UHGV virus genome: UHGV-0110022
Strand: one strand, 5' to 3'
Origin: a virus
DNA: 48,769 nt
The notes under the pieces are model-generated. The model saw only the letters and a list, made by a program, of their open reading frames with translations, did not search any database and was not told the DNA's origin. How positions within the stretch are numbered: the first letter of the stretch is position 1; every line of letters begins with the position of its first letter. Both the position numbers and the translations under genes were made by a program. Shown here in pieces: positions 1 to 48,769 of the stretch.

Positions 1-50
1 ATACGCTCTTTAATTTCTTTAATCAGTTCTTTGTCGGTAAAAGTGGTCAT
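1..50 (-). CDS. hypothetical protein, 5' end only (gene runs off the left edge)
   Basis: Minus-strand ATG at 48-50 overlaps the stop of the next gene (TAATG coupling); reads MTTFTDKELIKEIKER leftwards. Confidence 0.3.
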   Translation of the reverse strand, partial: MTTFTDKELIKEIKER

Positions 51-412
51 TATGCTCCAGCCTCCGGTGCTTTTGGCATTACTGCCCAGTGAGTGATATT
101 GACGTTTTCAAGGTCCCCGACCTGAAATGTCCACTGCCATTCTCCGGTTTCTTTTTGTCCCCAGGTGTACCAGAGAGAACGCCAGCCAATTAGCCAGCCT
201 TCTCCATTAGCATCGAATAACAAAACACTTTCATTTGCTGGTGGCAGTTCAGTTGACACTGGTATTACTTTGTTTTCCTGTGCTGCACATTTAGCTTCAA
301 GCGCATCGAATTTACGCACCAGGTATTCAGCATCTGTTTCATTTACTTTCAGATCTCGCGGTACACATCTCCCACGAAGAAACCCTTCCATTTCGAAAAC
401 ATTCATGCGCAT
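50..412 (-). CDS. yfdS: YfdS-like prophage protein (120 aa)
   Basis: 120-aa ORF in the position and size expected after YfdR/YfdQ/YfdP as in prophage CPS-53; overlaps yfdR stop. Confidence 0.5.
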   Translation of the reverse strand: MRMNVFEMEGFLRGRCVPRDLKVNETDAEYLVRKFDALEAKCAAQENKVIPVSTELPPANESVLLFDANGEGWLIGWRSLWYTWGQKETGEWQWTFQVGDLENVNITHWAVMPKAPEAGA

Positions 413-939
413 TTGCGTAACTCCGATAACTCGTTAAAGCGTTCCATAAACATCCCGTAGGCATGGCCCGGTGCCAGTGGAATCACGTTGAACATCTCTG
501 TTGCCGGGATACCTTCCAGTACAGGCCAGAAAGAGCCATCATCAAGCCCGAGATCGCGGCGTTCGGTTGCCAGCATGATGAGATCGGCATATTTCACGGG
601 CGTACTCATAACTGGGGGTAACCCGTATTTCTCACGGATTACGGCGTCTATTTTTTCTTCCATTTGTTTATAGTCAGGAAGAAGGCGTTTCAGTGGTGCG
701 GGAATGTCCTGGCAATACGCTTCTGTTGCATCATGCATTAACGCTTCAAAAGCAAATTCCTGCGGCACCAGCTGGCTGCAAAGAACCGCATGTTGGGCGA
801 CGCTGTAGAAGTGCGAAAGATGACCGGCAAAGCGACAGATATTTGAAAGGGAAACCGCGATATCGTTAATATCGATGTCGTCTTTATTTATCCTGTCATA
901 ATAAAAATGCTTCCCGGAAAAAGTTTTAATAAATGACAT
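403..939 (-). CDS. yfdR: HD-domain 5'-deoxynucleotidase-like protein YfdR (178 aa from MSFIKTF)
   Basis: Sequence recalled as near-identical to E. coli YfdR; HD motif (..HD..E..); GGAGAA RBS 5 nt before ATG at 939, so the ORF-track start at 966 is probably upstream of the true start. Confidence 0.8.
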   Translation of the reverse strand: MSFIKTFSGKHFYYDRINKDDIDINDIAVSLSNICRFAGHLSHFYSVAQHAVLCSQLVPQEFAFEALMHDATEAYCQDIPAPLKRLLPDYKQMEEKIDAVIREKYGLPPVMSTPVKYADLIMLATERRDLGLDDGSFWPVLEGIPATEMFNVIPLAPGHAYGMFMERFNELSELRKCA

Positions 940-1066
940 TTTGTTCTCCACGTATATGCGCTGCACCGCGCTGAATTCTGGTAAAAAGAATCCCTCACCA
1001 TCCGGTGATTATTGAGTAAATTACGTTTCCATAAATGCCCCCGCAGGGGCATTTGCAGTAATGAAA

Positions 1067-1891
1067 TCAGGCGGTGAAAGTACCAATAAAGGTTTCTACT
1101 TTGCTGTCCTTGAATTTCTCAACAAGCAGATCACGAAATTCGTTAGCCATTTCTTCCTGCACCGCCTCCAGCTGAATAATGCGCAGAACCAGTACAGGAC
1201 GATCTCCAGTGATAATACTGAGGCGTAATTTAAACGGACGTTCTTTCAGACCTTCAAACGGAACGCATTTAAATTCAAATGCCACTGGCATAATGTCTTT
1301 GGTCTTCGCTTCGACAGACTCCATCAGGGAGCGTTTGCCGCTGAAGTCATTATCTTCAAAATCAGCGGTCTGGTTTGCTTCAATCGTGATTTTACGGACA
1401 GCCGCAGCCGCTTTTGTTGCCTGAATAGCGTCACCATTAGCATCAAAGCCCACAAGATAGTCGGCCCAGTCTTCAATCCATTCTGCCAGTGACTTCTGGG
1501 AGTTACGCTCGCCGTTAACAGACAACAGAGCAGAGAACGGTGCTGTCTTTTTCAGTTTGAGTGTGGCGGTGTTATCTGCGTGACCTGGTTCATCAATAGT
1601 ACCCAGGTTAAGCACACTGACGGCACGCATATTATCAGCATCGATAAAGCAGCGGGTGCCTTCATCTGCAAGATCTTTAGAATAACGGGTAAAGTCATCG
1701 ATGCTGGCAGTGGAAAGCGCACCACGGAAACGGAAGCGATTTAAATTAAATTTTTCCAGATCATGAATGCGGAAATTCTCAGGCAATGCCACAGCATCGG
1801 CACCAATCTTACTGATAATTTCATTAACACCCTGAGCAGAAATAAGGGCATGGATTTGATTAATTGCGGTTGCGTCTAAGTTCTGAGACAT
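1067..1891 (-). CDS. yfdQ: YfdQ-like DUF2303 prophage protein (274 aa)
   Basis: Length and order match the yfdP-yfdQ-yfdR-yfdS block; GAGGA RBS upstream of ATG. Confidence 0.65.
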
Positions 1892-1956
1892 AATAAGTCC
1901 TCACTATATAAAGATATTCAGTGATGAGATAAATAATCAGTTAATTAAAAACGATA

Positions 1957-2319
1957 TTAACGACCTGCTGCGCGGAGTTTTCCGTCAGGTTCACCGGCAA
2001 GAGTCAGTAACTGTCCCTGGTCTTCCTGCAGAATAGTCAGGCGACCACCGCGATTGACATACATCGGCGTTTCGGTGGTGTCTTCTTCGGAAATTTTCCC
2101 GCGGTTAGTCGGGCGAACATATGAGAGTTTGTGTTTGATTTTCACACGGTTCTCATCAAATGGTTCGATTTCCAGGTTGAGTGAGACCTTACCTTTGGTT
2201 TTCGTGTTCATCACACCGGAAGCGACTTCACTGAGAACTGCGCCGATTTTGGTTTCAAATACGCCGCCGTCCAGCTCCCCGATAAATGCCTGCACATCAG
2301 TACTGCGTTCGCTAGCCAT
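1957..2319 (-). CDS. yfdP: YfdP-like prophage protein (120 aa from MASERSTD)
   Basis: GAGGAGCAGCAAA-ATG RBS at internal Met of the 226-aa ORF; upstream 106 codons are GC-rich and lack coding character. Confidence 0.5.
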   Translation of the reverse strand: MASERSTDVQAFIGELDGGVFETKIGAVLSEVASGVMNTKTKGKVSLNLEIEPFDENRVKIKHKLSYVRPTNRGKISEEDTTETPMYVNRGGRLTILQEDQGQLLTLAGEPDGKLRAAGR

Positions 2320-2756
2320 TTTGCTGCTCCTCATCATATCGACCCTGCAAGGCCGATTAGTTTCTCCACAAAACAGAGAAGAACACCTGCGGTGGCAGCC
2401 GCTCGGATGGATTGGGTTATGAGCCCGTCGTCCGGTGATGCTCTTCTCTGTTTTGTAAAAAGGACGGTACCAGCCGGAAGCAAGGGTACAAGCTGGTACC
2501 GCCAGGACTACACACAGCATAAAGTTGTGGTGCCGGGTGCCTCCCGGTGCCTGGCGAAGGTTGCACACCAGGCGGGTGGGTATCCACAGAAGGTCGACTG
2601 TCAGCCTCAACCTTAACCCGCGTGCGCTGAGCCGCATTCACCACAACGCTAAGGATTCTCTTTGGTTGAAAATACTTAGCTGTTATGTGCCTGTCTTTTC
2701 ACCACTTCAGGCTCGGTGGTATCCTTTTAAGCCCGTATACATAAAAGGAAAATCAA

Positions 2757-3002
2757 ATGACTTTTGATGAAAAAGAACTTGATAATGCAATTAATAAAAT
2801 CATCGTAACGTCGCTCTTTTCCTGTCTCAGCGACACTCAGCAGAAACAGTTCTACGAATCGGCTTTCAACATGATCGAGCGTTGTTGTTTCTGCGATGCC
2901 GACGAGTTACCTGAAAAAATCAGGAAACAGTTGGCTGATGCTCTTCGAGTGCGACTTTCTGACCAATTTTCTGAAATGTGCTCTCCGAATTTGGACAAAT
3001 AG
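2757..3002 (+). CDS. hypothetical protein (81 aa)
   Basis: AAAAGGAAAA RBS 4 nt before ATG; 3' end overlaps the convergent ORF 2920-3195. Confidence 0.4.
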   Translation: MTFDEKELDNAINKIIVTSLFSCLSDTQQKQFYESAFNMIERCCFCDADELPEKIRKQLADALRVRLSDQFSEMCSPNLDK

Positions 3003-3195
3003 AAAAAGGCCATTTCCATTCAGGGTCTGATGGAAATACTTCAGCCTGTTCCAAAGCACGGCGTAAAGAGAACACAACTCCAGCCATAATCTGATGTTTC
3101 CCATTGGTCCAGCTATCGCCGCTCTGATCTACAGGGGCGGCTATGTCGTATGACCAAACGACTTCACAGTTATTGTTTAAAATCTGGACTTTCAT
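2920..3195 (-). CDS. hypothetical protein (about 91 aa from MKVQILNN)
   Basis: AGGTG RBS before internal ATG; convergent overlap with 2757-3002, so one of the two may be spurious. Confidence 0.35.
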   Translation of the reverse strand: MKVQILNNNCEVVWSYDIAAPVDQSGDSWTNGKHQIMAGVVFSLRRALEQAEVFPSDPEWKWPFSICPNSESTFQKIGQKVALEEHQPTVS

Positions 3196-3401
3196 TTCAT
3201 ACACCTGCTTTAACATGAGTGCCTAGTGGCACAACATGACTCAACGAATCATCCTGGACTTCATATGCCCCAGGCGGCTACTTCGTGGGCGTCCTGCCTG
3301 TTCGTTATCTTTGATATAAAATCTAACTTAACTTAGTTATTATGGCAAGAGAAAACACCAAACTTTTCTTAGTTCGGTGCCTTAGTTAGAGAAGAGAGGT
3401 C

Positions 3402-4028
3402 TTAGAGTTCGTATTGAACTCCTTTGACTACACCAATGATAAGGCAATTACCATTGATAGGGATGTTGGGATACCGAGGATTTAATGGCACTAAAAACTT
3501 TTGAGGGCCATCGATGACTAATTTTTTTACTGTAGCTTCGTTTGTTCCATCAAGTCGAGCGATGACTATTTTTCCATGACGAGGTTCTGCATCTGGATCT
3601 ACAATCACTGTTGCGCCTTCTGGTATTGTTGGGAGGCCATTAGGGTTAGTCATGGAGTCACCTTTAACCTCTAATGCAAATGAGTTATCACCAATCTTTA
3701 ATGATGTATCTACCCACTTGTCCACTTCACTAAACACTTCTGCTGCCCTGCACTCAGTAAACTGCCCAGCCTGAACCCACGATATTACAGGAACTCTGCG
3801 CATGTTTGTGACGAGTTTGCCTTCAAACTCAGCACCATAAAGAATGTAATCTATTGACGTATTGAAGAACTTCGCTAATTTCGAAAGTGCCTCCCCACCA
3901 GGGGTATTGATGTCTTTCTCCCAGTACCCCACAGCAACGTCGCTTACTCCACAAAATTTACCCAATTCTTTCTGGGACGTTCCGGTAACTCTTCTCAGAG
4001 CTTTTATACGCTGACCAACCGTTTCCAT
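3402..4028 (-). CDS. CI-like prophage repressor (HTH-XRE N-terminus plus S24 LexA-like peptidase C-terminus)
   Basis: N-terminal HTH (QKELGKFCGVSDVAVGYWE), C-terminal S24 signature (GDSM...KLV); divergent from a cro-like gene. Confidence 0.85.
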   Translation of the reverse strand: METVGQRIKALRRVTGTSQKELGKFCGVSDVAVGYWEKDINTPGGEALSKLAKFFNTSIDYILYGAEFEGKLVTNMRRVPVISWVQAGQFTECRAAEVFSEVDKWVDTSLKIGDNSFALEVKGDSMTNPNGLPTIPEGATVIVDPDAEPRHGKIVIARLDGTNEATVKKLVIDGPQKFLVPLNPRYPNIPINGNCLIIGVVKGVQYEL

Positions 4029-4046
4029 AGGAGCACCATTTCTTGA

Positions 4047-4115
4047 ATTGCTAAGTAATCTTAGTTTTTATTGACCAAAGATAGATTTGTAATTAGCATC
4101 TAATAAAACTTAGTT
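4047..4115. promoter_or_regulatory. immunity-region operators and PR-like promoter
   Basis: Palindrome CTAAGtaatCTTAG at 4051-4064, second CTTAGTT at 4109-4115, TTGACC(4071-4076)-17 nt-TAGCAT(4094-4099) directed at cro. Confidence 0.45.
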
Positions 4116-4125
4116 TGGAGGGCGT

Positions 4126-4326
4126 ATGACAACTGACGATATCGAAAGCTACTTCGGCAGTATTGAGAAAGTTGCTGCTTTTTTCGGCATAACAACTGAA
4201 GCCGTTTATCAGTGGCGAAACCGTCCGGGCCAGTTAATTCCAAAAGGACGTGCAGCAGAAGCTGCATATAGAACTTGCGGACGGTTGCCATTTAAACCTG
4301 AGCTTTATGAAAAATCTAATGGATAA
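4126..4326 (+). CDS. Cro/YdaS-like small HTH regulator (66 aa)
   Basis: GGAGGG RBS; small HTH protein divergent from the repressor. Confidence 0.6.
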   Translation: MTTDDIESYFGSIEKVAAFFGITTEAVYQWRNRPGQLIPKGRAAEAAYRTCGRLPFKPELYEKSNG

Positions 4327-4915
4327 ATCGATTAACAGAAACCACAGAACGATGAGGCTAACCGTGGGTAAGCATCACTGGAAAGTAGAAAAACAGCCTG
4401 AGTGGTACGTGAAAGCTGTCAGAAAAACTATCGCAGCGTTGCCGGGTGGTTACGCTGAAGCAGCTGACTGGCTGGATGTAACAGAAAACGCATTATTTAA
4501 CCGCCTTCGTGCCGATGGCGATCAGATTTTCCCGCTGGGATGGGCAATGATTTTGCAACGTGCTGGTGGAACTCACTTCATTGCTGACGCTGTGGCGCAG
4601 TCTGCAAATGGCGTCTTTGTGTCTCTTCCTGACGTCGAGGATGTGGACAACGCCGATATTAACCAGCGCCTGCTGGAAGTCATTGAACAGATTGGCAGTT
4701 ATTCCAGACAGATTCGTTCGGCAATCGAAGATGGTGTGGTGGAACCGCATGAGAAGACAGCAATTAACGACGAGCTGTATCTCTCAATTTCGAAGCTGCA
4801 GGAGCATGCAGCACTGGTCTACAAAATCTTTTGCATTTCAGAAAGTAATGACGCCCGCGAGTGTGCAGCTCCGGGCGCCGTGGCGTGTCGTGACTGTGGA
4901 GAAACTAACGCATGA
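4307..4915 (+). CDS. early regulatory protein, CII/YdaT-like (putative)
   Basis: Position immediately after cro; start chosen at internal Met MKNLMDKS (4307), start uncertain. Confidence 0.4.
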
Positions 4916-5090
4916 ACAGTTTAACAACACACTACCGTCGCTCGCAACTGATTGCGCTTCCTGTACCGGGTGGAAAAGCGAAGGTGGAGTATTGCTATGC
5001 AGTTAATGTACCAGGTGACAGGGAAATTGTAACCCACAGCTTTGCTGAGTGGGCTGTGGGTGATTTCAACCGGCAGAAGGAGACAGTCCT

Positions 5091-5270
5091 TTGCGACAAG
5101 TTAACCGCTGGTTCAAAGATCACTACGGAGTGCCCGTCAGAGTCATTCGTTGGGAGCCGGAAACACAACGAGTTATCTACCTCCGCGAAGGCTATGAGCA
5201 TGAGTGCTTCAGCCCGCTCGAACAGTTTCGTCGTAAATTCAGGGAAATAGAGGTCGGTCATGAGCACTAA
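5091..5270 (+). CDS. small hypothetical protein (59 aa, TTG start), not in the ORF track
   Basis: AAGGAG at 5077-5082, 8-nt spacer, TTG at 5091; translation [40 protein letters not shown]... has no internal stop; overlaps the next gene start. Confidence 0.35.
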
Positions 5271-6201
5271 ATTAACCGGCTATGTATGGGATGGTTGCGC
5301 TGCATCAGGCATGAAATTATCCAGCGTGGCAATTATGGCCCGCCTGGCTGATTTCAGTAATGACGAAGGTGTGTGCTGGCCATCAATTGAAACTATTGCC
5401 CGTCAGATTGGCGCGGGGATGAGTACCGTCAGGACGGCTATCGCACGGCTGGAAGCAGAAGGCTGGTTAACGCGTAAGGCGCGTCGCCAGGGTAACCGCA
5501 ATGCGTCGAATGTTTATCAGCTTAACGTTGCGAAGCTTCAGGCAGCGGCATTTTCTCAACTGTCAGATTCTGACCCGTCAAAATCTGACGCATCAAAATC
5601 TGACCCGTCAAAATTTGATGCGTCGAAATCTGGCAAAAAAGCGGGTTTTCACCCGTCAGAATCTGGCGGGGATCCGTCAGTAAAATCAAAACATGATCCG
5701 TCAGATAAAAAACCTTCTCGTCCGGACGCTTCGCAACCGGACACGCAGACGGATGAACAGGATTTTTTAACTCGCCATCCTGATGCGGTTGTATTCAGCC
5801 CTAAAAAGCGCCAGTGGGGAACGCAGGATGATTTGACCTGCGCACAGTGGCTCTGGAAAAAAATCATCGCCCTGTACGAGCAAGCCGCCGAATGTGACGG
5901 CGAGGTGGTTCGTCCCAAAGAACCGAACTGGACAGCCTGGGCAAACGAAATTCGCCTGATGTGTGTGCAGGATGGTCGTACTCACAAACAAATCTGCGAG
6001 ATGTACAGCCGCGTCAGCCGCGATCCGTTCTGGTGCCGTAACGTGCTCAGCCCGTCGAAGTTGCGGGAAAAATGGGATGAGCTTTCCCTGCGCTTATCAC
6101 CGTCCGTCAGCACGTACACCGAAAAACGCGAAGACCCGTACTTCAAATCCAGTTACGACAACGTGGACTACAGCCAGATCCCGGCAGGATTCAGGGGGTG
6201 A
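5260..6201 (+). CDS. replication initiation protein (O-like; N-terminal winged HTH, central repeat linker)
   Basis: N-terminal HTH domain (IARQIGAGMSTVRTAIARLEAEGWL); central pentapeptide repeats encoded by iteron-like DNA repeats. Confidence 0.5.
   Translation: MSTKLTGYVWDGCAASGMKLSSVAIMARLADFSNDEGVCWPSIETIARQIGAGMSTVRTAIARLEAEGWLTRKARRQGNRNASNVYQLNVAKLQAAAFSQLSDSDPSKSDASKSDPSKFDASKSGKKAGFHPSESGGDPSVKSKHDPSDKKPSRPDASQPDTQTDEQDFLTRHPDAVVFSPKKRQWGTQDDLTCAQWLWKKIIALYEQAAECDGEVVRPKEPNWTAWANEIRLMCVQDGRTHKQICEMYSRVSRDPFWCRNVLSPSKLREKWDELSLRLSPSVSTYTEKREDPYFKSSYDNVDYSQIPAGFRG
5563..5710. repeat. iteron-like tandem 15-bp repeats (putative ori) inside the replication gene
   Basis: Five contiguous copies of TCA(A/G)AATCTGAC(C/G)C(G/A) at 5563-5637, further copy at 5656-5670, followed by A-rich stretch. 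Confidence 0.5.
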
Positions 6202-6203
6202 TC

Positions 6204-6692
6204 ATGAGTCTTTTGAATGAAGTTCAGAAATTCATTGAAGCCCATCCGGGATGTACTTCCGGAGACATTGCGGATGCTTTTGCAGGTTACTCACGGCAGC
6301 GCGTTCTGCAGTCAGCAAGCAAGTTACGTCAGAGTGGGCGTGTGGCTCACCGTTGTGAAGGAGATACACGCAGACATTTCCCGCGCCTGACTGAGAGAGC
6401 GCAGGAACCGGAACCACAACCAGTTCGAGAAACCAGACCTGTGCGCAATTTCTATGTCGGCACTAACGATCCACGGGTGATTTTGTACCTGACCCGCCAG
6501 GCTGAAGAACTGGAGTCCAGGGGCTTATACCGTCGTGCTGCAACCGTGTGGATGGCGGCATTCCGTGAAAGCCACTCCCAGCCAGAACGAAACAATTTTC
6601 TGGCGCGTCGTGAGCGGTGCTTACGGAAAAGCAGCAAGCGCGCTGCATCGGGTGAAGAGTGGTATCTGTCAGGGAATTACGTGGGGGCTTAA
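6204..6692 (+). CDS. PerC/ANR-like transcriptional regulator (putative)
   Basis: Motif LESRGLYRRAATVWMAAF resembles PerC-family regulators of enterobacterial prophages; ATG 6204 just after upstream stop. Confidence 0.4.
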   Translation: MSLLNEVQKFIEAHPGCTSGDIADAFAGYSRQRVLQSASKLRQSGRVAHRCEGDTRRHFPRLTERAQEPEPQPVRETRPVRNFYVGTNDPRVILYLTRQAEELESRGLYRRAATVWMAAFRESHSQPERNNFLARRERCLRKSSKRAASGEEWYLSGNYVGA

Positions 6693-7345
6693 TGAGTAAT
6701 AAATATTGCCAGGCGCTGGTGGAACTGCGGAACAAACCAGCCCATGAACTGAAGGAAGTGGGCGATCAGTGGCGCACGCCGGACAACATTTTCTGGGGAA
6801 TTAACACCCTGTTTGGCCCGTTTGTTCTGGATCTGTTTACTGACGGTGATAACGCCAAATGTGCCGCGTATTACACGGCAGAAGATAACGCGCTGGCGCA
6901 TGACTGGTCAGAACGTCTTGCGGAGCTTAAAGGTGCTGCCTTTGGTAATCCCCCATACAGCCGCGCCAGTCAGCATGAGGGGCAATACATCACCGGCATG
7001 CGTTACATCATGAAACATGCCAGTGCCATGCGTGATAAGGGCGGGCGCTATGTTTTCCTGATCAAAGCTGCCACCAGCGAAGTGTGGTGGCCGGAAGAGG
7101 CGGACCATATTGCTTTTATTCGCGGGCGTATTGGTTTTGAACTGCCTGCCTGGTTTATCCCGAAGGATGAGAAGCAGGTGCCGACAGGCGCTTTCTTCGC
7201 TGGTGCTATTGCTGTTTTCGACAAGACCTGGAAGGGACCGGCAATCAGCTACATCGGGCGCGATGAACTTGAGGCATGTGGTGAAGCCTTTCTGGTGCAG
7301 GTTCGCCAGCAGGCGGAAAAACTGGTCAGGGAGATGGCGGCATGA
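6692..7345 (+). CDS. phage DNA N6-adenine methyltransferase (Dam family)
   Basis: NPPY catalytic motif (GNPPYS); TAATG coupling with upstream gene. Confidence 0.7.
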   Translation: MSNKYCQALVELRNKPAHELKEVGDQWRTPDNIFWGINTLFGPFVLDLFTDGDNAKCAAYYTAEDNALAHDWSERLAELKGAAFGNPPYSRASQHEGQYITGMRYIMKHASAMRDKGGRYVFLIKAATSEVWWPEEADHIAFIRGRIGFELPAWFIPKDEKQVPTGAFFAGAIAVFDKTWKGPAISYIGRDELEACGEAFLVQVRQQAEKLVREMAA

Positions 7346-7668
7346 CGACGTTAACTCAATGCCAGCAGCAGGTGCTGGATATGCTGATTTCTTACCAGAA
7401 AGAGCGTGGCTTTCCGCCAACCAATCAGGAGGTGGCAACCATGCTGGGATACCGTTCAGTGAATGCAGCGGTGGAGCATCTTCGCGCACTGGAGAAAAAA
7501 GGCGTCATCACGATAAAGCGTGGCGTGGCCCGGGGAATAACGCTTCATACCGCGGTGAAGGACGACGACAGCGAGGCGGTCGGGATTATCCGCTCACTGC
7601 TTGCCGGTGAGGAAAACGCCAGGCTGCGTGCAGCCCACTGGTTACATGAGAGGGAGCTGAAAGTATGA
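7342..7668 (+). CDS. LexA N-terminal DNA-binding-domain protein (no peptidase domain)
   Basis: Resembles LexA residues 1-70 (QQQVLDMLISYQKERGFPPTNQEVATMLGYRSVNAAVEHLRALEKKGVI); only 108 aa. Confidence 0.6.
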   Translation: MTTLTQCQQQVLDMLISYQKERGFPPTNQEVATMLGYRSVNAAVEHLRALEKKGVITIKRGVARGITLHTAVKDDDSEAVGIIRSLLAGEENARLRAAHWLHERELKV

Positions 7669-8054
7669 AGCTAATACTGCCTTTTCCGCCCAGCGTGAAC
7701 ACGTACTGGCGACACCCCAACAAAGGGGCGTTTGCTGGTAAGAGCCTGATAAGCGCGGCGGGGCGAAAATTCCAGAGCGCGGCGAGCGCAGCAATAGTTG
7801 AGCAGTTACGTCGTCTGCCGAAACCAACGTCGGCACCTGCTTCAGTGGAGATCGTGTTGTTTCCTCCGGATAACCGGATCCGCGATCTGGACAACTATAA
7901 CAAGGCGCTGTTTGACGCCCTGACCCACGCGGGTGTGTGGGAAGACGACAGCCAGGTGAAAAGAATGCTGGTGGAGTGGGGACCGGTTATCCCGGAAGGG
8001 AAGGTCGAGATCACTATCAGTAAGTACGAGAAAACGGCGGGTGCAGCCGCCTGA
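7665..8054 (+). CDS. rusA: Holliday junction resolvase RusA
   Basis: RusA motifs LPFPPSVNTYWRH and RIRDLDNYNKALFDALTHAGVWEDDSQV. Confidence 0.85.
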   Translation: MKLILPFPPSVNTYWRHPNKGAFAGKSLISAAGRKFQSAASAAIVEQLRRLPKPTSAPASVEIVLFPPDNRIRDLDNYNKALFDALTHAGVWEDDSQVKRMLVEWGPVIPEGKVEITISKYEKTAGAAA

Positions 8055-8073
8055 TTAAGAGGAGAAACGAAGT

Positions 8074-8883
8074 ATGAATAATCTGATGGTCATTGATGGT
8101 ATTGAAGTTCGTCGTGATGCTTATGGGCGTTACAGCCTGAACGATCTGCATCGCGCAGCAGTAGCATCTGGTGCAAATGCCAGAACCAAGGAGCCAGGAA
8201 AGTTTCTTTCCAGCCAACAAACTGTTGAGCTTGTTCATGAATTGACCAACACCCAGAATTTGGGTGTTGACCCGGTGAGTGTGATTCATGGGGGAAATGA
8301 ACGGGGAACGTATGTCTGCAAAGAACTGGTGTATGCCTATGCAATGTGGATCAGCCCGTCATTCCATCTGAAGGTGATCCGTACTTTCGATATGGTAACC
8401 AGCACACCGGAAAAATTATCCGGGCAGGCTGCAGACAAGATGCAGGCTGGCGTGATCCTGCTGGACTTTATGCGCCGGGAATTAAACCTGTCTAACTCAT
8501 CAGTGCTTGGAGCCTGTCAGAAGCTTCAGGAGGCTGTTGGCTTACCGAATCTGGCACCGCGCTATGCCATTGATGCTCCTGCTGACGCGCCCGATGGCTC
8601 AAGTCGCCCCACGCTGTCGCTGAGTGCACTGCTGAAACAGTATGGTATCCGCCTGACGGCTAATCAGGCATATCACCAGATGGTGAAGCTGGGGATCGTT
8701 GAACAACGCGAACGATACAGCCGTACCGCGATTAACAACATCAAAAAATTCTGGTCGCTGACGGCGAAAGGCTGCATGTTCGGCAAGAACATCACCAGTC
8801 CTGCAAATCCACGCGAGACGCAGCCGCATTTCTTCGAATCCCGATTCCCTGAGCTGTTAAAGCTGCTCGATACCGTTCATTGA
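8074..8883 (+). CDS. KilA-N domain protein (antirepressor-like)
   Basis: N-terminal KilA-N signature (YSLNDLHRA...YVCKELVYAYAMWISP); GAGGAG RBS. Confidence 0.7.
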   Translation: MNNLMVIDGIEVRRDAYGRYSLNDLHRAAVASGANARTKEPGKFLSSQQTVELVHELTNTQNLGVDPVSVIHGGNERGTYVCKELVYAYAMWISPSFHLKVIRTFDMVTSTPEKLSGQAADKMQAGVILLDFMRRELNLSNSSVLGACQKLQEAVGLPNLAPRYAIDAPADAPDGSSRPTLSLSALLKQYGIRLTANQAYHQMVKLGIVEQRERYSRTAINNIKKFWSLTAKGCMFGKNITSPANPRETQPHFFESRFPELLKLLDTVH

Positions 8884-8884
8884 G

Positions 8885-9880
8885 GTGACCGTGAGAGCAC
8901 TACTGACCCCTGAAATTGCCCCGCGTATGGGGATCGTATTGTTCAGACCAGGTTCAGAGCTGATGCCCCTGTTTATGCAGGGGCGTGTCCTGCTGGAGCC
9001 TGAGCCAGAACGTTATTCATCTTTCGCCAGTGGTGCCGTTCCGGCGGCATCACAACCGCTGGCGGATGATCCTGCCGTTCGGGCCGTGTTCCGCAATGAG
9101 GCAGTGATCCGTCGTGCTGGTGGCGTGGAATGTCTTGAAAGCTGTTTACTTCGTGAAAAAGGCTGCCAGTGGCCTTATTCCGACTGGCACAGCGAGAACA
9201 TGACCACAATGCGACACGCGCCGGGCGCAATCCGTCTGTGCTGGCACTGCGATAACCAGCTGCGCGATCAGTTCACGGAACGGCTGGAATCAATGGCAAC
9301 GGATAACTGTGCCCGCTGGGTGTTGTCTGTTGTGCGTCGGGATCTCGGTTTTGATGACAGTCACGTTGTGACAATGCCGGAACTGTGCTGGTGGCTGATT
9401 CGTAATGATCTGGCGGATGCCTTACCGGAAAGTGCAGCCCGTAAGGCACTGAGATTACCGAAGCCTGTTGTGCCGTCTGTCACCCGGGAAAGTGACCTTG
9501 TGCCTTCGGTTCCTGCCACCAGCATCATCCAGGATAAGGCGAAAAAGGTGCTGGCGCTGAAAGTGGATCCGGAGTCGCCGGAGTCTTTTATGTTACGCCC
9601 AAAACGTCGCCGCTGGGTTAATGAAAAGTACACGCGCTGGGTTAAGACACAGCCGTGTGCATGTTGTGGAAAGCCCGCTGATGATCCCCACCACCTGATA
9701 GGTCACGGTCAGAGGGGAATGGGTACAAAAGCGCATGACCTCTTTGTGTTGCCTTTGTGCAGAAAGCATCACGACGAGCTGCATGCGGATACCGTGGCAT
9801 TTGAAGAGAAGTATGGCTCCCAGCTGGAGCTGATATTTCGTTTTATCGATCGTGCGCTGGCAATAGGAGTACTGGCGTAA
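8885..9880 (+). CDS. DUF968 (YdfU-like) prophage protein
   Basis: C-terminal Cys/His-rich region (CACCGKPADDPHH...HHDELH); sits directly upstream of Q as ydfU does in prophage Qin; GTG start. Confidence 0.55.
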   Translation: MTVRALLTPEIAPRMGIVLFRPGSELMPLFMQGRVLLEPEPERYSSFASGAVPAASQPLADDPAVRAVFRNEAVIRRAGGVECLESCLLREKGCQWPYSDWHSENMTTMRHAPGAIRLCWHCDNQLRDQFTERLESMATDNCARWVLSVVRRDLGFDDSHVVTMPELCWWLIRNDLADALPESAARKALRLPKPVVPSVTRESDLVPSVPATSIIQDKAKKVLALKVDPESPESFMLRPKRRRWVNEKYTRWVKTQPCACCGKPADDPHHLIGHGQRGMGTKAHDLFVLPLCRKHHDELHADTVAFEEKYGSQLELIFRFIDRALAIGVLA

Positions 9881-9893
9881 GTGGAGAACGAGC

Positions 9894-10646
9894 ATGAACC
9901 TTGAAGCTTTACCAAAATATTACTCCCCAAAATCTCCAAAATTGAGTGATGACGCACCGGCGACAGGCTCGGGTGGTTTAACAATTACAGATGTGATGGC
10001 TGCGCAGGGGATGGTGCAGTCGAAAGCACCGCTTGGGTTTGCCTTATTCCTGGCAAAAGTTGGTGTTCAGGATCCTCAGTTTGCGATTGAAGGTCTGCTC
10101 AATTACGCGATGGCACTGGATAACCCGACATTGAACAAATTGAGTGAAGAAACCCGGCTACAGATCATTCCTTACCTTGTGAATTTTGCCTTTGCTGATT
10201 ATTCCAGGTCTGCGGCAAGTAAGGCTCGCTGTGAGCGTTGTGCTGGTACTGGATTTCATAATGTATTGCGCGAAGTGGTGAAACACTCCAGAAGCGGGGA
10301 GTCTGTTATCAAAGAAGAGTGGGTGAAGGAACTATGTCAGCATTGTCATGGTAAGGGAGAAGTCAGCACAGCGTGCAGAGGGTGTAAGGGTAAAGGTATT
10401 GTCCTGGATGAAAAAAGAACCCGGCTTCATGGCACGCCTGTTTATAAGATTTGTGGGCGTTGCAATGGAAACCGGTTTAGCCGTTTACCAACCACACTGG
10501 CGCGGCTTCATGTCAAGAAGCTGGTACCAGACCTGACGGATTATCAGTGGTACAAAGGATATGCAGATGTCATTGATAAACTGATTACAAAGTGCTGGCA
10601 GGAAGAGGCATATGCTGAGATGCAATTGAGAAAAGTGACGAAATAA
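9894..10646 (+). CDS. late-gene antiterminator Q-like protein (250 aa) with four CxxCxGxG zinc-finger repeats
   Basis: Position immediately upstream of a late-promoter-like region and the lysis cassette; size matches QuuQ-type Q proteins. Confidence 0.55.
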   Translation: MNLEALPKYYSPKSPKLSDDAPATGSGGLTITDVMAAQGMVQSKAPLGFALFLAKVGVQDPQFAIEGLLNYAMALDNPTLNKLSEETRLQIIPYLVNFAFADYSRSAASKARCERCAGTGFHNVLREVVKHSRSGESVIKEEWVKELCQHCHGKGEVSTACRGCKGKGIVLDEKRTRLHGTPVYKICGRCNGNRFSRLPTTLARLHVKKLVPDLTDYQWYKGYADVIDKLITKCWQEEAYAEMQLRKVTK

Positions 10647-10677
10647 ATGATTTTCACCGAAGATGGCGACATGATGC

Positions 10678-10706
10678 TTGCATTTTTCAAAAAATCTGGT
10701 TAGGAT
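10678..10706 (+). promoter_or_regulatory. late promoter candidate (PR'-like)
   Basis: TTGCAT(10678-10683)-17 nt-TAGGAT(10701-10706) directly downstream of Q. Confidence 0.4.
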
Positions 10707-10754
10707 TTTTTCAATGATGGGCTTTGTCTGTTTACCATTAAATCGCCTAAGAAA

Positions 10755-10780
10755 TCCGCAATGATGCGGGTTTCTTGTTT
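10755..10780 (+). terminator. short hairpin plus T-rich tract (tR'-like)
   Basis: CCGCA-atga-TGCGG followed by GTTTCTTGTTT. Confidence 0.35.
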
Positions 10781-10791
10781 GTAGCAAGTGC

Positions 10792-12045
10792 ATGATGATA
10801 TTGTTTATGCAGGTTGTTACATGTATGGGCGGAAAAATGGATATCTTTGAGTCGTTTAAAGCAGAGAAGCAGAAAAACCATAAAGTTAATATTTACTATA
10901 CTCCTTCGAAACCAGTTTCTTCACCTTCGAATTTGAGAGGGAGGAATGAAGAAATACAGAAGATTTTAGCAGCATTAACAACCCCTGGTCGCCATTGTAT
11001 GATCTATGGTGATCGTGGTATCGGCAAAAGTTCCCTTGCTCTATCTACTCTTGAGGGAGGAAAAGAGCATGAGATTTTACCAGAAATAGTTTTTCAATAT
11101 CGCTGTATAAAAAATACAACGTTTAAAGACATTATTGAAAAAGCTGCTATTTTTATCGATGAAGCCTATAAACATGATAAAGTTGAAACTACTAAGAAGT
11201 ATGGTGCTAGAGCTCGTTTTTTAGATTTATTCAGCTTGGAAGGCTCTAGGGAAGAAAAAATTACTATTGAAAAAGAAGAGTTGACGGCAAATAAAGCTGC
11301 TTCTGTTTTACATCACCTCGAGTCTGTACTTCTTATTGATGAATTTGATGTTGTCAAAGAAGAAGTAAAGCATGAAGTAGCAGAGTTTGTAAAGCAACTT
11401 AGCGATGCTGGAAGTCCATTTAAAGTTTTGATAGTTGGCATAGGTTCTGATGGTGCAGCTTTAATGGCTGGGCATCAGTCAGTAATACGTTGTATGCATG
11501 AAATAAAGTTGCCGCGTGTTGAAGATAAATATCTATCAGAGATAATCGAAAGCGGTGAAAATGGATTGGGTTTGACTTTTTCGCAGCCAATAAAAAAATC
11601 TATTATCGAGATTAGCAGCGGATTCCCTTATTTTACTCATTTATTATGTAAGGAATGTGCAGAAGAGGCTATCCGCCAGTCAAAAACTATTATTGATAGA
11701 AGTATTTTTGAACAAGCCTTGATCGTTGCAGTGAAAAATACTGAAGGTCAATTAAAACGTTGTTACGATCTCGCCGTAACATCTTCTAGAACCGACATGT
11801 ATCCCAAGATCCTTTTATCTGCGGCAAAATTTAAAAATGAACAATTTAGCGTCAAAAATTGGATAGAGCAAATTGCTGAAGATCATGGCTTAGAGCTTAC
11901 ATATGGAAGTATGAATAATTATACTGGTAAGTTAATAAAAGCTGAGCGAGGAGAAATTCTTCAGTTAGTTAGAAGAGGGGTATATAAAATCACGGATCCA
12001 AGAATGCCAAGTTATATTCTTATGTGCCACAATGCGATCCCTTAA
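10792..12045 (+). CDS. stand-alone AAA+-type P-loop ATPase (cargo gene)
   Basis: Walker A GDRGIGKSS, Walker B LLIDEFD; strongly AT-rich relative to flanks; start uncertain (ATG at 10792, 10825 or 10837). Confidence 0.6.
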   Translation: MMILFMQVVTCMGGKMDIFESFKAEKQKNHKVNIYYTPSKPVSSPSNLRGRNEEIQKILAALTTPGRHCMIYGDRGIGKSSLALSTLEGGKEHEILPEIVFQYRCIKNTTFKDIIEKAAIFIDEAYKHDKVETTKKYGARARFLDLFSLEGSREEKITIEKEELTANKAASVLHHLESVLLIDEFDVVKEEVKHEVAEFVKQLSDAGSPFKVLIVGIGSDGAALMAGHQSVIRCMHEIKLPRVEDKYLSEIIESGENGLGLTFSQPIKKSIIEISSGFPYFTHLLCKECAEEAIRQSKTIIDRSIFEQALIVAVKNTEGQLKRCYDLAVTSSRTDMYPKILLSAAKFKNEQFSVKNWIEQIAEDHGLELTYGSMNNYTGKLIKAERGEILQLVRRGVYKITDPRMPSYILMCHNAIP

Positions 12046-12085
12046 TTTTCTATTCATAATCACAAATATTTAATTATTCTTTTAA

Positions 12086-12112
12086 ACAGGCTCCCTTTAG
12101 GGGCCTGTTTTT
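12086..12112 (+). terminator. rho-independent terminator after the ATPase gene
   Basis: ACAGGCTCCC-ttta-GGGGCCTGT hairpin followed by TTTTT. Confidence 0.6.
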
Positions 12113-12211
12113 ACTTATATGGGTGGTATTGTTTCTATGACTAGTTAGCAAATCCTCCATTAAATATTTTACTTTCATTATATGTCCTGACTTTCTGTAG
12201 GCGGCGAAACC

Positions 12212-12529
12212 GTGGCTATTCATATGCACGAAAAAGAGAGCCTTGCCGGAGCGTTCTGGCTCGTTTTGCTGATCATCGCAGGTTGGGGCGGTCTGGTCCG
12301 CTACCTGATAGATGTGAAGCAGAGTAAAGCAACGTGGAGTTGGATAAATGCTCTGGCTCAGATAGTGGTATCAGGATTCACCGGTGTTATTGGTGGCCTG
12401 ATCAGCATCGAAAGTGGATTCAGTATTTACATGATTCTCGCGACAGCGGGGATTAGTGGTGCAATGGGTTCGGTTGCACTGACGTACTTCTGGGAACGAC
12501 TGACAGGGGTGAAAAATGCAAAATCTTAA
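12212..12529 (+). CDS. holin (lambda S-like, class I, possible dual start)
   Basis: Three hydrophobic segments, charged C-terminus, directly upstream of endolysin; GTG 12212 and ATG 12224 four codons apart. Confidence 0.7.
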   Translation: MAIHMHEKESLAGAFWLVLLIIAGWGGLVRYLIDVKQSKATWSWINALAQIVVSGFTGVIGGLISIESGFSIYMILATAGISGAMGSVALTYFWERLTGVKNAKS

Positions 12530-12992
12530 TCCTCAGCGTAAAGCTTTCCTCGATATGGTGGCATGGTCAGAAGGAACGGATAACGGACGGCAGAAAACCA
12601 GAAATCATGGTTATGACGTCATTGTAGGCGGAGAGCTATTTACTGATTACTCCGATCACCCTCGCAAACTTGTCACGCTAAACCCAAAACTCAAATCAAC
12701 AGCAGCCGGGCGCTACCAGCTTCTTTCCCGTTGGTGGGATTCCTATCGTAAGCAGCTTGGCCTGAAAGACTTCTCTCCGAAAAGCCAGGACGCTGTGGCA
12801 TTGCAGCAGATTAAAGAGCGTGGCGCTTTACCGATGATTGATCGCGGTGATATCCGTCAGGCTATCGATCGTTGCAGCAATATCTGGGCGTCGTTACCTG
12901 GTGCAGGTTACGGTCAGTATGAACATAAAATTGGCGACCTGATTTCCCGGTTTAAAGAGGCTGGTGGGGTAGTAAATGAAGCTGAGATATAA
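12516..12992 (+). CDS. R: endolysin, lytic transglycosylase (lambda R)
   Basis: Near-identical to lambda R as recalled (QRKAFLDMVAWSEGTDNGRQKTRNHGYDVIVGGELFTDYSDHPRKLVTLNPKLKST). Confidence 0.9.
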   Translation: MQNLNPQRKAFLDMVAWSEGTDNGRQKTRNHGYDVIVGGELFTDYSDHPRKLVTLNPKLKSTAAGRYQLLSRWWDSYRKQLGLKDFSPKSQDAVALQQIKERGALPMIDRGDIRQAIDRCSNIWASLPGAGYGQYEHKIGDLISRFKEAGGVVNEAEI

Positions 12993-13368
12993 GCTGGTTA
13001 TTGTTGCCTTCTTTGTTACCGTCATTGGTTCCTTCATCTGGTCTGCCGGGCATTACTACAGCAAATATCTGCACGAAAAGGAGCGTGTTGATGAGGCTAT
13101 ACGAAATGCTGAATCAGCAACTGCCATTACCCGTAACGTTCTGCAATCACTGCAAATCATCAATACAGTTATAGAGGCTAACCAGCATGCAAAACAGCAG
13201 ATTGCACTGGAGTCACAGAGAACCCAGGAAGATATCAAAGTGGCTGTTGCGGATGATGATTGTGCTTCACGTCCTGTGCCTGCTGCCGCTGCTGACCGGT
13301 TGCGGAAGTACGCGGACAGTTTACGTGAACACTCCGGCGGTACCACTGCCAGCCAGCCTGACTTCTGA
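12976..13368 (+). CDS. Rz: i-spanin (Rz-like)
   Basis: N-terminal TM helix then coiled-coil-like region; directly after R. Confidence 0.65.
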   Translation: MKLRYKLVIVAFFVTVIGSFIWSAGHYYSKYLHEKERVDEAIRNAESATAITRNVLQSLQIINTVIEANQHAKQQIALESQRTQEDIKVAVADDDCASRPVPAAAADRLRKYADSLREHSGGTTASQPDF

Positions 13369-13504
13369 AACACCGATTCCAGTTGTACCTAGTCCACTGA
13401 CATATGGTGCTAGCCTGGAACTGAATGCGAGTTTGTTATCTGCATTAGCGCAATGCAATAGAGATAAAAAGGATATTCTAAAAATAGGATATCAAAATGA
13501 ATAA
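13253..13504 (+). CDS. Rz1: o-spanin lipoprotein (Rz1-like), +1 frame overlapping and extending beyond Rz
   Basis: Signal peptide with lipobox LLTGC, proline-rich mature part; begins inside Rz in another frame. Confidence 0.55.
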   Translation: MMIVLHVLCLLPLLTGCGSTRTVYVNTPAVPLPASLTSETPIPVVPSPLTYGASLELNASLLSALAQCNRDKKDILKIGYQNE

Positions 13505-13570
13505 ATATTTTCCGGAAAATGATTGTAACTGTGCTATAAATATAATCATCAAATAATATAAAGGTGAGTT

Positions 13571-14080
13571 ATGGAAAGGTTTATAAAATCAATTGAATCT
13601 TCAATTGAAAGTGAGAATTGGTTAGCGGCATTGTTTATGGCTCTTGCTATGCCTGATATTTGCAGGAGCGTTGAACGTCCCAAAATAGGTAAGGGTGAAA
13701 CAGGGAAATGGTATAAAGATTGGGTTTCTCGTTATCTTGAAAATAAATATACATCCGGTACACATGAACAGTGTCGATTTTATGCGGATGATTTTTGGCT
13801 GTATCGTTGTTCTTGTTTACATGCTGGACAGGATCCAGAGAACAGGAAAAGAATGATGCAGTTTAATTTTACACCACCACCTAGGCCAAATTGCCAAGTG
13901 CATTTAAATCACTTAAATGGCAAACTTCAGTTGCAAATAGATGTGTTTTGTCGAGATATGATTGAGGCAGTCAATCAATGGCGTACTGAGGTCGAGGATA
14001 CGCCAGAAATTAAGGCTCGTATGGATTCTCTGATAAATATATCATTAGCATCTTTTGGAACATTCATTGTATTTGGTTAA
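13571..14080 (+). CDS. hypothetical protein (169 aa), AT-rich cargo gene
   Basis: AAGGTGAG RBS; AT-rich; inserted between spanins and HNH; no recognisable motif. Confidence 0.55.
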   Translation: MERFIKSIESSIESENWLAALFMALAMPDICRSVERPKIGKGETGKWYKDWVSRYLENKYTSGTHEQCRFYADDFWLYRCSCLHAGQDPENRKRMMQFNFTPPPRPNCQVHLNHLNGKLQLQIDVFCRDMIEAVNQWRTEVEDTPEIKARMDSLINISLASFGTFIVFG

Positions 14081-14187
14081 ATATTAATGAAGTGAATTTT
14101 ACAGTGGGTACTAAAAGGTTCACTTCATTTAATGATTTCCCTAACACAAATTAGTTTTTAGAGAGGAAACTATTTAGGACATTAATA

Positions 14188-14538
14188 ATGCCCCCTCGAA
14201 CCCCAAAAGCCTGCCGTGTTCGCGGCTGCCGCTCTACAACCACAGACCCGTCAGGCTACTGCGAAAGCCACAAAAGCGAAGGCTGGAAGCAATACAAACC
14301 AGGACAATCCCGTCATCAGCGCGGCTACGGTTCGAAGTGGGACAGTATCCGCGCGCGTGTCCTGAAGCGTGACAAAGGCCTGTGTCAGTTATGTCTGCGC
14401 GCTGGTGTGGTGCGTGAGGCGAAAACTGTTGACCACATCATCCCTAAAGCGCATGGCGGCACTGATGCCGACTGTAATCTGCAGAGTCTGTGCTGGCCGT
14501 GTCATAAGGCGAAGACGGCCCGTGAACGGTTTAAGTGA
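14188..14538 (+). CDS. HNH endonuclease (terminase-associated)
   Basis: HNH motif (VDHIIPKAHGGTDADCNLQSLCWPCHKAKT); adjacent to small terminase. Confidence 0.85.
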   Translation: MPPRTPKACRVRGCRSTTTDPSGYCESHKSEGWKQYKPGQSRHQRGYGSKWDSIRARVLKRDKGLCQLCLRAGVVREAKTVDHIIPKAHGGTDADCNLQSLCWPCHKAKTARERFK

Positions 14539-14564
14539 TAATAATTCTCAACTGTCTGAGGGGA

Positions 14565-14626
14565 GGGGCGGGTCAAATCTCTGCGGCCTGACGTCTTCCG
14601 GACTGCCCGCCCCATCGTTTTTTTAT
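14565..14626 (+). terminator. long stem-loop plus T8 tract between HNH and terminase (terminator-like, possibly cos-proximal)
   Basis: GGGGCGGG(14565-14572)...CCCGCCCC(14606-14613) followed by TTTTTTTT. Confidence 0.35.
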
Positions 14627-14663
14627 ACCCGCGAAAAATGAAATTTAACCAGGAGTGCCGCAT

Positions 14664-15158
14664 ATGGCTGGAACGGCGGGGCGTTCCGGGCGTCGCCCCA
14701 AGCCAACGGCGCGCAAGGCGCTGGCCGGAAACCCCGGCAAGCGAGCCCTGAATAAAGATGAACCTGTTTTTACGCCCATCAAAGGTGTTGAGCCACCGGA
14801 GTGGTTCGCAGAAGAAAATCTCCCTCTCGCCACGATCATGTGGCAACTGACAACCAAAGAACTCTGCGGTCAGGGCCTGTTGTGCGTGACTGACCTCGCG
14901 GTGCTTGAGCGGTGGTGCGTGGCCTATGAGTTCTGGCGACGTGCCGTGAAAAATATTGCCATACAGGGCAACACCATCACCGGTGCAATGGGCGGCAGGG
15001 TCAAAAATCCGGAGCTGACCGCCAAAAAAGAACAGGAGTCCGAGATGAGCAGCACGGGGGCAATGCTCGGACTCGACCCCAGCAGCCGCCAGCGTCTGAT
15101 TGGCCTGGCGGGGCAGAAGAAAGCCACTAACCCGTTTCTGAAAATCATCGAGTCATGA
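14664..15158 (+). CDS. terminase small subunit (P27 family)
   Basis: AGGAG RBS 8 nt before ATG 14664; basic N-terminus; precedes large terminase. Confidence 0.8.
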
Positions 15159-16888
15159 GCCGGAAATCTTACCCCAACGTAAATGCTGCCAATCAGTATG
15201 CCCGTGATGTTGTGCGCGGAAAGATTGTGGCCTGCCAGTTTGTGATTCAGGCCTGCCAGCGCCATCTTGATGACCTGATGGCGGAAAAAAGTAAGTCGTT
15301 TCGTTACCGCTTCGACAAGGACCTGGCTGAACGGGCCGCCAAATTTATTCAGCTGTTGCCGCACACCAAGGGTGAGTGGGCATTCAAGAGGATGCCCATC
15401 ACGCTGGAGCCGTGGCAGCTATTTGTGGTCTGCTGTGCGTTTGGCTGGGTCAATAAAGGGTCCCGGCTGCGCCGCTTCCGGGAGGTGTATACCGAAATCC
15501 CCCGTAAGAACGGCAAATCGGCAATCTCTGCCGGTGTTGCCCTGTATTGTTTTGCCTGTGATAACGAGTTTGGCGCGGAAGTGTATTCCGGTGCCACGAC
15601 AGAGAAACAGGCGTGGGAAGTCTTTCGCCCGGCGCGACTGATGTGTAAACGCACACCCATGCTGACGGAAGCGTTCGGGATTGAGGTTAACGCCTCAAAC
15701 ATGAATCGTCCGGAGGATGGCGCGCGGTTTGAACCGCTGATCGGTAACCCCGGTGATGGTTCATCACCCCACTGTGCGGTGGTGGATGAATATCACGAGC
15801 ACGCCACCGATGCGCTTTACACCACGATGCTTACCGGGATGGGGGCGCGACGTCAGCCACTGATGTGGGCCATTACTACTGCCGGGTACAACATTGAGGG
15901 GCCGTGCTACGACAAGCGACGGGAAGTTATCGAGATGCTCAACGGGTCGGTACCCAACGATGAACTGTTCGGGATCATCTATACCGTTGACGAAGGCGAT
16001 GACTGGACCGACCCGCAGGTGCTGGAAAAAGCTAACCCGAATATTGGCGTGTCGGTTTATCGCGAATTTTTGTTAAGTCAGCAGCAGCGTGCGAAAAATA
16101 ACGCCCGTCTGGCAAACGTCTTTAAAACAAAACACCTCAATATCTGGGTGTCGGCGCGTTCGGCGTATTTCAACCTGGTGAGCTGGCAGAGCTGCGAGGA
16201 TAAATCACTGACCCTTGAGCAGTTCGAGGGGCAGCCGTGCATTCTGGCCTTTGACCTGGCCCGTAAGCTGGATATGAACAGCATGGCGCGACTTTATACC
16301 CGCGAGATTGACGGTAAAACGCATTACTACAGTGTGGCCCCGCGTTTCTGGGTACCGTATGACACGGTGTACAGCGTCGAGAAAAATGAAGATCGCCGGA
16401 CAGCCGAACGCTTTCAGAAATGGGTGGAAATGGGCGTCCTGACCGTTACCGATGGTGCAGAGGTGGATTATCGCTACATCCTCGAAGAGGCCAAAGCGGC
16501 GAACAAAATCAGCCCGGTCAGCGAGTCACCCATCGACCCCTTCGGGGCGACCGGGCTGTCACATGACCTTGCTGATGAAGACCTGAATCCCATCACCATC
16601 ATTCAGAACTACACCAACATGTCCGACCCGATGAAAGAGCTGGAAGCGGCAATTGAATCGGGGCGCTTTCATCATGATGGCAATCCCATCATGACCTGGT
16701 GTATCGGCAACGTGGTCGGCAAAACCATTCCGGGTAACGATGATGTGGTGAAGCCCGTCAAAGAGCAGGCGGAAAACAAAATCGATGGTGCAGTTGCGCT
16801 GATTATGGCGGTTGGCAGAGCCATGCTGTACGAGAAAGAAGACACGCTGTCTGACCACATTGAGTCCTATGGGATCCGCTCGCTTTAA
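15155..16888 (+). CDS. terminase large subunit
   Basis: 577 aa with ATPase and nuclease regions; ATGA overlap with small subunit. Confidence 0.9.
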
Positions 16889-16899
16889 CTGAGGTAATT

Positions 16900-17082
16900 A
16901 TGATCATGCTGATTCTCGCGCCTCTGGTGGGCGTGCTGGGGGCGCTTTTGCTGGCGTATGGTGCCTGGCTGATTTATCCCCCGGCGGGGTTTGTTGTTGC
17001 CGGGGCGTTGTGCCTGTTCTGGTCGTGGCTGGTGGCGCGATATCTCGACCGTACACAGTCGTCTGTCGGCGGAGGTAAATAG
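16900..17082 (+). CDS. small hydrophobic protein (60 aa) between terminase and portal
   Basis: GAGG RBS; two predicted TM segments. Confidence 0.4.
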
Positions 17083-18323
17083 TGTTCTTTTCGGGATTAT
17101 TTCAACGAAAAAGTGACGCACCGGTGACCACGCCAGCAGAGCTGGCGGATGCTATCGGGTTGTCCTACGACACCTATACCGGAAAGCAGATCAGCAGCCA
17201 GCGGGCCATGCGACTGACGGCGGTTTTTTCCTGTGTCAGGGTGCTGGCGGAGTCGGTCGGGATGTTGCCCTGCAACCTGTATCACCTGAACGGCAGCCTG
17301 AAGCAGAGAGCCACTGGCGAACGTCTGCATAAGCTGATCTCCACGCATCCCAATGGCTATATGACGCCGCAGGAGTTCTGGGAGCTGGTGGTCACCTGTC
17401 TGTGCCTGCGGGGAAACTTTTACGCCTACAAAGTGAAAGCATTTGGCGAAGTGGCTGAACTGCTGCCCGTCGATCCCGGCAGTGTGGTACCGAAGCTTAA
17501 CAGTAGCTGGGAGCCGGTCTATCAGGTCACATTCCCGGATGGCTCCACGGATGTACTGAGCCAGGAGGATATCTGGCATGTGCGCACGCTGACGCTGGAC
17601 GGACTGGTGGGGCTGAATCCCATCGCCTATGCCCGCGAGGCAATATCGCTGGCGGCAGCGACCGAAGAGCACGGGGCCAGACTGTTCAGCAATGGCGCGG
17701 TGACGTCGGGTGTGTTGCGTACAGAGCAGACGCTGTCAGATCAGGCTTATGAGCGCCTGAAGAAAGATTTTGAGGAGCGTCACACCGGGCTTGGCAATGC
17801 TCACCGCCCGATGATCCTTGAGATGGGGCTGGACTGGAAGTCGATGGCGCTGAACGCCGAGGACAGCCAGTTCCTGGAAACCCGCAAGTTTCAGCTTGAA
17901 GAAATCTGTCGTCTGTTCCGGGTGCCGTTGCACATGGTGCAGAACACCGATCGCGCCACCTTCAACAATATCGAAGAGCTGGGGCTGGGATTTATCAACT
18001 ATTCACTGGTGCCGTATCTGACCCGCATCGAACAGCGGATCAACACCGGACTGGTACGAAAAAGTAAGCAGGGCGTTTATTACGCCAAATTTAACGCCGG
18101 GGCGTTACTGCGCGGGGATATGAAGTCCCGTTTTGAAGCCTACGCCACCGGGATCAACTGGGGAATTTACTCTCCCAATGACTGCCGCGACCTGGAAGAT
18201 ATGAATCCGCGTCCCGGTGGTGATGTCTATCTCACACCGATGAACATGACCACGAAACCCTCCGATGGTAGTAAAGCCGGTAAGCAGAAGGATAACTCCA
18301 ATGCAGACGAAACAACGTCTTGA
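17082..18323 (+). CDS. portal protein (HK97 family)
   Basis: GGAGG RBS 6 nt before GTG start; size and position. Confidence 0.85.
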   Translation: MFFSGLFQRKSDAPVTTPAELADAIGLSYDTYTGKQISSQRAMRLTAVFSCVRVLAESVGMLPCNLYHLNGSLKQRATGERLHKLISTHPNGYMTPQEFWELVVTCLCLRGNFYAYKVKAFGEVAELLPVDPGSVVPKLNSSWEPVYQVTFPDGSTDVLSQEDIWHVRTLTLDGLVGLNPIAYAREAISLAAATEEHGARLFSNGAVTSGVLRTEQTLSDQAYERLKKDFEERHTGLGNAHRPMILEMGLDWKSMALNAEDSQFLETRKFQLEEICRLFRVPLHMVQNTDRATFNNIEELGLGFINYSLVPYLTRIEQRINTGLVRKSKQGVYYAKFNAGALLRGDMKSRFEAYATGINWGIYSPNDCRDLEDMNPRPGGDVYLTPMNMTTKPSDGSKAGKQKDNSNADETTS

Positions 18324-18951
18324 TGTACCGCTGAGTCTGAAATCTGTCAGTGACTCCGGTGAGTTTGAAGGGTATGGCTCCGTCTTTGGTGTAAAGGACA
18401 GCCACGATGATGTGGTGATGTCCGGGGCATTTGCTGCTTCCCTGCGGGCGTGGAGTGACAGAAAAGCGTTACCTGCGCTGCTCTGGCAGCACCGCATGGA
18501 TGAACCCATCGGTGTTTACACCGAAATGAAGGAAGACGATGTCGGGCTTTACGTCAGGGGACGGTTGCTTATTGATGATGATCCCCTCGCAAAACGCGCA
18601 CATGCACACATGAAGGCCGGTTCGTTAACCGGCCTTTCTATTGGGTACGTCCTGAAAGACTGGGAATACGACCGGAGCAAAGAAGCCTTTCTGCTGAAAG
18701 AAATCGACCTCTGGGAAGTCAGCCTGGTGACGTTCCCGTCTAACGACGAGGCGCGGATCAGCGACGTCAAGAACGCACTGGCCCGCGGGGAAATCCCCGA
18801 ACAGAAAAAAATCGAAAGAGTCCTGCGTGATGTCGGACTCTCCCGTACCCAGGCCAAAGCATTCATGGCCGGGGGCTATGGCGCACTGTCCCTGCGCGAC
18901 GCTGAGGATGTGGGCTCTGCACTGAATGCACTGAAAAATCTGAACTTCTAA
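18301..18951 (+). CDS. prohead protease (HK97 family)
   Basis: AAGGA RBS before ATG 18301; between portal and major capsid. Confidence 0.8.
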   Translation: MQTKQRLDVPLSLKSVSDSGEFEGYGSVFGVKDSHDDVVMSGAFAASLRAWSDRKALPALLWQHRMDEPIGVYTEMKEDDVGLYVRGRLLIDDDPLAKRAHAHMKAGSLTGLSIGYVLKDWEYDRSKEAFLLKEIDLWEVSLVTFPSNDEARISDVKNALARGEIPEQKKIERVLRDVGLSRTQAKAFMAGGYGALSLRDAEDVGSALNALKNLNF

Positions 18952-18965
18952 TCAGGAGAAATACG

Positions 18966-20171
18966 ATGGCGGTTGATATTAAAGATGTCGAACAGGTCGC
19001 GCAGGAGCTGCAGCAGAAGTTTGACGACTTCAAAGCAAAGAACGACAAGCGCGTTGAGGCGATTGAGCAGGAAAAAGGCAAACTTGCCGGGCAGGTGGAA
19101 ACCCTGAACGGAAAACTCAGCGAGCTGGAAAATCTCAAAAGCGACCTTGAAAAAGAGCTGCTTGAGCTGAAACGTCCGGCAGGTGGAGCGCAAAATAAAC
19201 TGGCCACCGAGCATAAAGAGGCGTTTGTGGGCTTCCTGCGTAAAGGCCGTGAAGACGGTCTGCGCGATCTGGAGCGTAAGGCATTGCAGGTGGGCACCGA
19301 TGAAGACGGTGGCTACGCCGTGCCGGAAGAACTGGATCGCAACATTCTTAACCTGCTGAAAGATGAAGTGGTGATGCGTCAGGAAGCCACGGTGATCACC
19401 GTTGGCGGTTCCGACTACAAAAAACTGGTGAATCTGGGCGGTACGGCTTCCGGATGGGTGGGGGAAACGGATACGCGATCCCAGACTGCCACCTCCAGAC
19501 TGGAGCTGATTGAACCTCTCATGGGGGAAATCTACGGCAACCCGCAGGCTACCCAGAAAATGCTGGACGATGCCTTCTTCAACGTGGAGGCCTGGATCAA
19601 CAGCGAGCTGGCAACCGAATTTGCCGAACAGGAAGAAATTGCCTTTACCTCCGGCGATGGCACCAAGAAGCCGAAAGGGTTCCTGGCGTATGAGTCCACT
19701 GATGAAACCGATAAGGTCCGGGCGTTCGGCAAACTTCAGCATATTGTATCCGGCGACGCGACTGCGGTGACCGCAGACGCCATTATCAAACTGATTTACA
19801 CGCTGCGAAAGGCACACCGCACTGGCGCGAAGTTCATGATGAACAACAACAGCCTGTTTGCCATCCGTCTGCTGAAAGACACCGAGGGTAACTATCTGTG
19901 GCGTCCGGGGCTGGAACTGGGGCAGCCGTCCTCTCTGGCGGGTTACGGTATCGCTGAAAACGAACAGATGCCGGATATCGCCGCTGATGCGAAAGCCATT
20001 GCATTTGGTAACTTCAAACGGGGTTACACCATCGTTGACCGTATCGGCACCCGCATTCTGCGTGACCCGTACACCAATAAACCGTTTGTCGGTTTTTATA
20101 CCACCAAGCGCACCGGCGGGATGCTGGTCGATTCGCAGGCCATCAAACTGCTGAAGATTGCAGCGGCGTAA
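18966..20171 (+). CDS. major capsid protein (HK97 family)
   Basis: AGGAG RBS; N-terminal coiled-coil delta domain then capsid region; 401 aa. Confidence 0.9.
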   Translation: MAVDIKDVEQVAQELQQKFDDFKAKNDKRVEAIEQEKGKLAGQVETLNGKLSELENLKSDLEKELLELKRPAGGAQNKLATEHKEAFVGFLRKGREDGLRDLERKALQVGTDEDGGYAVPEELDRNILNLLKDEVVMRQEATVITVGGSDYKKLVNLGGTASGWVGETDTRSQTATSRLELIEPLMGEIYGNPQATQKMLDDAFFNVEAWINSELATEFAEQEEIAFTSGDGTKKPKGFLAYESTDETDKVRAFGKLQHIVSGDATAVTADAIIKLIYTLRKAHRTGAKFMMNNNSLFAIRLLKDTEGNYLWRPGLELGQPSSLAGYGIAENEQMPDIAADAKAIAFGNFKRGYTIVDRIGTRILRDPYTNKPFVGFYTTKRTGGMLVDSQAIKLLKIAAA

Positions 20172-20178
20172 TCATTCA

Positions 20179-20198
20179 GGGGCGCGGAACCGCGCCCC
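20179..20198 (+). terminator. GC-rich hairpin after major capsid gene (attenuator-like)
   Basis: GGGGCGCG-gaac-CGCGCCCC; weak U-tract. Confidence 0.35.
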
Positions 20199-20220
20199 CT
20201 GTTCTGACGGGTGAAGAATC

Positions 20221-20421
20221 ATGATCCTGAAACAAGATCTGAAATGGTCACCGGACGGTATGCGTGTTGAGGTCATTCGGGCCGGTGAGTATGACGACGG
20301 GACGCTTCCTGCCCGGGTGCAGGAGATTGCACTTCAGGCCGGGTTAGCAGAGCGCGGAACCAGTACAAAAAGCAGTAAAGCAGCAAAAGAGAAAAAAGCC
20401 ACGACCAGTAAAGAGGGCTGA
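20221..20421 (+). CDS. hypothetical protein (66 aa)
   Basis: ORF between capsid and connector genes; Lys-rich C-terminus. Confidence 0.4.
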   Translation: MILKQDLKWSPDGMRVEVIRAGEYDDGTLPARVQEIALQAGLAERGTSTKSSKAAKEKKATTSKEG

Positions 20422-20423
20422 GT

Positions 20424-20747
20424 ATGCTTCTGACAATGGAAGAGATTAAAGCCCAACTCCGGCTGGATGAGGATTTCGATGCTGATGACCGCCATCTGCA
20501 ACTGCTGGCCTGTGCGGCGCAAAAGCGGACGGAAACGTATCTGAACCGGAAGCTCTATGCACCGGATGAAACCATTCCGGACAGCGATCCGGACGGGCTG
20601 CACCTGCCGGATGATATTCGTCTGGGGATGCTGATGCTTATCAGCCATTTTTACGAAAATCGCTCGTCGGTTACAGACGTTGAGAAAATGGAGTTGCCAA
20701 TGAGCTTTAACTGGCTTGTCGGCCCGTACAGGTATTTCCCGCAATGA
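20424..20747 (+). CDS. head-tail connector protein (gp6-like)
   Basis: Position and size in HK97-type head module. Confidence 0.6.
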   Translation: MLLTMEEIKAQLRLDEDFDADDRHLQLLACAAQKRTETYLNRKLYAPDETIPDSDPDGLHLPDDIRLGMLMLISHFYENRSSVTDVEKMELPMSFNWLVGPYRYFPQ

Positions 20748-21154
20748 AAATTCGTCAGGCGCAGACCAGCGCAACCTACATTCTGCCGGACCCCGGTGAA
20801 CTGAATAAACGCGTCCTGATCCGCCAGCGGGTGGATATGCCCGCGGATAACTTTGGCGTGGAGCCTCAATACCCGGTTGCGTTCCGGACATGGGCGAAGG
20901 TTGTCCAGACCAGTGCCACCACTTGGCAGGAAACCGCGCAGACCGGGGACGCCATCACCCATTACATCACCATTCGTTACCGCCGGGGGATCACCGCTGA
21001 TTATGAGGTGGTCTGCGGTGACAGTGTGTACCGGGTGAAACGTCAGCGCGATCTGAACGGGGCGCGGCGCTTTCTGCTGCTGGAGTGTACGGAGCTGGGC
21101 GAATGTAGGCAGAGTCACGGAGGCAACAATGACGACTTCCTTTTTGCACGTTGA
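20744..21154 (+). CDS. head closure / head-tail adaptor protein
   Basis: Position and size; ATGA overlap. Confidence 0.6.
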   Translation: MKIRQAQTSATYILPDPGELNKRVLIRQRVDMPADNFGVEPQYPVAFRTWAKVVQTSATTWQETAQTGDAITHYITIRYRRGITADYEVVCGDSVYRVKRQRDLNGARRFLLLECTELGECRQSHGGNNDDFLFAR

Positions 21155-21635
21155 TTTTCAGCAGCCCGCGGAGATGCGCTTTAACCGCGCCCGTGTCCGG
21201 CGGGCGTTTGTCACGATTGGTCAGCGTCATATGCGTGATGCCCGTCGGCTGGTGATGCGCCGTGCGCGGTCGGCACCGGGTGAAAACCCCGGTTATCAGA
21301 CCGGACGCCTGGCACGTTCGATTGGTTACATGGTACCCAGAGCCAGTAAACATCGCCCTGGTTTTATGGCACGTATAGCCCCTAACCAGCGTAATGGAGA
21401 GGGAAACCGCCGTATCACCGGTGATTTTTATCCGGCTTTTTTGTTCTATGGCGTGAGGCGAGGGGCAAAGCGTCGTCGCAGCCATCATCGTGGTGCATCC
21501 GGTGGCAGCGGCTGGCGACTGGCTCCACGTAATAACTTCATGGTGGAAACGCTTGAAAAGAACCGCAGCTGGACACGCTATTTTCTGGCGCGGGAATTGC
21601 GTAAATCACTGAAGCCGGAGCGACGACGCAGATGA
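21129..21635 (+). CDS. HK97 gp10-like tail-completion protein
   Basis: Arg-rich 168-aa protein at the expected position. Confidence 0.55.
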   Translation: MTTSFLHVDFQQPAEMRFNRARVRRAFVTIGQRHMRDARRLVMRRARSAPGENPGYQTGRLARSIGYMVPRASKHRPGFMARIAPNQRNGEGNRRITGDFYPAFLFYGVRRGAKRRRSHHRGASGGSGWRLAPRNNFMVETLEKNRSWTRYFLARELRKSLKPERRRR

Positions 21636-22192
21636 AACTGACGCCTGTTATTGCTGCGCTGCGTGCCCGCTGCCCGTATTTTGAAAACCGGGTGGCAGGC
21701 GCGGCACAGTTCAAAAATCTGCCGGAGGTCGGAAAGTTGAGACTCCCGGCGGCGTATGTGGTACCGGGTGATGACTCTCCGGGAGAAAACAAAAGCCAGA
21801 CCGACTACTGGCAGGAGCTGAAAGAGGGCTTCTCCGTGGTTGTCATACTGAGTAACGGGCGTGATGAGCGCGGTCAGTTTGCCTCGTATGATGTGGTGGA
21901 CGATGTCCGGCAGATGCTCTTTAAGGCCCTGCTGGGCTGGAACCCGGAAGCGTGCGGTAACCCGATTACCTATGACGGCGGCACGCTGCTGGATCTGAAT
22001 CGTCATGAGCTGATTTATCAGTTCGATTTTTCGGTCATCAGCGAGCTGACCGAAGACGATACCCGCCAGCAGGATGAGCTGAACAGTCTGGATGAACTGC
22101 GAACGCTGGCGATTGATGTTGATTATCTCGATCCCGGTAACGGGCCTGACGGCGATATCGAACATCACACCGAAATAACCCTTCCTTCCTGA
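21632..22192 (+). CDS. tail terminator-like protein (Mu-like gp37 position)
   Basis: Position upstream of the sheath gene. Confidence 0.45.
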   Translation: MKLTPVIAALRARCPYFENRVAGAAQFKNLPEVGKLRLPAAYVVPGDDSPGENKSQTDYWQELKEGFSVVVILSNGRDERGQFASYDVVDDVRQMLFKALLGWNPEACGNPITYDGGTLLDLNRHELIYQFDFSVISELTEDDTRQQDELNSLDELRTLAIDVDYLDPGNGPDGDIEHHTEITLPS

Positions 22193-22200
22193 GAATCTTC

Positions 22201-22371
22201 ATGTTTGTGAAACCTGTTAAAGGGCGGTCAGTGCCTGACCCTGCCCGCGGTGACCTTTTGCCCGCCGAAGGGCGAAATGTTGACGAGAACAACTACTGGC
22301 TGCGCCGTGAAGCAGCGGGTGATATCCGGCGCGTGAATAAAAAGGTGAACACCGATGACGATAAGCTTTAA
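22201..22371 (+). CDS. small protein (56 aa), DUF2635-like, not in the ORF track
   Basis: ATG 22201, translation MFVKPVKGRSVPDPARGDLLPAEGRNVDENNYWLRREAAG...; overlaps sheath start as in Mu-like tail operons. Confidence 0.45.
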   Translation: MFVKPVKGRSVPDPARGDLLPAEGRNVDENNYWLRREAAGDIRRVNKKVNTDDDKL

Positions 22372-23851
22372 CACCATTCCGTCGAATACGCTGGTTCCGC
22401 TGTTTTATGCGGAAATGGATAACTCGGCGGCGAATACTGCACAGGACAGCGGGGCATCGTTGCTGATTGGTCACGCCAATAACGGTGCAGAGATTGTTGC
22501 CAACAGTCTGGTGCTGATGCCGTCGGCAGACTATGCACGCCAGATTTGTGGTGCGGGAAGTCAGCTGGCGCGTATGGTCGAGGCTTATCGCCAGACCGAC
22601 CCGTTTGGCGAGCTGTATGTGATTGCCGTTCCGGAAGCCACAGGCGCGGCGGCAACGGTTACGCTGACGGTGACCGGAGCAGCAACCGAAACCGGCACGG
22701 TGAATGTGTATGTGGGACGTACCCGCGTGCAGGCACCGGTGACCAACGGCGATAACGTCACGACGATTGCCAGCAGTATCAAAGATGCCATCAATGCCGT
22801 TCCGGCCCTTCCGTTTACGGCCTCATCTTCGGCAGGCGTGGTCACACTGACCGCGCGTCATAAGGGGCTTTGCGGGAATGAAATTCCTGTCAGCCTCAAT
22901 TACTACGGCTTTGGTGGGGGCGAAGTGCTGCCAGCGGGTGTACAGATTGCCGTGGCGACGGGGACCGCCGGAACGGGCGCTCCGGTTCTCACCGGTGCGG
23001 TGGCTGCAATGGCGGATGAGCCGTTTGATTATATCGGTCTGCCGTTCAACGACACGGCCTCCGTTAACACGCTGGTGACCGAGATGAACGATACCAGCGG
23101 TCGCTGGAGCTATGCGCGTCAGCTGTATGGTCATGTGTATACGGCAAAGATCGGCACGCTGTCAGAACTGGTGACCGCAGGTGACCAGTTTAACCAGCAG
23201 CACATCACCCTGGCGGGGTACGAAAAAGAGACCCAGACGCCTGCCGACGAGCTGGCGGCAAGCCGTACCGCCCGCGCAGCGGTGTTTATCCGCAACGATC
23301 CGGCACGTCCCACGCAGACCGGTGAGCTGGTGGGTATGCTGCCTGCGCCGAAGGGGAAACGGTTCACGATGACCGAGCAGCAGACCCTGCTGTCTCATGG
23401 CGTGGCAACGGCGTATGTCGAAAGCGGGGTGCTGCGCATTCAGCGTGATGTCACCACGTACAGGAAAAATGCTTACGGGGTTGCGGATAACAGCTACCTC
23501 GACAGCGAGACGCTGCATACCAGTGCGTATGTACTGCGCAAACTGAAATCCGTCATTACCAGTAAGTACGGGCGTCACAAGCTTGCCTGTGACGGTACCC
23601 GCTTTGGTCCCGGTCAGGCGATTGTCACCCCGGCGGTGATCAAAGGGGAACTGCTGGCAACCTACCGTCAGCTCGAGCGTGCGGGGATCGTGGAAAACTA
23701 CGAACTGTTCAAGCAGTACCTGGTTGTGGAGCGTGATGCCAGCGATCCGAACCGCCTGAACACGCTGTTCCCGCCTGACTATGTTAACCAGTTGCGTGTC
23801 TTTGCCGTGGTTAACCAGTTCCGTCTTCAGTATTCAGAGGAGTCTGCATAA
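22355..23851 (+). CDS. contractile tail sheath protein
   Basis: 498 aa at the expected position before the tube gene. Confidence 0.85.
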   Translation: MTISFNTIPSNTLVPLFYAEMDNSAANTAQDSGASLLIGHANNGAEIVANSLVLMPSADYARQICGAGSQLARMVEAYRQTDPFGELYVIAVPEATGAAATVTLTVTGAATETGTVNVYVGRTRVQAPVTNGDNVTTIASSIKDAINAVPALPFTASSSAGVVTLTARHKGLCGNEIPVSLNYYGFGGGEVLPAGVQIAVATGTAGTGAPVLTGAVAAMADEPFDYIGLPFNDTASVNTLVTEMNDTSGRWSYARQLYGHVYTAKIGTLSELVTAGDQFNQQHITLAGYEKETQTPADELAASRTARAAVFIRNDPARPTQTGELVGMLPAPKGKRFTMTEQQTLLSHGVATAYVESGVLRIQRDVTTYRKNAYGVADNSYLDSETLHTSAYVLRKLKSVITSKYGRHKLACDGTRFGPGQAIVTPAVIKGELLATYRQLERAGIVENYELFKQYLVVERDASDPNRLNTLFPPDYVNQLRVFAVVNQFRLQYSEESA

Positions 23852-24207
23852 TGGCCCGTATCGGGGGAACCTGTTATTTCAAAATTGACGGTCAGCAGCT
23901 ATCGCTGACCGGCGGCATTGAGGTGCCCATGAACAGGACGGTCAATGATGACATCATCGGCCTGGACGGTTCAGTGGACCGCAAGGAAACTCACCGTGCG
24001 CCTTATGTCAAAGGGACCTTCAAGGTGCCGAAGAATTTTCCGGTGAGCAAAATCACCTCGTCTGATGAGATGACCATCACTGCCGAGCTGGCGAACGGTC
24101 AGGTCTATGTACTGTCGTCTGCCTGGCTGCACGGCGAAGCGAACCATAATGCCGAAGAAGGCACGGTCGATCTTGAGTTCCACGGTGAAGAAGGGGATTA
24201 CCAGTAA
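23851..24207 (+). CDS. tail tube protein
   Basis: 118 aa immediately after sheath; GAGGA RBS. Confidence 0.8.
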   Translation: MARIGGTCYFKIDGQQLSLTGGIEVPMNRTVNDDIIGLDGSVDRKETHRAPYVKGTFKVPKNFPVSKITSSDEMTITAELANGQVYVLSSAWLHGEANHNAEEGTVDLEFHGEEGDYQ

Positions 24208-24476
24208 TGAAAGAGCTTGAGTTAAAGAAACCGATTACCGCTCATGGCGAGACACTCTCCGTACTGGAGTTTGATGAGCCCACCGGGAAAGATGTCCGCG
24301 AGCTGGGGTATCCCTACCAGATGAATCAGGATGAGTCCGTCAGACTTCTGGCGCATGTGGTATCGAAATATATTGTGCGGCTGGCGAAAGTGCCGCAAAG
24401 CTCTGTCGACCAGATGTCTCCGGCAGACCTGAATGCAGCGGCGTGGCTTGTGGCTGGTTTTTTCCTCCAGGCCTGA
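24207..24476 (+). CDS. tail assembly chaperone (short form)
   Basis: Small acidic protein directly upstream of tape measure; TAATG coupling. Confidence 0.65.
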   Translation: MKELELKKPITAHGETLSVLEFDEPTGKDVRELGYPYQMNQDESVRLLAHVVSKYIVRLAKVPQSSVDQMSPADLNAAAWLVAGFFLQA

Positions 24477-24625
24477 CGGCTGAATACCTTACTGATCGCT
24501 TCTTTGATTGCGCCAGCTACTGGCGCATTAATCCCTTCGAATTGCTGAATATGCCGATCAGTGAAATTCCCTTGCTGGTCAGTCAGGCAAACAGGATAGA
24601 GCAGGAGAAACGCACACATGGCTGA
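24207..24625 (+). CDS. tail assembly chaperone, long form via programmed -1 frameshift at T_TTT_TTC (24458-24464)
   Basis: Slippery heptamer in the 0 frame 12 nt before the stop; the -1 frame continues open to 24625, overlapping the tape-measure start. Confidence 0.5.
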
Positions 24626-26450
24626 ATTTGAGCTTAAGGCGTTGATCACCGGTGTCGACAGGCTTTCTCCCGCGCTGTCGAAAATGCAAAAGAAAATCCG
24701 GGGATTTAAACGCCAGGCGGAAGAAGCGTCACAGGGTGGGCTGGCGCTTGGTGGCGGACTGGCAGCGGGTCTGACGCTTTCCCTGAAATCTTATGCCGAT
24801 CAGGAAAACGCCGCCACCGGGCTGAAAGTCGCCATGATGGATGCGAATGGCGAGGTTGGAAAGAGCTTTCAGGACATCAATAAACTGGCTATTGGCCTGG
24901 GTAACCAGCTACCCGGTACAACGGCTGATTTCCAGAACATGATGCAGATGCTGGTGCGTCAGGGGATCCCGGCAGAAAACATTCTTGGCGGTGTGGGTAA
25001 AGCGACAGCTTATCTTGCGGTACAACTGAAAAAAACACCGGAAGCGGCTGCTGAGTTTGCTGCAAAGATGCAGGATGCTACCGGAACGGCGTCAGAAGAC
25101 ATGATGGGGCTGTTCGACACTATCCAGAAGGCGTTTTATCTGGGCGTTGACGATACCAACATGTTGTCCTTCTTCACTAAAACCAGTTCTGTTCTGAAGA
25201 TGGTGAACAAGGACGGTCTTCAGGCTGCACAGAGCCTTGCCCCCATCAGCGTCATGATGGATCAGATGGGGATGAACGGGGAGTCGGCAGGTAATGCCCT
25301 GCGAAAAGTTATCCAGTCCGGATTAAGCGTTAAGAAAATCAGGGACGTCAATAAAATCATGGCCCGCCAGAAACTCGGGGTACAGCTCGATTTTACTGAC
25401 GGCAAAGGAAGTTTTGGCGGTCTTGATAACATGTTCAGGCAACTGGCAAAGCTGCGAAAACTGACCGACGTTAAGCGAACAGGTGTACTTAAGGCAATAT
25501 TTGGTGATGATGCCGAAACCCTTCAGGTGGTTAATGCACTAATCGATAAAGGAAAGGATGGCTACGATCAGATCCAGCAGAAGATGAATAAACAGGCCAG
25601 CCTGAATAAACGTGTTCAGGCCCAGCTTGGTACGCTGTCCAACCTGTGGGAGGCAATGACGGGGACCGCAACTAACGGCCTTGCGGCTATTGGCGGCGCA
25701 TTTTCTGGTGACGCCAAAAATATCACGCAATGGCTGGGGGAGTTGGGGGAGAAATTCACGAAGTTTGCGGATGAAAATCCCCGGGTTATTCGCGGCGTCG
25801 TCGGGCTTGCTGCCGGTCTTGCGATTCTGAAACTGGGATTGATGGGCGTGGGCAGTGCCATCAGTATCGTCAGCAGGATCATGTCGATGACGCCGATTGG
25901 CATGATTGCGACGGCGATTGCCCTGGCTGCGGGATTAATTATCACTAACTGGGATGTTGTCGGACCTTATTTTAAGAAACTCTGGGAAACCATTAGTCCT
26001 TATTTTGAGGCTGGCTGGGAACTTCTGAAGAAGGTTTTTGCCTGGTCGCCGCTGGGGATGGTGATCAATAACTGGGGACCGGTTGTTAAGTGGTTTCAGG
26101 ATATGTGGGATAAGCTGAAGCCGATTATTGAATGGTTTACCGACAGTTCCGGTGACACGGTCGATGCCATTAACTCGGCGCAGTGGGGCGCGGGTGCTTA
26201 TGATGCTTATGGGACGGGAATACCGGCACGGGGATACACTCCTTATCCGGCGGTGGATCCGGCTCAGGCAAACAACGCCTCCGATGCCACAGGCTCGAAT
26301 CCCTTCATGATTAATAAAGCTACCGCGCCAAAAGTTGATGGTGAGATCAAGGTATCATTTATAAATATGCCACCAGATATGCGGGTTACGGAAACACGCT
26401 CCAGTGGCATTGATATAAATCACGATGTTGGCTATACCCGATTTTGGTAG
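24618..26450 (+). CDS. tail tape measure protein
   Basis: 610 aa, helical N-terminal region, Gly/hydrophobic central segment; AGGAG RBS. Confidence 0.85.
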   Translation: MAEFELKALITGVDRLSPALSKMQKKIRGFKRQAEEASQGGLALGGGLAAGLTLSLKSYADQENAATGLKVAMMDANGEVGKSFQDINKLAIGLGNQLPGTTADFQNMMQMLVRQGIPAENILGGVGKATAYLAVQLKKTPEAAAEFAAKMQDATGTASEDMMGLFDTIQKAFYLGVDDTNMLSFFTKTSSVLKMVNKDGLQAAQSLAPISVMMDQMGMNGESAGNALRKVIQSGLSVKKIRDVNKIMARQKLGVQLDFTDGKGSFGGLDNMFRQLAKLRKLTDVKRTGVLKAIFGDDAETLQVVNALIDKGKDGYDQIQQKMNKQASLNKRVQAQLGTLSNLWEAMTGTATNGLAAIGGAFSGDAKNITQWLGELGEKFTKFADENPRVIRGVVGLAAGLAILKLGLMGVGSAISIVSRIMSMTPIGMIATAIALAAGLIITNWDVVGPYFKKLWETISPYFEAGWELLKKVFAWSPLGMVINNWGPVVKWFQDMWDKLKPIIEWFTDSSGDTVDAINSAQWGAGAYDAYGTGIPARGYTPYPAVDPAQANNASDATGSNPFMINKATAPKVDGEIKVSFINMPPDMRVTETRSSGIDINHDVGYTRFW

Positions 26451-26478
26451 CCAGGATTCCCCTCACAGGTATTGCTGG

Positions 26479-26506
26479 TTGTAAGTCATAAATAGAGTGA
26501 TAGAAT
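26479..26506 (+). promoter_or_regulatory. sigma70-like promoter for cargo gene
   Basis: TTGTAA(26479-26484)-16 nt-TAGAAT(26501-26506). Confidence 0.4.
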
Positions 26507-26541
26507 TAATGCACATTTAGAAAAATGTTAATAGGCGAAAA

Positions 26542-27072
26542 ATGAAAGGCTATATCACAGCAAGTGTAATTCTTGGAGCAGCGGCTATTTTTTCATCTCT
26601 CATAATCTCTGGCAACATCTCCTTTAAAGATGAACATATTATTCAGTTATCTGGAGGAGCCATAAAACTTGGTGATGTTTATAAAGAAAATAAATTGATA
26701 AGTGCAAAGATTATTTTTCCAGATAATCAGGGTGAACAGATTCTTGTTGTCGACGGCAATCCTGAAAACTTTAAGGAGGATTTTCAGGAGAAATTAAATA
26801 AAGTAATAAAAACTTTAAATGCGTCAAAGAAAAAAGATGAAGAGAAAGTTAGCCTGGATAATTTAAGTGTTATTGAAGAGTCTAAACTAGAGCTCGTTTC
26901 TGCGGTGCGTTACTCTGCTCAGTATGTTCCTATGTTTACTCTGACGCTGGACAAAAAAGAAATTACCATGCCTAAAAATACGGTAATATTTCCATTTGCC
27001 AGCGATGAAACAGCTAAGTATTTAAATGAACAACAGCAAAAGTATAAAGATTCGTTGTTTCTGACTCGCTAA
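26542..27072 (+). CDS. membrane-anchored hypothetical protein (176 aa), AT-rich cargo gene within the tail operon
   Basis: N-terminal hydrophobic anchor (ITASVILGAAAIFSSLIISG); AT-rich; own promoter and terminator. Confidence 0.6.
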   Translation: MKGYITASVILGAAAIFSSLIISGNISFKDEHIIQLSGGAIKLGDVYKENKLISAKIIFPDNQGEQILVVDGNPENFKEDFQEKLNKVIKTLNASKKKDEEKVSLDNLSVIEESKLELVSAVRYSAQYVPMFTLTLDKKEITMPKNTVIFPFASDETAKYLNEQQQKYKDSLFLTR

Positions 27073-27092
27073 TTAATAAAATTCATTACAAG

Positions 27093-27123
27093 GCCACCTT
27101 CTAATAGGTGGCTTTTTTATTTT
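27093..27123 (+). terminator. rho-independent terminator
   Basis: GCCACCT-tctaat-AGGTGGC followed by TTTTTTATTTT. Confidence 0.7.
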
Positions 27124-27133
27124 CGGAGTGTAT

Positions 27134-28462
27134 ATGACGTGGAAAGACAGGCTTCAGGATGCGTCATTTCGAGGTGTGCCGTTTAAGGTTGAAGAAGAAA
27201 GTGCGGGAACCGGTCGCCGTGTGGAAACACATGAATACCCGAACCGCGACAAGCCCTATACCGAAGATCTGGGAAAAGTCACTTTCCGCCCGTCCATCAC
27301 AGCTTATGTGGTGGGAGATGACTGCTTTGACCAGCGCGATCGCCTGATTGAAGCGCTGAATAAACCAGGTCCCGGCACGCTTGTCCACCCGACATATGGT
27401 GAGCTGAAAGTCTGTGTTGACGGGGAAGTTCGGGTCAGCACATCGAAAAGTGAAGGGCGTATTGTCCGCTTTGACCTGAAGTTTGTCGAAGCAGGAGAAC
27501 TCTCTTACCCCACATCAGGTGCGGCGACGGCGCAGACGCTGATGTCATCCTGTTCTGCACTGGATGACTGCATCAGTGACAGCTTCAGCGGTTTCAGTAT
27601 CGATGGTGTGGCGGATTTCGTGCAGAACGACGTTATCGGTAATGCCAGCATAATGCTGGGGTATGTTTCTGATGCGATGAAAGTGGTGGATTCTGCCGTA
27701 TCGGATGCCGCCAGGCTGTTGCAGGGGGATATCTCGGTACTTCTGCCGCCGCCATCGTCAGGCAAAAATTTCGTTGAGCAGGTGCAGAAAATGTGGCGTA
27801 CCGGGAAACGCCTTTATGGTAACGCCAGCGACCTGGTCACCATGATCAAAACGCTTTCTGGTGTCAGCCTCGGCAGCGATTTGCAACCGCGCGGCGTCTG
27901 GAAAACGGACAGTAAAACCACCGCCACAGCGACGCAGCAGCGTAACATGGTTGCCAGCACCCTTCGTACGACTGCAATCAGCGAAGCGGCGTATGCCGTT
28001 ACCCGATTGCCTGCGCCAACAACTTCTGCGGTGATGCAGAATGCCGCAGTGGGGCAGTCAACAACACCCGCGCAGAGCTCCGGCTGGCCTGCCGTCACGC
28101 ATCCGGTGCTGAACAATGCACCGGCGGTGAAAAACACGGTTGACCTGCCAACGTGGGAAGAACTGACCGACATTCGCGACACACTGAATACGGCAATTGA
28201 TAAGGAGTTGTCCCGTACAACTAGTGATGCGCTGTTTCTGGCTCTGCGCCGGGTGAAAGCAGATCTGAATGCGGATATCAACACGCGCCTTGAACAGTCT
28301 GCTCGGATCATTCAGCGCACGCCGGATGAGGTTTTACCCGCGCTGGTGCTGGCGGCGACCTGGTTTGATAACGCGGCGCGTGACGCGGACATTATCCGGC
28401 GTAATGCCATTACGCATCCCGGCTTTGTGCCGGTGATCCCTCTGAAGGTGCCAGTGCAATGA
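27134..28462 (+). CDS. DNA circulation protein (Mu gpN-like)
   Basis: N-terminal motif MTWKDRLQDASFRGVPFKVEEE; GGAG RBS. Confidence 0.8.
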   Translation: MTWKDRLQDASFRGVPFKVEEESAGTGRRVETHEYPNRDKPYTEDLGKVTFRPSITAYVVGDDCFDQRDRLIEALNKPGPGTLVHPTYGELKVCVDGEVRVSTSKSEGRIVRFDLKFVEAGELSYPTSGAATAQTLMSSCSALDDCISDSFSGFSIDGVADFVQNDVIGNASIMLGYVSDAMKVVDSAVSDAARLLQGDISVLLPPPSSGKNFVEQVQKMWRTGKRLYGNASDLVTMIKTLSGVSLGSDLQPRGVWKTDSKTTATATQQRNMVASTLRTTAISEAAYAVTRLPAPTTSAVMQNAAVGQSTTPAQSSGWPAVTHPVLNNAPAVKNTVDLPTWEELTDIRDTLNTAIDKELSRTTSDALFLALRRVKADLNADINTRLEQSARIIQRTPDEVLPALVLAATWFDNAARDADIIRRNAITHPGFVPVIPLKVPVQ

Positions 28463-29538
28463 ACGACAATGTCACGCTACGGGTAAATGGCCGGGAGTGG
28501 AATGGCTGGACATCGGTGCGCATCGGTGCCGGTATTGAACGGCTGGCGCGGGATTTCAGCGTGGAGATCACCCGCCAGTGGCCGGGAGATGAGGGTATCA
28601 CCACGCTTCAGCCGCGCATTAAAAATGGTTCAAAAGTGGAAGTGCTGATTGGTGATGAGCTGGTGATCACCGGCTGGGTGGAGGCGACCCCCGTTCGTTA
28701 CGATGCCCGTTCGGTCAGCACCGGTATTGCCGGACGTAGTCTGACTGCTGACCTGATTGACTGTGCAGCCGAACCGACACAGTTTAACGGACGATCGCTG
28801 GTACAGATTGCGCAGGCGCTTGCTGCGCCTTTCGGCATTGAGGTGGTGAACAGCGATGCGCCGTCGGGTGTTATTCCGGATGTCCAGCCTGATCACGGTG
28901 AAACGGTGATCGAGGTGATCAACAAAATACTCGGTCAGCAGCAGGCGCTGGCTTATGACGACCCGCACGGCAGGCTGGTGATTGGTGGTATTGGCTCAAC
29001 GCGGGCACATACCGCGCTGGTACTTGGGGAAAACATCCTTTCCTGTGATACGGAGAAGAGTATCCGGGAGCGGTTTTCAGTTTACCAGGTGGCGGGGCAG
29101 CGTGCCGGAAACGACGATGATTTCGGTGAGGCCACCACCACCGCGCTGCGGGCCCGCACAGAGGATGCATTTATTGCCCGTTACCGTCCGATGTATATCA
29201 GGCAGACAGGGCAGGCTACGGGGGCAGGCTGTATTGCGCGTGCTGACTTTGAAGCCCGACAACGGGCGGCGCGGACGGATGAAACCACCTATGTGGTGCA
29301 GGGCTGGCGACAGGGTAACGGTACGCTGTGGCAGCCCAACCAGCGGGTGATTGTCTTCGATCCGGTCTGTGGTTTCGACAATACCGAACTGCTTGTCTCG
29401 GAAGTCACGTTTACTCAGGACCAGAATGGCACCCTGACGGAAATCCGTGTCGGCCCACCTGATGCTTATCTGCCTGAACCCGAAGCCCCCGGCGCGCGGA
29501 AAAAGAAAAAAGCCAGAGTACAGGAGGACCCGTTCTGA
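28459..29538 (+). CDS. baseplate hub protein (Mu gpP-like)
   Basis: Position and size in Mu-like baseplate cluster. Confidence 0.65.
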   Translation: MNDNVTLRVNGREWNGWTSVRIGAGIERLARDFSVEITRQWPGDEGITTLQPRIKNGSKVEVLIGDELVITGWVEATPVRYDARSVSTGIAGRSLTADLIDCAAEPTQFNGRSLVQIAQALAAPFGIEVVNSDAPSGVIPDVQPDHGETVIEVINKILGQQQALAYDDPHGRLVIGGIGSTRAHTALVLGENILSCDTEKSIRERFSVYQVAGQRAGNDDDFGEATTTALRARTEDAFIARYRPMYIRQTGQATGAGCIARADFEARQRAARTDETTYVVQGWRQGNGTLWQPNQRVIVFDPVCGFDNTELLVSEVTFTQDQNGTLTEIRVGPPDAYLPEPEAPGARKKKKARVQEDPF

Positions 29539-30086
29539 TGAAGGCGATTGAAACCATACAGCGACAACTCCTCGGCCTGATTGGGCGGGCGGTGGTGAAA
29601 AGCATCAGTGCCGCCACGAAATGTCAGACCGTGGATGTGTCCCTGATTGCCGGTGAACCCAAAGCCGGGGTTGAACATCTTGAACCCTACGGTTTTACCG
29701 CAAGGGCAAACAGCGGTGCGGAAGCGGTGGTGTTGTTTCCGGATGGTGACCGTTCTCATGCGGTGGTTGTTACGGTGTCGGACCGGCGCTACCGCCTGAA
29801 AGGGCTGCAGACGGGTGAGGTGGCTGTCTATGACGATCAGGGGCAGTCCGTGACGCTGACCCGGGCGGGGATCGTGGTGGACGGTGCAGGTAAAACGATC
29901 ACGTTTCGCAATGCGCCTAAGGCTCGTTTTGAAATGGACCTGGAAGTGACCGGACAGGTGAAAGACCTGTGCGACTCCAGCGGCACCACCATGTCAGCGA
30001 TGCGGCTTGCCTATAACGGGCATCGTCACAGAGAGAACGGTCAGGGCAGTAACACCGACAAACCTGATAAAGCGATGGAGGCATGA
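29538..30086 (+). CDS. baseplate assembly protein V (spike)
   Basis: gpV-like 182-aa protein; ATGA overlap. Confidence 0.75.
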   Translation: MKAIETIQRQLLGLIGRAVVKSISAATKCQTVDVSLIAGEPKAGVEHLEPYGFTARANSGAEAVVLFPDGDRSHAVVVTVSDRRYRLKGLQTGEVAVYDDQGQSVTLTRAGIVVDGAGKTITFRNAPKARFEMDLEVTGQVKDLCDSSGTTMSAMRLAYNGHRHRENGQGSNTDKPDKAMEA

Positions 30087-30511
30087 TGGAACTGTGGCTG
30101 ACGGTGAACGGTAAACGCACCTGCGCCAGCGCACCGATGGATCCGCTGACCCGTGCCGTGGTGATTTCCCTGTTCACCTGGCGGCGGGCTGAACCTGATG
30201 ACAATGCCGACGTCCCGATGGGATGGTGGGGGGATACCTGGCCTGCGGTACAGAATGACCGTTACGGCTCCCGACTGTGGCTGCTTCAGCGCAGCAAACT
30301 GACCAATCAGCTGGTGCAGACGGTAAGGGGGTATATCCGCGAATGCCTGCAATGGATGATTGATGACGGCGTGGTGTCCCGTATTGATCTGGATATCCGC
30401 CGCACCGGGATTAATGAACTGGGTAACAGTATCACTCTCTGGCGTCGTGACGGACCGGTAATGATTTCTTTTGATGATCTGTGGAGTGCGATAACGCATG
30501 GCGGACAGTGA
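30083..30511 (+). CDS. GP46-family baseplate protein
   Basis: Position between V and J-like genes. Confidence 0.6.
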   Translation: MMELWLTVNGKRTCASAPMDPLTRAVVISLFTWRRAEPDDNADVPMGWWGDTWPAVQNDRYGSRLWLLQRSKLTNQLVQTVRGYIRECLQWMIDDGVVSRIDLDIRRTGINELGNSITLWRRDGPVMISFDDLWSAITHGGQ

Positions 30512-31556
30512 ATTTCAGCGCCCGACGCTGGCAGAAAATATCAGTATGCTCCGTAACGATTTATTCGCCAGGCTGGACGTCAGCGACACGCTCCGGCGCA
30601 TGGATGAAGACGTGCGGGCAAAGGTGTATGCGGCGGCGCTGCATACGGTTTACGGTTACATCGATTATCTGGCAATGAACATGCTGCCTGACCTGTGCGA
30701 TGAGTCCTGGCTGGCGCGACATGCTGCGATGAAACGGTGTCCGCGCAAGGGAGCCACGGCTGCCAGTGGGTATATGCGCTGGGAAGGTGTCAGCGATGGC
30801 CTGAAGGTGACCGCCGGGAGTGTTATTCAGCGCGATGACCTGGTGCAGTACACGACAACTGACGATGCAACCAGCTCCGGTGGTGTCCTGCGCGTGCCGA
30901 TCGCCTGCTCAAGTGCAGGTGCGGTCGGTAACGCTGACGACGGTACGGCATTAATCCTGGTCACGCCGGTGAATGGTCTGCCGTCTTCCGGTGTGGCTGA
31001 CACCCTGACAGGCGGATTTGATACTGAAGAGCTGGAAACGTGGCGCGCCCGCGTCATTGAGCGGTATTACTGGACGCCGCAGGGCGGGGCTGACGGGGAC
31101 TATGTTGTCTGGGCTAAAGAAGTGCCCGGCATTACCCGCGCATGGACATACCGTCACTGGATGGGAACGGGAACTGTCGGTGTGATGATTGCCAGCAGTG
31201 ACCTGATTAATCCCATTCCGGAAGAATCAACGGAAACGGCGGCAAGACAACATATCGAGCCACTGGCCCCGGTGGCAGGCTCTGATTTGTATGTGTTCAG
31301 GCCGGTGGCACATACGGTGGATTTTCATATCCGTGTGACGCCGGACACACCGGAAATACGGGCTGCCATCACCGCGGAGTTGCGTTCGTTCCTGCTGCGT
31401 GATGGTTATCCGCAGGGAGAACTGAAGGTATCGCGTATCAGTGAGGCGATTTCCGGTGCGAACGGGGAATACAGCCATCAGTTGCTTGCACCGGCAGACA
31501 ATATCTCCATTGCAAAAAATGAACTGGCGGTACTGGGGACGATTTCATGGACGTGA
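30498..31556 (+). CDS. baseplate J-like protein
   Basis: 352 aa at the expected position. Confidence 0.8.
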
Positions 31557-32131
31557 CAAACGATGATTACATCCGTCTGTTGTCGGCACTGTTGCCCCTC
31601 GGTCCGGCGTGGTCAGCCAGCGATCCGGCGATTGCCGGTGCGGCACCGTCATTAACCCGCGTTCATCAGCGTGCGGATGCCCTGATGCGGGAGCTGGATC
31701 CGCGCACCACCACTGAACTGATAAACCGCTGGGAGCGTCTGTGCGGTCTGCCGGATGAATGTATTCCCGCAGGGACACAGACCCTTCGCCAGCGTCAGCA
31801 ACGGCTGGATGCGAAGGTTAACCTGGCGGGCGGCATCAACGAGGATTTTTACCTTGCACAGCTTGCTGCCCTGGGCAGACCAGATGCCACCATCACGCGA
31901 TACGACAAAAGCACGTTCACCTGCTCATCGGCCTGTACTGACGCGGTGAATGCGCCGGAATGGCGGTATTACTGGCAGGTCAACATGCCAGCCGCCACCA
32001 ACACCACCTGGATGACATGTGGCGATCCCTGTGATTCCGCACTGCGTATCTGGGGGGACACCATTGTCGAGTGCGTGCTTAACAAACTCTGTCCGTCTCA
32101 TACCTACGTAATTTTTAAATATCCGGAGTAA
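31547..32131 (+). CDS. tail protein YmfQ-like (DUF2313, gp48 family)
   Basis: 194 aa, same size and position as e14 YmfQ upstream of the tail fibre. Confidence 0.6.
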
Positions 32132-32134
32132 TCC

Positions 32135-32884
32135 ATGCATCGCATAGACACGAAAACCGCGCAGAAGGATAAGTTCGGCGCGGGTAAGAACGGTTTTACC
32201 CGTGGTAACCCCCAGACCGGCACGCCTGCCACCGATCTGGATGATGACTACTTTGACATGTTGCAGGAAGAGCTTTGCAGCGTGGTGGAGGCATCCGGTG
32301 CCAGTCTGGAGAAGGGGCGGCACGACCAGTTGCTTACCGCGCTTCGTGCGCTGCTGTTAAGCCGCAAGAATCCGTTTGGCGATATCAAATCGGATGGCTC
32401 AGTGAAAACGGCTCTCGAAAACCTTGGTTTGGGAGAAGGCTCTGCATTACCTGTTGGTGTGCCTGTTCCATGGCCTTCAGCCACACCGCCAACAGGCTGG
32501 CTGAAATGCAACGGTGCGGCATTTTCTGCTGAAGAATACCCGGAACTGGCAAAGGCTTACCCGACAAATAAATTGCCTGATTTACGTGGTGAGTTCATTC
32601 GTGGCTGGGATGACGGAAGAGGAATAGATACTAACCGTAGCTTGCTTTCATCACAGGGCGATGCCATTCGAAATATAATTGGTGCATTAGTGGATGTCAG
32701 GTTTAATAACTACCCTTCTGATTCTGGCGTTTTTACAACCAGCGTCATCGGAGATGCTTCATCTGATTCAATTAAAGGTGGTTATGCAAAGCGAGTAACA
32801 TTCGATGCTTCCAGAGTTGTTCCAACTGCAAACGAAAACCGACCTCGTAACATTTCCTTTAATTATATCGTGAGGGCTGCCTGA
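32135..32884 (+). CDS. tail fibre protein (constant N-terminus plus currently expressed variable C-terminus)
   Basis: Conserved tail-fibre N-terminus ([40 protein letters not shown]); contains inversion crossover site at 32412-32437. Confidence 0.8.
32412..32437. repeat. Pin recombination site (left inverted repeat, gix/hix-like)
   Basis: CTCGAAAACCTTGGTTTGGGAGAA; inverted match to 34237-34262 (shared TTGGTTTGGGAGAAG). Confidence 0.65.
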
Positions 32885-33486
32885 TGAATAAAGTTGTCTT
32901 AAATAACGAACTCATTGCCATAAAAGCGGGAGACATAACCGTTTATAATTATGATGGTGAAACGCGGGAATATATTTCCACATCAACAGAATATCTTGCC
33001 ATTGGTGTCGGCATTCCGGCATGTTCCTGTTTAGATGCCCCTAGCCCATACAAAACTGGTTATGCAATTTGCCGTTCTGAAGATTTTAACTCGTGGATAT
33101 ATGTGCCAGACCATCGTGGTGAAATTGTCTATAGCACTGAAACAGGAGAATCAAAAGAAATCACAGCTCCGGGTGATTATCCTGAAAATACAACCACTAT
33201 CGTCCCATTAACGCCATACGATAAATGGGATGGTGAGAAATGGGTGACAGATACTGAGGCACAATATGGTGCCGCAGTAAAAGCGGCAGAAGTACAGCGA
33301 CAGTCACTAATTGATACTGCAATGGCTTCCATTAGTCTGATTCAACTGAAATTGCAGGCCGGGAGGAAGCTGACGCAGACAGAAACCACCCGACTAAACG
33401 CTGTGCTGGATTACATTGACGCGGTGACGGCAACGGATACCAGCACCGCGCCGGATGTCATCTGGCCTGAACTGCCGGAGGAGTAG
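32884..33486 (+). CDS. tail fibre assembly protein (currently expressed orientation)
   Basis: C-terminal Tfa motif LDYIDAVTATDTSTAPDVIWPELP. Confidence 0.8.
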   Translation: MNKVVLNNELIAIKAGDITVYNYDGETREYISTSTEYLAIGVGIPACSCLDAPSPYKTGYAICRSEDFNSWIYVPDHRGEIVYSTETGESKEITAPGDYPENTTTIVPLTPYDKWDGEKWVTDTEAQYGAAVKAAEVQRQSLIDTAMASISLIQLKLQAGRKLTQTETTRLNAVLDYIDAVTATDTSTAPDVIWPELPEE

Positions 33487-33889
33487 GCCATTCAATATCT
33501 GGCGCACCAGAAGTATCGACCAGTTCCAGTGCGTCCAGATAATCCAGCCACAAATTATATTGCGCCAGTTCCTCACCTTTCAGACGACCAATCGCCGCTT
33601 TACCAGGCCATTGTTTACTGTTCATGTATTCGTTGGCCTGATTAACTAATCGCTGTTTATTTGATTCAGCGATTGAGATTAATTCTTCGCTGGTAAGTGG
33701 TGGCGCATCCTGCCATGCTGGAAAACCATTTTTATCTGAACCAAGTATTTTACCATCAGGCCATGCAACTCCTGCGAACTCAGAATAAATAGTAAAGTTT
33801 ATTTTCGTAGCGTTCTCAGGAATGGTTTGGCTATCTGGTGAAATATAAAATCCCGAATCAGAGGGATTAAAATAATATGTCTTTTCCAT
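33458..33889 (-). CDS. alternative tail fibre assembly protein
   Basis: C-terminal Tfa motif LDYLDALELVDTSGAPDIEWPTPP; convergent with the plus-strand tfa. Confidence 0.75.
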   Translation of the reverse strand: MEKTYYFNPSDSGFYISPDSQTIPENATKINFTIYSEFAGVAWPDGKILGSDKNGFPAWQDAPPLTSEELISIAESNKQRLVNQANEYMNSKQWPGKAAIGRLKGEELAQYNLWLDYLDALELVDTSGAPDIEWPTPPAVQAR

Positions 33890-33891
33890 AG

Positions 33892-34262
33892 TTAATACCC
33901 CACTGCCATCCAGTAAATTGAATTTGTTGTAGCAGAAGTGTAAGTAAATCTGATTTTAGTTCTGTTGGTACTTCCAATATCAAAGCCCACAGAACGGGCA
34001 GAAGGATCATTAGTTGAAATAAGAGCGTTTACCGAACGACAAGCAGCAGGGAAAGCTACAGGTAATGTTATATCAACTGTTCCAACACTTCCTCCGGTTG
34101 GTGAGACAGAAAAACTCCCCCATTGAATAATCATCCCCCCAGGTAATTTCTGGTATCCATTGGCGGTCAATGAGTTACCAAAGTTGTTCATATCCGGTAC
34201 CTGATTTTCTCCTGTCCCCACATTCCGTTTTGCCGCTTCTCCCAAACCAACGTTTATGAAAA
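33892..34262 (-). CDS. promoterless alternative tail-fibre C-terminal segment
   Basis: Open frame runs through the right recombination site (..INVGLGEAAK..) matching ..[10 protein letters not shown].. at the left site, so inversion would fuse it to the constant N-terminus. Confidence 0.55.
34237..34262. repeat. Pin recombination site (right inverted repeat)
   Basis: TTCTCCCAAACCAACGTTTATGAAAA; internal dyad symmetry typical of Hin/Gin-family sites. Confidence 0.65.
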
Positions 34263-34316
34263 TGCAGAAATAACGAGCAAATGGCATCATTCCTGCTTTT
34301 GTCAGAGGGATCCACT

Positions 34317-34871
34317 ATGCTTATTGGCTATGTACGCGTATCAACAAATGACCAGAACACCGATCTACAACGTAATGCGTTGAACTGTGCAGGATGCGAG
34401 CTGATTTTTGAAGACAAGATAAGCGGCACAAAGTCCGAAAGACCAGGATTGAAAAAACTGCTAAGGACATTATCGGCAGGTGACACACTGGTTGTCTGGA
34501 AGCTGGATCGGCTGGGGCGTAGTATGCGGCATCTGGTCATTCTGGTTGAGGAGTTGCGCGAACGTGGCGTTAATTTTCGCAGCCTGACGGATGCTATTGA
34601 TACCAGCACACCGATGGGGCGTTTTTTCTTTCATGTGATGGGTGCCCTGGCTGAAATGGAACGAGAACTGATTGTTGAACGAACAAAAGCTGGACTGGAA
34701 GCTGCTCGCGCACAGGGACGAATTGGGGGACGTCGTCCCAAACTTACACCAGAACAATGGGCGCAGGCCGGACGATTAATTGCAGCAGGAATTCCTCGCC
34801 AGAAGGTGGCGATCATCTATGATGTTGGTGTATCGACACTGTATAAGAAGTTTCCGGTCGGAGATAAATGA
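34317..34871 (+). CDS. pin: serine DNA invertase (Pin/Gin/Hin family)
   Basis: N-terminal MLIGYVRVSTNDQNTDLQ with catalytic Ser, C-terminal HTH; 184 aa. Confidence 0.85.
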   Translation: MLIGYVRVSTNDQNTDLQRNALNCAGCELIFEDKISGTKSERPGLKKLLRTLSAGDTLVVWKLDRLGRSMRHLVILVEELRERGVNFRSLTDAIDTSTPMGRFFFHVMGALAEMERELIVERTKAGLEAARAQGRIGGRRPKLTPEQWAQAGRLIAAGIPRQKVAIIYDVGVSTLYKKFPVGDK

Positions 34872-35197
34872 AACCGCAGGCTCGTCGTATGCAAGAAAGT
34901 GCTGCGGCTGGCTGGCCAGCTTCTGATAGTGCGAATATTGAATGATTTCTATCTGTTATAGATTTTACCGTATTTCGGCATGAATGAAACTGAATATCCT
35001 CCCACCGATTCTTCATGACTTTACGCCACTGTCTCTAGGGCTGCTATGTGCCAAAAGCAGACTGACTAACTCAATAGTGGGTCAGTCAAAATGAGGGATA
35101 CGTCGACTCCTGTTACTGTTATCAATTATATTGTAGAATCAGAAAGCAGGCGTCAAAGACCTTAAATATTATTCGATACCTTAGGGATGTAAGTGAT

Positions 35198-35680
35198 ATG
35201 CTCGACAATATGAATGAATATGAGGAATTCTTGTTCCATAGGATTGATGATTCGGATTTATTGACAGGATTTGTTATTGGCCATTTAGTGATTGAACATC
35301 TTCTTGAAGAGATAATTCTAGGCTATGACATCAAGCTCAGAAAACATTTTCTTACATTGAGTCATAGTAAAAAAATAAACTTCATAAATTCTTTGGAACT
35401 AATACCTGATAACGTAGCAAGTTGTTTGCAAAGTATTAACAAAATAAGAAATAAATTTGCTCATCAATTAGGTTACAAGCCGAATAAAGGTGATTTATTG
35501 AACCTAATTGAGCAATGTATAGATAGTTTTAACGATATGACCGACGGACTTGAACAACTTCATGGTGCTCTAAAACAATGTGATGATCTACTTGAAACAC
35601 AAGAAAAAGACGGAGTTGGGCTAGCTGATCTCTTTATACAAGTGGTCTACGATCTAGAGGGGTACGCCAAAAAATATTGA
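35198..35680 (+). CDS. HEPN-motif protein (160 aa), candidate abortive-infection/RNase-type cargo
   Basis: R-x4-H motif in IRNKFAHQ; AT-rich; lies between invertase and att fragment. Confidence 0.45.
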   Translation: MLDNMNEYEEFLFHRIDDSDLLTGFVIGHLVIEHLLEEIILGYDIKLRKHFLTLSHSKKINFINSLELIPDNVASCLQSINKIRNKFAHQLGYKPNKGDLLNLIEQCIDSFNDMTDGLEQLHGALKQCDDLLETQEKDGVGLADLFIQVVYDLEGYAKKY

Positions 35681-35893
35681 GTCATTATTCTTGGGGTAGC
35701 CCTCCAATTCGGTGACGCATATTTTTGTTAGTTATTGGTATTAACAGGTAACTGCCGCTTCTCGCTCATAGCGAAACTTAAACCTAGTAAACTCGTCAGC
35801 TCCGTGCCAGGATCGGAAGTTGCAAAGTTTCGGCATTTTATGCCAGTGAGTTCCTAATTTCTAATCAACCTCTTCATTATAGGAGTTAGTAAA

Positions 35894-36103
35894 TTGAAAA
35901 TCGATTGGCATAGCTCATTACTGACCAGTAACAATAGCATGGATAAAAACTATAAAAATACACAAAACGTTCGTCTTTTCATGATTAAGGAATGTGGTGA
36001 AGATTTTCGATTCGATCGTGAATTTATGATGTGGATACGTAATGATGATCCGAAAACTTTGGGTGATGTTATCAATGAGTGGAAACGCAGACATTCGTTT
36101 TAA
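35894..36103 (+). CDS. hypothetical protein (69 aa, TTG start)
   Basis: AGGAG RBS 8 nt before TTG; AT-rich. Confidence 0.35.
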   Translation: MKIDWHSSLLTSNNSMDKNYKNTQNVRLFMIKECGEDFRFDREFMMWIRNDDPKTLGDVINEWKRRHSF

Positions 36104-36382
36104 TAAGCCAAGCCCGCTTTTCGCTCATAACAGACATTCACTACAGTTATGGTAGAAGGTATGCATGCTGGGTGGGGAAAGTATGAAGGAAAAGAAGACT
36201 GCTGCGCCGTTTGTCGTCACATTTATCTTCATTGGCTATGCAAGTCGTAATACAAGGTGGGACAAAACTGAGACACATAAGGCCTCGCAATGACTTGCAA
36301 GGCTTTACATGTTTTGATGTGGTGGGACGTGTGAGCGCAGTGTTGATGGGGTAATGCTTTGAATTAGAAGCGGATTCTTATA

Positions 36383-36428
36383 ATTCGTAATGCGAAGGTC
36401 GTAGGTTCGACTCCTATTATCGGCACCA
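36383..36428 (+). tRNA. thrW: tRNA-Thr 3' fragment (anticodon loop to CCA end); prophage att core / attR-like
   Basis: ATTCGTAATGCGAAGGTCGTAGGTTCGACTCCTATTATCGGCACCA matches the 3' part of tRNA-Thr(CGU) as recalled; 5' acceptor strand GCCGATA absent upstream. Confidence 0.65.
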
Positions 36429-37008
36429 TCAACAGAAAATCCCGTAAAAACAGCATTCTTTAGCATGTTTATCTAACGGTTTGTAACTTCTGTTCTAACG
36501 TCTGTTAGCACTGGTAAACGCCTTTGCGTTGTATCGGCTCAAGTATTGTACAACGTACTGGCGGGTAGTTACCAGGCTCAAGCCCGAACAGCATTAGAAA
36601 TTATGCCATCCCTTGAAGCTAAAAGAGTTGCCGGACTCTCTAAACACATCACTTGAACCCTTAGCGATACGTTCCGCGCTTCGTGCGGCGCTCAATGATG
36701 CTACACGTCGAGATGACGTTGCAGAAAATAAACAGGCGTAATGTTGGGAAGACTAACCGGATCGGGAAAGAATCCGGCTCTGCCACGGTTTCGATCACCG
36801 GAGTATAACGATCACCTGATAAGAGAACGTGCTAAGGCTTTATCCTCCCTGCGAAGGGATTACACCCTGCGGAAGCGCTACGCGCCGCCTTTTCTTATGT
36901 GCCCAACACGGCACGTAATGGTCATCCATTATCTGCACCATTGTAACTTTCGTTGTACTGCCTCTCTGATGTACGTTGAGCGCTGGCAGATTCAGCGGAG
37001 GGGATATC

Positions 37009-37167
37009 ATGTCAAAAGCTAACCAAAAAGCAGCCACGAAGCGCAACAACCGTAAGATTCACGCCCGTAAATTCCTGGCAACACCAGAGGGGAAAGCCTG
37101 GCTTGCTAAGAAGCAGGAAGAGCGAGAGGAAATCAAGTTGGCGCGAGCTGCAAACTTGATGTTTTGA
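37009..37167 (+). CDS. small basic protein (52 aa)
   Basis: GGAGGGG RBS 5 nt before ATG. Confidence 0.4.
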   Translation: MSKANQKAATKRNNRKIHARKFLATPEGKAWLAKKQEEREEIKLARAANLMF

Positions 37168-37178
37168 GATGGGGCTAA

Positions 37179-37979
37179 TCAGCCCCTATTGCCCCTATGC
37201 TTTTTTTCGAATCTTGTCACAACTCTATCCAACCATTTGGGTTCTTCTCTAAGATCTGAGTAGTAACAATTTTCTGGAACCGCGTTCCAGAAAGCAGTTA
37301 TTGCGTTAGCAAAATCTACAAATTGATCTTCTGAGACATGTAAATCGTCATGGTTAGGGACAATCTGCGTGCCTCTAACATCGGTGGGGTTTGGGTAATA
37401 CTCAGGATGATCAACTGATAGTGTTTGATGTGCAGGGCCGTCTCCATGCTTGTATACGTTTACCACCAAGTTACAGGCTTTTATCCTTTCTCCGTATTCG
37501 GTTCCATTGATTGTGAGGCCAATCCATTCGAGCAAATCAATTAGCTGATGGAAAGTTAAATTCCAGATCATGGGGGTAATCAATTCTCTTTCACACCAAT
37601 TACTTAGCTCTTTGATAGTATGTTCTCTTAGTTTTTTATCAAACTGATGATACATACCTGCTGTCAACGCCAACAATACGGTATTTTGCATCTCCAGAAG
37701 CGACCATACATAATAAATTCCCTCATGATAGGCTTGCTCGTAGGCCGCCATTGGGTCATCGTTATCTTGATCAAAATACTCAGCAGTAGTCTCCAAAAAC
37801 TGTTGTTCTCTCTTCTCTGCTTCTTGTTCTAAATCACCAAACTGAGAGAGAAGCCGCCGCCTTGCCTCAGAAACGTAAAATTCATGGGGTTCAAGAAAGT
37901 ATGGAAGATCGGCTCTGGCTAACCAGAAGGTGACAAAATTTTCAGTAGACATACATTTCCTCAATGAAGCGATAGACAT
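37179..37979 (-). CDS. hypothetical protein (266 aa)
   Basis: Long ORF; no recognisable motif; start uncertain. Confidence 0.45.
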   Translation of the reverse strand: MSIASLRKCMSTENFVTFWLARADLPYFLEPHEFYVSEARRRLLSQFGDLEQEAEKREQQFLETTAEYFDQDNDDPMAAYEQAYHEGIYYVWSLLEMQNTVLLALTAGMYHQFDKKLREHTIKELSNWCERELITPMIWNLTFHQLIDLLEWIGLTINGTEYGERIKACNLVVNVYKHGDGPAHQTLSVDHPEYYPNPTDVRGTQIVPNHDDLHVSEDQFVDFANAITAFWNAVPENCYYSDLREEPKWLDRVVTRFEKKHRGNRG

Positions 37980-38115
37980 TTTGAGGTTATGTTATCTTCG
38001 GTGAGGGTTAAAATCCTCAACTGATTCAATGGAATTGTCATTTGGTTTGAAATGCGGTAAAAGAATAAAATTCGTAATGTACGCTTTGCAGAAACAATCT
38101 GAAAATGAGGTGGTT

Positions 38116-38343
38116 ATGAGTGAACGTTACGAATTTTTACCCAATTGCTTCCTGAAAGTCTCTATCTCATCGGGTTACTTTACTGCCATCCTTGATGGTT
38201 CGCTTCCTCCTGATACCCCTGGTTCTGTTCATGCTGATAATGCCACGCAAGTCATAATCGTACTCGATTCCTACTTCCAATTGACTGACTTACAGCATCA
38301 AGGAATTGCTAATTATCTTTGCTCTCAAGGGATGGAACTTTGA
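38116..38343 (+). CDS. hypothetical protein (75 aa)
   Basis: GAGG RBS before ATG 38116. Confidence 0.3.
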   Translation: MSERYEFLPNCFLKVSISSGYFTAILDGSLPPDTPGSVHADNATQVIIVLDSYFQLTDLQHQGIANYLCSQGMEL

Positions 38344-38798
38344 TAGATTGGTTGCTTAATGTTGATAATCTGACCATGCTTGCCGCATGGGCTGGGTTTG
38401 CACTATCCATTTTCCAGCTATTAAAATCCAGAACAGATCTACGCCTTTTCTTAGGTTGCGATCAGTATGAAGACAGAATTTATGTTTCCAACAAAAGCGC
38501 CCATGATGTGACGATAAGTTCGGCGGGCATAGTAACCGCCAGCGGACGCCTTAGCGATTGTTCTAACGAACATTGTGATGAATACATGATCAGCCCCATG
38601 TTGCCACGCCGATTAAAAGCCCGTGATGAAATGATCTTAGAAGTACCATTCATCAATAAGGCTCACCATAATAAGGTGCATCATCGCGGAGGGGTGTATG
38701 TTACTACATCTGATGGGAAGCTGTTCAGTGATGTTAGTTGGCTGCGTCGTCGCTGGTGGTGGATATTGTCTCTGATCCTACGTGATTCCAAGCAGTGA
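38319..38798 (+). CDS. hypothetical protein, possibly membrane (start uncertain)
   Basis: ORF with hydrophobic N-terminal segment; no clear RBS. Confidence 0.3.
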   Translation: MLSRDGTLIDWLLNVDNLTMLAAWAGFALSIFQLLKSRTDLRLFLGCDQYEDRIYVSNKSAHDVTISSAGIVTASGRLSDCSNEHCDEYMISPMLPRRLKARDEMILEVPFINKAHHNKVHHRGGVYVTTSDGKLFSDVSWLRRRWWWILSLILRDSKQ

Positions 38799-38856
38799 TT
38801 ACTTATACACCGCACCAGACCACGCTGGTTATCTGCTTGTCTTCCTTCTTCAATCG

Positions 38857-39054
38857 TTACTCCTCTTCAAAGGTCATTGTGTAGCGGCATTGCTGCGACG
38901 GCCTGAGCGTCACTGTCTCCGTAAAGTTGGCGTTGGAATAAACGCAAATCTTCGCGTTGTCTGTCTCCTGTTCGTCACTGAGAATCAGGGTTATCTGTCC
39001 GGCATTCGCCAGGACTGGCATTACTGTCAGCGTCAGCACAAGCAAGCGTTTCAT
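38857..39054 (-). CDS. small secreted protein (65 aa with signal peptide)
   Basis: AGGAG RBS 7 nt before ATG; signal peptide MKRLLVLTLTVMPVLANA; directly downstream of the recombinase. Confidence 0.45.
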   Translation of the reverse strand: MKRLLVLTLTVMPVLANAGQITLILSDEQETDNAKICVYSNANFTETVTLRPSQQCRYTMTFEEE

Positions 39055-39064
39055 GCGTATCTCC

Positions 39065-39697
39065 TTATAAGTCCATCTCATTGATCACACGGCTAACGGC
39101 TTGCTTGTCTAAATCCAGATAGCGCCTGGTGTCAGTGATGTTGCTGTGATTAAGCACGGTCATAGCTAAAGCGATGTTGTTTGCTGAACGCTTGTAGATG
39201 GCATTCCCGCCAGCTTTGCGGAAGCTGTGAGCTGATACAGTGCCATGAATACCGATAGCTTTAGCGGCCTCTGCGATCTGCTTGCTCACTTCTTCGCGTC
39301 GTACAGGCGCTTGCTTGTTCATTGATCGGTTACGCTGGCTTCTGAACACATGCACATCATGCGGATACTCAGCACGGCGACGAGCAATCATCTGCACCAC
39401 TGGAGCAGGGAGAGTGAGGGCTTTACGCTTCCCTGTCTTCTGTTCTTCTATGTCAATCTCACCGTTGATCACTTCGTCGAAGCGTAACGCTACGGCATCC
39501 CCCACACGCAGTACAGCGGCTTGCATCATTAACGTAACGTCAGCTATCAGGCTCTTGTTATGAGCGTTTAGCCACTCCCTGATCGCTTTGGCTTGCTGTT
39601 CGTCTAACACTACTGCTCTGTTCAATTTACCCTCCCATAAAGACACACATCTAAACTCAACGAAACAAATAATATGATCAATTTCAGTAAGTTGCAA
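39065..39697 (-). CDS. small tyrosine recombinase (catalytic domain only, FimB/FimE-size)
   Basis: Catalytic residues in LRVGDAVALRFDEV (Arg), HSFRKAGG (His-x-x-Arg), TDTRRYL (Tyr); possible TTG start at 39625 after GGGAGGG RBS, giving 186 aa. Confidence 0.55.
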   Translation of the reverse strand: MQLTEIDHIICFVEFRCVSLWEGKLNRAVVLDEQQAKAIREWLNAHNKSLIADVTLMMQAAVLRVGDAVALRFDEVINGEIDIEEQKTGKRKALTLPAPVVQMIARRRAEYPHDVHVFRSQRNRSMNKQAPVRREEVSKQIAEAAKAIGIHGTVSAHSFRKAGGNAIYKRSANNIALAMTVLNHSNITDTRRYLDLDKQAVSRVINEMDL

Positions 39698-40384
39698 TAT
39701 AAATGATCAAAAATCGAACTGTCTTGTGTGTGGTAAATGGCGCGATTGCGTCCAGTGCTTAACGACCTCCAGGGCCGCCTCCAGATCGAAAATTTCTTCT
39801 CCTCTAAATATCTTGAACAAAATCATGATGTTGGCATTTATAAACATGTGTTTGAACATTGCCAAATCCTCAACTCTGCACGAAGAACAGCGGCAACAGC
39901 GGAACATCACACTACCAATGCTTGTGTGTGGTTATTGTCTATCTCATTGATTTAAATCTGATAAATGTAAGGTTGTTAGGCGAGGGCGGGGCTAACCTGC
40001 CTGTATGCACAGATTATGCGGAGTTTATGCACTTGAAACTGAGTGTGTAATGAAATGATTAGAATGCTAATCAATTGGTGGATTTTGGCATGAAAAAGAA
40101 ACATCGTTTCATTTTAGAAAACTCGTTCAGCACATTGCACCTGTCATGAAACTCCTCATTGTGGACAATGATCGCTGTGAGCCGCATGGCGCAAGGCTTT
40201 ACGCAAAGTGAGTGATGGTTACTATCTTGCTGACTATGGCAACTTTACCCATGTAACAACGGCAATCTTTACCTGTCATTTAAGATAGGCTTAGCTATGA
40301 TTATCGTGTTGTTTTGATAGGAATAACCTCTCGTTACTCTTAGTGTTGTTGCATGGATGAATCAGAGTTAGTTGGGGGCGTTAT

Positions 40385-40464
40385 ACATCAAAATGATGTA
40401 TAGATGCATGGGATACGCATCAAATTGATGTATGGATCGGCAAACTACACATCAAATTGATGTT
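40385..40464. repeat. three phased palindromic repeats (putative regulator binding sites)
   Basis: CATCAAA(A/T)TGATG at 40386, 40418, 40450 with exact 32-bp spacing. Confidence 0.5.
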
Positions 40465-41014
40465 CTATACAAAGAGATTCTAAAAGCGATCTCTAAAAGA
40501 GAGCTTTTAGAAGATCTTGTTAAAGATTCGCTTTGCTGGCGCGTATCGCCTGGCAAGTGACCTGATTCGCCTTTGGGGGCTACTCGGTCAGCCGCTCACG
40601 ACGCAGCGTAGCGCATCTGTCTGTGATTGTGCCAGGGCTTCGCCCTCGTGAAACGAGGCACAGAAGCTATGCGCCGTGTGCGCAATGTCTTTCAGGATAA
40701 CTTCTGCCTGTCTTCCATGCTCCGCATTCATCCATGCAAAGTTAGCCCACGGCTAAGGATTCACTGGTCGCTGATGGCTCCAGTTCATCCAGCCTCAATC
40801 CAATACCATCACCTACTATCCTGATAACTAACGTTATCCCTCAGTAGTTGTGCTATTGGTTTCGGGAGTAAGTGCCAGAGGGCGGCGGTAACGCAAACGG
40901 AACGCCCCAGACGCGCTGAGAGCGAATTTGAGAGGATAGGGAGGGGATTGCAACTCTCAGGCTTTCAAACCTGTTAGAAAGCGATAGACCGCGTTTTATG
41001 ATGACATGAATGAG

Positions 41015-41094
41015 TTGATCACAACGTGGAAATGCGCTATAATTTGAAAGGGATTGAAATAAGTGTTGACATTTAAATCATTTCATGTTAAAGT
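41015..41094 (+). promoter_or_regulatory. tandem sigma70-like promoters
   Basis: TTGATC-17 nt-TATAAT (41015-41043) and TTGACA-17 nt-TAAAGT (41066-41094). Confidence 0.45.
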
Positions 41095-41189
41095 AAATGA
41101 TGTAGGGTGATGAAAGCATTCATCCCGTCCTCATCTCAGGCATCCAGCCTAACGCAAACAATCCAACTTACACCGCACTATCAGGCAAC

Positions 41190-41438
41190 GTGATTAACGT
41201 TCTCCCTGGATGGTGTTTCTGTGTTTCTAACGCAAGGAGAACCAAAATTAAGTATTTTAATCCAGAACTTGTCTTCGAGGCTTTAAAGGCCGGAAGCCAG
41301 ACGCGAAATGCAATAAACAGCCAGCGAGCAGCCGCACAACGGCAAGGATATTTCGAACACGCTGAAAGATTGCGTAAAGGAATCGAACTTTACGATCAAT
41401 GGAAAGCTGAACAGGCTGAAACCACCACCAACGAATAA
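41190..41438 (+). CDS. hypothetical protein (start uncertain)
   Basis: ORF with internal AAGGAG at 41233 but no in-frame ATG after it. Confidence 0.3.
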   Translation: MINVLPGWCFCVSNARRTKIKYFNPELVFEALKAGSQTRNAINSQRAAAQRQGYFEHAERLRKGIELYDQWKAEQAETTTNE

Positions 41439-41456
41439 ACCAGAAGGAGAAACCAA

Positions 41457-41633
41457 ATGAGCGAAATCCAGAAGAAGAAACCAGCCGGAACATTCGTAAA
41501 ACTGCCGGATGAAGTGTTTAGTACTTTGTTCAAAGAGGCGCGAGCGAGAGGCGTAACAGTGCAGGAGATGTTAATTGACGCTGCAACCACACTTTCCACA
41601 TCAATTAAGAACGGAGAACGTTCTACCAAATAA
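41457..41633 (+). CDS. small DNA-binding-like protein (58 aa, possible ribbon-helix-helix), not in the ORF track
   Basis: AGAAGGAG RBS 7 nt before ATG; translation MSEIQKKKPAGTFVKLPDEVFSTLFKEARARGVTVQEMLIDAATTL... Confidence 0.4.
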   Translation: MSEIQKKKPAGTFVKLPDEVFSTLFKEARARGVTVQEMLIDAATTLSTSIKNGERSTK

Positions 41634-41647
41634 GGATACACCCTAAC

Positions 41648-42388
41648 ATGACTGACATTATAAACAGTAAGGCTTTTAGTTTCACCAACACCGAAGACGC
41701 ATTTAACGAATGCACCAGGATCACCAATCTTAAAACAGGCGTAACAGAGTCCCTGTCTCCTGCTGATAAGCAGTTTTACGTCAGAATGCGCCATCGTTAT
41801 TATCGCTTTGCGATAGAGTTGGGCGGTACTTATTACGATGACATTGATCAACTTGGTGCAAGTATTGGTGTCAGCTCGGCTACGGCAACACGTATTGTTG
41901 CAAAGTTGAAGAAAATCGGACTGATCGCCAGTAATAAGCCAAAGCGCTCTAACCAATGGACTATAACGCCACTCACGCCGCAAAACTTCACCTTTGAACG
42001 TGATCGTAATGCGATGGAACGTGATTCCGCGCCGGAATGGGTAGATTGTCTGAAACATCCCGTGTTTGGCAAAGCTAAAGAAGACGTAGCGCCAGAGGAA
42101 GAAAAACAGCAGTCAGTGCCAGAAGAGGCCAAAGCAGATCCGAAGCCGGAGAAGCCAAAGAAAATGCCTACGAAGAAACCCGCCTCCATTCCAGCTAAAG
42201 ATATTAAGATAGAGCCAGTTAATTTAAACTTTCTTGAGGGTTATCGGGATGAATGGGAGAATCCTGAAAAGAATCTACCAGTTTCACAACATCCGAAAAT
42301 CAGATGGCTACTTATTAACGGATACCTGGACACAGAGAAGAATCCAAAACTTAAACCAATCTACGAGGAAATAGAACATTTATGCTGA
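41648..42388 (+). CDS. HTH-containing protein (246 aa), possible replication/regulatory protein
   Basis: Winged-helix-like segment IGVSSATATRIVAKLKKIGLI; Lys/Pro/Glu-rich linker. Confidence 0.45.
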   Translation: MTDIINSKAFSFTNTEDAFNECTRITNLKTGVTESLSPADKQFYVRMRHRYYRFAIELGGTYYDDIDQLGASIGVSSATATRIVAKLKKIGLIASNKPKRSNQWTITPLTPQNFTFERDRNAMERDSAPEWVDCLKHPVFGKAKEDVAPEEEKQQSVPEEAKADPKPEKPKKMPTKKPASIPAKDIKIEPVNLNFLEGYRDEWENPEKNLPVSQHPKIRWLLINGYLDTEKNPKLKPIYEEIEHLC

Positions 42389-42843
42389 AAACGGTTATAC
42401 CCAAACAATACAACGAACGTGATCTTAACATCATCCATCTTGCCAGTTTATTAAATCCAGAAGTTGAAAGAGGTGTTGCATTCGAACAAGCGCAAGAACT
42501 TGTAGATGTTTACGCTGAGCGAGGTGAATCAAGTTACGCTAATGCTCTTGTTACGCTATTCAATGCAGCGATGAAGCCACCGAAAGAGATAGAATGTAAA
42601 ATGACATCCCCACATCTTCACGATAAGAATCTGTCTCCTTCGGAACGTCTGGTATTAATGCACCTCGAATCACTGCCATCATTAACAAATGTGAAACAGG
42701 AGTCAATAGCGATAGTGTTGGGGATAAGTGTGGCAACTGTATCCAGTGCGATTCGCAAGCTCCGCCGCAATGATTATCTAACTACTACGTTAATCAAACC
42801 TGGTCGCGGTAAAGGATGCGACATTACACTTACGACTAAATAA
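42382..42843 (+). CDS. winged-helix transcriptional regulator-like protein (153 aa)
   Basis: HTH-like segment IAIVLGISVATVSSAIRKLRRNDYL. Confidence 0.4.
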   Translation: MLKTVIPKQYNERDLNIIHLASLLNPEVERGVAFEQAQELVDVYAERGESSYANALVTLFNAAMKPPKEIECKMTSPHLHDKNLSPSERLVLMHLESLPSLTNVKQESIAIVLGISVATVSSAIRKLRRNDYLTTTLIKPGRGKGCDITLTTK

Positions 42844-42947
42844 CAACAATCGGGAAACTTTTATGATTACTGCTTTATGGTGGTTCACCATATTCTATGG
42901 CGTTTACGTTATAACCAGACAAGGAGTTTCCCCTCTACGAGGAATGA

Positions 42948-43331
42948 ATGGGACGAAAAGAACGAAGTAACCTTGTTAGAATCGAAAAAGCCACACGCAT
43001 CAGCAAACGTAAATACACCTCTTCTCTACAAGACCTCGCACGAGAGTCTATTCCTGGTGAGATGGTGACAACTATTAAAGAATATCCCGCAGTAGTACCA
43101 AATGGATTAGAGTTTGAACTATTGCAGGATGTTCTATCGTCAACGGATAACGTTTATTACAAACCACGACGCAGACGCGAATATATTATAGATAGTAGCC
43201 ATCTCAAGAAATGGCAAATAGCAGGATTTGAACATTACGCCGATTATATTGGGTATTGTCAAACCTGGGGGCTATCCCAGCACACACAAGAGTTTGATAT
43301 TCTCTTTGACGACAAGGAAAACAATGAATAA
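42948..43331 (+). CDS. hypothetical protein (start uncertain)
   Basis: ORF only. Confidence 0.25.
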   Translation: MGRKERSNLVRIEKATRISKRKYTSSLQDLARESIPGEMVTTIKEYPAVVPNGLEFELLQDVLSSTDNVYYKPRRRREYIIDSSHLKKWQIAGFEHYADYIGYCQTWGLSQHTQEFDILFDDKENNE

Positions 43332-43662
43332 TAAAACTATGGACACAGTGAACACCCTAATTAACTCTTTCCACGACAACTGGCATTTACCAACCTTACA
43401 GCTTGTTAATGCAGCGTGGCGTGAGAGAACGCCCTCCGCGCTTCTGGAAGCGGTGCAATACACTGAACAGGCAATCACTGCCCTTGAACATCTGCAAACG
43501 TCTGTAGCTCGTTTGGTGCAGCGTGACGGCAGTTCGATCACACCAGAAGAAGCGTGGCGTGTAGCTAATGACCTTGAGGAGCTTGCTTGCTCTCTGCAAT
43601 ACATCACCGTTGAACTCGGAGAGCTTTCCATCCAGATCGCGGAAGAATGCGCCATAACATAA
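43324..43662 (+). CDS. hypothetical protein (112 aa)
   Basis: AAGGAAA RBS before ATG 43324. Confidence 0.35.
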   Translation: MNNKTMDTVNTLINSFHDNWHLPTLQLVNAAWRERTPSALLEAVQYTEQAITALEHLQTSVARLVQRDGSSITPEEAWRVANDLEELACSLQYITVELGELSIQIAEECAIT

Positions 43663-43677
43663 AAGTTACTAAATGTC

Positions 43678-43706
43678 TTGACATTATGTGCTATATGTGT
43701 CATAAT
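43678..43706 (+). promoter_or_regulatory. near-consensus sigma70 promoter
   Basis: TTGACA(43678-43683)-17 nt-CATAAT(43701-43706). Confidence 0.55.
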
Positions 43707-44236
43707 GAGTTATAGGGTAAGTATTCGAATCACTTCACCCTCGTATGTCAATACGCACTCCTTGAGAATGCCGTTCCCATAGCGGCATTCTCTCCCTCTG
43801 AATGCTATTTCTGAAAGTGTTGGTTCTTTGTCTTGTTTGTTCCGAAGGAATGCGCGGGATGTAATATCTCGTTGTGTTGGTATTGCATCGCAATCACCGC
43901 GCATCTCCGACTTTTTCAGAAAGGGCATTCGCTCTTTGCTCATTCATTCCGTTAGGATGAATGTAGTCAGACTGAATAAACGCCGTCAGCGGTAGTTACG
44001 TTCAGGCTGGCAATCTCTTATTACTATTCCAGTGGTGATATTGAGATTCCATTCCCACTTCTCGCCATGACAGAAGGGCTTCTGTTTTGAAGTGGGAGCA
44101 ATGACGGGCGATCCTACTTCTGTTATTCGTAACAGTTGCGCCCTTCATTTTTTCAAGAAGCCATTCTTTAACATCATAATCCTCCGAAACGAAAATGATT
44201 TTAACAGAATGCTTTCTAACAAGGGCATATTCTCCA

Positions 44237-44258
44237 GGGGCTTAATCGCCCCTTTTTA
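44237..44258 (+). terminator. rho-independent terminator at the end of a structured leader
   Basis: GGGGC-ttaatc-GCCCC followed by TTTTT. Confidence 0.55.
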
Positions 44259-44328
44259 ACAATCTGCATGTAACACTTCCGTTATTAATGGAAGGATAAA
44301 CGCAGTTATAACGCGAAGGAACAACACA

Positions 44329-44544
44329 ATGTTCTTAATAAACAATCGCGACCGAATCCTAAAATACAAATCCGAAGTGATTCAAGTTAATCCTGAGTTA
44401 ATAGCTAAAGTGGCTGAAATGGCAGGATGTACCGTTGAAGAAATAGAAAAAGCTGTAGACCAGTATTTCCCTTCTGAGGACACACCTCAACTTAGTATGC
44501 AGGAACGGATCGCAATCAAATCCAAGGAAATCAAACAACAATGA
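44329..44544 (+). CDS. hypothetical protein (71 aa)
   Basis: AAGGAA RBS; first gene of the capsid-like cluster. Confidence 0.4.
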   Translation: MFLINNRDRILKYKSEVIQVNPELIAKVAEMAGCTVEEIEKAVDQYFPSEDTPQLSMQERIAIKSKEIKQQ

Positions 44545-44900
44545 TTGTAGACCTAACCGAACTTTTCCCAATTCGTAAGAGTTTCACTGACGTATTGAGC
44601 TACGCCACTGATTCTTTTGCAGTCGTAGAAGGCCGTGTTTTCGACCTGCCAGCAGATATTGAATGCGGCGATGTTATCGGCGCTGATGGCGCTCTATACA
44701 CCTCCGGCGATGATGCCTTTGTGGTGGTAAGTGATTTCGTGAGTGCTGGCGACGGTAAAACCGTGAATGTCCTACGTGCGCCTAATGTTGGTAGCTTCGT
44801 AGCACTGAAAGCCGACAACCTGCACGCAGCTAATCACGCCGCAGCTATCACCACGCTCGAATCCAAAGGGTTCGTATGCCGTCCATTCTTCACCTCTTAA
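44541..44900 (+). CDS. head decoration protein-like (D-like, putative)
   Basis: 119-aa Gly/Ala/Val-rich protein immediately upstream of an E-like capsid gene; ATGA overlap. Confidence 0.4.
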   Translation: MIVDLTELFPIRKSFTDVLSYATDSFAVVEGRVFDLPADIECGDVIGADGALYTSGDDAFVVVSDFVSAGDGKTVNVLRAPNVGSFVALKADNLHAANHAAAITTLESKGFVCRPFFTS

Positions 44901-44916
44901 TCAAGGAAGATAAATA

Positions 44917-45948
44917 ATGAGTAAAATCGCAATTGGGCGTGAGATGGTCGATTTAGCGCCAATCTTCCAGGCTCTGCCGGAACGTAACTATCTTATGAAT
45001 GCCCTCGACCTATTCGACGGGGTAGGTGTTCAGAATCCGAAAGTGGTGGTGACACAGCTTCTGGATGATAACTACAGCCTGTTTAACACCCCGCAGAGCC
45101 GTTATTCATCAAACCACGACACTACCGCGCGTCAGAATGGCAAAGAATACCTTATCGAGATTCCTTGGTTTGCAAGGGAAGATGAGTTTAAACCTGTAGA
45201 CGTACAAGGCCGCAGAGTGCAGGGAACGGACTACGAGCAAACCGTTACCGACCTGTACACCGAATACACTGGCAAACATAAGATTGCTTATCTGCGTACC
45301 CGTGAGTCTTACCTGGCCCGTGCTCTGTTCAAAGGTGAAGTTTATACGCCTGCAACTGATGACCTACTGATCTCTTATGCTGAACTGTTCGGTGTGGTGC
45401 CAATGACAGCCAGCGTGAGCACAGCGACAGCGGCACAGGATTTTGATGCGATCTTAGACAAAGTTCAGGCTGCCGCAGGTGGATTGGCTGGACAGATTGA
45501 ACGAGTGATCGTATTCGCTAAACCTGCTGCATTTAGCCAGATTCGCTTCTCTGACAGTATGTCTAAGGCGTTCCAGTATGTAGCGCCATATGACGACCGT
45601 AACCTATTCTACCAGCGTCACGAGCTTCTCCCTGGTGTTAGTACGTTTAGCCTACCTGGTGCGCCTATCGACATTGTTAAAGTGACAGATCCGCTGATCC
45701 TTGCACAGATGCCAGATGATGCTGACATGGTGGCGGTTCCGGTGTTCAGTAAAGGCACAAATGCTTATCAGAACATCTACGGCGCTGCCTCTGGTAACTT
45801 TGCGCTGATCGATGCTGCACCTGCTGAATACTACTCTTGGGGCTACCTGAGCGAGCGCGGCGATGCTTACCACGTTATGCACGAAAACAGCGCATTACCA
45901 GTGAACCATGCGTTAGGTATGCAGGTGAAGATCACCATCACTGCTTAA
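44917..45948 (+). CDS. major capsid protein, E-like family (putative)
   Basis: 343 aa, lambda gpE-like size and composition; follows decoration-like gene. Confidence 0.5.
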   Translation: MSKIAIGREMVDLAPIFQALPERNYLMNALDLFDGVGVQNPKVVVTQLLDDNYSLFNTPQSRYSSNHDTTARQNGKEYLIEIPWFAREDEFKPVDVQGRRVQGTDYEQTVTDLYTEYTGKHKIAYLRTRESYLARALFKGEVYTPATDDLLISYAELFGVVPMTASVSTATAAQDFDAILDKVQAAAGGLAGQIERVIVFAKPAAFSQIRFSDSMSKAFQYVAPYDDRNLFYQRHELLPGVSTFSLPGAPIDIVKVTDPLILAQMPDDADMVAVPVFSKGTNAYQNIYGAASGNFALIDAAPAEYYSWGYLSERGDAYHVMHENSALPVNHALGMQVKITITA

Positions 45949-46067
45949 TGAGCAAGCGGGAGCCTGACCCGCTGGAAATAATCAGGCTATTGAATATGGC
46001 GTGTGAACGTTGGGAACATCTCCCCAGTGTTCCCGCCCTTTTTTATTTCCAGAATGAGGAAAGATAA

Positions 46068-46265
46068 ATGCAAGTGATTGTAAAAAGCGCGGGGCTTCAC
46101 CTCGCCGTAAATGCTGAAACAGCAGAAGAGTTATTAAATCTGGCGGGAGTGTGTCGTGTGCTTGAAATAGATCACGGTCATCTACGTCAGTTATTACATC
46201 GTGGGCGTAGTGTATCAGATGCACTTAATTATCTGGTGAGTAAAAAAGGCGGTGGCGATGCTTGA
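46068..46265 (+). CDS. hypothetical protein (65 aa)
   Basis: GAGGAAA RBS. Confidence 0.35.
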   Translation: MQVIVKSAGLHLAVNAETAEELLNLAGVCRVLEIDHGHLRQLLHRGRSVSDALNYLVSKKGGGDA

Positions 46266-48102
46266 GATTAATACAAGTAAGATCGTCAACACCGTAACTT
46301 TCACCGTTGACAAAGGGAGTATTGCAGAGGCTAAGGCCGCAGCGGATAACCTTCAAAAGCACTTCCAGAAAATAGCCGATCCCAAGATTCGCTTCCAGGA
46401 TCTGAAGCAGCGCAGACAGAAAGCCCGTCAACAAGCCGATGATGCACGTTTTAATGATAAGCCTCGTGATACGAAGGAAATGAAAGCCCAACGTGCGGCG
46501 GAGAAGCAGAAAGCCAGGGATGAAAAGGCCAATCTGAAAGCGAAGCAGCAGCTACAGAAGCGCCAAGAGACAGCCGAGCTTAAACTTCGCCATGCAGGGC
46601 TACAAGTGTCAGGAATTAAAGGTAAATACGGGCTTGATCCTAAATCTCAGTATGAAGCGTTACGTTATATTCATCAGCAAAGCGAAGAGTTTGCGAAGGG
46701 GAATATTAGCTCTCAACGTATGAATGCGCTTATACGCGAGCGTGTAACCCTGTTACGCAGAGAAGCCGCACAACAAGCGAAAGTGACACAGGCACAGCGT
46801 ACCCAGTATGCCGCAGCAGCCACTAAGCTAAAGGCTCAGAAGGGCGGGAATGCTCCTATCGTCGGTGGTGGGGTATTAGGAAGCCTTGCGTTAACGGCTG
46901 GCTCCCTCGGAGTGGGGCAGCGAATTGTTGACAAAGGGAATGAAAATCTTGACTTGGTTAGAAAATCGGAACTTGTTAAGACTAATCCTAACGTAGTTAA
47001 AACGATGGTGGCATGGGGGCAGCAACACGGAGTTGATAGCGCCAATGTCGATAAAGTGACGGACAATTTCAAAGATGTACGTGAACGTATCGCTATGACC
47101 CTGAACGATAGCCAGTTTAAAAATGGCGAATGGAAAGGCGGCGATGGTGGTATCACTTCTATTATGAATAAGTTTGGATGGGGCAAAGAACAGATTAAAT
47201 CCTTCCAGGATCGTCCTGCTGATCTACTTCAAGCAGTTACCAATGAAGGGCAACGCCGTGGTATGTCACAGGCTCAGATTGGTACGCTTATAGAGAGTTT
47301 AGGTGATGACCTGATGCACTACACCGATATGTTCATGAACAACGGTGCAGAATATAACAAGACGCTGAAACAGCTTGTCGATAGTGGTCAAACTCTTAAC
47401 GAGGAGCAGATCAAGCAAACTCTTGCATATGGTGATCTGAGTGTAGCGATGGGTAATCTCATGAATGGCGTTGATAACAGCATGTTTACAGGCTTTATGA
47501 AAGGCTTTGCTGATGGTGGTGACGACCTGGTGAAGAACACCAAAGTGATAACAGAATCTGCTGGTATGCTCGGAGAGGGATTAGGCGACCTGGCTAAACA
47601 GGTGACGGGCTTTGTTGGAGAAATCTCCAGCGTAGTGTCTGATCTTAACAGTGCGCTTCGTCAGCGCTTCCCTGAATGGTTTAGCGATACTAAGAAACCT
47701 GCTGTTCAAAATCTTTATGATGGTGCTGTGGGTGGCTCTGCGAATGCTACGGCCGATTGGATTCAGGATAAAACGGGGTTTGATACCCGTTCAGTGGCTC
47801 CGGCTATCATGGATTGGTTGGGCGTTGGTAATCAGCAAGCAGGGACAGCGGCTAATCAATACAGCCTTTCAGGGGAAAATCTCCGTGCTTCGGCAATGTC
47901 GCTCAACAGCAGCAACGCGCCAGCGTACACGTTGAACCCGATATTCAACCTACAAGTGAATCCACAAGTGGGATTGACTCTGCAAAGTGATGTTTCTCGA
48001 TTGTCTGACTATATCGACTGGTCTGCAAAAGCGAGTGCGGATTCATTCACTCGTAGCCTTACGCTATCAGCCTTGAGCGGTCAGTCATCCACAGGGGGAT
48101 GA
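46258..48102 (+). CDS. large virion-associated protein, function unknown (tape-measure-like or scaffold-like composition)
   Basis: N-terminal Lys/Gln/Ala-rich coiled-coil region, Gly-rich central region; start ATG 46258 or GTG 46252. Confidence 0.4.
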   Translation: MLEINTSKIVNTVTFTVDKGSIAEAKAAADNLQKHFQKIADPKIRFQDLKQRRQKARQQADDARFNDKPRDTKEMKAQRAAEKQKARDEKANLKAKQQLQKRQETAELKLRHAGLQVSGIKGKYGLDPKSQYEALRYIHQQSEEFAKGNISSQRMNALIRERVTLLRREAAQQAKVTQAQRTQYAAAATKLKAQKGGNAPIVGGGVLGSLALTAGSLGVGQRIVDKGNENLDLVRKSELVKTNPNVVKTMVAWGQQHGVDSANVDKVTDNFKDVRERIAMTLNDSQFKNGEWKGGDGGITSIMNKFGWGKEQIKSFQDRPADLLQAVTNEGQRRGMSQAQIGTLIESLGDDLMHYTDMFMNNGAEYNKTLKQLVDSGQTLNEEQIKQTLAYGDLSVAMGNLMNGVDNSMFTGFMKGFADGGDDLVKNTKVITESAGMLGEGLGDLAKQVTGFVGEISSVVSDLNSALRQRFPEWFSDTKKPAVQNLYDGAVGGSANATADWIQDKTGFDTRSVAPAIMDWLGVGNQQAGTAANQYSLSGENLRASAMSLNSSNAPAYTLNPIFNLQVNPQVGLTLQSDVSRLSDYIDWSAKASADSFTRSLTLSALSGQSSTGG

Positions 48103-48253
48103 TTGTGATGTAAATCACATGGGAATACCACATATTGCGCTCGCTTTGTAAAGGATGTGTATATGTGGTGTTTTTCTTTGACGCCGCTTCGTTTGTCCCT
48201 TACCCTTAAAAGGGTAAGCAGTTCACTCTTTATCTCCAAGATGAGGTGTTTTT

Positions 48254-48382
48254 ATGGCTAAGAAAACAGTAGTTCGTTCTGCGATAACTGGTCAGTTTGT
48301 TAAGCCCATTGAAGCTAAACGACATCCTGATACTACGATAACTGAAACTATCAAAATCCCTACCAAGAAAGCTAAGAAATAA
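48254..48382 (+). CDS. small basic protein (42 aa), not in the ORF track
   Basis: GAGGTG RBS 5 nt before ATG; translation MAKKTVVRSAITGQFVKPIEAKRHPDTTITETIKIPTKKAKK. Confidence 0.3.
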   Translation: MAKKTVVRSAITGQFVKPIEAKRHPDTTITETIKIPTKKAKK

Positions 48383-48440
48383 AAATATCTCAAAGTGCCC
48401 ATAGCGGCGCTTATTCATTTGAATGTCTGGAGAGAATTAA

Positions 48441-48719
48441 ATGGCAAACAACTTGTTTGTAACCTATGACTTGATCAAAACCAAAGATTATGCTGCTGTG
48501 CATGATGCTATCAAGGCCTTGGGCAACTGGGCAAAAGTTACCGAGTCGAACTGGTACGTAAATTCGAATTATTCGGTTGAAGAGGCTGCCAGAAAAGTTC
48601 GGGCAGCGATGGATAGCGATGATAAGTTGATTGTTGTTGATGCTAAGAATAACTCTGCTTCCTGGTATAACCTTTTGCCAGCAGTTGAGAATCAAATTCA
48701 AAACGAATGGAATAAATGA
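48441..48719 (+). CDS. hypothetical protein (92 aa)
   Basis: ORF followed by hairpin GGGGGAT..ATCCCCCC. Confidence 0.4.
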   Translation: MANNLFVTYDLIKTKDYAAVHDAIKALGNWAKVTESNWYVNSNYSVEEAARKVRAAMDSDDKLIVVDAKNNSASWYNLLPAVENQIQNEWNK

Positions 48720-48769
48720 GTTATCGGGGGATGGATAATCCCCCCTTAATTACTGGACGTTGTAATTTA

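What the first reader, a model, noticed from the sequence alone, without database searches (positions are those of the whole stretch)
24458..24625. Programmed -1 ribosomal frameshift in the tail assembly chaperone
Seen: slippery heptamer T_TTT_TTC in the zero frame of 24207-24476, 12 nt before its stop; the -1 frame stays open for 54 more codons to 24625, overlapping the tape-measure start. Established: lambda G/GT-type chaperone frameshifting is conserved in tailed phages.
Basis: partly seen in the sequence, partly recalled or inferred. Interest (0 to 1): 0.45.

Follow-up and report, generated by a model that had tools for sequence, protein, structure and literature searches.

The report
Tail chaperone -1 frameshift site
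This is the ordinary, well-known programmed -1 ribosomal frameshift that lets a prophage make a short and a long tail-assembly chaperone from one start codon; it is real and strongly conserved, but public records of this phage lineage do not annotate it.

Summary
T_TTT_TTC (24458-24464) lies in phase in an 89-aa ORF (24207-24476). The -1 frame stays open for 53 codons to TGA 24623-24625, which overlaps the tape-measure ATG (24618) by 8 nt. The predicted fusion is 139 aa.

The ORF is a Pfam PF10109 tail assembly chaperone, the P2 gpE / Mu gp41 family. It sits between the tail tube and tape-measure genes of an SfV/SfI-like prophage of E. coli. The heptamer falls at the same profile position as the annotated -1 site of P2 E/E+E' (TTTTTTG).

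Among 169 distinct relatives, 165 keep NNT-TTT-TTY, even where the preceding residue changes. Wobble-position variation switches from the 0 frame to the -1 frame at the heptamer. Most relatives have no start codon for the extension. So the extension is a selected coding region that can be reached only by shifting frame.

No stimulatory structure follows the heptamer directly, as reported for P2. The extension shows no detectable sequence similarity to P2 E'. A conserved 8-bp hairpin starts 44 nt downstream (P2 has one at about +50) and is unexplained.

Verdict: supported, already known in kind, low interest. It is an annotation gap rather than a discovery.

The parts
24207..24476 (+). Short product: 89-aa tail assembly chaperone (gpE-like), 0 frame. 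Its ATG overlaps the tube gene's TAA by 1 nt.
   Evidence: Pfam PF10109 Phage_TAC_7 at 60.3 bits (cut-off 25), residues 4-86 on profile 2-78/79; phrog_166 'tail protein' E 7e-24. RefSeq names it 'phage tail assembly protein'.
24458..24464 (+). Slippery heptamer T_TTT_TTC in X_XXY_YYZ phase; both slipping tRNAs are tRNA-Phe.
   Evidence: NNT-TTT-TTY is kept in 165 of 169 distinct relatives, whereas other Gly codons in the same ORFs are GGT only 25% of the time and other Phe codons TTT 53%. U_UU.U_UU.C is among the efficient E. coli -1 motifs (PMC4066793).
24474..24476 (+). 0-frame stop codon TGA, which ends the short product 9 nt after the heptamer.
   Evidence: The distance to the stop varies between clades (9, 27-30 or 63 nt).
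24464..24625 (+). -1 frame extension: 53 codons (PPGLTAEYLTDRFFDCASYWRINPFELLNMPISEIPLLVSQANRIEQEKRTHG) plus TGA. With residues 1-86 of the short product it gives the 139-aa fusion.
   Evidence: phrog_32181 E 6.5e-41. Third-position variation moves to the -1 frame here. 84 distinct homologous extension peptides share the pattern [FY]-x-x-A-x-[FYW]-W...A-x-R-I. There is no conserved start codon.
24509..24527 (+). Conserved 8-bp hairpin TGCGCCAG-CTA-CTGGCGCA inside the extension, starting 44 nt 3' of the heptamer. Its role is unknown, and whether it belongs to the frameshift cassette is not established.
   Evidence: -12.9 kcal/mol; local z -3.3. It is invariant in the clade, including 4 synonymous stem positions, while 6 neighbouring synonymous positions vary. 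It gives the deepest dip in the folding z-score profile.
24603..24607 (+). Shine-Dalgarno AGGAG of the tape-measure gene, lying inside the extension's coding sequence.
   Evidence: Read directly from the sequence; 10 nt upstream of ATG 24618.
24618..26450 (+). Tail tape-measure protein gene (610 aa); its start overlaps the end of the extension by 8 nt.
   Evidence: PF10145 at 94 bits; phrog_28 and phrog_17727 tape measure.
23851..24207 (+). Tail tube gene immediately upstream (context).
   Evidence: PF10618 Tail_tube E 2e-33.
22355..23851 (+). Tail sheath gene (context: contractile, Mu-type tail module).
   Evidence: PF04984, PF17482 and PF17481.

Best explanation
This is a programmed -1 ribosomal frameshift of the P2 E/E+E' type. 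Most ribosomes that translate the chaperone gene from ATG 24207 read through T_TTT_TTC and stop at TGA 24474, giving the 89-aa chaperone. A minority slip back one base while two tRNA-Phe sit on UUU-UUC. They re-pair on UUU-UUU, carry on in the -1 frame through 53 more codons, and stop at TGA 24623-25 on top of the tape-measure start. This gives a 139-aa fusion with the same N-terminus and a new C-terminal domain. By analogy with lambda G/GT and P2 E/E+E', the shared N-terminal part would coat the tape-measure protein and the extension would recruit the tube protein. The fixed low ratio of long to short product would be what tail assembly needs, and neither protein would end up in the virion. 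Shown here: the signal, its homology and position, and selection on both the heptamer and the -1 frame. Inferred: that the slip is ribosomal, how efficient it is, and what the two products do.
For: The short ORF is a PF10109 tail assembly chaperone between the tube and tape-measure genes. P2 gpE is in the same Pfam family. Its annotated -1 site GG-TTTTTT-G maps to the same profile position (78/79) as GG-TTTTTT-C here. P2 E+E' also overlaps the T gene start by 8 nt. The heptamer is kept in all 20 genome and phage relatives down to 40% protein identity, including a GC-rich Derxia genome. It is kept in 165 of 169 distinct sequences overall. The base before TTT stays T even when the residue changes (GGT, AAT, AGT, CGT), so the constraint is on the nucleotides. 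Mean diversity by codon position is 0.17/0.10/0.52 upstream of the heptamer. Downstream the maximum moves to the third position of the -1 frame. The extension is a conserved 50-60 aa domain. At least 13 of 21 sequences examined have no ATG, GTG or TTG in the -1 ORF ahead of the conserved part of the extension. U_UU.U_UU.C is a proven efficient -1 motif in E. coli: 0.12% alone, 0.9% with the IS911 stimulator and 7.6% with the IS3 stimulator (PMC4066793). Conserved G/GT-type frameshifting, with higher efficiency in P2, is reviewed in PMC5009743.
Against: No experiment on this element was available. No stimulatory structure lies 5-9 nt after the heptamer (z about 0), and there is no conserved upstream Shine-Dalgarno-like element. 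In reporters the bare heptamer gives only about 0.1%, so a biologically useful level needs some context effect that I could not identify. The extension has no detectable sequence similarity to P2 E': no PF06528 hit at E<=10, and a profile of 83 extensions scores 3.8 bits against P2 E'. A T6 run could in principle also allow RNA polymerase slippage, which would give the same protein.
Confidence: 0.88

Rival explanations
1. Transcriptional slippage. RNA polymerase adds one extra U at the T6 run, so a fraction of mRNAs carry U7 and encode the same 139-aa protein by standard translation.
For: The slip site is a homopolymer in every member of this family (T6 or T7). The product would be identical. 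The bare heptamer is a weak ribosomal shifter in reporters (0.12%). The review PMC5009743 treats transcriptional slippage as an alternative route to frameshifted products.
Against: From my own knowledge, not tested here: productive slippage by E. coli RNA polymerase generally needs runs of about 8-9 or more, and 6 is short. No hairpin lies directly upstream of the run to destabilise the RNA-DNA hybrid. The P2 site is described as translational frameshifting in the literature (PMC3091744 and PMC5009743).
Confidence: 0.07
2. The extension is a separate small gene, translated from its own start (GTG 24443), as annotated in phage record ON470584 ('hypothetical protein').
For: A mechanical 60-aa ORF 24443-24625 exists. 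One phage record and a few genome records call it as a gene.
Against: There is no Shine-Dalgarno sequence before GTG 24443 (one search shows the upstream bases). That start is missing in most relatives, and L014, L022 and L023 have no start codon anywhere in the -1 ORF. In several relatives the -1 frame opens only 15-30 nt before the heptamer.
Confidence: 0.02
3. Chance overlap: the heptamer and the open -1 frame are coincidental and only the 89-aa protein is made.
For: An open -1 frame past a stop is common in this window (47 of 133 ORFs). One spurious antisense ORF shows the same pattern.
Against: Purifying selection acts on the -1 frame. The heptamer is conserved at nucleotide level across four clades and down to 40% identity. 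The extension forms a conserved protein family.
Confidence: 0.01

Closest known systems
Bacteriophage P2 gpE / gpE+E' (FETUD tail operon; Christie et al. 2002, cited through PMC3091744 and PMC5009743)
   Same: Same Pfam family for the short product (PF10109). Same position between the tube and tape-measure genes. A T6 slippery run at the same profile position (GG TTTTTT G in P2, GG TTTTTT C here). Similar sizes (91 and 142 aa in P2, 89 and 139 aa here). The same 8-nt overlap of the extension's stop with the tape-measure start. No structure directly after the site. A stable hairpin about 45-50 nt downstream in both.
   Different: The last base of the heptamer differs (C here, G in P2). The 0-frame stop is 9 nt after the heptamer here and 18 nt in P2. 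The extension is a different sequence family (phrog_32181, no Pfam) with no significant similarity to P2 E' (PF06528). The surrounding tail module is Mu-like rather than P2-like.
Lambda gpG / gpGT tail assembly chaperones (Levin 1993; Xu, Hendrix and Duda 2004, 2013, 2014; reviewed in PMC5009743)
   Same: The same logic: two products from one start through a low-level -1 shift near the end of the gene that precedes the tape measure. In lambda the shared part binds the tape measure and the extension binds the tube protein.
   Different: No sequence relationship was detected (only PF10109 hit). Lambda's slippery sequence is G_GGA_AAG and involves different tRNAs. Lambda is a siphovirus, whereas this is a contractile tail.
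Phage Mu gp41 and its frameshift extension
   Same: The flanking genes here are Mu-like: sheath L, tube M, tape measure gp42, DNA-circulation gp43 and baseplate gp44 homologues. The Pfam family name lists Mu gp41.
   Different: Mu is reported to use -2 frameshifting (PMC5009743). In the Mu record the open frame after gp41 is the +1/-2 frame. Here the +1 frame closes after 2 codons and the -1 frame carries the extension.

Membership tests
P2 gpE/gpE+E'-type tail assembly chaperone with -1 frameshift (Pfam PF10109 Phage_TAC_7) | The short product matches the family profile above the curated cut-off. | tested here: met
   60.3 bits against a cut-off of 25, residues 4-86 on profile 2-78/79. P2 gpE+E' hits the same profile at 47.8 bits.
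P2 gpE/gpE+E'-type tail assembly chaperone with -1 frameshift (Pfam PF10109 Phage_TAC_7) | The gene lies between the tail tube gene and the tape-measure gene. | tested here: met
   Tube 23851-24207 (PF10618), chaperone 24207-24476, tape measure 24618-26450 (PF10145).
P2 gpE/gpE+E'-type tail assembly chaperone with -1 frameshift (Pfam PF10109 Phage_TAC_7) | An in-phase slippery T-run at the C-terminal end of the chaperone domain, conserved among relatives. | tested here: met
   T_TTT_TTC at 24458-24464, aligned to profile position 78/79 like the annotated P2 site. 165 of 169 distinct relatives keep NNT TTT TTY. 13 of 13 P2-like phages keep T6G or T6C.
P2 gpE/gpE+E'-type tail assembly chaperone with -1 frameshift (Pfam PF10109 Phage_TAC_7) | A -1 frame extension of about 50-60 codons with no start of its own, under purifying selection, ending at the tape-measure start. 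| tested here: met
   53 codons here; median 53 among relatives. The periodicity switches frame. No conserved start codon. 8-nt overlap with ATG 24618.
P2 gpE/gpE+E'-type tail assembly chaperone with -1 frameshift (Pfam PF10109 Phage_TAC_7) | The extension is homologous to P2 E' (Pfam PF06528 Phage_P2_GpE). | tested here: not met
   No PF06528 hit at E<=10 for the extension, whereas P2 E' scores 76 bits. BLASTP of the fusion against P2 E+E' gives E 0.56. An HMM of 83 extensions scores 3.8 bits against P2 E', within the range of shuffled controls. Only sequence was compared; no fold comparison was possible.
P2 gpE/gpE+E'-type tail assembly chaperone with -1 frameshift (Pfam PF10109 Phage_TAC_7) | Two protein products in a fixed ratio, both required for tail assembly and absent from virions. 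| not testable with these tools
   This needs protein detection and genetics.
Lambda gpG/gpGT family | Sequence membership in the lambda gpG family. | tested here: not met
   The Pfam scan at E<=0.01 returned only PF10109. This is a functional analogue only.
Lambda gpG/gpGT family | Two products from one start by a -1 shift, upstream of the tape-measure gene. | tested here: met
   The architecture is as described. The products themselves were not observed.
Mu gp41-type -2 frameshift | The extension is encoded in the +1/-2 frame. | tested here: not met
   The +1 frame closes 2 codons after the stop, and the extension is in the -1 frame. In Mu the +1 frame is the open one.
Canonical bacterial -1 frameshift cassette (heptamer plus a nearby stimulator, as in dnaX or IS3/IS911) | A slippery X_XXY_YYZ heptamer of proven efficiency. 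| tested here: met
   U_UU.U_UU.C is among the efficient E. coli motifs.
Canonical bacterial -1 frameshift cassette (heptamer plus a nearby stimulator, as in dnaX or IS3/IS911) | A stimulatory hairpin or pseudoknot 5-9 nt downstream, or a Shine-Dalgarno-like element 10-14 nt upstream. | tested here: not met
   The first 42-63 nt after the heptamer fold no better than shuffles (z 0.05 and -0.3; clade mean z +0.2). The consensus fold finds only a 3-bp helix there. No conserved Shine-Dalgarno-like sequence lies upstream. The only conserved structure starts at +44.

The most novel reading that the evidence does not exclude
The stable hairpin that starts about 44-50 nt downstream of the slip site may be a previously undescribed distal part of the frameshift cassette in gpE-type chaperone genes. 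It is kept through synonymous-site conservation in the SfV-like lineage, and P2-like phages have a hairpin of unrelated sequence at the same place. It might set the long-to-short product ratio, for example by slowing ribosomes that have already shifted so that the next ribosome dwells at the T-run. That would explain how a heptamer worth about 0.1% in reporters could reach a useful level without any nearby stimulator.
Probability: 0.1. Interest if true: 0.45.

Novelty: already known. Interest (0 to 1): 0.15.

Why it matters
The practical value is for annotation. The same gene pair occurs in about 1,090 of 5,426 complete E. coli genomes and in phages SfV, SfI, SfII and relatives. In every record I opened, the long product is either missing or called as an orphan 'hypothetical protein'. 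Knowing that a 139-aa fusion is made matters for proteomics of induced prophages, for engineering tail or tailocin modules, and for gene callers. For frameshifting biology it adds a well-sampled case of a T6 site that works with no nearby stimulator. It also raises one open question, the distal hairpin. It does not change the accepted picture of tail assembly chaperones.

Tried and rejected
- Rfam scan of the whole window: no family matched.
- tRNA scan: none found.
- PDB sequence search with the fusion protein: only spurious weak matches to light-harvesting proteins.
- AlphaFold of the 89-aa chaperone with a 13-sequence alignment: mean pLDDT 53.5, too poor for any fold search, so none was run.
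- Homology of the extension to P2 E': BLASTP, Pfam and an HMM against shuffled controls were all non-significant.
- Database search with the extension alone: only 10 near-identical 'hypothetical protein' entries, none with a Pfam domain.
- The three 137-139-aa 'fused' database proteins P0001-P0003 are singletons with several local frame errors. They are assembly artefacts, not natural fusions.
- Proximal RNA structure, and a long-range stem enclosing the hairpin: not significant and not conserved.
- Terminator-like hairpin before the T-run, which might favour polymerase slippage: none on the + strand.
- Literature: Christie 2002 and Xu 2004 are not held. No open-access paper describing the site in SfV-like phages turned up.
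- The first scan of viral contigs, and the scan with P2 E+E', returned only near-identical copies. The useful diversity came from the genome scan and from queries with divergent relatives.

Full report
**1. Observation**

- The ORF 24207-24476 (89 aa) ends ...GCT GGT TTT TTC CTC CAG GCC TGA.
- T_TTT_TTC occupies 24458-24464 in X_XXY_YYZ phase.
- The 0-frame stop is at 24474-76.
- The -1 frame is open from 24335 to TGA 24623-25.
- A -1 slip on the heptamer gives MKEL...VAGFF-PPGLTAEY...RTHG, which is 139 aa and 15.8 kDa. The short product is 9.9 kDa.
- The extension's stop overlaps the tape-measure ATG (24618) in ATGGCTGA, an 8-nt overlap.

On its own the pattern is not rare. In this window 47 of 133 mechanical ORFs have a -1 frame open for at least 50 codons past their stop. 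One spurious antisense ORF (29466-29759) also combines an in-phase TTTTTTC with a long -1 frame. The case therefore rests on what the gene is and on comparative data.

**2. What the gene is**

The short ORF matches Pfam PF10109, 'Phage tail assembly chaperone proteins, E, or 41 or 14', at 60 bits against a cut-off of 25. It also matches phrog_166.

It follows the tail sheath (22355-23851) and tail tube (23851-24207) genes. It precedes the tape-measure gene (24618-26450), a DNA-circulation gene and Mu gpP-like baseplate genes.

The -1 extension matches its own PHROG family, phrog_32181, with unknown function (E 6.5e-41).

The region is 98-99% identical to Shigella/E. coli phages SfI, SfV and SfII. 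It occurs in 1,086 of 5,426 complete E. coli genomes.

None of the records I opened annotates a frameshift.
- RefSeq and the SfV record leave 24477-24617 empty.
- So do the Pantoea AH07 and Salmonella F1055 records.
- ON470584 calls the extension a separate 'hypothetical protein'.

**3. Comparative evidence**

I collected 20 loci from one-genome-per-species contigs (100% down to 40% protein identity, including Derxia). Annotated phages and four scans of viral contigs added more. These gave 169 distinct versions of the region.

- **Heptamer.** 164 of the 169 have an in-phase TTTTTT[C/T]. At codon level 165 of 169 read NNT-TTT-TTY. The residue before Phe-Phe varies (Gly, Asn, Ser, Arg) but its third base stays T. 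Elsewhere in the same ORFs only 25% of Gly codons are GGT and 53% of Phe codons are TTT. The constraint is therefore on the nucleotides, not on the protein.
- **Reading frame.** In 13 sequences that align without gaps, mean diversity by codon position is 0.17/0.10/0.52 upstream of the heptamer. Downstream the maximum moves to the third position of the -1 frame (0.41), and it switches in the 30-nt block that follows the heptamer.
- **Extension.** It is a conserved domain of 50-60 residues, with 84 distinct peptides sharing the pattern [FY]-x-x-A-x-[FYW]-W...A-x-R-I.
- **No own start.** At least 13 of the 21 sequences examined have no ATG, GTG or TTG in the -1 ORF ahead of the conserved part. 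Three have none at all. In several the -1 frame opens only 15-30 nt before the heptamer.

The extension is thus a selected coding sequence that can be reached only by changing frame at the heptamer.

**4. Mechanism**

Both codons of the heptamer are read by tRNA-Phe, and both can re-pair one base back (UUU-UUC to UUU-UUU).

Sharma et al. 2014 (PMC4066793) place U_UU.U_UU.C among the efficient E. coli motifs. They measured 0.12% without a stimulator, 0.89% with the IS911 stimulator and 7.6% with the IS3 pseudoknot. For P2's UUUUUUG the values are 0.12%, 0.25% and 0.77%.

I found no stimulator near the site here.
- The 42-63 nt after the heptamer fold no better than shuffles.
- The consensus fold finds only a 3-bp helix there.
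- No upstream Shine-Dalgarno-like sequence is conserved.

The same absence is reported for P2 and its Burkholderia relatives (PMC3091744). Even so, P2 is said to shift 2-3 times more efficiently than lambda (PMC5009743). The source of the efficiency is therefore unexplained for the whole family, not only for this element.

The roles of the two products are inferred from lambda (PMC5009743). The shared part would bind the tape measure, the extension would recruit the tube protein, and the ratio would be critical.

**5. Comparison with known systems**

P2 gpE also hits PF10109, and its annotated -1 site aligns to profile position 78/79, exactly as here. The local sequence is GG-TTTTTT-G in P2 and GG-TTTTTT-C here. 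The products are 91 and 142 aa in P2 and 89 and 139 aa here. P2 E+E' overlaps the T start by the same 8 nt. Thirteen diverse P2-like phages keep T6G or T6C.

One defining feature is not met. The extension is not detectably related to P2 E' (PF06528) by BLASTP, Pfam or HMM.

Lambda G/GT is a functional analogue only.

Mu shares the flanking tail genes but is reported to use a -2 shift. Its open frame after gp41 is indeed +1/-2, whereas here the +1 frame closes after two codons. So this is a Mu-type tail module that carries a P2-type chaperone and frameshift cassette.

**6. An unexplained extra: a distal hairpin**

Inside the extension, 44 nt after the heptamer, lies a perfect 8-bp hairpin, TGCGCCAG-CTA-CTGGCGCA (24509-24527). 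Its energy is -12.9 kcal/mol and its local z-score is -3.3.

- In the SfV-like clade the four synonymous third positions inside the stem never vary, while all six neighbouring synonymous positions do.
- In a sister clade, relatives that lost the 3' arm (Arg to Lys, Asn, Glu or Gln) also changed the 5'-arm codons.
- No compensatory double changes were seen.
- P2 has an unrelated and stronger two-part hairpin starting about 50 nt after its heptamer. Its stem synonymous positions are conserved in 186, ENT4 and a Klebsiella phage.
- A sliding folding z-score profile from -225 to +195 has its deepest dip at +30/+45 in the SfV-like clade, its sister clade and the P2-like clade. Two other clades, one of them ST64B-like, show no dip.

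The spacing is wrong for a classical stimulator, and it does not fit a simple two-ribosome queue either. I record the hairpin as real in the sequence and of unknown purpose.

**7. Rival explanations**

- **RNA-polymerase slippage at T6.** It would give the same protein and cannot be excluded from sequence alone. The run is short, however, and no destabilising upstream hairpin exists.
- **Independent initiation at GTG 24443.** Excluded by the lack of a ribosome-binding site and by non-conservation of any start codon.
- **Chance.** Excluded by the selection signals.

**8. Verdict**

It is a routine member of the conserved tail-assembly-chaperone frameshift, closest to P2 E/E+E'. Its value lies in annotation. 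The only open point of wider interest is the distal hairpin and, more generally, what makes T6 sites in this family efficient.

**9. Dead ends**

- Structure prediction of the chaperone was of low confidence (pLDDT 53.5), so no fold search was run.
- PDB sequence hits were spurious.
- Rfam and tRNA scans found nothing.
- The key primary papers, Christie 2002 and Xu 2004, are not held in the library.
- No paper naming this site in SfV-like phages was found.

Noticed in passing
window 24509-24527 (compare L106 736-778 in phage P2): A conserved 8-bp hairpin inside the -1 extension, 44 nt after the slippery heptamer. Its synonymous stem positions never vary. P2 has an unrelated, stronger hairpin at about +50. 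Its function is unknown.
   Followed up: partly
window 10792-12045 (+): A low-GC (about 36%) 417-aa ORF directly after the antiterminator Q gene (9894-10646). It has STAND/AAA NTPase matches (PF20703 nSTAND1, PF13401) and hits phrog_6841. It looks like a moron and may be a defence gene.
   Followed up: partly
window 26542-27072 (+): A low-GC (about 42%) 176-aa ORF with a hydrophobic N-terminus, wedged between the tape-measure and DNA-circulation genes. It has no Pfam hit and matches phrog_5485 (unknown function). RefSeq calls it hypothetical.
   Followed up: partly
window ~41000-48769: A second phage-like region after the SfV-like prophage, with a major capsid protein E homologue (PF03864) at 44917-45948 and a 616-aa ORF with no Pfam hit at 46252-48102.
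   Followed up: no
L044, L075, L081 (IMG/VR relatives, 100% chaperone protein identity): Three close relatives carry GGG instead of GGT before the T-run, and L044 also has TTT-TTT-CTC. This breaks the strict heptamer while keeping the protein. They may be decaying prophages or lower-efficiency variants.
   Followed up: no
L042 (IMG/VR relative): The extension reading frame diverges after ...NPFELLN and runs on for 508 codons. This looks like a rearrangement or insertion within the extension.
   Followed up: no
P0001-P0003 (protein database hits): Single-contig 'fused' 137-139-aa proteins look like natural E+E'-type fusions but carry several local frame errors around the T-run. They are most likely homopolymer assembly errors.
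   Followed up: yes
L001 (NZ_CP021844.1), between RS06540 and RS06550: The RefSeq locus tags skip RS06545 exactly where the extension lies, and no feature is listed there.
   Followed up: no
window 29466-29759 (-): A spurious antisense ORF inside the baseplate gene also has an in-phase TTTTTTC followed by a 142-codon open -1 frame. It is a useful reminder that the bare pattern can arise by chance.
   Followed up: yes
L107 (phage Mu) 3553-4132: After Mu gp41 the open frame toward the tape-measure gene is the +1/-2 frame. This fits the reported -2 frameshift and contrasts with the -1 geometry in this Mu-like tail module.
   Followed up: partly

What the first reader, a model, noticed from the sequence alone, without database searches (positions are those of the whole stretch)
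26479..27123. Self-contained cargo cassette inserted between tape measure and DNA-circulation genes
Seen: a promoter-like TTGTAA-16-TAGAAT, an AT-rich ORF encoding a 176-aa protein with an N-terminal membrane anchor, and a strong terminator (GCCACCT..AGGTGGC plus T-run) sit inside an otherwise tightly coupled tail operon. Inference: an autonomously expressed lysogenic-conversion gene, possibly envelope-acting (superinfection exclusion or receptor masking); insertion within the tail cluster is uncommon.
Basis: partly seen in the sequence, partly recalled or inferred. Interest (0 to 1): 0.6.

Follow-up and report, generated by a model that had tools for sequence, protein, structure and literature searches.

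The report
Membrane-protein moron in prophage tail operon
An SfV-like E. coli prophage carries an add-on ("moron") gene between two tail genes; it encodes an uncharacterised inner-membrane protein facing the periplasm, which is an ordinary kind of phage cargo but a reasonable candidate for blocking entry of rival phages.

Summary
Window 26451-27133 is an AT-rich insert (about 34% GC, flanks 51-56%) between the tape measure gene and the DNA-circulation gene. It holds a promoter-like site, a 176-aa ORF and a strong terminator hairpin.

It is not a tail component. Phages SfV, SfI, SfII and 689R6 have only 63 nt at this site. In 77 related loci the slot is empty or holds one of four unrelated AT-rich cargo genes, one of them on the opposite strand. 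A Lelliottia chromosome keeps only this cassette as a prophage relic.

The protein belongs to PHROG 5485 (function unknown). It has one N-terminal transmembrane helix and a periplasmic alpha/beta domain of about 145 aa. The model is confident (pLDDT 92) but has no relative in Pfam, PADLOC or PDB. The gene is under strong purifying selection.

Family members at 30-55% identity sit beside tape measure or hub genes in at least four tail-module types, and also in non-phage islands.

My best reading is a classic moron in a cargo hotspot, probably a superinfection-exclusion factor acting at genome entry. The function and independent transcription are inferred, not shown. Interest is moderate (0.4): a new member of a known kind.

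The parts
24618..26450 (+). Tail tape measure gene (left flank of the slot)
   Evidence: PF10145 PhageMin_Tail, E 1.3e-26. Annotated as tape measure in SKA5, SfI and SfV. Homology between slot alleles ends at its last few codons.
26451..27133 (+). Whole cargo cassette (683 nt), replaced by 63 nt in the empty allele
   Evidence: Gap length is allelic: 63, 496, 588/589, 683 or 684 nt in 77 related loci. GC about 0.34 against 0.51-0.56 in the flanks. Diversity is 0.26% against 1.4-1.9% in the flanks among 22 carriers. No flanking target-site duplication or terminal inverted repeats.
26479..26506 (+). Sigma-70-like promoter candidate TTGTAA-16-(TG)n-TAGAAT
   Evidence: among the 13 best sites in the window; 23 of 1000 local shuffles reach its score. 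Function not shown. Homologous cassettes have weaker or differently spaced matches.
26542..27072 (+). Cargo ORF, 176 aa, PHROG 5485: N-terminal TM helix (residues 2-23) plus periplasmic alpha/beta domain
   Evidence: PHROG 5485, 3.8e-108; all 57 family members match; pN 0.08-0.31 against pS 0.57-0.82; topology analysis. AF2 pLDDT 92, pTM 0.77; no Pfam, NCBIfam, PADLOC or PDB relative.
27090..27123 (+). Intrinsic terminator: 10-bp GC-rich stem, 6-nt loop, T-run
   Evidence: dG -15.6 kcal/mol, z -4.5. An equivalent hairpin is present in the other alleles, including the empty one.
27134..28462 (+). DNA-circulation (Mu gp43-like) gene with its ribosome-binding site GGAG at 27125-27128 (right flank)
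   Evidence: PF07157 DNA_circ_N, E 3.7e-34. Homology between alleles resumes at CGGAGTnTATATGACG.
9894..10646 (+). Q antiterminator gene; explains read-through of the internal terminator during lytic growth
   Evidence: PF03589 Antiterm, E 4.9e-53. The role in read-through is inferred from established lambdoid biology.

Best explanation
Window 26451-27133 is a moron, an accessory cassette. It occupies a recombinational cargo hotspot between the tape measure gene and the DNA-circulation/hub gene of an SfV-like temperate myovirus with Q-antiterminated late genes.

It encodes a non-structural protein of PHROG 5485. The protein is a bitopic inner-membrane protein with its N-terminus inside the cell, one transmembrane helix, and a folded alpha/beta domain of about 145 aa in the periplasm.

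How it is expressed (inferred). In a lysogen it would be transcribed from its own weak-to-moderate sigma-70 promoter, and the terminator would insulate the downstream baseplate genes. During lytic growth it is read through as part of the Q-antiterminated late transcript.

Most likely function (inferred by analogy, not shown). It is a superinfection-exclusion factor that sits where an incoming tail tip, tape measure or hub complex must cross the periplasm and inner membrane, and it blocks genome entry by related phages. HK97 gp15, P22 SieA and TP-J34 Ltp act this way.

Confidence. The anatomical part (dispensable mobile cargo encoding a periplasm-facing membrane protein) is about 0.9. The exclusion function is about 0.4, and that is the figure given for the whole statement.
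For: Dispensable and allelic:
- SfV, SfI, SfII and 689R6 span 1181 bp where the window spans 1801 bp, and the SfII gap is 63 nt.
- Among 77 loci with a DNA-circulation protein at least 98% identical, the slot is empty in 23. About 26 carry this gene, about 23 an unrelated 164/170-aa secreted protein, 5 a membrane-anchored PF12869 protein on the minus strand, and 1 a bPH_1 protein. All cargoes are 31-38% GC.

Mobile:
- The cassette is 5-7 times less diverse than its flanks among carriers.
- It is at least 99% identical in 179 of 180 E. coli records, while the flanks range from 90 to 99%.

Selected independently of the phage:
- A Lelliottia chromosome next to icd keeps only about 120 nt of the tape measure 3' end, the cassette and its terminator, with the ORF intact.
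- pN is far below pS in all pairs, including those with the relic.
- Distant members lie in integrative islands without tail genes.

Membrane topology:
- 57 family members share a single N-terminal uncharged run (median 23 aa). The N-flank averages +2 and the C-flank -0.5. One of 57 has a lipobox, and none has a second hydrophobic segment.
- AF2 models a helix at residues 2-23 followed by a compact sheet-and-helix domain (pLDDT 92).

Expression logic:
- Promoter-like site and strong terminator.
- Q antiterminator present.
- One alternative cargo is antisense to the operon and so must have its own promoter.

Link to the injection apparatus:
- Family members sit immediately beside tape measure or hub genes in at least four tail-module types. 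These are the Mu type, SLT-tape-measure|x|Dit-like in L182, x|probable tape measure in L179, and hub|x|spike in L099.

Precedent:
[quoted passage not shown] SieA and Ltp escapes map to the conduit proteins and the tape measure (PMC3594210; PMC10883804).
Against: - No expression or phenotype data exist.
- Promoter-like elements are not consistently conserved in homologous cassettes.
- Some lineages have almost no room for a promoter (34 nt upstream in L098) or no terminator (13 nt to the next start codon in L096). In those phages the gene looks like an ordinary late-operon gene.
- Cargo divergence does not track whole tape measure divergence. L003 has tape measure 36% and cargo 53%; L093 has tape measure 75% and cargo 53%. 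There is no sign of co-evolution with the proposed target.
- Adjacency to tape measure genes may only reflect a permissive gap that also accepts unrelated cargo.
- Characterised tape-measure-directed exclusion so far concerns non-contractile tails.
Confidence: 0.4

Rival explanations
1. Host-fitness or lysogenic-conversion factor unrelated to phage exclusion. The periplasmic domain would modify or protect the envelope (stress tolerance, colicin or antimicrobial resistance, colonisation), and the prophage would carry it because it benefits the lysogen.
For: All the cargo, mobility and topology evidence applies equally. The gene is retained in a decayed prophage relic and in non-phage islands. 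It occurs in E. coli from many hosts. Morons are known to have diverse non-phage roles such as Lom and Bor (PMC3594210).
Against: It does not explain the repeated placement beside tape measure or hub genes in several unrelated tail modules. There is no similarity to any known envelope, stress or virulence family.
Confidence: 0.25
2. Lytic-cycle accessory protein made with the tail genes from the late transcript. For example, it could stop progeny or sibling virions from injecting into the already infected or lysing cell, or help the periplasmic steps of the phage's own cycle. It would be useful but not essential.
For: The gene lies in the sense orientation inside the Q-dependent late operon. 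No terminator separates it from the tape measure gene. In L096 it ends 13 nt before the next gene with no terminator, and in L098 only 34 nt lie upstream. The slot association persists down to 30% identity. Promoter conservation is weak.
Against: Most homologous cassettes keep an AT-rich upstream spacer of 65-105 nt and their own terminator. A relic with no late promoter keeps the ORF intact. Members occur in islands with no phage late genes. Close functional relatives manage without it.
Confidence: 0.2
3. A genuine tail or baseplate structural or assembly component, or an injected membrane-inserting pilot protein, that some lineages have lost or replaced.
For: It sits among tail-tip genes in several module types. 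Some ejection proteins carry TM segments (general knowledge).
Against: It is absent from plaque-forming phages with near-identical tail genes: SfV, SfI, SfII and 689R6. Unrelated proteins replace it, one on the opposite strand. Its composition is foreign. It is present in non-phage islands and in a relic. It has no PHROG structural annotation.
Confidence: 0.03

Closest known systems
HK97 gene 15 moron (gp15, YebO-related superinfection-exclusion protein)
   Same: Both are a compositionally distinct add-on with promoter and terminator, inside the tail operon directly beside the tape measure gene, encoding a small inner-membrane protein. [quoted passage not shown]
   Different: No sequence relationship: no Pfam hit, including YebO, even at E <= 10. 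HK97 is a siphovirus and gene 15 lies upstream of the tape measure gene. Here the phage has a contractile Mu-type tail, the gene lies downstream of the tape measure gene, and the protein has a large folded periplasmic domain. Function is untested here.
P22 SieA
   Same: Both are prophage-encoded inner-membrane proteins of about 160-180 aa. SieA blocks DNA delivery and escape maps to the trans-envelope conduit proteins.
   Different: SieA is predicted to have three TM segments and no sizeable periplasmic domain. This protein has a single TM and a periplasmic domain of about 145 aa. There is no homology. P22 is a podovirus.
TP-J34 Ltp / Tuc2009 Sie2009-type exclusion proteins
   Same: Both are membrane-tethered with an extracytoplasmic domain. 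For Ltp the target is the tape measure protein.
   Different: Ltp is a lipoprotein of Gram-positive hosts. Here there is no lipobox, no fold match, and the host is Gram-negative.
Cargo or defence hotspots of temperate phages and satellites (P2/P4 hotspots; the Q-lysis moron site of SfIV and Stx phages)
   Same: A fixed inter-gene position is flanked by conserved genes and filled with alternative, unrelated AT-rich genes that are exchanged by recombination (PMC3851460; PMC13586616, title and abstract).
   Different: This hotspot lies inside the tail-tip gene block of SfV-like phages and holds single small genes that mostly encode envelope-targeted proteins. None of them is recognised by PADLOC. 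My searches found no description of this site.

Membership tests
Moron (as defined by Juhala/Hendrix; PMC3594210) | Extra DNA present in one phage and absent at the same position in close relatives | tested here: met
   683 nt against 63 nt in SfII, SfV, SfI and 689R6 and in 23 IMG/VR loci.
Moron (as defined by Juhala/Hendrix; PMC3594210) | Nucleotide composition distinct from neighbouring genes | tested here: met
   GC 0.34 against 0.51-0.58. The same holds in every homologous locus.
Moron (as defined by Juhala/Hendrix; PMC3594210) | Own promoter | tested here: inconclusive
   A consensus-like site with extended -10 is present. It is only modestly above chance and not uniformly conserved in homologs.
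Moron (as defined by Juhala/Hendrix; PMC3594210) | Own terminator | tested here: met
   Strong hairpin plus T-run. A terminator also exists at the empty site, so the position is a backbone feature.
Moron (as defined by Juhala/Hendrix; PMC3594210) | Expressed from the repressed prophage | not testable with these tools
   Needs RNA-seq or 5'-RACE on a lysogen.
PHROG 5485 (phage protein family of unknown function) | Full-length match to the family profile | tested here: met
   E 3.8e-108 over residues 1-176 of 176. All 57 aligned relatives match.
HK97 gp15 / YebO family | Sequence homology to the YebO/gp15 family | tested here: not met
   No Pfam family at E <= 10. None of the 57 relatives matches it either.
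P22 SieA family | Polytopic inner-membrane protein with three TM segments, homologous to SieA | tested here: not met
   A single N-terminal hydrophobic segment; maximum 19-residue hydropathy elsewhere is 1.2 or less. AF2 shows one TM helix. No annotated exclusion PHROG is hit.
Lipoprotein exclusion factors (Ltp, T5 Llp, phi80/N15 Cor) | Lipobox with an invariant Cys for lipid anchoring | tested here: not met
   No Cys in the window protein. A lipobox-like motif occurs in 1 of 57 relatives, and 38 of 57 have no Cys at all.
Known anti-phage defence systems (PADLOC-DB v2) | Match to any defence-protein profile | tested here: not met
   0 families at E <= 10.
Mu-type tail structural or assembly proteins | Conserved presence in functional phages that share the tail module | tested here: not met
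   Absent from SfV, SfI, SfII and 689R6 and from about two thirds of related loci, and replaced by unrelated genes.
Superinfection-exclusion proteins (functional class) | Blocks infection by incoming phage after adsorption when expressed alone | not testable with these tools
   Requires plating, adsorption and injection assays.

The most novel reading that the evidence does not exclude
PHROG 5485 would be a previously unrecognised exclusion family for contractile-tailed temperate phages. Its periplasmic domain would intercept the tape measure, hub or spike complex of incoming virions. Its repeated genetic linkage to tape measure or hub genes, across at least four unrelated tail-module types, would exist because selection keeps the exclusion factor linked to the injection apparatus it is matched to, either to recognise it or to spare it. 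The tape measure/DNA-circulation slot of SfV-like phages would then be a dedicated hotspot for injection-stage defences, and the three other envelope- or membrane-associated cargoes there would work in a similar way.
Probability: 0.2. Interest if true: 0.65.

Novelty: new member of a known kind. Interest (0 to 1): 0.4.

Why it matters
Very few inner-membrane or periplasmic proteins that block phage genome entry have been characterised. The examples cited in the papers consulted (HK97 gp15, P22 SieA, TP-J34 Ltp, Tuc2009) concern non-contractile or short tails.

This family has several practical advantages as a test case. It is a single gene, widespread (78 clusters at 50% identity) and strongly conserved. 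Its model is confident and has no known fold relative. It sits in about 3% of complete E. coli genomes.

If it does exclude phages, escape mutants would show which tail-tip proteins of Mu-type phages cross the periplasm and inner membrane. The hotspot itself also gives a short list of three more small cargo genes to test.

If it does nothing to phages, it remains an ordinary uncharacterised moron.

Tried and rejected
Searches that found nothing useful:
- Pfam, NCBIfam and PADLOC on the protein gave no hits. Pfam on 57 relatives gave only scattered single-member noise.
- A PDB sequence-profile search gave nothing below E 0.6.
- tblastn against 50,697 phage genomes found no isolate carrying the gene.
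- A genome-contig scan with the close-family alignment found nothing.
- The distant clade is absent from IMG/VR.

Ideas tested and dropped:
- The ORF upstream of the family gene in the Pseudomonas-type islands is not a paralog.
- No target-site duplication or terminal inverted repeats flank the cassette, so I dropped a transposon or integron-like insertion mechanism in favour of allelic exchange by homologous recombination in the flanking genes.
- No tRNA or Rfam element lies in the window.

Considered and rejected:
- Outer-membrane receptor masking: there is no lipobox and no beta-barrel features.
- A cleaved secreted protein: the 23-residue uncharged run and the absence of a conserved AXA site favour a signal anchor, but cleavage is not excluded.

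Full report
**1. The observation**

- A single ORF (26542-27072, 176 aa) lies in a 683-nt gap. The gap runs from the stop codon of the tape measure gene (24618-26450; PF10145) to the ATG of the DNA-circulation gene (27134-28462; PF07157).
- GC drops to 0.32-0.37 across the gap, against 0.49-0.60 on either side.
- A TTGTAA-16-TAGAAT site with a TG extended -10 lies at 26479-26506. A 10-bp GC-rich hairpin followed by a T-run lies at 27090-27123.
- The hairpin is strong: -15.6 kcal/mol, z -4.5, and none of 200 shuffles folds as well.
- The promoter is only suggestive. The generic scan finds no excess of such sites in this 5-kb stretch (4 found, 5.3 expected). In my own scoring, the site is among the 13 best on both strands of the window, and 23 of 1000 local shuffles reach its score.

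**2. What the phage is**

The window is an SfV/SfI/SfII-like temperate myovirus in E. coli.
- It has a Mu-type contractile tail module.
- It also has a CI-like repressor (3402-4028, minus strand), a Q antiterminator (9894-10646) and a holin.
- By established lambdoid biology, Q-modified RNA polymerase reads through intrinsic terminators. That explains how a terminator can sit in the middle of the late operon (inference).

**3. The slot is a cargo hotspot**

- SfV, SfI, SfII and vB_EcoM-689R6 match both flanks but span 1181 bp where the window spans 1801 bp. In SfII the gap is 63 nt and holds only an annotated terminator.
- Phage SKA5 has a gap of the same size filled with an unrelated AT-rich ORF that has a signal peptide.
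- I measured the gap in 77 loci, mostly IMG/VR contigs whose DNA-circulation protein is at least 98% identical to the window's. The counts were as follows:

| Allele | Gap (nt) | Loci | Content |
|---|---|---|---|
| Empty | 63 | 23 | terminator only |
| A | 683 | about 26 | this gene |
| B | 684 | about 23 | SKA5-type secreted protein |
| C | 588/589 | 5 | membrane-anchored PF12869 (tRNA_anti-like) protein |
| D | 496 | 1 | PF08000 bacterial PH-domain protein |

- All cargoes are 31-38% GC.
- Cargo C is on the opposite strand to the tail operon, so it must have its own promoter.
- Homology between alleles stops at the last few tape measure codons and resumes at the DNA-circulation ribosome-binding site.
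- No target-site duplication or terminal inverted repeats flank the cassette. Exchange by homologous recombination in the flanks is the likely mechanism (inference).
- Every allele except C has a GC-rich hairpin plus T-run immediately before that ribosome-binding site. A terminator after the tape measure gene is therefore part of the backbone.

**4. The cassette is mobile and selected**

- Among 22 loci carrying cargo A, diversity within the cassette is 0.26%. It is 1.9% in the tape measure 3' end and 1.4% in the DNA-circulation 5' end.
- The cassette alone occurs in 178 of 5,426 complete E. coli genomes and is at least 99% identical in 179 of 180 records. The flanks range from 90 to 99%.
- Comparing the E. 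coli gene with Leclercia and Lelliottia homologs, synonymous sites are saturated (pS 0.57-0.82) while pN is 0.08-0.31. It is a real gene under purifying selection.
- In a Lelliottia amnigena chromosome the homolog lies next to icd. Similarity to the Leclercia prophage covers only the last ~120 nt of the tape measure gene, the cassette and its terminator (L007 7810-8568). The ORF is intact. A decayed prophage has kept just this gene.

**5. The protein**

- It matches PHROG 5485 (function unknown) over its full length. It matches nothing in Pfam, NCBIfam or PADLOC.
- A profile search found 78 clusters at 50% identity, nearly all 168-195 aa. All 57 that I aligned match PHROG 5485.
- The family shares three features:
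  - an N-terminal hydrophobic segment;
  - a juxtamembrane motif, N-[IV]-x4-G-x-[VI]-x-L-G-x-[VI]-Y-x-E;
  - a Y-x-S-E-x-x-P-x-F-x-L strand.
- The topology signals are consistent across the family:
  - the uncharged run has a median of 23 residues;
  - the N-flank averages +2 and the C-flank -0.5;
  - a lipobox occurs in 1 of 57 members;
  - there is no second hydrophobic segment.
- These signals indicate an N-in, C-out bitopic inner-membrane protein. A cleaved signal peptide is not excluded.
- With the 57-sequence alignment, AlphaFold2 gives pLDDT 92 and pTM 0.77. The model has a helix at residues 2-23, six beta strands and two long helices.

**6. Where the family lives**

Beside tape measure or hub genes:
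- Close homologs (52-58% identity) in Leclercia and metagenomes occupy the same slot between the tape measure and DNA_circ_N genes.
- So do members at 41% (P0028), 36-38% (L101-L103) and 30% (P0033) identity, in progressively more divergent Mu-type modules.
- In L182 the gene follows a 723-aa SLT-domain protein, which I take to be the tape measure from its size and position. It precedes a Dit-like hub gene.
- In L179 it directly precedes a 765-aa probable tape measure gene (assigned by position and size only). Two other small membrane or lipoprotein ORFs lie before it.
- In L099/L181 it lies between the hub genes and the Apex spike gene of a PhiTE/E217-type module.

Elsewhere:
- L183 and L184 are ordinary accessory regions.
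- The most distant clade lies in integrative islands next to a small serine recombinase, with no tail genes. That clade is absent from IMG/VR.

In every locus the gene is 33-40% GC against flanks of 43-60%. Synonymous sites are saturated, so the AT-richness is being maintained and is not simply a mark of recent arrival.

Two lineages lack part of the moron anatomy. L096 has no terminator and only 13 nt before the next start codon. L098 has only 34 nt upstream.

**7. Interpretation**

The anatomical conclusion is well supported. This is a dispensable, horizontally exchanged cargo gene in a multi-allelic hotspot, and it encodes a membrane protein that faces the periplasm.

The function is inferred. 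I favour superinfection exclusion at the genome-entry step (about 0.4) for three reasons:
- the protein is placed where an incoming tail tip must cross the periplasm and inner membrane;
- the family recurs beside genes of the injection apparatus;
- there is a direct precedent. HK97 gene 15 was the first moron described. [quoted passage not shown] SieA and Ltp behave analogously (PMC3594210; PMC10883804).

Evidence against this reading:
- there is no homology to any exclusion protein;
- cargo divergence does not track tape measure divergence;
- promoter conservation is inconsistent;
- the same slot accepts unrelated cargo, so the adjacency may be opportunistic.

The rivals are:
- an envelope fitness factor unrelated to phages (0.25);
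- a late-expressed lytic-cycle accessory protein (0.2);
- a structural role (0.03), essentially excluded.

**8. Novelty**

Morons in tail operons and cargo hotspots are known kinds of thing. My searches found no description of this particular hotspot or of PHROG 5485 function. I therefore rate it a new member of a known kind, with moderate interest (0.4). It is a clean, testable single-gene candidate rather than a surprise.

Noticed in passing
window 10792-12045 (+): AT-rich (about 35% GC) 417-aa ORF between the Q antiterminator and the holin. It matches nSTAND1/AAA_22/AAA_16 NTPase domains and, weakly, PADLOC candidate PDC-S59 (E 2e-7). It is probably a second, defence-type cargo at the classic Q-lysis moron site, the same site reported for SfIV (PMC3851460).
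   Followed up: partly
window 35198-35680 (+): Another AT-rich (about 32% GC) ORF of 160 aa with a marginal DUF4145 match. It lies just downstream of the tail-fibre invertase and is probably a third cargo slot.
   Followed up: partly
window 32135-34871: Invertible tail-fibre segment. It has a Collar-domain fibre gene and an assembly chaperone on the plus strand, an alternative fibre C-terminus (Gp53-like_C) and chaperone on the minus strand, and a Gin/Pin-type serine invertase (34281-34871; PF00239 plus HTH_7).
   Followed up: partly
L001 2133-2645 (SKA5); L065 about 2946-3390 (minus strand); L013 3060-3437: Three unrelated alternative cargoes occupy the same slot. One is a 164/170-aa secreted protein with no Pfam or PADLOC hit. 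One is a membrane-anchored PF12869 (tRNA_anti-like OB-fold) protein encoded antisense to the tail operon, with a bidirectional hairpin after the tape measure gene. One is a PF08000 bacterial PH-domain protein. Locus L048 carries a frameshifted copy of the SKA5-type gene.
   Followed up: partly
L002 2067-2105 (SfII) and the equivalent position in all alleles; window 27090-27123: A hairpin plus T-run sits between the tape measure and DNA-circulation genes even when the slot is empty. The related forms are CCCACTCCGGTGGG, CCCGCTTCGGCGGG and CCCGCCAACCGGCGGG. [quoted passage not shown]
   Followed up: partly
L007 7810-8568 (Lelliottia amnigena, next to icd at 6382-7632): A prophage relic consisting only of about 120 nt of the tape measure 3' end, the intact family gene and its terminator. 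How widely this relic is retained in the species could not be checked.
   Followed up: partly
L088-L092 (Pseudomonas-type MAGs and metagenomes): The distant family clade sits in small integrative islands directly next to a divergently transcribed small serine recombinase (about 189 aa). One island also carries an Mrr-type restriction enzyme, and another has a DUF5906 primase-like gene and a tyrosine integrase. The pairing with the recombinase is unexplained.
   Followed up: partly
L179 5821-7326: Three consecutive small envelope-targeted ORFs lie between the tail chaperone region and the probable tape measure gene. They are a lipoprotein-like ORF of 159 aa, a TM protein of 163 aa, and the family member. 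Together they form a cluster of membrane cargo at the HK97 gene 15 position.
   Followed up: no
window 26615-26587 (minus strand): An antisense promoter-like site (TTGCCA-17-AAAAAT with TG) lies inside the cargo ORF. It is probably a by-product of the AT-rich composition.
   Followed up: no
window about 41400-48100: A second phage-like element lies beyond the prophage's tail-fibre end. It includes a major capsid protein E homolog (44917-45948; PF03864) and several ORFs with no Pfam match.
   Followed up: no
plasmid records CP088862.1, NZ_CP146678.1, NZ_CP148394.1, NZ_CP081716.1: The cassette also occurs on 19-64 kb 'non-mobilizable plasmid' records in E. coli. These are phage-sized and may be excised or mis-assembled circular prophage genomes rather than true plasmids.
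   Followed up: no

Follow-up and report, generated by a model that had tools for sequence, protein, structure and literature searches.

Among the inversion systems that bear on the locus described here, the P segment of the Escherichia coli K-12 element e14 (stfP-tfaP-tfaE-stfE-pinE) is the closest. PinE is the enzyme that flips it, and cultures contain the two orientations side by side (PMC4272514, PMC12529663). The G segment of phage Mu with its invertase Gin has a comparable layout, in which a constant 5' fibre part is followed by two convergent cassettes of a tip and a chaperone (S/U and S'/U'), bracketed by 26-bp inverted sites and adjoined by the invertase gene, whose 5' end contains the enhancer. 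The Hin system of the Salmonella H segment uses an invertase of the same subclass as Pin and the same invertasome mechanism; its sites measure 26 bp, and a Fis enhancer of 65 bp lies at a distance of about 100 bp from one of them (PMC3798978). In Hin, the residues contacting Fis and the enhancer, which are specific to invertases, are K47, R48 and K51 together with Q151, R154 and L155 (PMC3798978). Hin flips a promoter, and its own gene lies inside the segment, whereas in the locus presented below the invertase gene is outside and a coding sequence is swapped. The Shigella phages SfII, SfI, SfIV and SfV, which integrate at thrW, form a further point of reference. SfII has one fixed 216-aa fibre, one tfa gene and no invertase.

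The window, that is, the whole 48,769-nt stretch of viral DNA that was analysed (UHGV virus genome UHGV-0110022), very probably contains a site-specific inversion switch of the Pin (Gin/Hin/Cin) type acting on the tail fibre of an E. coli prophage, a temperate myovirus. As a device, this switch is ordinary and already well known. It shares with e14 the order ymfQ, constant fibre part, two opposed pairs of tip and tfa gene, and pin (Table 1). In both loci, the tfa genes overlap by 29 nt and a pin-proximal leader ORF is found, and the candidate enhancers differ at 2 positions over the 63-bp span. The cassettes, however, are other alleles, with 60% identity for the Collar tip, 32% for the gp53-like tip and a likeness of the TfaP-like chaperone in its C-terminal half only. 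The segment is also oriented oppositely to that of the MG1655 reference e14. Compared with Mu, whose G segment is about 3 kb long with much longer tips, the invertible segment is short (1,825 bp core to core); the core of the sites is AA instead of the GA of gix, and the constant fibre part comprises 97 aa instead of about 170 aa.

Table 1. Features of the inversion locus, with positions in the window.
Feature	Position	Strand	Remarks
Tail-fibre gene, assembled state, 249 aa	32135-32884	+	ORF; constant N-terminal part and Collar-type tip
Fibre constant part, residues 1-96 and first base of Leu97	32135-32423	+	Outside the invertible segment
Left 26-bp crossover site	32412-32437	-	Plus-strand letters CTCTCGAAAACCTTGGTTTGGGAGAA; minus strand TTCTCCCAAACC-AA-GGTTTTCGAGAG
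Sv cassette, Collar-type receptor-binding tip (predicted), 148 aa	32438-32884	+	Collar domain, structure matches
tfa, fibre assembly chaperone for Sv, 200 aa, TfaE-like	32884-33486	+	Caudo_TAP
tfa', fibre assembly chaperone for Sv', 143 aa	33458-33889	-	Caudo_TAP
Sv' cassette, alternative gp53-like tip, 114 aa	33892-34236	-	Gp53-like_C PF21882
Pin-proximal ORF, 132 aa	33892-34290	-	18-residue leader MMPFARYFCIFINVGLGE, crosses the right site into the cassette there
Right 26-bp crossover site	34237-34262	+	Letters TTCTCCCAAACCAACGTTTATGAAAA = TTCTCCCAAACC-AA-CGTTTATGAAAA
pin, serine DNA invertase, 184 aa	34317-34871	+	Resolvase (PF00239) and HTH_7 (PF02796)
Candidate recombinational enhancer	34339-34401		In the 5' end of pin; two 15-bp Fis-type cores

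The G-segment/e14 Pin architecture had been named in the original prediction, and every element of it is present, the enhancer as a candidate, but the element that hosts it is a different one. It appears to be an intact SfII/SfV-type myovirus prophage at tRNA-Thr (thrW). Its right end is at position 36429, where the window from 36384 to 36429 represents the 3' part of tRNA-Thr, adjoining proA. The virion module is complete and 97-98% identical to those of the isolated and sequenced Shigella phages SfII, SfI, SfIV and SfV, an identity that extends through the constant fibre part as far as the LGLGE codons, and therefore the fibre is probably part of a working tail. Residence in e14, a defective remnant located in icd, was rejected in view of the tRNA-Thr insertion and the complete SfII-like virion module. 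The switch module itself is of the e14 type and orthologous to the P segment with PinE, while the element carrying it is not e14.

The two crossover sites are inverted with respect to each other and bracket the segment where the original prediction had placed its inverted repeats. The exact stretch common to both is TTGGTTTGGGAGAAG, as had been stated; the left repeat had been located correctly but typed with 24 of its 26 bases, a CT having been dropped. Read on the same strand, the sites agree at 21 of 26 positions, with no difference in the inner 12-bp half-sites or in the AA core. The left core (32424-32425) falls within the Leu97 codon of the fibre gene and the right core occupies 34249-34250. 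A repeat search returned a 20-nt inverted arm (95%). With up to three mismatches allowed, a degenerate 26-mer matched the 48.8-kb window at just these two places, and 100 shuffles of the sequence produced no match; none is expected by chance. The left site matches the published repeat of the e14 P segment, TTGGTTTGGGAGAAGG, at all 16 bases, and the right site does so at 15 of them (PMC12529663). A multi-site system of the Min or shufflon kind was considered and rejected, the two sites standing alone in the window at this threshold.

The fibre gene begins with a constant part of 56% GC. Over its N-terminal 105 aa, the fibre is 96% identical to K-12 StfP, and the constant part shows 97% identity to SfI, SfII, SfIV and SfV up to position 32438, where the homology stops; for SfII, this is exactly the inner edge of the crossover site. 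The mosaic joint between a family of phages with a fixed fibre (SfII and relatives) and one with a switchable fibre is marked by the conserved LGLGE/crossover sequence. In the orientation found, the constant part continues into a tip with a Collar domain (PF07484, residues 108-155 of the 249-aa fibre), which matches the short tail fibre PDB 9cuy and the collar regions of T4 gp37 and gp12. The alternative tip, encoded on the opposite strand and without a start codon of its own within the invertible segment, is gp53-like and matches PDB 4MTM (AP22 gp53) and the R1 pyocin fibre. When the segment was flipped in silico, as had been proposed, the fibre changed from 249 to 215 aa and from the Collar-type to the gp53-like tip, and ...ALENLGLGE... 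was read in frame through the joint in both orientations. The two tips differ in fold and family (Collar/T4 gp12-gp37-like and AP22 gp53/pyocin-like), and it is therefore likely that they would bind different receptors and so affect host range.

Each tip is accompanied by its own chaperone gene. The tfa product is 87% identical to K-12 TfaE, and the similarity of the tfa' product to K-12 TfaP (67% identity) is confined to its C-terminal half. Two assembly genes within the segment had been predicted correctly; they are, however, convergent and not divergent, their 3' ends overlapping by 29 nt. The AT-richness ascribed to the alternative C-termini is evident, as the cassettes have 42-46% GC compared with 55-56% in the structural genes and the constant fibre part. 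The tips are mosaic, and the proposal that they were recently exchanged is supported, because the Collar cassette shares 97% protein identity with siphophage 500465-1 but only 60% with K-12 StfE, and because its most variable stretch of about 190 bp (32631-32826) does not align in most of the close relatives examined. The identity of this tip to HK97 Stf is 68%.

The invertase gene that follows the segment, as predicted, encodes a protein identical to E. coli K-12 PinE, an experimentally active enzyme, at 177 of 184 residues (96%). It shares 78% identity with Mu Gin over 181 residues without gaps (1-181) and matches the Gin structures PDB 3UJ3 and 4M6F with E=1e-93. The catalytic Ser9 is intact. 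In a by-eye alignment, K46, K47 and R50 together with Q150, R153 and L154 occupy what we take to be the Fis/enhancer-contact positions of Hin. Two Fis-type cores, TATCAACAAATGACC (34339-34353) and GTGCAGGATGCGAGC (34387-34401), lie in the 5' end of pin with their centres 48 bp apart, the first centre being 96.5 bp from the centre of the right site; both were matched by a degenerate Fis consensus, and 48 bp is the usual spacing. Equivalent pairs of matches are present at identical offsets in K-12 e14 and Mu gin, and the DNA of the candidate enhancer is near-invariant across the compared loci. Conservation of synonymous codons between pin and Mu gin (10 of 14 for codons 1-15) is equally high at codons 101-115 and hence not distinctive. 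Position, spacing and homology together suggest that the switch would depend on Fis and the enhancer. A sigma-70 promoter and terminator scan of 31900-35300 revealed 8 promoter-like sites against 5.8 expected, none of them positioned for pin, Sv' or the leader ORF; for the earlier description of the reverse-strand tip as promoterless, it speaks neither for nor against.

By analogy with the known systems, Pin dimers would bind both 26-bp sites and, together with Fis bound at the enhancer in the 5' end of pin, form an invertasome, which would cut the identical AA/TT cores and rotate them by 180 degrees. The constant part (codons 1-97), outside the segment, would thereby be placed in frame with one of two convergent cassettes inside it, each consisting of a tip and its own chaperone: either the Collar-type tip and the TfaE-like chaperone, giving the 249-aa fibre of the window, or the gp53-like tip and the TfaP-like chaperone, giving the 215-aa fibre. 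A lysogenic population would then release virions with one of two receptor specificities.

Inversion of identical sequence at these sites has taken place, as public assemblies demonstrate. A 314-kb metagenome contig (L010) is 100% identical to the window at 29188-32438 and 34236-37790, carries 32419-34255 inverted and encodes exactly the 215-aa fibre obtained by the flip. Nine further E. coli genomes possess the flipped junction, with the gp53-like tip joined contiguously to the constant part, at 97-98.6% identity. Two apparently clonal E. coli isolates from pigs (L004 and L005) agree completely over flanks of 5,051 and 6,116 bp (100% identity), and their crossover sites are identical to those of the window; the inversion is their sole difference. 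Short contigs from independent assemblies terminate at the crossover sites: L016, present in 10 samples, spans 32424-34250, precisely from one core to the other, and L017 and L018 both begin at 32440, their ends being at 34234 and 34229, respectively. The breakpoints of the inversion lie at the left site in L010, L005, K-12 and another relative, L006. A single orientation ever observed, combined with an inactive invertase, had been named as the finding that would speak against a switch; L010 has the opposite orientation and the catalytic serine is in place.

These observations bear on two other accounts of the inversions. That the locus is a fossil, with the right architecture but locked in one phase in this strain, may be considered, as some relatives are locked: in L006, the invertase gene is a truncated pseudogene and the right site has diverged. 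Moreover, e14 of K-12 is itself a defective prophage. This explanation is nevertheless very improbable, given a full-length pin that retains Ser9 and, in the by-eye alignment, residues corresponding to the Fis contacts of Hin, sites identical to those inverted between the apparently clonal pig isolates, a flipped copy of 100% identity and assemblies of identical sequence that break at the sites. Still less credence is due to the idea that general, RecA-dependent recombination and not Pin inverted the segment. Homologous recombination can invert the DNA between inverted repeats such as those present here, but the common arm of only about 20 bp is far below efficient RecA substrates, and the breakpoints fall on the core of a canonical 26-bp invertase site, exactly so in L016. 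Furthermore, K-12 pinE and pinE pinQ mutants were reported to be locked (PMC12529663).

A third account concerns the purpose of the switch, which may serve the lysogen mainly as an anti-phage toggle. When the e14 P segment is inverted, the stfE leader is reported to become joined to the gp53-like StfP tip, giving StfE2; produced from a plasmid, this protein reportedly reduced the adsorption of T2 and gave protection from several phages (PMC12529663). The pin-proximal ORF of the window is built like StfE2 and presently reads the gp53-like cassette; if expressed in the lysogen, it would yield a free receptor-binding domain, gp53-like or Collar-type according to the orientation, which would occupy outer-membrane receptors and block the adsorption of other phages. 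All e14-type loci examined have kept the leader MMPFARYFCIFINVGLGE with its ATG, and Mu has a Met at the equivalent place. The leader overlaps, however, with the right site and the region upstream of pin, both of which are conserved for cis-acting reasons, so that the conservation of the ORF carries no independent weight. In addition, the gp53-like domain is only 32% identical to its K-12 counterpart, the scanned region offers no promoter above chance, PADLOC gave no match, and the published StfE2 effect rests on overproduction and docking. As the prophage looks intact, a role in the virion is the simpler reading, although the two roles are not mutually exclusive; an anti-phage toggle as the main function is rather unlikely. 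Similarly doubtful is a dual-purpose switch, in which each flip would change both the virion fibre and the product of a pin-proximal ORF expressed in the lysogen as an adsorption blocker. If it were true, the window would represent the state with the gp53-like blocker on, in an allele only 32% identical to the studied one, and if the ORF is expressed, the inversion-controlled block of adsorption that was recently proposed would be broadened by this allele. Reading Sv' as an independent gene, started by the ATG of the 132-aa ORF, is likewise kept as a rival of low probability, because its initial 18 codons share their DNA with the crossover site and the region upstream of pin.

For a Pin-type fibre switch, the correct annotation is a single fibre gene whose 3' end has two alternative versions, together with two chaperones, a pair of crossover sites and pinE; beyond this, its importance is small. 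Assemblies of such strains will break or differ at this locus for biological reasons and not through error, and an identical flipped copy, together with contigs ending at the crossover cores, allows public assemblies to prove that a switch is active.

Downstream of pin, the prophage carries a 160-aa ORF and a DUF6434 ORF. PADLOC and NCBIfam gave no match for these cargo ORFs or for the leader ORF, and the Pfam hit of DUF4145 on the 160-aa ORF is slightly below the cut-off. The same place is taken by mcrA in e14, and the cargo of SfII consists of O-antigen modification genes; the slot after pin is a variable cargo position.

The original prediction of a Pin-type invertible fibre switch is confirmed, and its reading as a G-segment/e14 Pin architecture is supported by the crossover sites, the reading frame, an intact invertase and an observed inversion. 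The switch system is already known, and pinE is annotated in thousands of E. coli genomes. The present analysis adds comparative proof of flipping for this exact copy, a precise parts list and a corrected carrier, an SfII-like thrW prophage.

The comparative evidence is the strongest part of the case and directly proves that this copy flips at the two crossover sites. A 314-kb metagenome contig (L010; ENA ERZ27235222), retrieved by an exact look-up of the 200-aa Tfa protein, is 100% identical to the window on both flanks (29188–32438 and 34236–37790; no mismatches over 3,251 and 3,555 nt) and holds 32419–34255 in the opposite orientation. Since its right flank continues beyond the prophage end into the adjacent DNA, L010 represents this same prophage, inserted at the same place but in the alternative phase. 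It codes for a 215-aa fibre and a 165-aa ORF of leader plus Collar adjoining pin. The former is the product predicted by an in-silico flip of 32426–34248, which keeps the frame and replaces the 249-aa fibre, in line with the earlier claim that the frame passes through the site in both orientations.

At least six short contigs from independent assemblies are made up of the segment alone. L016, present in 10 samples, corresponds to 32424–34250, exactly core to core; L017 and L018 span 32440–34234 and 32440–34229. L013 and L014 also start at 32424, and L015 starts at 32409. The assembler k-mers (k119 and k127 in the contig names) are longer than the 20-bp repeat, and we infer that contigs break at the sites where reads hold both junctions. 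The same event separates NZ_CM149862 and NZ_CM149870, two isolates that a single study obtained from pig faeces (chromosomes of 5,270,552 and 5,270,553 bp). Over the 13 kb compared, they differ only by a 1,870-bp inversion bounded by sites identical to those of the window, with flanks 100% identical over 5,051 and 6,116 bp. The flipped junction is contiguous in nine other complete E. coli genomes (97–98.6% identity). Among seven aligned related loci, four share the orientation of the window and three, including the K-12 reference, are flipped, with breakpoints at 32419–32438 and 34236–34255. In K-12 cultures, both orientations of the e14 P segment occur side by side, and the inversion depends on PinE (PMC4272514; PMC12529663).

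Features of the invertible segment and its surroundings
Feature	Position	Strand	Remarks
Left crossover site	32412–32437		CTCTCGAAAACCTTGGTTTGGGAGAA
Right crossover site	34237–34262		TTCTCCCAAACCAACGTTTATGAAAA
Fibre gene, 249 aa	32135–32884	+	phage Collar domain in the C-terminal part
tfa, tail-fibre assembly gene, 200 aa	32884–33486	+	
tfa', assembly gene, 143 aa	33458–33889	-	
Sv', gp53-like fibre tip	33892–34236	-	without start codon within the segment
Leader plus gp53-like tip ORF, 132 aa	33892–34290	-	leader MMPFARYFCIFINVGLGE
pin, serine recombinase, 184 aa	34317–34871		Resolvase and HTH_7 domains
Candidate Fis-type core 1, 15 bp	34339–34353		TATCAACAAATGACC; degenerate Fis consensus match
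Candidate Fis-type core 2, 15 bp	34387–34401		GTGCAGGATGCGAGC; degenerate Fis consensus match
Cargo ORF, 160 aa	35198–35680		sub-threshold DUF4145 match
Cargo ORF, 69 aa	35894–36103		DUF6434, precomputed Pfam hit

Both predicted inverted repeats are present where they had been placed, except that the left one had been typed with two bases missing. Read on the same strand, the sites are TTCTCCCAAACC-AA-GGTTTTCGAGAG and TTCTCCCAAACC-AA-CGTTTATGAAAA, matching at 21 of 26 positions, with identical segment-proximal half-sites and central AA. A degenerate 26-mer with up to three mismatches matched only these two sites in the 48.8-kb window and nothing in 100 shuffles; a repeat search separately recovered them as a 20-nt inverted pair (95%). 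The core dinucleotide (32424–32425) falls within fibre codon Leu97. A chaperone gene of its own lies behind each tip, so a single flip exchanges tip and chaperone together. These assembly genes, described earlier as divergent by a slip, are convergent and overlap at their 3' ends by 29 nt (33458–33486), so that the conserved C-terminal motif region of the chaperones is coded on both strands. The K-12 tfaP/tfaE overlap is likewise 29 nt.

Pin is identical to K-12 PinE at 177 of 184 residues and to Mu Gin (PDB 3UJ3/4M6F) at 78% over 181 ungapped residues (E ~1e-93). A single orientation combined with a dead invertase would have refuted the switch reading; both orientations occur in assemblies, and Ser9 is present in Pin. 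In our own alignment by eye to a Hin sequence, Pin K46/K47/R50 and Q150/R153/L154 are presumably the counterparts of Hin K47/R48/K51 and Q151/R154/L155. These Hin residues are specific to enhancer-dependent invertases (McLean et al., PMC3798978). Over its first ~110 nt, pin hardly differs between the window, K-12 e14 and Mu gin. Two stretches that fit a degenerate Fis consensus from the older literature lie here 48 bp apart centre to centre, the first centre 96.5 bp from that of the right site; e14 and Mu have both at identical offsets. This layout agrees with the published enhancer of ~65 bp, which has one Fis site per end and lies ~100 bp away from one of the recombination sites (PMC3798978). 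A synonymous-site test of pin against gin was not distinctive for an embedded enhancer. A Fis-type recombinational enhancer is thus a likely, sequence-based prediction for the 5' part of pin.

A short block that separates the right site from the start of pin (34293–34312; ATGGCATcATT...GCTTTT) is invariant in the window, K-12 e14 and Mu (L007, 4069–4088). It may be an invertase promoter or regulatory site; a simple scan gave no sigma-70 match within it. A related locus, L006 (NZ_CM129848.1, 7154–7298), appears to be naturally locked: its segment is flipped, its right site has diverged (TTCTCCCAAACCAACCTTTTAGAAAA) and its invertase is reduced to a 66-nt pseudogene fragment.

The Collar cassette has matches to a short tail fibre of solved structure (PDB 9cuy, E=8e-29) and to the T4 gp37 and gp12 collar regions. 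Its protein shares 97% identity with the side-fibre tip of siphophage 500465-1, 68% with HK97 Stf and 60% with K-12 StfE. Within it, 32631–32826 (~190 bp) is unaligned in six of seven close relatives, with both sides 92–96% identical; it looks like a hypervariable patch that presumably contacts the receptor. The gp53-like cassette matches AP22 gp53 (PDB 4MTM) and the R1 pyocin fibre; it is at most 53% identical to any phage-record relative and common in E. coli prophages. GC content is 42–46% in the cassettes versus 55–56% in the virion genes and the constant fibre part. The earlier description of the tips as AT-rich and recently exchanged is therefore a fair one; such exchange is classical tail-fibre mosaicism.

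The silent tip may also be read as a product in its own right. Its frame stays open for 18 codons past the right site to an ATG at 34290, beside pin, and PGAP annotates the ORF as 'gp53-like domain-containing protein'. Plasmid-based production of its K-12 equivalent, StfE2, has been reported to keep T2 and other phages from adsorbing (Kirigo et al., PMC12529663). The ORF has the same build, the window's present orientation would yield an StfE2-like product, and the leader is kept in all e14-type loci examined, Mu having a Met at the equivalent place. Against this, the leader shares its DNA with the crossover site and the region upstream of pin, and its conservation therefore does not count as independent evidence. 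Moreover, no promoter stood out for the ORF in a scan, PADLOC gave no match for it, and its gp53-like domain is only 32% identical to that of K-12. Adsorption blocking is improbable as the main function, although it could coexist with a virion role.

The fibre switch itself is of the e14 type, as originally assigned, but its carrier is not e14. From the terminase genes to the fibre, the window shares 97–98% identity with the temperate Shigella myoviruses SfII, SfI, SfIV and SfV. The prophage ends at 36429, up to which the comparison sequence L011 is 100% identical and beyond which it diverges. As 36384–36429 is the 3' part of tRNA-Thr (thrW), adjoining proA, the carrier is an SfII-type thrW prophage with an e14-type switch module; e14, in contrast, sits in icd. 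SfII differs in having a single fixed 216-aa fibre and a single tfa; it lacks an invertase, and its cargo consists of O-antigen genes. The homology to SfI, SfII, SfIV and SfV (97%) ends exactly where the left site has its inner edge (32438), so the crossover/LGLGE sequence also serves as a mosaic joint for differing fibre tips in invertase-less phages.

A second integrated element follows at 36430–48769. Its annotation lists two tyrosine integrases, a TolA-like protein, a 'major capsid protein' and numerous hypothetical proteins. Nine E. coli genomes, AR_0128 among them, match it at 99.8% identity and carry it directly at thrW beside proA; the prophage and this element are thus in tandem. The cargo between pin and the attachment site (34872–36383) is AT-rich (31–39% GC), and neither of its two listed ORFs matched PADLOC or NCBIfam. 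In relatives, the slot after pin holds mcrA (K-12), a LEM-3-like GIY-YIG protein, a HipA-family kinase with DUF3037 or an ATP-binding protein, and it looks like a variable cargo position, possibly related to defence.

Follow-up and report, generated by a model that had tools for sequence, protein, structure and literature searches.

Based on sequence comparison and structure prediction, we propose with moderate confidence that the cargo near the attR end of an E. coli prophage encodes a stand-alone DUF4145/MtlR-like HEPN ribonuclease of 160 amino acids, which would act as a prophage-carried, single-protein Abi defence in the manner of HepS and RAZR. The neighbouring DUF6434 gene would be an unrelated passenger, and the cargo would have been placed by exchange at short palindromic boundary sites, here called A and B. 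The window, that is the whole stretch of viral DNA analysed, measures 48,769 nucleotides. The host element is a Mu-tail/HK97-head prophage at thrW, whose cargo slot lies after pin and beside attR and is laid out as follows (strand given where assigned).

32419..34255: invertible tail-fibre segment, with tail collar and Caudo_TAP ORFs in both orientations
34281..34871, plus strand: Pin-type serine DNA invertase (Resolvase E 1e-51, HTH_7 3.8e-15), left edge of the slot
34872..35038: left backbone flank of the slot, 94% kept in E. coli prophage remnants with other cargo
35039..35062, plus strand: boundary site A, GGCTGCTAT GTGCCA AA AGCAGAC, an imperfect palindrome of 24 bp that bounds the cargo on the left
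35063..35197, plus strand: cassette leader 5' of the HEPN gene, with promoter-like hexamers at 35103-35132
35198..35680, plus strand: 160-aa HEPN ORF with ATG start, DUF4145/MtlR-like and distantly HepS-like
35753..35776, plus strand: boundary site B', TGCCGCTTC TCGCTC AT AGCGAAA, degenerate, right end of the HEPN cassette
35795..35818, plus strand: boundary site A', GTCAGCTCC GTGCCA GG ATCGGAA, left end of the second cassette
35894..36103, plus strand: 69-aa DUF6434 ORF with TTG start and an AGGAG Shine-Dalgarno sequence 8 nt upstream
36112..36135, plus strand: boundary site B, GCCCGCTTT TCGCTC AT AACAGAC, right end of the cargo
36136..36382: right backbone flank, the prophage end beside attR, widespread in E. 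coli
36383..36429, plus strand: 3' fragment of tRNA-Thr (thrW), the prophage attR core, 100% identical to annotated E. coli tRNA-Thr genes

The first-pass annotation had described an AT-rich HEPN ORF, a second small ORF, pin and the tRNA-Thr fragment, and each of these is present at or close to where it had been placed. GC content is 31-35% across 35100-35700 versus 50-60% in the phage late genes, and ARAGORN found no complete tRNA in the window. The pin gene adjoins the invertible tail-fibre segment, which ends in 20-bp inverted crossover-type repeats (32419-32438 and 34236-34255, 95% complementary: AAACCTTGGTTTGGGAGAAG / CTTCTCCCAAACCAACGTTT); the true start of the invertase is probably the ATG at 34317 (MLIGYVRVST...). 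Located where the late region ends, the HEPN gene shares the orientation of the late genes and of pin.

The 160-aa protein contains the string INKIRNKFAHQ, in which R84 and H89 form an R-x4-H motif. Its AF2 model (pLDDT 90, pTM 0.86) is all-helical, with helices spanning residues 5 to 159, disorder in residues 1-4 only and no predicted strands. R84, N85 and H89 are invariant in 22 of 22 close homologues, and across 46 relatives at 22-39% identity the sole invariant columns are E33, R84, N85 and H89. The second acidic residue, E33, lies in an N-terminal helix (GHLxIE) and is invariant in both alignments. A HEPN signature has been defined as Rx4-6H with a polar residue after the R and a second acidic residue (PMC3710099), and the conserved residues here agree with it. 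Taken by itself the R-x4-H motif says little; it is meaningful because R84, N85 and H89 are kept across the relatives and the predicted fold is that of HEPN. All Pfam matches of the protein belong to the HEPN clan; the match to DUF4145 (PF13643) scores 22.8 bits against a gathering cut-off of 23.1 (E 9.4e-5), and 16 of the 46 relatives match this family at E<=0.01. Alignment and model mark the ORF product as a true HEPN-fold protein whose catalytic-type motif is intact, and the HEPN identity claimed in the first pass is borne out by the Pfam matches, the model and the invariant residues. An HMM search for HEPN/Abi families had been suggested at that stage. Besides the HEPN-clan matches in Pfam, PADLOC returned nothing beyond a 0.015 match to a CARF-HEPN model, and NCBIfam gave no match. 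The best PHROGs match is phrog_5483 (function unknown, 6e-10), and tblastn against INPHARED phages found neither the 160-aa protein nor a HepS fragment. Database copies are named 'hypothetical protein', with some homologues labelled DUF4145 in UniRef.

The family comprises 37 homologue clusters at 62-99% identity from many gammaproteobacterial genera, and the gene is under strong purifying selection (dN/dS 0.04-0.11). Members include WP_240584909.1, WP_411919326.1 and WP_269761241.1. Its settings vary. The window copy is in an E. coli prophage, a Yersinia copy follows the tail-fibre assembly gene of a prophage, a Klebsiella copy occupies the replication/nin region of a lambdoid prophage, and many homologues come from marine gammaproteobacteria; the gene also occurs outside recognisable prophages. 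No protein family was common to the +/-3 kb neighbourhoods of the 16 loci compared. The leader travels with the gene, being conserved along with it in Pectobacterium (80% over 35048-35683). The cassette was found in none of 5,426 complete E. coli genomes.

Which known proteins does this family resemble? The best PDB match of the family profile is HepS (E 2.8e-4), and hhalign of the broad profile against HepS gave 96.6% probability (E 4.8e-10) over 85 columns. HepS (STM14_3211; PDB 9oij, 9oik) is a solo HEPN Abi anticodon nuclease of the Salmonella prophage Gifsy-1 (Sargen et al., Nature 2026, PMC13043305). It is a tetramer that is activated by the J protein of Siphoviridae, cleaves tRNA anticodons and confers an Abi phenotype, its activity depends on the R and H equivalent to R84 and H89, and its authors list 393 homologues (PMC13043305). 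The catalytic helix is near-identical in the two proteins (CLxxxNxIRNK[FY]AH, reading RNKYAH in HepS and RNKFAH here), and both are small, single-domain, prophage-encoded HEPN proteins without a conserved partner gene. HepS lies in an accessory region beside the Gifsy-1 replication genes (PMC13043305), a position that recalls the Klebsiella copy of our family. However, identity is 18% over the structural alignment and sequence similarity is confined to about 85 core columns. HepS has 188 residues, and its unstructured N- and C-terminal segments form a beta-sheet with the phage J tail-tip peptide; the 160-aa window protein lacks these segments. Because the similarity is core-only and the terminal segments are absent, the trigger, oligomeric state and tRNA targets of HepS are not transferable to the window protein.

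A second relative in kind is RAZR (PD-T7-4), a single-protein Abi system that joins a zinc ribbon to a DUF4145 HEPN RNase (Nature 2026, PMC13017515). Its nuclease activity depends on the R and H, needs no antitoxin and is switched on by phage proteins (PMC13017515). The window protein has no N-terminal Cys4 zinc ribbon and no PADLOC match to the PD-T7-4 models, and the ring-assembly activation of RAZR cannot be assumed for it. The top structural matches of the model are MtlR, which ranks best, and YggD (PDB 6kcr, 3brj and 3c8g; identity 10-17%). MtlR belongs to the DUF4145-like assemblage, and many MtlR members are deemed non-catalytic (Anantharaman et al., PMC3710099). MtlR proteins reside in mannitol operons and a large fraction lack Rx4-6H, whereas the window family combines an invariant motif with a setting in mobile elements.

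Based on these likenesses, the HEPN protein may oligomerise such that the R/H motifs of two subunits build a composite, metal-independent RNase site. By analogy it would be inactive at rest, and if so no antitoxin would be needed; binding a protein of the infecting phage would activate it, and the activated protein would cut tRNA or other RNA, halting translation and phage production. A defence role, as the first pass had supposed for this cargo, is plausible by analogy: HepS is the nearest characterised relative, and many known defence systems are found in cassettes with these boundary sites. Several observations speak against a defence nuclease. Neither defence library (PADLOC, NCBIfam) recognises the protein; the likeness to HepS is limited to the catalytic core, with the trigger-binding segments absent; the best structural match, MtlR, comes from a family with many non-catalytic regulators; the marine gammaproteobacterial homologues have no demonstrated prophage setting, and the cassettes also carry non-defence genes.

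The 69-aa ORF was raised in the first pass as a possible partner or antitoxin, and the two genes could be pictured as a toxin-antitoxin pair with the HEPN protein as toxin and the DUF6434 protein as antitoxin. They lie side by side in the same orientation and are inherited together as a 1088-bp block at 99.4% identity in E. coli and Klebsiella prophages, and many HEPN proteins are toxins of such systems (PMC3710099). Distribution tells another story. The ORF encodes a DUF6434 protein (Pfam), and no DUF6434 gene stands beside the HEPN gene at any of 11 loci from other genera. In the chromosomes of Rahnella, Raoultella and Erwinia, DUF6434 homologues with 74-90% identity are surrounded by metabolic genes and have no HEPN gene in their vicinity, and the two genes occur together only in the near-identical E. 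coli/Klebsiella block. An internal B'/A' junction (35753-35818) separates them; the A' core begins 36 nt past the B' core, the modal spacing of such junctions, and the two genes are therefore in separate cassettes. The DUF6434 model has no significant structural neighbour and no NTase fold, the ORF list and Pfam yield no nucleotidyltransferase ORF of the HEPN-MNT antitoxin type in the cassette, and no literature mention of DUF6434 was found. Rfam matched no RNA family in 34000-37500 and so gives no support for an RNA antitoxin. Given the lack of a conserved partner of any kind, a classical toxin-antitoxin arrangement is unlikely, and the pairing of HEPN with DUF6434 in particular is highly improbable, being largely refuted by the distribution of the genes. 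The DUF6434 gene is, judging from where its homologues lie, an independent passenger in its own cassette and not a partner of the HEPN gene.

The remaining alternatives concern the HEPN protein itself. By our own arithmetic, the chance of an R-x4-H in a protein with 3 Arg and 7 His per 160 residues is ~13%, so that about one in eight proteins of such composition would be expected to hold one, and the motif might be a chance match in a spurious AT-rich ORF. The 37 homologue clusters, the low dN/dS, the confident model recovering a HEPN fold and the invariance of the motif leave this idea with practically no credence; on alignment and modelling grounds it is already refuted. A role in modulating prophage or host expression, as a non-catalytic regulator of MtlR type or as an RNA-binding protein, would agree with MtlR and YggD as top structural matches and with the placing of MtlR, many of whose members are regarded as non-catalytic, in the DUF4145-like assemblage (Anantharaman et al., PMC3710099). 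Non-catalytic MtlR proteins, however, have lost Rx4-6H, while in the present family R, N and H never vary, even among relatives at 22% identity. The HEPN loci show neither a mannitol operon nor any other conserved regulatory surroundings, their neighbours being prophage or island genes, and the closest sequence relative of known function, HepS, is an active nuclease that needs the equivalent R and H; we regard a regulator as unlikely. An active HEPN RNase might instead serve the prophage in another way, through degradation of host or competitor transcripts in its own lytic cycle, counter-defence or stabilisation of the element by addiction. The position of the gene where the late region ends, in the orientation of the late genes and of pin, would suit such a role, moron cassettes are not solely defensive, and the trigger-binding parts of HepS are missing. 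The gene nevertheless has its own conserved leader with promoter-like elements, moves independently of any phage backbone and is found outside recognisable prophages too, and both of the solo DUF4145-like HEPN proteins that have been characterised, HepS and RAZR, act in defence, which makes this other service a minor prospect. A single-protein HEPN defence remains our preferred reading.

The cargo consists of two adjacent cassettes, each bounded by 24-bp imperfect palindromes, with A on the left (centre GTGCCA) and B on the right (centre TCGCTC). The sites follow the patterns arm-NN-GTGCCA-RR-arm for A and arm-YY-TCGCTC-AT-arm for B; compared with the consensus GTCCGCT...AGCGGAC, the copies in the window are degenerate. 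Comparison with a Klebsiella prophage gives 99.4% identity over exactly 35048-36135 (1088 bp), so that the shared sequence runs from inside A to the end of B. E. coli genomes keep the flanks (34871-35062 and 36114-36432) with different cargo, either a lipase-family gene or an unrelated 310-aa protein, and their backbone identity resumes at 36114-36116, within B. Against E. coli L001 and L002 the window aligns in the flanks only. The breakpoints fall at the edges of the central 6 bp of the sites. These alignments support an exchangeable cargo slot between pin and the thrW fragment, and the whole cargo (35048-36135) would have been placed between pin and attR by exchange at A and B. The 310-aa protein, annotated as 'HEPN domain-containing protein', is unrelated to the window family and has no Pfam match. 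A role for Pin as the responsible recombinase is unsupported, as no pin gene is found within 6 kb of the Klebsiella copy.

In viral contigs, A-to-B units carry Shosta, Shedu, Lamassu, PARIS, Gabija and type IV restriction genes, and the named defence genes in cassettes with the same boundaries include ShosTA, SduA, HerA, LmuA/B, AriA, GajA, PtuA, AbiL and mREase_IV. Genes other than defence genes (LysR, CMD, EAL, APH) occur in this cassette type as well, so the context is suggestive only. A hairpin reading of the sites was rejected: the window copies fold no better than shuffles, and in about 150 examples each of A and B, changes in one arm are not compensated in the other. A REP/BIME-like genome-wide repeat was likewise rejected, with the junction present at a median of 1 and a maximum of 5 places per E. 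coli genome.

Where else do such sites occur? In phage P2, fun(Z) lies between the same two sites, A (AF063097 15335-15358: GTCCACTCT GTGCCAAAAGCGGAC) and B (17432-17455: TTCCGCTTCTCGCTC AAAGGAAAC). The fun(Z) hotspot has the tail-fibre assembly gene G on one side and the sheath gene FI on the other (Rousset et al. 2022, PMC9122126), and a P2-like E. coli prophage holds two A/B cassettes at the G/FI position. The P2 cargo is likewise a lysogenic-conversion or defence gene; the backbone, position and cargo differ from those of the window. The first-pass annotation had instead compared the slot with prophage e14, in which the defence gene mcrA lies directly 3' of a Pin-type invertase gene (pinE) at the att-proximal end, as here. 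The notion of an exchangeable slot holds, but the mcrA parallel does not extend beyond position. No A or B site is found near mcrA; the only match in a 19-kb scan has 3 mismatches and lies ~10 kb away, so that mcrA was rejected as the same cassette type, and e14 integrates in icd whereas the window prophage is at thrW. On the shared sites, the true counterpart of the slot is phage P2 fun(Z), not e14 mcrA.

In integrons (attC) and in the PeSL mobile regulatory cassettes of T4-type phages, short palindromes bound diverse, promoter-carrying gene units arranged head to tail. The A/B cassettes resemble these in having palindromic elements that bound small, diverse units in head-to-tail order. An attC identity was rejected, with R''/R' complementarity outside the 24 bp at random level (3.7-4.2 of 12 versus 4.0). 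Crossover in attC occurs at the G/TT box, whereas in A/B cassettes the breakpoints coincide with the borders of the central 6 bp; unlike integron cassettes, A/B units are separated by a 36-bp backbone spacer, and their arms lack the covariation expected of a folded hairpin. No integron integrase was seen with A/B cassettes. Sequence-string and keyword searches found no description of the sites in the literature, although they may already have been seen in 2004 (Nilsson et al., Mol Biol Evol 21:1). Surveys of the P2/P4 hotspots from 2022 and 2026 describe the mechanism of defence swapping as unknown and do not refer to any motif of this kind (PMC9122126, PMC13586616). We put forward, tentatively and as a possibility we hold to be somewhat doubtful, that A and B are substrates of a dedicated site-specific cassette-exchange mechanism that shuttles defence and other accessory genes among settings. 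Because the central 6 bp differ (GTGCCA versus TCGCTC), A would recombine only with A and B only with B.

What are the implications of a minimal HEPN protein in an exchangeable slot? The protein would be a compact, 160-aa addition to a known kind of solo HEPN defence. If the proposed function is right, the family joins the single-protein HEPN immune nucleases, HepS and RAZR, whose mechanisms were solved only in 2026. As the trigger-binding tails of HepS are missing, infection sensing should differ, and the protein offers a cheap, well-defined test case for the activation of minimal HEPN sensors. The boundary sites are more interesting than the HEPN gene itself. If exchange at these sites is real, it would link the P2 G/FI hotspot, the pin-attR slot of Mu-tail prophages, lambdoid replication/nin regions, genomic islands and chromosomal arrays, and would account for the rapid swapping of defence systems between unrelated elements. 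Were A and B recombination substrates, the question of how such systems are swapped would become directly testable, and the sites would provide a sequence signature for new defence genes, of which the 160-aa HEPN gene is one candidate.

The ORFs, the invertase and the tRNA-Thr fragment lie where the first-pass annotation had placed them, and the window holds no complete tRNA.

Features of the slot and of the second element
32419-32438 and 34236-34255: 20-bp inverted repeats of the invertible tail-fibre segment adjoining the invertase gene
34281-34871: serine invertase gene (Resolvase/HTH_7 domains), upstream of the HEPN ORF
35039-35062: site A, left end of the cargo
35198-35680, plus strand: HEPN ORF, ATG start, 160 aa, contains INKIRNKFAHQ
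35753-35818: degenerate B'/A' junction (B' 35753-35776, A' 35795-35818)
35894-36103, plus strand: small ORF, 69 aa, TTG start, AGGAG 8 nt upstream
36112-36135: site B, right end of the cargo
36383-36429: 3' part of tRNA-Thr, identical to E. coli tRNA-Thr
37179-37979, minus strand: AT-rich ORF of unknown function (phrog_19541), second element
38029-38343 and 38319-38798: AT-rich ORFs of unknown function, second element
39065-39697, minus strand: short tyrosine-recombinase ORF (210 aa), second element
41648-42843: HTH regulators, second element
44917-45948: capsid-E-like gene, second element

In the prophage around the slot, baseplate and tail are Mu-like (GpP, Gp48, Baseplate_J, sheath), the capsid is of the HK97 type and the terminase is TerL; the GC content of the late genes is 50-60%, that of the HEPN ORF 31-35%. 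The 135-nt leader 5' of the HEPN gene (35063-35197) is conserved between E. coli and Pectobacterium about as well as the coding sequence of the gene and holds a TAGAAT -10-like element near 35133, and its conservation suggests a promoter or 5' UTR belonging to the gene. A second integrated element follows directly after the thrW fragment (36430-48769), its first 4 kb being present at 99.9% identity in nine complete E. coli genomes. Together, prophage and second element look like a tandem array at thrW.

What kind of protein does the 160-aa ORF encode? The R-x4-H motif alone is a mere lead, because by our own arithmetic about one in eight proteins of such composition would have it by chance. 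Among 5.8 billion proteins searched there were 37 homologue clusters (62-99% identity, all about 160 aa), from Pectobacterium, Yersinia, Cronobacter, Vreelandella, Chromohalobacter, Pseudomonas, Marinobacterium and Vibrio. The exact protein occurs on eight E. coli contigs and a near-identical copy on 339 Klebsiella contigs, all of these database copies being labelled 'hypothetical protein'. dN/dS, computed in pairs over the ungapped core, is 0.04-0.11, and 55 columns are invariant across 22 homologues, R84, N85 and H89 among them. On this conservation the ORF is a real gene under constraint. The HMM search for HEPN/Abi families suggested by the first-pass annotation gave, in Pfam, no matches but those of the HEPN clan, all sub-threshold: DUF4145 (22.8 bits, cut-off 23.1), HEPN_Cthe2314, RiboL-PSP and Abi_2. 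The structure prediction it had also named, an AlphaFold2 model built from the alignment, shows a HEPN fold of nine helices (pLDDT 90, pTM 0.86). Searched exhaustively with a profile, 1.84 billion representatives yielded 704 clusters at E<=1e-3, mostly of 150-210 aa, and in an alignment of 46 relatives drawn from them (22-39% identity) the sole invariant columns are E33, R84, N85 and H89. As aligned, this pattern is the published HEPN signature of Rx4-6H, a polar residue after R and a second acidic residue (Anantharaman et al., PMC3710099). The confident all-helical model, the invariant R84, N85 and H89 and the HEPN-clan matches uphold the HEPN assignment, and a chance motif, for all its expected frequency, is hardly credible. 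A non-catalytic regulator resembling MtlR, the mannitol operon repressor family that the same authors group with DUF4145 (PMC3710099), is an unlikely reading of a protein whose family keeps R84, N85 and H89.

HepS is the top PDB match of the family profile by sequence (E 2.8e-4). Against full-length HepS (188 aa; R100 and H105 at their published positions), rebuilt from two partial database entries, hhalign gave 96.6% probability (E 4.8e-10, 85 columns) with the broad profile and 94% (38 columns) with the narrow one; by these matches HepS is the nearest characterized relative. HepS ('HEPN Solo'), encoded by the Salmonella prophage Gifsy-1, is an abortive-infection protein; the tetramer is expressed constitutively, is not toxic and has no partner gene (PMC13043305). 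Another solo HEPN defence of the DUF4145 type, RAZR, is switched on by phage proteins that form rings (PMC13017515). The 160-aa protein shares solo architecture and catalytic helix with HepS, but has neither the segments at the N and C termini with which HepS binds its trigger nor the zinc ribbon of RAZR; it would therefore be of the same functional kind as HepS without being its orthologue. With the fold, motif, selection, solo status and cassette context of the gene established, we propose that its product is probably a solo HEPN RNase, a prophage-carried abortive-infection sensor-effector. The protein would be inactive at rest, would be switched on by a phage protein and would then cut tRNA or other RNA; for oligomerization, activation, substrate and phenotype the proposal follows the analogy of HepS and RAZR. 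That the protein is an RNase with some other use to the phage we consider improbable.

The 69-aa ORF, which had been raised as a possible partner or antitoxin, is a full-length DUF6434 domain (E 1.7e-28). It adjoins the HEPN gene only in a near-identical E. coli/Klebsiella block (tblastn and neighbourhood clustering, 16 loci), and the clustering of these 16 loci found no protein family common to the HEPN-gene surroundings in other genera. Its homologues, 59-99% identical, are small proteins that stand alone in Rahnella, Sodalis, Erwinia, Pantoea and Raoultella. In the three locus sets examined their neighbours are genes for acetyltransferases, glutathione peroxidase and LysR, and a HEPN gene does not occur close by. 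A partnership is not borne out, since the adjacency is limited to one block and the homologues stand alone. Judged by this distribution the DUF6434 protein is not a partner of the HEPN protein, and a toxin-antitoxin pair, which their adjacency in the window might bring to mind, is very unlikely.

BLAST of the region against the fetched loci gave unusually sharp homology edges. Two Klebsiella-type viral contigs have exactly 35048-36135 in common with the window (99.4%) and nothing beyond; Pectobacterium homology likewise begins at 35048. E. coli genomes match only at 34871-35062 and 36114-36432, and carry between these flanks a class-3 lipase family gene, on the opposite strand, or an unrelated 310-aa protein. 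The cargo slot of the first-pass annotation is thus confirmed, E. coli keeping the flanks with other cargo and the Klebsiella contigs carrying the cargo alone. The alternative cargo (E. coli loci L001, 4260-5192, and L002, 4220-5236) encodes candidate accessory or defence proteins; the 310-aa protein is named HEPN domain-containing by PGAP, has no Pfam match and is unrelated to the 160-aa family. The homology edges fall on two motifs, cassettes starting with GTGCCARRAGCRGAC and ending with GYCCGCTYYTCGCTC. Each motif with its flanks forms a 24-bp imperfect palindrome, A (consensus GTCCGCT-NN-GTGCCA-RR-AGCGGAC) and B (GTCCGCT-YY-TCGCTC-AT-AGCGGAC) having the same arms and different centres. As the B'/A' junction lies between A and B, the HEPN and DUF6434 genes are two adjacent cassettes.

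Similar units were seen in other loci. In Pectobacterium the HEPN gene's neighbour within the cassette is a second, divergent HEPN paralogue keeping RNKISH; in Pectobacterium sp. PL64 a single A..B cassette (L003, 5849-7351) holds the homologue and this 169-aa paralogue, which matches the family at 97.5% in hhalign. Such pairing hints at HEPN variants that are tandem or heteromeric. A DUF2971 cassette and a reverse-transcriptase gene lie in the island around this cassette. In a Klebsiella lambdoid prophage (L016/L017, 5851-8594) a third A..B cassette follows the HEPN and DUF6434 cassettes and encodes, on the opposite strand, a 428-aa protein with no Pfam match; the array sits between replication genes and a LexA-like/DUF968/C5-methylase region. 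In E. coli AR_0128 (L001, 1403-1425), 23 bp identical to the window A site (GGCTGCTATGTGCCAAAAGCAGA) overlap the 5' end of what is annotated as a tRNA-Pro, unusually long at 82 nt, and open a 2.3-kb A..B unit that also holds IS1.

IMG/VR was scanned per motif (at least 120 loci for A and at least 120 for B), and the association of A with B was tested because short patterns could turn up by chance in so large a collection. Among the matches listed, loci picked for A alone held 63 B sites (1 in reversed-sequence controls) and those picked for B alone 71 A sites (0 in controls). Among these listed matches, the 245 loci contain 123 ordered A..B units (388-5582 bp) and, in addition, two pairs of 72 bp; the B-to-A gap, measured between the cores, is 33-36 nt in 31 of 39 (mode 36), and 113 distinct units yield 140 protein clusters. 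Cargo lies in both orientations relative to A-to-B and includes the defence-related ShosT/ShosA, SduA, HerA, LmuA/B, AriA, GajA, PtuA, AbiL and type IV restriction, further PDC-S39, RelA_SpoT, S_4TM, TIR and HEPN_LA2681, and also LysR, CMD, EAL and APH genes. In the same listed matches a conserved GTTGnTAA stands 12 nt after the A site in most cases, and many B-to-A spacers are filled by a consensus resembling CCTTCAGCTCAGTTA; either might serve as a -35 promoter element or belong to the site itself.

Of 5,426 complete E. coli genomes, 1,822 contain the junction element (median 1, maximum 5 places per genome), one junction lying in a P2-like prophage between tail-fibre assembly and sheath genes and others in defence islands. 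The classical lysogenic-conversion gene of phage P2, fun(Z), blocks T5. Like the window cargo, it is flanked by A (15335-15358) and B (17432-17455; AF063097), so the P2 G/FI hotspot uses the same cassette boundaries. To judge by its title, Nilsson et al. 2004 may already have noticed these sites at the P2 Z/fun locus. The parallel drawn earlier with e14 mcrA stands for the position after a Pin-type invertase but not for the boundaries, there being no A/B sites around mcrA. On the Rahnella chromosome (L247-L249, about 4200-7600), B-like/A-like junctions separate small chromosomal genes for DUF6434, glutathione peroxidase and acetyltransferases; gene content after the junctions varies between strains, and the DNA match to the window DUF6434 cassette (91.6%) extends over 35822-36128 and stops within the B site. 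A/B cassette arrays may thus not be confined to prophages.

What are these sites? Folded hairpins were rejected, since the copies in the window showed no better folding than shuffled sequences and the arms vary without compensation; so were integron attC sites (no complementarity beyond the 24 bp), genome-wide REP-like repeats (low copy number per genome) and a known RNA family (no Rfam match over 34000-37500). When one cargo is compared between different backbones, identity breaks off at the outer edges of the central 6 bp. These breakpoints would suit a double-stranded recombination site in which 9-bp arms enclose an asymmetric 6-bp centre, and so would the difference at two positions between the centres of A and B. 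Recombination through short homologies between dispersed copies would account for the swaps as well; the analysis identified no candidate recombinase for A/B, and Pin is not near the Klebsiella copy. Surveys of the P2/P4 defence hotspots from 2022 and 2026 state the exchange mechanism as unknown and mention no motif, repeat or palindrome (PMC9122126, PMC13586616). The HEPN gene adds to the solo HEPN kind, and its boundary sites are the more unusual of the two findings.

Follow-up and report, generated by a model that had tools for sequence, protein, structure and literature searches.

Two accessory-gene cassettes at the end of an SfII-like prophage are bracketed by paired dyad-symmetric sites resembling tyrosine-recombinase core sites

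The stretch of DNA analysed here (UHGV virus genome UHGV-0110022, 48,769 nt, hereafter the window) is, to judge by sequence identity, a prophage of an SfI/SfII/SfIV-like myovirus; 24 kb of its structural genes are 96-98% identical to those of the SfI/SfII/SfIV-like myoviruses. The cargo slot of the prophage comprises, in this order, pin, a left module, two AT-rich ORFs, a right flank and the attR in thrW. Its left border is the gene of a pin-type serine DNA invertase, named pinE in the homologous E. coli loci, and the crossover sites of Pin itself (AAACCTTGGTTTGGGAGAAG) were found at 32419-32438 and 34236-34255, together with an invertible tail-fibre segment. The left module is 75-98% identical in loci L001-L003, in L382 and in many viral loci. 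The right flank, 91-99% conserved across related loci, retains its homology over 36114-36429, that is from the R dyad of cassette 2 onward, and ends with a 3' fragment of thrW (attR, ~36383-36429), which matches the annotated tRNA-Thr of E. coli and occurs once in the window; no intact tRNA gene was found in the window. The GC content of the cargo is 0.31-0.38 versus 0.45-0.54 in the flanks. The features of the slot are listed below, where L and R stand for the two types of the 23-nt site and J0, J1 and J2 for the junctions.

34281..34871, + strand: gene of the pin-type serine DNA invertase (Pfam Resolvase, 1e-51, plus HTH_7)
34871..35061, + strand: left module, ~190 bp, conserved, after pin
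34997..35061: J0, the last 65 nt of the left module, in which a degenerate R' (34997-35019) is followed by a spacer and then by a good L dyad
35039..35061, - strand: L dyad of cassette 1, from inner to outer end TCTGCTTTTGGCACATAGCAGCC
35062..35753, + strand: interior of cassette 1, with ORF 35198-35680
35754..35776, + strand: R dyad of cassette 1 and start of J1, GCCGCTTCTCGCTCATAGCGAAA; contains the first 19-mer
35777..35794, no strand assigned: spacer of J1, 18 nt
35795..35817, - strand: L dyad of cassette 2 and end of J1, from inner to outer end TCCGATCCTGGCACGGAGCTGAC
35818..36112, + strand: interior of cassette 2, with ORF 35894-36103
36113..36135, + strand: R dyad of cassette 2 and start of J2 and of the right flank, CCCGCTTTTCGCTCATAACAGAC; contains the second 19-mer
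36136..36178, no strand assigned: spacer of J2 and degenerate L' (36160-36178, TATGcaTGCTGGGTGGGGA), as read from the sequence
36179..36429, + strand: right flank, attP-arm-like, with the 3' fragment of the tRNA-Thr gene thrW at its end

The ORF of cassette 1 (35198-35680) encodes a HEPN-like protein of 160 aa with an RNKFAH motif, for which the Pfam search returned DUF4145 at 9.4e-5, just short of the cut-off, as well as weak matches to HEPN families. The GC content of this cassette is 0.31-0.35. The ORF of cassette 2 (35894-36103) encodes a protein of 69 aa, which was assigned to DUF6434 (Pfam, 1.7e-28). One promoter-like site (35103-35132) lies ahead of cassette 1, and neither of the ORFs is followed by a terminator-like site. 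PADLOC gave no match for either of the two cargo proteins of the window. The cargo genes are absent from the complete genomes of E. coli, in which J1 alone found matches, with 79% identity and in three genomes.

In the preliminary description of this DNA two direct 19-bp repeats had been noticed behind the cargo ORFs, GCCGCTTCTCGCTCATAGC at 35754-35772 and CCCGCTTTTCGCTCATAAC at 36113-36131. Both are indeed located at these coordinates, with 16 of the 19 positions identical, and the search of the whole 48.8-kb window with a degenerate pattern (up to 3 mismatches) revealed no further copies; two copies compare with a chance expectation of 0.07, and two or more matches occurred in none of the 100 shuffles. 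The location of the repeats immediately behind stop codons holds for the second copy, which begins 10 nt past the stop of ORF 35894-36103, but only loosely for the first one, separated by 74 nt from the stop of ORF 35198-35680. Similarly, the proposed hairpin TCGCT-cat-AGCGA (35762-35774) does pair and is present in the minimum-energy fold, although its stability is that of shuffled sequences (z = 0.12). The repeat pair can be extended to 37 nt with 73% identity (35734-35770 and 36093-36129); most of this extension is probably due to chance, since conservation across the family reaches only ~4 nt upstream of the site. The description had missed two partner copies in inverted orientation, which lie at 35039-35061 and 35795-35817, and the unit it gave is too small: beyond the direct 19-mers, the real one comprises a 64-bp R-spacer-L junction and L/R pairs in inverted orientation.

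Each 19-mer forms the inner portion of an R copy of a dyad-symmetric site 23 nt in length. In the direction leading out of the cassette, the consensus of R is TCCGCT-YY-TCGCTC-AY-AGCGGAC, while the L sites, lying in the opposite orientation, have the same arms as R and the core TGGCAC. The window accordingly reads L-cassette 1-R, an 18-nt spacer and L-cassette 2-R, where R, spacer and L make up the 64-bp junction element. The starts of R and L are spaced by 47 nt in J1, as they are in the junctions of loci L004, L012, L014 and L020; in J0 the spacing between R' and L is 48 nt, versus 47 nt at the internal junctions. Of the junctions at the borders of the cargo, the one ending the left module has a decayed R half and the one beginning the right flank a decayed L half.

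The distribution of the sites was studied by pattern scans, which yielded 33 + 60 + 78 loci from viruses, 84 from genomes and over 120 from metagenomes. The genome loci belong to many genera of Enterobacterales, including Pantoea, Erwinia, Yersinia, Serratia, Klebsiella, Enterobacter, Citrobacter, Rahnella and Buttiauxella. A set of 382 loci contained 317 distinct cassettes, from 0.2 to 7 kb in length, and 216 junctions. Among the 269 fully typed cassettes 268 were of the L..R type, one was R..R and none was L..L, and all 156 homologous cassette pairs agreed in their orientation with respect to L and R, with 0 inverted. The two core bases specific for L or R are tightly linked (Fisher p = 2e-83), being CT (R type) in 132 cases, GA (L type) in 186 and mixed in 6. 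Across the genera, from Yersinia to Pantoea, 18 of the 23 positions are near-invariant, where the apparent conservation of the fetching copy is inflated by the retrieval of the loci with exact L or R patterns. Junctions are present in 2096 of the 5426 complete E. coli genomes (~39%), in up to 7 places each. P2-like phages, lambda and other phages carry the sites as well; phage lambda possesses the same R site with a J2-like flank at 27323-27420, ~400 bp to the left of the attP core, and the J2 spacer/L' stretch of the window has its homologue at 27346-27420 of lambda. The cargo in phages includes defence genes (PD-T7-3, HEPN proteins), and that in chromosomes includes genes of LysR regulators, LysE exporters, SDRs and GNATs and an iron-uptake operon. 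The orientation of the genes relative to L and R is unbiased (58 forward and 41 reverse) and the median upstream gap amounts to 157 nt; hence, the cassettes look self-expressed.

These data bear on the first of the two readings offered earlier, a duplicated 3' UTR, and on its relatives, according to which the repeats are transcription elements (a terminator, an insulator or an RNA-stabilising hairpin) carried by each moron. Both copies in the window are in fact downstream of an ORF on the same strand, and the consensus sequences do fold: the consensus dyad forms a stem of 7-8 bp (-6.8 to -9.2 kcal/mol, z from -3.5 to -4.3), and a long imperfect hairpin of 72 nt results from the consensus junction (-26.4 kcal/mol, z -8.2). 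However, with z of 0.1 to 1.1 the three junction copies of the window are not more stable than shuffles, since each of their sites is off the family consensus at three of the 23 positions. Terminator prediction detected no terminator-like site at either copy, the stems having no T-run behind them, and an Rfam scan of 34700-36600 gave nothing near the threshold. A duplicated 3' UTR is further contradicted by the L..R polarity, which is fixed whatever the orientation of the gene. In the family, compensated arm pairs (4-7) are far outnumbered by broken ones (95-149), and no covariation of R and L was observed within a junction or between the two ends of one cassette, so that it is apparently the recognition of the sequence, rather than hairpin formation, that is conserved. 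Considering all this, we find a role of the repeats in transcription very improbable.

The second earlier reading, in which the repeats mark the junctions of a small inserted cassette, has been borne out, as the DUF6434 cassette (35818-36112) is bracketed by L and R and is met both alone, among other neighbours, and as a part of the two-cassette block. Two viral contigs (L179 and L180) share 35048-36135 of the window at 99.4% identity and have nothing in common with it outside; the identity ends after position 14 of both terminal dyads (35048 on the left, 36126 on the right), the break points being between GCTGCTAT and GTGCC on the left and between TCGCTC and AT on the right. In L181 the DUF6434 cassette occurs without cassette 1 (35795-36127, 90%), the homology beginning at 35795, in the L dyad; it is preceded there by a lipase cassette with a well-formed junction and is followed by a different flank. 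In E. coli EC31 the same prophage slot is empty and contains one in-register hybrid junction, in which the left part of J0 is followed by the right part of J2; joining the two flanks would give a sequence longer by 65 bp than this slot, which keeps the spacer/L' part of J2. Comparative alignment of the slot also revealed the replacement of the cargo between conserved flanks, with the boundary at the start of the second repeat: E. coli genomes and phage phi458 retain the flanks around wholly different cargo, and the homology with these, as well as with lambda-type flanks, resumes exactly at 36114, within the R dyad of cassette 2. In the cultured relative SfII, the slot is occupied by oac, an IS and gtrABC; no dyads were found in it, and of the right flank only the att-proximal 172 nt are left. 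The middle junction of the window is degenerate, and the two cassettes seem to move now as one block; the window copies, each with its three departures from the consensus and without fold stability, may be inactive relics.

Cassettes with at least 95% identity in different contexts allow the exchange point to be placed inside the site. Their inner 14 nt follow the cassette, and rare inner variants of the dyad stay with the cassette they belong to, while positions 15-23 follow the backbone, being AAAGCAGAC in the P2 flank, ATAACAGAC in the thrW/lambda flank and ATAAGGGAC in the recombinase unit described below. This 14/15 pattern was observed in 6-7 of the 8 R events and in about 6 of the 12 informative L events; on the L side, two breaks fall before position 7, and the remaining events give no information. 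The sample comprises few independent events, several of which have one common partner; given the invariance of positions 9-14, a crossover anywhere in the dyad tends to map to that stretch.

Among the loci fetched by the site pattern alone, a family of ~200-aa proteins with 89-100% identity is recurrent. Such a protein consists of little beyond the catalytic domain Phage_integrase (PF00589, 5e-19), its matches to Xer-like models are far below the cut-offs, and a search by sequence among solved structures revealed no relative. In ~8 independent contexts an R-type site lies 34 nt ahead of the gene start and an L-type one 22 nt beyond the gene end, i.e., the gene occupies the junction spacer; the cassettes on either side of it vary by locus, and the site cores are where the homology between loci sets in and breaks off. 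By this position, the ~200-aa tyrosine recombinase is a candidate for the enzyme acting on the sites. A frameshifted copy of the gene is located in the same pin-attR slot of a prophage of the same family in E. coli 18AR0366 (L382). The gene is present in 928 of the 5426 E. coli genomes, being missing from ~83% of them, and a plasmid of Pantoea ananatis encodes a protein which is 100% identical. More distant homologues reside on many proteobacterial plasmids, and those of Alteromonas (78%) and Phaeobacter (59%) were also found, the Alteromonas copy being accompanied by an L-like site that has diverged and, downstream, by a similar hairpin. The window itself does not contain the candidate gene, and any activity at its sites would have to be provided in trans.

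Several other factors were considered and rejected. Pin has crossover sites of its own, unrelated to the dyads, and the sites of the Din family (Pin/Gin/Hin), 26 bp in length with AAACC-NN-GGTTT half-sites, are not a pattern to which the dyads fit. The best ungapped match to E. coli dif, the target of Xer, was 10-11 of 28 positions, the mean for shuffled sequences being 10.3. A gene of a LEM-3-like GIY-YIG protein was met in 9 of the first ~180 loci, usually outside the cassettes, and P4-type integrases, found in only ~10% of the loci, are the integrases of islands or phages.

On the basis of these observations we consider it rather probable that the sites bracketing the two independent accessory-gene cassettes of the window are tyrosine-recombinase core sites with different L and R cores. 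Each dyad would represent such a core site, with inverted arms of 7-9 bp around a 6-bp exchange region, presumably positions 9-14 of the dyad. Two fixed bases distinguish the exchange region of L from that of R; exchange would hence be limited to L with L and R with R, and the inability of L and R to recombine with each other would account for the lack of inversions and for the fixed polarity. Excision and insertion of cassettes would in this way be possible, as would their swapping between any two replicons that carry the sites, the inner 14 nt of the site moving with the cassette and the outer 9 nt remaining in the backbone.

The main competing explanation dispenses with a dedicated enzyme and regards the sites as passive patches of shared sequence, at which cargo is exchanged by RecA, Red or RecET homologous recombination, in line with the classical idea of "linker" or "boundary" sequences in mosaic phages. 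The junctions are 64 bp long and fairly alike, some of the breakpoints are at position 6/7 and others at the outer edge of the dyad or at the far end of the junction, most loci have no recombinase gene, and homologous recombination is the default assumption of recent papers on hotspots. At the same time, the SfII-like slot, the Z region of P2, lambda and the chromosomal arrays have only a mismatched 23-nt dyad in common, and 23 nt is at or below the length needed by RecA. Moreover, passive patches leave unexplained the near-invariance of most site positions between distant genera, the two discrete classes of cores with their strict L..R polarity, and the location of the recombinase gene at fixed distances between R and L. 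We assume, then, that passive exchange is unlikely to be the whole explanation, though it deserves to be kept in mind, and short-homology recombination may contribute to the exchange.

A second competitor treats L and R as terminal inverted repeats of non-autonomous, MIC- or MITE-like cassettes mobilised by a transposase encoded elsewhere. Every cassette does lie within inverted repeats of ~23-27 bp with fixed polarity, the homology stops at the outer edge of the dyad in several comparisons, and the elements occur in many types of replicons. Nevertheless, no target-site duplication was found beside the sites in P2-EC30 or L179, the best-resolved exchange point is inside the dyad, at 14/15, and not at its tip, each end is palindromic in itself, and adjacent cassettes keep a fixed spacer of ~17-18 nt. 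No transposase family is enriched nearby, the sole enriched recombination gene being that of the tyrosine recombinase. A transposon origin of the cassettes appears quite improbable to us in view of these facts.

The reading with two recombinase core sites leads to a broader proposal, namely that L and R are the heterospecific cores of a dedicated cassette-exchange system of Enterobacterales, perhaps of a wider range, driven by the ~200-aa recombinase and parallel to integrons while being mechanistically distinct from them; we put it forward tentatively, as a possibility we would not yet call probable. The system has been known since 2004 but little studied. A text search with the exact site sequences found no paper. 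Two studies of P2/P4 defence hotspots (2022 and 2026) state that the mechanism of exchange between unrelated mobile elements is open, and they make no mention of flanking repeats. The sites bracket variable slots of P2-like, lambda-like and SfII-like phages, islands, plasmids and chromosomal arrays; the system may explain the movement of defence and accessory genes between unrelated mobile elements, and the exchange points inside the sites, together with a candidate recombinase suggested by position, make the exchange question directly testable. If the proposal is true, self-expressed accessory and anti-phage genes are moved among unrelated phage families, genomic islands, plasmids and chromosomes. 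For the window itself, the prophage end has been parsed precisely into two separate cassettes with base-level boundaries and the backbone parts that remain when cassettes change.

Among the known systems, integrons share with the loci described here arrays of cassettes with one or few genes, imperfect palindromes of ~60-70 nt, the sharing of cassettes between replicons and the existence of empty or hybrid sites. One could accordingly suppose that the junctions are attC sites and that the integrase is supplied by resident class 1-3 integrons: the cassettes in the arrays are split by an imperfect palindrome of ~64-72 nt, the inner flanks of the sites tend to AAC..GTT, and an empty slot with a hybrid site exists. 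Yet no intI, attI or Pc was found in the window or in the loci, no integron integrase is enriched in the latter, and the candidate recombinase scores 15.9 bits with the integron-integrase model, the cut-off being 265. Integron cassettes are promoterless and mostly co-oriented, in contrast to the present ones, which have upstream regions of their own and point in either direction. In addition, each junction here consists of two exchange sites, R and L, with different cores, it is the sequence of the site that is highly conserved and not merely its structure, and the exchange takes place in the core of each half-site, not between G and TT. The attC explanation is, consequently, scarcely tenable.

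The pdif modules of Acinetobacter plasmids, which depend on XerC/XerD, resemble the cassettes bracketed by L and R in having inversely oriented short sites around modules found in unrelated replicons and in that the recombinase is not encoded by the module. They differ in that neighbouring modules have one shared site, whereas two sites and a spacer lie between neighbours here, and the symmetric arms of the latter suggest a single recombinase. The logic proposed for L and R is close to that of engineered recombinase-mediated cassette exchange (RMCE) with heterospecific lox or FRT sites, where shared arms with incompatible spacers permit a swap without inversion of the cassette or its loss by recombination between its two ends; in our case, however, the sites are natural and inversely oriented, and the enzyme is only a candidate. 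Like the phage morons (Juhala, Hendrix), the cassettes are AT-rich, apparently self-contained gene units among conserved phage functions at the prophage end, but morons are defined by a promoter and a terminator of their own, not by conserved flanking recombination sites.

The closest relatives are the inserts in the Z/TO regions of P2-like phages. A query with the junction matched the feature "left inverted repeat" of the GenBank records AJ512676, AJ512679 and AJ512683, and in AJ512676.1 ("P2-EC30 proviral Z-region") a "left inverted repeat" covers an L site and a second repeat covers an R site: the repeat 3-115 includes the L site TCCGCCTCTGGCACAGAGCGGAC at 92-114, and the repeat_region 1942-2032 includes the R site at 1943-1965. 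The inverted repeats annotated in P2 extend ~90-110 bp past the dyads, which a simple core-site model does not explain. The three records originate from the work of Nilsson, Karlsson and Haggard-Ljungquist of 2004 (Mol Biol Evol 21:1). As the same sites were annotated as inverted repeats in these records, and recombination of a site-specific type had been inferred for them, the element in the window is of an already known kind. In a review (PMC8987985) the 2004 study is summarised as describing inverted repeats through which site-specific recombination can occur; as far as its GenBank annotation and this summary go, no earlier description appears to exist of the enzyme, of the junction arrays or of the two-core logic. 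The P2 inserts and the window agree in the core of the flanking repeats, identical in kind though degenerate in the window copies, in the presence of one L and one R in inverted orientation around an AT-rich foreign gene (the defence gene PD-T7-3 in P2-EC30), and in the occurrence of the same inserts in phage and bacterial genomes within unrelated contexts. They differ in the slot, which extends from the tail-fibre gene G to the sheath gene FI in P2 and from pin to the thrW attR in the window, and in the two tandem cassettes of the window, joined by a complete 64-bp R-spacer-L junction. The window adds, in this manner, a new phage slot and a two-cassette array to the kind of element described in 2004.

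The candidate recombinase, a tyrosine recombinase of about 200 aa, lies in a constant setting wherever it was located among the comparison loci (L037, L114, L133, L080, L275, L294, L374 and E. coli 18AR0366, L382). An R-type site with the outer arm AAGGGAC is always found 34 nt upstream of the gene. On the downstream side there is a hairpin with a 9-bp stem and, beyond it, an L-type site. The protein encoded in E. coli Nissle and that encoded on a Pantoea ananatis plasmid are 100% identical. A homologue with 78% identity is located on the Alteromonas macleodii plasmid pKD02, flanked by a doc toxin gene on one side and a Pycsar defence system on the other. Since this homologue is accompanied by a downstream hairpin similar to that of the Enterobacterales unit and by a diverged L-like site, the existence of related systems beyond Enterobacterales is suggested.

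L037, 4342-4941: gene of the tyrosine recombinase (about 200 aa)
pKD02 (L383), 8200-12000: recombinase homologue and its neighbours
Comparison loci L082, 3150-3167, and L155, 3644-3661: example junction spacers

The junction spacers have the consensus CTTCAGCTCAGTTAGCT, which, as judged by eye from a list of 80 junctions, is similar to a tRNA D-arm (TAGCTCAGTT).

Elements of other kinds were found around the pin gene. The tail-fibre/tail-fibre-assembly segment is bracketed by an inverted repeat, the halves of which are the typical crossover sites of the neighbouring Pin invertase. The hairpin directly behind the pin stop codon occurs in other strains (L001, L030, L032) in two copies, one on each side of an inserted LEM-3-like GIY-YIG gene; it is a second insertion point in the pin-attR slot, different in kind from the dyad sites.

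Window, 32419-32438 and 34236-34255: 20-nt inverted repeat, AAACCTTGGTTTGGGAGAAG / CTTCTCCCAAACCAACGTTT, 95% complementary
Window, 34875-34910: hairpin 3' of pin, CCGCAGGCTCGT...AGTGCTGCGG
L001, 3674-3710 and 4695-4731: hairpin copies on either side of the GIY-YIG gene

To the right of attR, window positions 36430-48769 did not match the DNA that normally adjoins thrW in E. coli in any of the 5426 genomes searched, and the ORF at 37179-37979 had no match in a Pfam search. This region is probably another island in tandem at thrW. A 13-nt direct repeat (35103-35115, TCGACTCCTGTTA; 36407-36419, TCGACTCCTATTA), the second copy of which falls within the thrW fragment, is possibly due to chance.

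In the closest cultured relatives (Shigella phage SfII, L184, record 18000-24900), the pin-attR slot is occupied by oac, an IS4-family element and gtrABC; no dyad is present in this slot, and the right flank is reduced to the 172 nt nearest to att. In phage lambda (J02459, L178), the same R site as in the window, with a flank like that of J2, the rightmost window junction, is located at 27323-27420. This position is at the right edge of the non-essential b region, with the attP core lying about 400 bp further right.

Follow-up and report, generated by a model that had tools for sequence, protein, structure and literature searches.

A displaced thrW fragment at the junction between an SfII-family prophage and a second integrative element

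Introduction

What does a piece of a tRNA gene with no 5′ half mark inside a viral genome, and what lies on either side of it? We addressed this question in the virus genome UHGV-0110022, a stretch of 48,769 nucleotides (here called the window, with positions counted 5′ to 3′ from its first letter). The first-pass annotation, made from the letters, had taken a partial tRNA-Thr at positions 36383-36428 for the boundary of a prophage, and had suggested tandem occupancy of a tRNA integration site.

Both ideas have precedents. A 46-base core has been printed for phage SfI and is common to SfII, SfV, SfX and P22; upon integration at thrW, a 261-bp attP region is divided between both prophage ends (PMC3636060). 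Experimentally, SfI integrates at the attL of a resident SfX, giving a tandem flanked by proA and the host gene downstream (PMC3306764). More generally, islands in tRNA genes are bounded by a regenerated tDNA and a displaced fragment, with crossover sub-sites at either the anticodon loop or the T loop/junction; among 2,168 genomes, tandem arrays with two or more islands numbered 125, and those with three or more numbered 4 (PMC4383910).

Results

The fragment is half of a threonine tRNA gene

The sequence at window 36383-36428 on the plus strand, ATTCGTAATGCGAAGGTCGTAGGTTCGACTCCTATTATCGGCACCA, is an exact 46/46 copy, in tRNA orientation, of positions 31-76 of thrW. As reference we used the 76-nt tRNA-Thr(CGT) called by ARAGORN next to proA in Escherichia coli AR_0128 (L001 5971-6046), in which the anticodon CGT occupies positions 34-36. 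The fragment thus opens on the final base of the anticodon stem's 5′ strand and covers the anticodon loop and everything to the CCA end. Aligned to thrW, the 30 nt upstream of 36383 (…gcggattcttata) bear no resemblance to a tRNA 5′ half. The initial description of a 46-nt match from anticodon loop to CCA was therefore exact, and its assignment to tRNA-Thr was correct.

ARAGORN called 0 tRNA genes over the whole window and an Rfam scan of the window returned no tRNA at gathering score. At a permissive threshold the Rfam tRNA model scored only 14.2 bits, below its cutoff of 29, as expected of half a tRNA. The other permissive matches (snoZ119, Plastid-ycf2 and Acido-Lenti-1) are sub-threshold and were dismissed as chance noise. 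Lacking the complete cloverleaf of a functional tRNA (acceptor 5′ strand, D arm and 5′ anticodon-stem strand), the fragment is a non-functional half-tRNA, a recombination scar.

Within the window the 46-mer is present in a single copy, even with up to three mismatches allowed (shuffles expect 0.00), and a search of the window for other thrW 12-mers found none. The matching attL and the distal repeat of the right-hand element, described below, must therefore lie outside the window. A short-repeat scan of the att region yielded just 9-10-nt pairs, consistent with chance. A count across 5,426 complete E. coli genomes gives 7,582 copies of the 46-mer, spread over 5,017 of them with a maximum of four per genome, which implies roughly 2,500 displaced copies besides thrW itself.

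The core and its left arm are those of an SfII-type attachment site

Two features make up the phage side of the junction:

36383..36428, plus strand: att core, the displaced 3′ part of thrW, recognised by identity to thrW, to the published core and to the SfII attP core
36104..36382, plus strand: P arm (phage side) of the attR of the left-hand prophage, here called prophage A, conserved in thrW prophages and matching SfII attP

In the free SfII genome, gtrA and int are separated by 260 bp that contain a left arm, an identical 46-bp core and an int-side arm. The approximately 270 bp on the phage side of the fragment match the gtrA-side attP arm of SfII and of other thrW prophages; over the 122 nt nearest the core (36261-36382), 117/122 are identical to the SfII arm. 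The arm as a whole (about 36104-36382) is conserved at 97-99% identity in many E. coli thrW prophages with different cargo, among them CUPF06 and PEC414. The int-side arm of SfII attP, for its part, is identical at 295/300 positions to the DNA that follows the intact thrW in strain W137. The SfII attP is thus composed of attR arm, core and attL arm, which is the relation expected of site-specific integration.

The boundary is sharp. In nine complete E. coli genomes, AR_0128 among them, a 100% match begins exactly at 36383, under an annotated intact tRNA-Thr, and the breakpoint relative to otherwise-occupied sites coincides with the core boundary (36382/36383). The proposal that the fragment defines the prophage boundary is borne out by these genomes and by the attP match. 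We are highly confident that it is the attR of an SfII-family prophage in thrW, lying at the junction with an earlier element there. Both the 46-nt att core and this class of attR have already been described, and the sequence itself is published.

These results also bear on whether the fragment could be a decayed duplicate of a tRNA gene, a pseudogene with no link to site-specific recombination, or could match thrW by chance. Fragments of tRNA genes are often mis-annotated, and the tRNA finders do not call this one. However, a 46/46 exact match has an expectation of 0 by chance, the breakpoint is sharp with no graded decay, and we count the identity to the attP of sequenced phages as a refutation; the probability we leave to this explanation is negligible.

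One element of the earlier account needs rewording. It held that lambda-type integrases duplicate the 3′ part of the target tRNA. In fact attP brings its own copy of the tRNA 3′ part, and the integrase duplicates nothing.

Prophage A and its cargo

The DNA to the left of the core comprises the following:

1..36382, plus strand: prophage A, a temperate phage of the SfII/SfI/SfIV/SfV family (about 97% nucleotide identity), its left end lying beyond the window
35198..36103, plus strand: cargo (moron) slot just upstream of attP, recognised from ORF families and from its position relative to relatives
35198-35680: 160-aa DUF4145-like ORF, just sub-threshold (22.8 bits against a cutoff of 23.1)
35894-36103: DUF6434 ORF of 69 aa, the last ORF of the prophage, ending 279 bp before the fragment

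Prophage A combines lambdoid early genes with a Mu-like contractile tail. Over the structural genes, window 11500-36382 is about 97% identical to the Shigella flexneri phages SfII, SfI, SfIV and SfV, and the SfII-family match extends right up to 36382. Close relatives occur in many E. coli chromosomes; the thrW prophage of PEC414 covers 88% of prophage A. Across the window, the genes follow the order seen in intact thrW prophages; none of the retrieved loci showed colinearity along the window's full length.

The placement of the fragment a few hundred base pairs past the last cargo gene agrees with the 279 bp measured here. The cargo slot holds gtrABC in the Shigella phages and a restriction-modification system in PEC414 and CUPF06. 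The cargo pair of prophage A was found in 17 contigs and was absent among the complete E. coli genomes searched. PADLOC gave no match for either ORF, which leaves a defence role for them unsupported.

Two further segments of prophage A vary among relatives. The tail-fibre segment (32135-34871) is invertible, and a serine invertase of the Gin/Pin type (34281-34871) controls it. Tail-fibre and assembly ORFs have one orientation in the window and in contig L007, and the opposite in L005 and L006, two contigs whose prophage end is otherwise the same. Contigs L008-L012 break within the tail-fibre region. A 417-aa ORF (10792-12045), flanked by the late antiterminator and the lysis genes, occupies a moron position and has a weak PADLOC match to PDC-S59 (E=2e-7); at this position relatives carry an ATP-binding protein, KwaAB or methyltransferases instead.

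The left end of prophage A

The window starts inside the early-left operon. Its first 3,300 nt (1-3300) are 100% identical to strain W137, where the order continues directly with yfdT, an Xis-like gene, an integrase that shares 99% identity with SfII Int, and an intact thrW; thrW in W137 ends 1.66 kb to the left of the base that corresponds to window position 1. In the complete chromosome of PEC414 the order is proA, thrW, int, xis, a prophage of about 38 kb, the 46-mer and yagP'/paoD. From these relatives and from the attR sequence we strongly infer that an intact thrW and an SfII-type int would be found some 1.7 kb to the left of position 1. Since the phage family is mosaic and the attL end falls beyond the window, this end of prophage A is given as predicted. 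The first-pass annotation had likewise placed the intact tRNA and the integrase to the left of the window, in DNA that the window itself does not show; the relatives (W137, PEC414 and the contexts counted below) have them there.

The same mosaicism invites another account, in which the prophage is rearranged: the right end would be a thrW attR, the left end would lie off thrW, and the complete tRNA gene and the integrase would be missing or not adjacent, through recombination with a degraded prophage further right, inversion or replacement of the int module. The family is indeed highly mosaic. Identical early-left genes are joined elsewhere to lambda-type or other integrases (L017 for the leftmost complete gene of the window; L035, L038 and L041 for the replication gene), at sites that include ybhC, icd and more, and a second SfII-like remnant regularly follows the right-hand element in E. 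coli, where it would offer homology for rearrangement. Against this stand the 100% match of window 1-3300 to W137, where thrW lies close by, and a gene order colinear with intact thrW prophages across the window. The leftmost complete gene, moreover, has the int-thrW-proA arrangement in 9/10 distinct contexts, and the replication gene is at thrW in 6/10. We consider a rearranged prophage very improbable; prophage A is most probably an ordinary thrW prophage with its attL to the left.

The DNA to the right is a second element

Immediately after the core the window enters different DNA, which we call element B:

36429..48769, plus strand: element B, a second phage-like integrative element at thrW, the first 12.3 of about 13.7 kb, recognised by identity to AR_0128
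36410..36428, plus strand: B sub-core ACTCCTATTATCGGCACCA, 19 nt from T loop to CCA, the repeat on which the B integrase acts and one of the direct repeats bounding B in relatives
39065..39625, minus strand: small tyrosine recombinase of 186 aa, catalytic domain alone (Pfam PF00589, E=3.7e-16, full catalytic-domain profile)
41648-42388: replication-initiator-like protein of B
44917-45948: weak homologue of a lambda-E/HK97-type major head protein
46258-48102: tape-measure-like protein of B, 614 aa

Window 36383-48769 (about 12.4 kb) aligns gaplessly, at 99.8% identity, with the DNA at and after the intact thrW in AR_0128. There the order, in window orientation, is proB, proA, intact thrW, B, a 407-aa integrase and the 19-nt repeat; beyond the repeat, an SfII-type int arm leads into int and a degraded SfII-like prophage, after which come a copy of the 46-mer that has lost one G (45 nt), then the native flank and, last, yagP'/paoD. 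Direct repeats of 19 nt bound B in AR_0128, L028, L029, L031 and L033, and B, counted from the thrW end through its distal repeat, is 13.7 kb long. In related loci its distal end carries the 407-aa tyrosine integrase, on the minus strand, and the 19-nt repeat; a second copy of the repeat is accordingly predicted at about 50113-50131, some 1.4 kb past the end of the window. The integrase shares 24% identity with SfII Int in the catalytic domain. Judged from these alignments, the DNA right of 36428 is a separate mobile element, neither prophage A nor host backbone.

Element B recurs in several settings. It stands alone at thrW with unrelated flanks in other hosts (L028 and L033) and is followed by an SfII-like remnant in L027, L029, L030 and L034. 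It also occurs behind a third island with a P4-type integrase in MS6192 and MS6193 (L002 and L031). In these two strains the island between thrW and B leaves a 49-nt thrW fragment (its integrase is a pseudogene in MS6192), and the locus is a natural array of three or more: island, B and SfII-like remnant. A variant of B was seen at a different site in L032.

The gene content of B includes, besides the proteins listed above, an HTH_36 protein; no portal, terminase or tail genes were found in B, and most of its ORFs lack a family match. The 186-aa recombinase, which has a PHROG integrase match, is distinct from the integrase adjoining the B att site. B may be a satellite or mini-prophage.

Two stretches of B deserve mention in their own right. 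About 1.5 kb (39700-41190), flanked by the gene for the small recombinase on one side and the replication-like genes on the other, contain no ORF of at least 80 aa and no Rfam match at gathering score; this stretch could hold regulatory or origin sequences. In AR_0128 (L026, reverse complement, about 13766-13841) a second piece of thrW, TGCGAAGGTCGTAG, corresponding to tRNA positions 39-52, lies in the distal arm of B, 35 nt upstream of the 19-nt repeat, in a part of B past the right end of the window. The distal arm thereby resembles a tRNA 3′ half in which the five bases GTTCG have been swapped for 35 nt of unrelated sequence, and this arrangement could descend from an older att configuration.

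Because the fragment includes the 19-nt core of B, and the arm of B begins directly after CCA, one might instead suppose that B made the fragment as its own attachment scar and that the left-hand prophage merely adjoins it. Where B has no left-hand element (AR_0128, L027-L030 and L033), however, the tRNA is complete; the B repeat is only 19 nt; and the truncation at tRNA position 31 corresponds to the SfII attP core boundary and comes with an SfII-type arm. An origin of the fragment from B is scarcely credible to us, and we attribute it to prophage A.

The fragment as an internal junction of a tandem array

With an SfII-type arm on its left and DNA colinear with B on its right, the fragment is an internal junction of the array, at which the attR of prophage A is fused to the attL of B. 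The earlier suggestion of tandem occupancy is thereby upheld: the right-hand DNA is a 13.7-kb element that elsewhere directly follows an intact thrW and has its own integrase and 19-nt repeat.

The same cargo and arm also occur without B. In L006, L007, L010 and L011 the 46-mer is followed by 'ttaaaatcaaagagttacccc…' and yagP'/pao. The native flank sequence after the thrW locus is 'ttaaaatcaaagagttacc', and the native yagP'/pao flank also follows the displaced thrW fragment at the CP4-6 end in K-12. The junction of the window type was found in two metagenome contigs (L005 and L008), and the junction of cargo, fragment and B in no complete E. coli genome searched. Contig k119_75722 of ENA ERZ27235222 is an example with the window's junction. 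This combination is a matter of strain content rather than of kind.

Further right, a third, degraded SfII-like prophage is probable. A more elaborate proposal joins two claims, namely that the locus is a three-element thrW array (intact SfII-like prophage, B and degraded remnant) and that B is an undescribed kind of phage satellite, sitting next to SfII-like helpers in one tRNA gene and mobilised with or by them; taken together, we regard these as unlikely.

Discussion

A mechanism consistent with these observations runs as follows. In its attP the free phage has a 46-bp stretch of thrW, from anticodon loop to CCA, and the phage tyrosine integrase recombines attP with thrW, with the crossover probably in the anticodon-loop region. 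With the phage copy a complete thrW is restored beside int at the left end (attL), and the former 3′ part of the tRNA gene is displaced by about 38 kb to the right end, where it persists as a half-tRNA. The fragment is the presumptive Int/Xis excision substrate for prophage A, and its last 19 nt likewise for B.

The order of arrival can be proposed in conditional terms. Because the SfII int arm follows the distal repeat of B in all five E. coli contexts, a degraded SfII-like prophage was probably the first occupant of thrW. B may have come next, entering the rebuilt thrW nearer its 3′ end than the SfII-like phages do, through the 19-bp identity from T loop to CCA, and rebuilding thrW again. 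Prophage A would have been last, recombining in the anticodon-loop region of the thrW rebuilt by B; as thrW had already been used and rebuilt by B, the SfII-like phage would have entered at the attL of B. The resulting order would be proA, thrW, prophage A, the 46-nt fragment and element B, with the fragment as a hybrid site that has the P arm of prophage A on its left and the arm of B on its right.

The closest known counterparts are the attR sites of SfI, SfII, SfIV, SfV and SfX. These share the identical 46-bp core, the attP arm by the cargo slot and the chromosomal site downstream of proA; the prophages belong to one family (about 97% identity over structural genes), and relatives whose left arm is identical to the window encode an integrase 99% identical to SfII Int. 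In contrast to the gtrABC cargo of the Shigella phages, the window carries the DUF4145-like and DUF6434 ORFs; it also has an E. coli-like backbone and a tail-fibre invertase module, and its core is followed by another mobile element rather than by host DNA. The SfI-SfX tandem lysogen (Sun et al. 2011, PMC3306764) shows the same succession of proA, thrW, newcomer, core and resident. Both partners there use the 46-bp core and related integrases, whereas the sub-core of the resident B is 19 bp long and its tyrosine integrase is unrelated.

Other users of thrW are more distant. P22-like phages are listed as thrW integrators, and Salmonella phage P22 has the same 46-bp thrW core (PMC3636060); P22 itself is a podovirus with other structural genes. 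The cryptic prophage CP4-6 of K-12 similarly has a displaced thrW 3′ fragment at its distal end, followed by the yagP/pao flank, but this fragment, with three extra tRNA bases, is 49 nt long, CP4-6 itself has no relation to SfII, and a P4-type integrase (intF) adjoins the fragment at the distal end. With the tDNA arrays of the Islander survey (Hudson, Lau and Williams 2015, PMC4383910), which have a regenerated tDNA and a displaced fragment, and one fragment and one integrase per island, there is no difference in principle; the window holds the internal junction alone.

What the fragment provides is a base-precise right boundary for the prophage, at 36382/36383. Such a boundary helps to delimit prophages and to avoid calling tRNA fragments as genes; its significance beyond annotation is small. 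The residual interest of the locus lies in the uncharacterised element B and in the probable three-element array, both of which extend beyond the window. Serial accumulation at tRNA genes is already established, by the SfI/SfX tandem experiment and the Islander survey. The locus illustrates this serial build-up at one tRNA gene, by integrases that cut different sub-sites.
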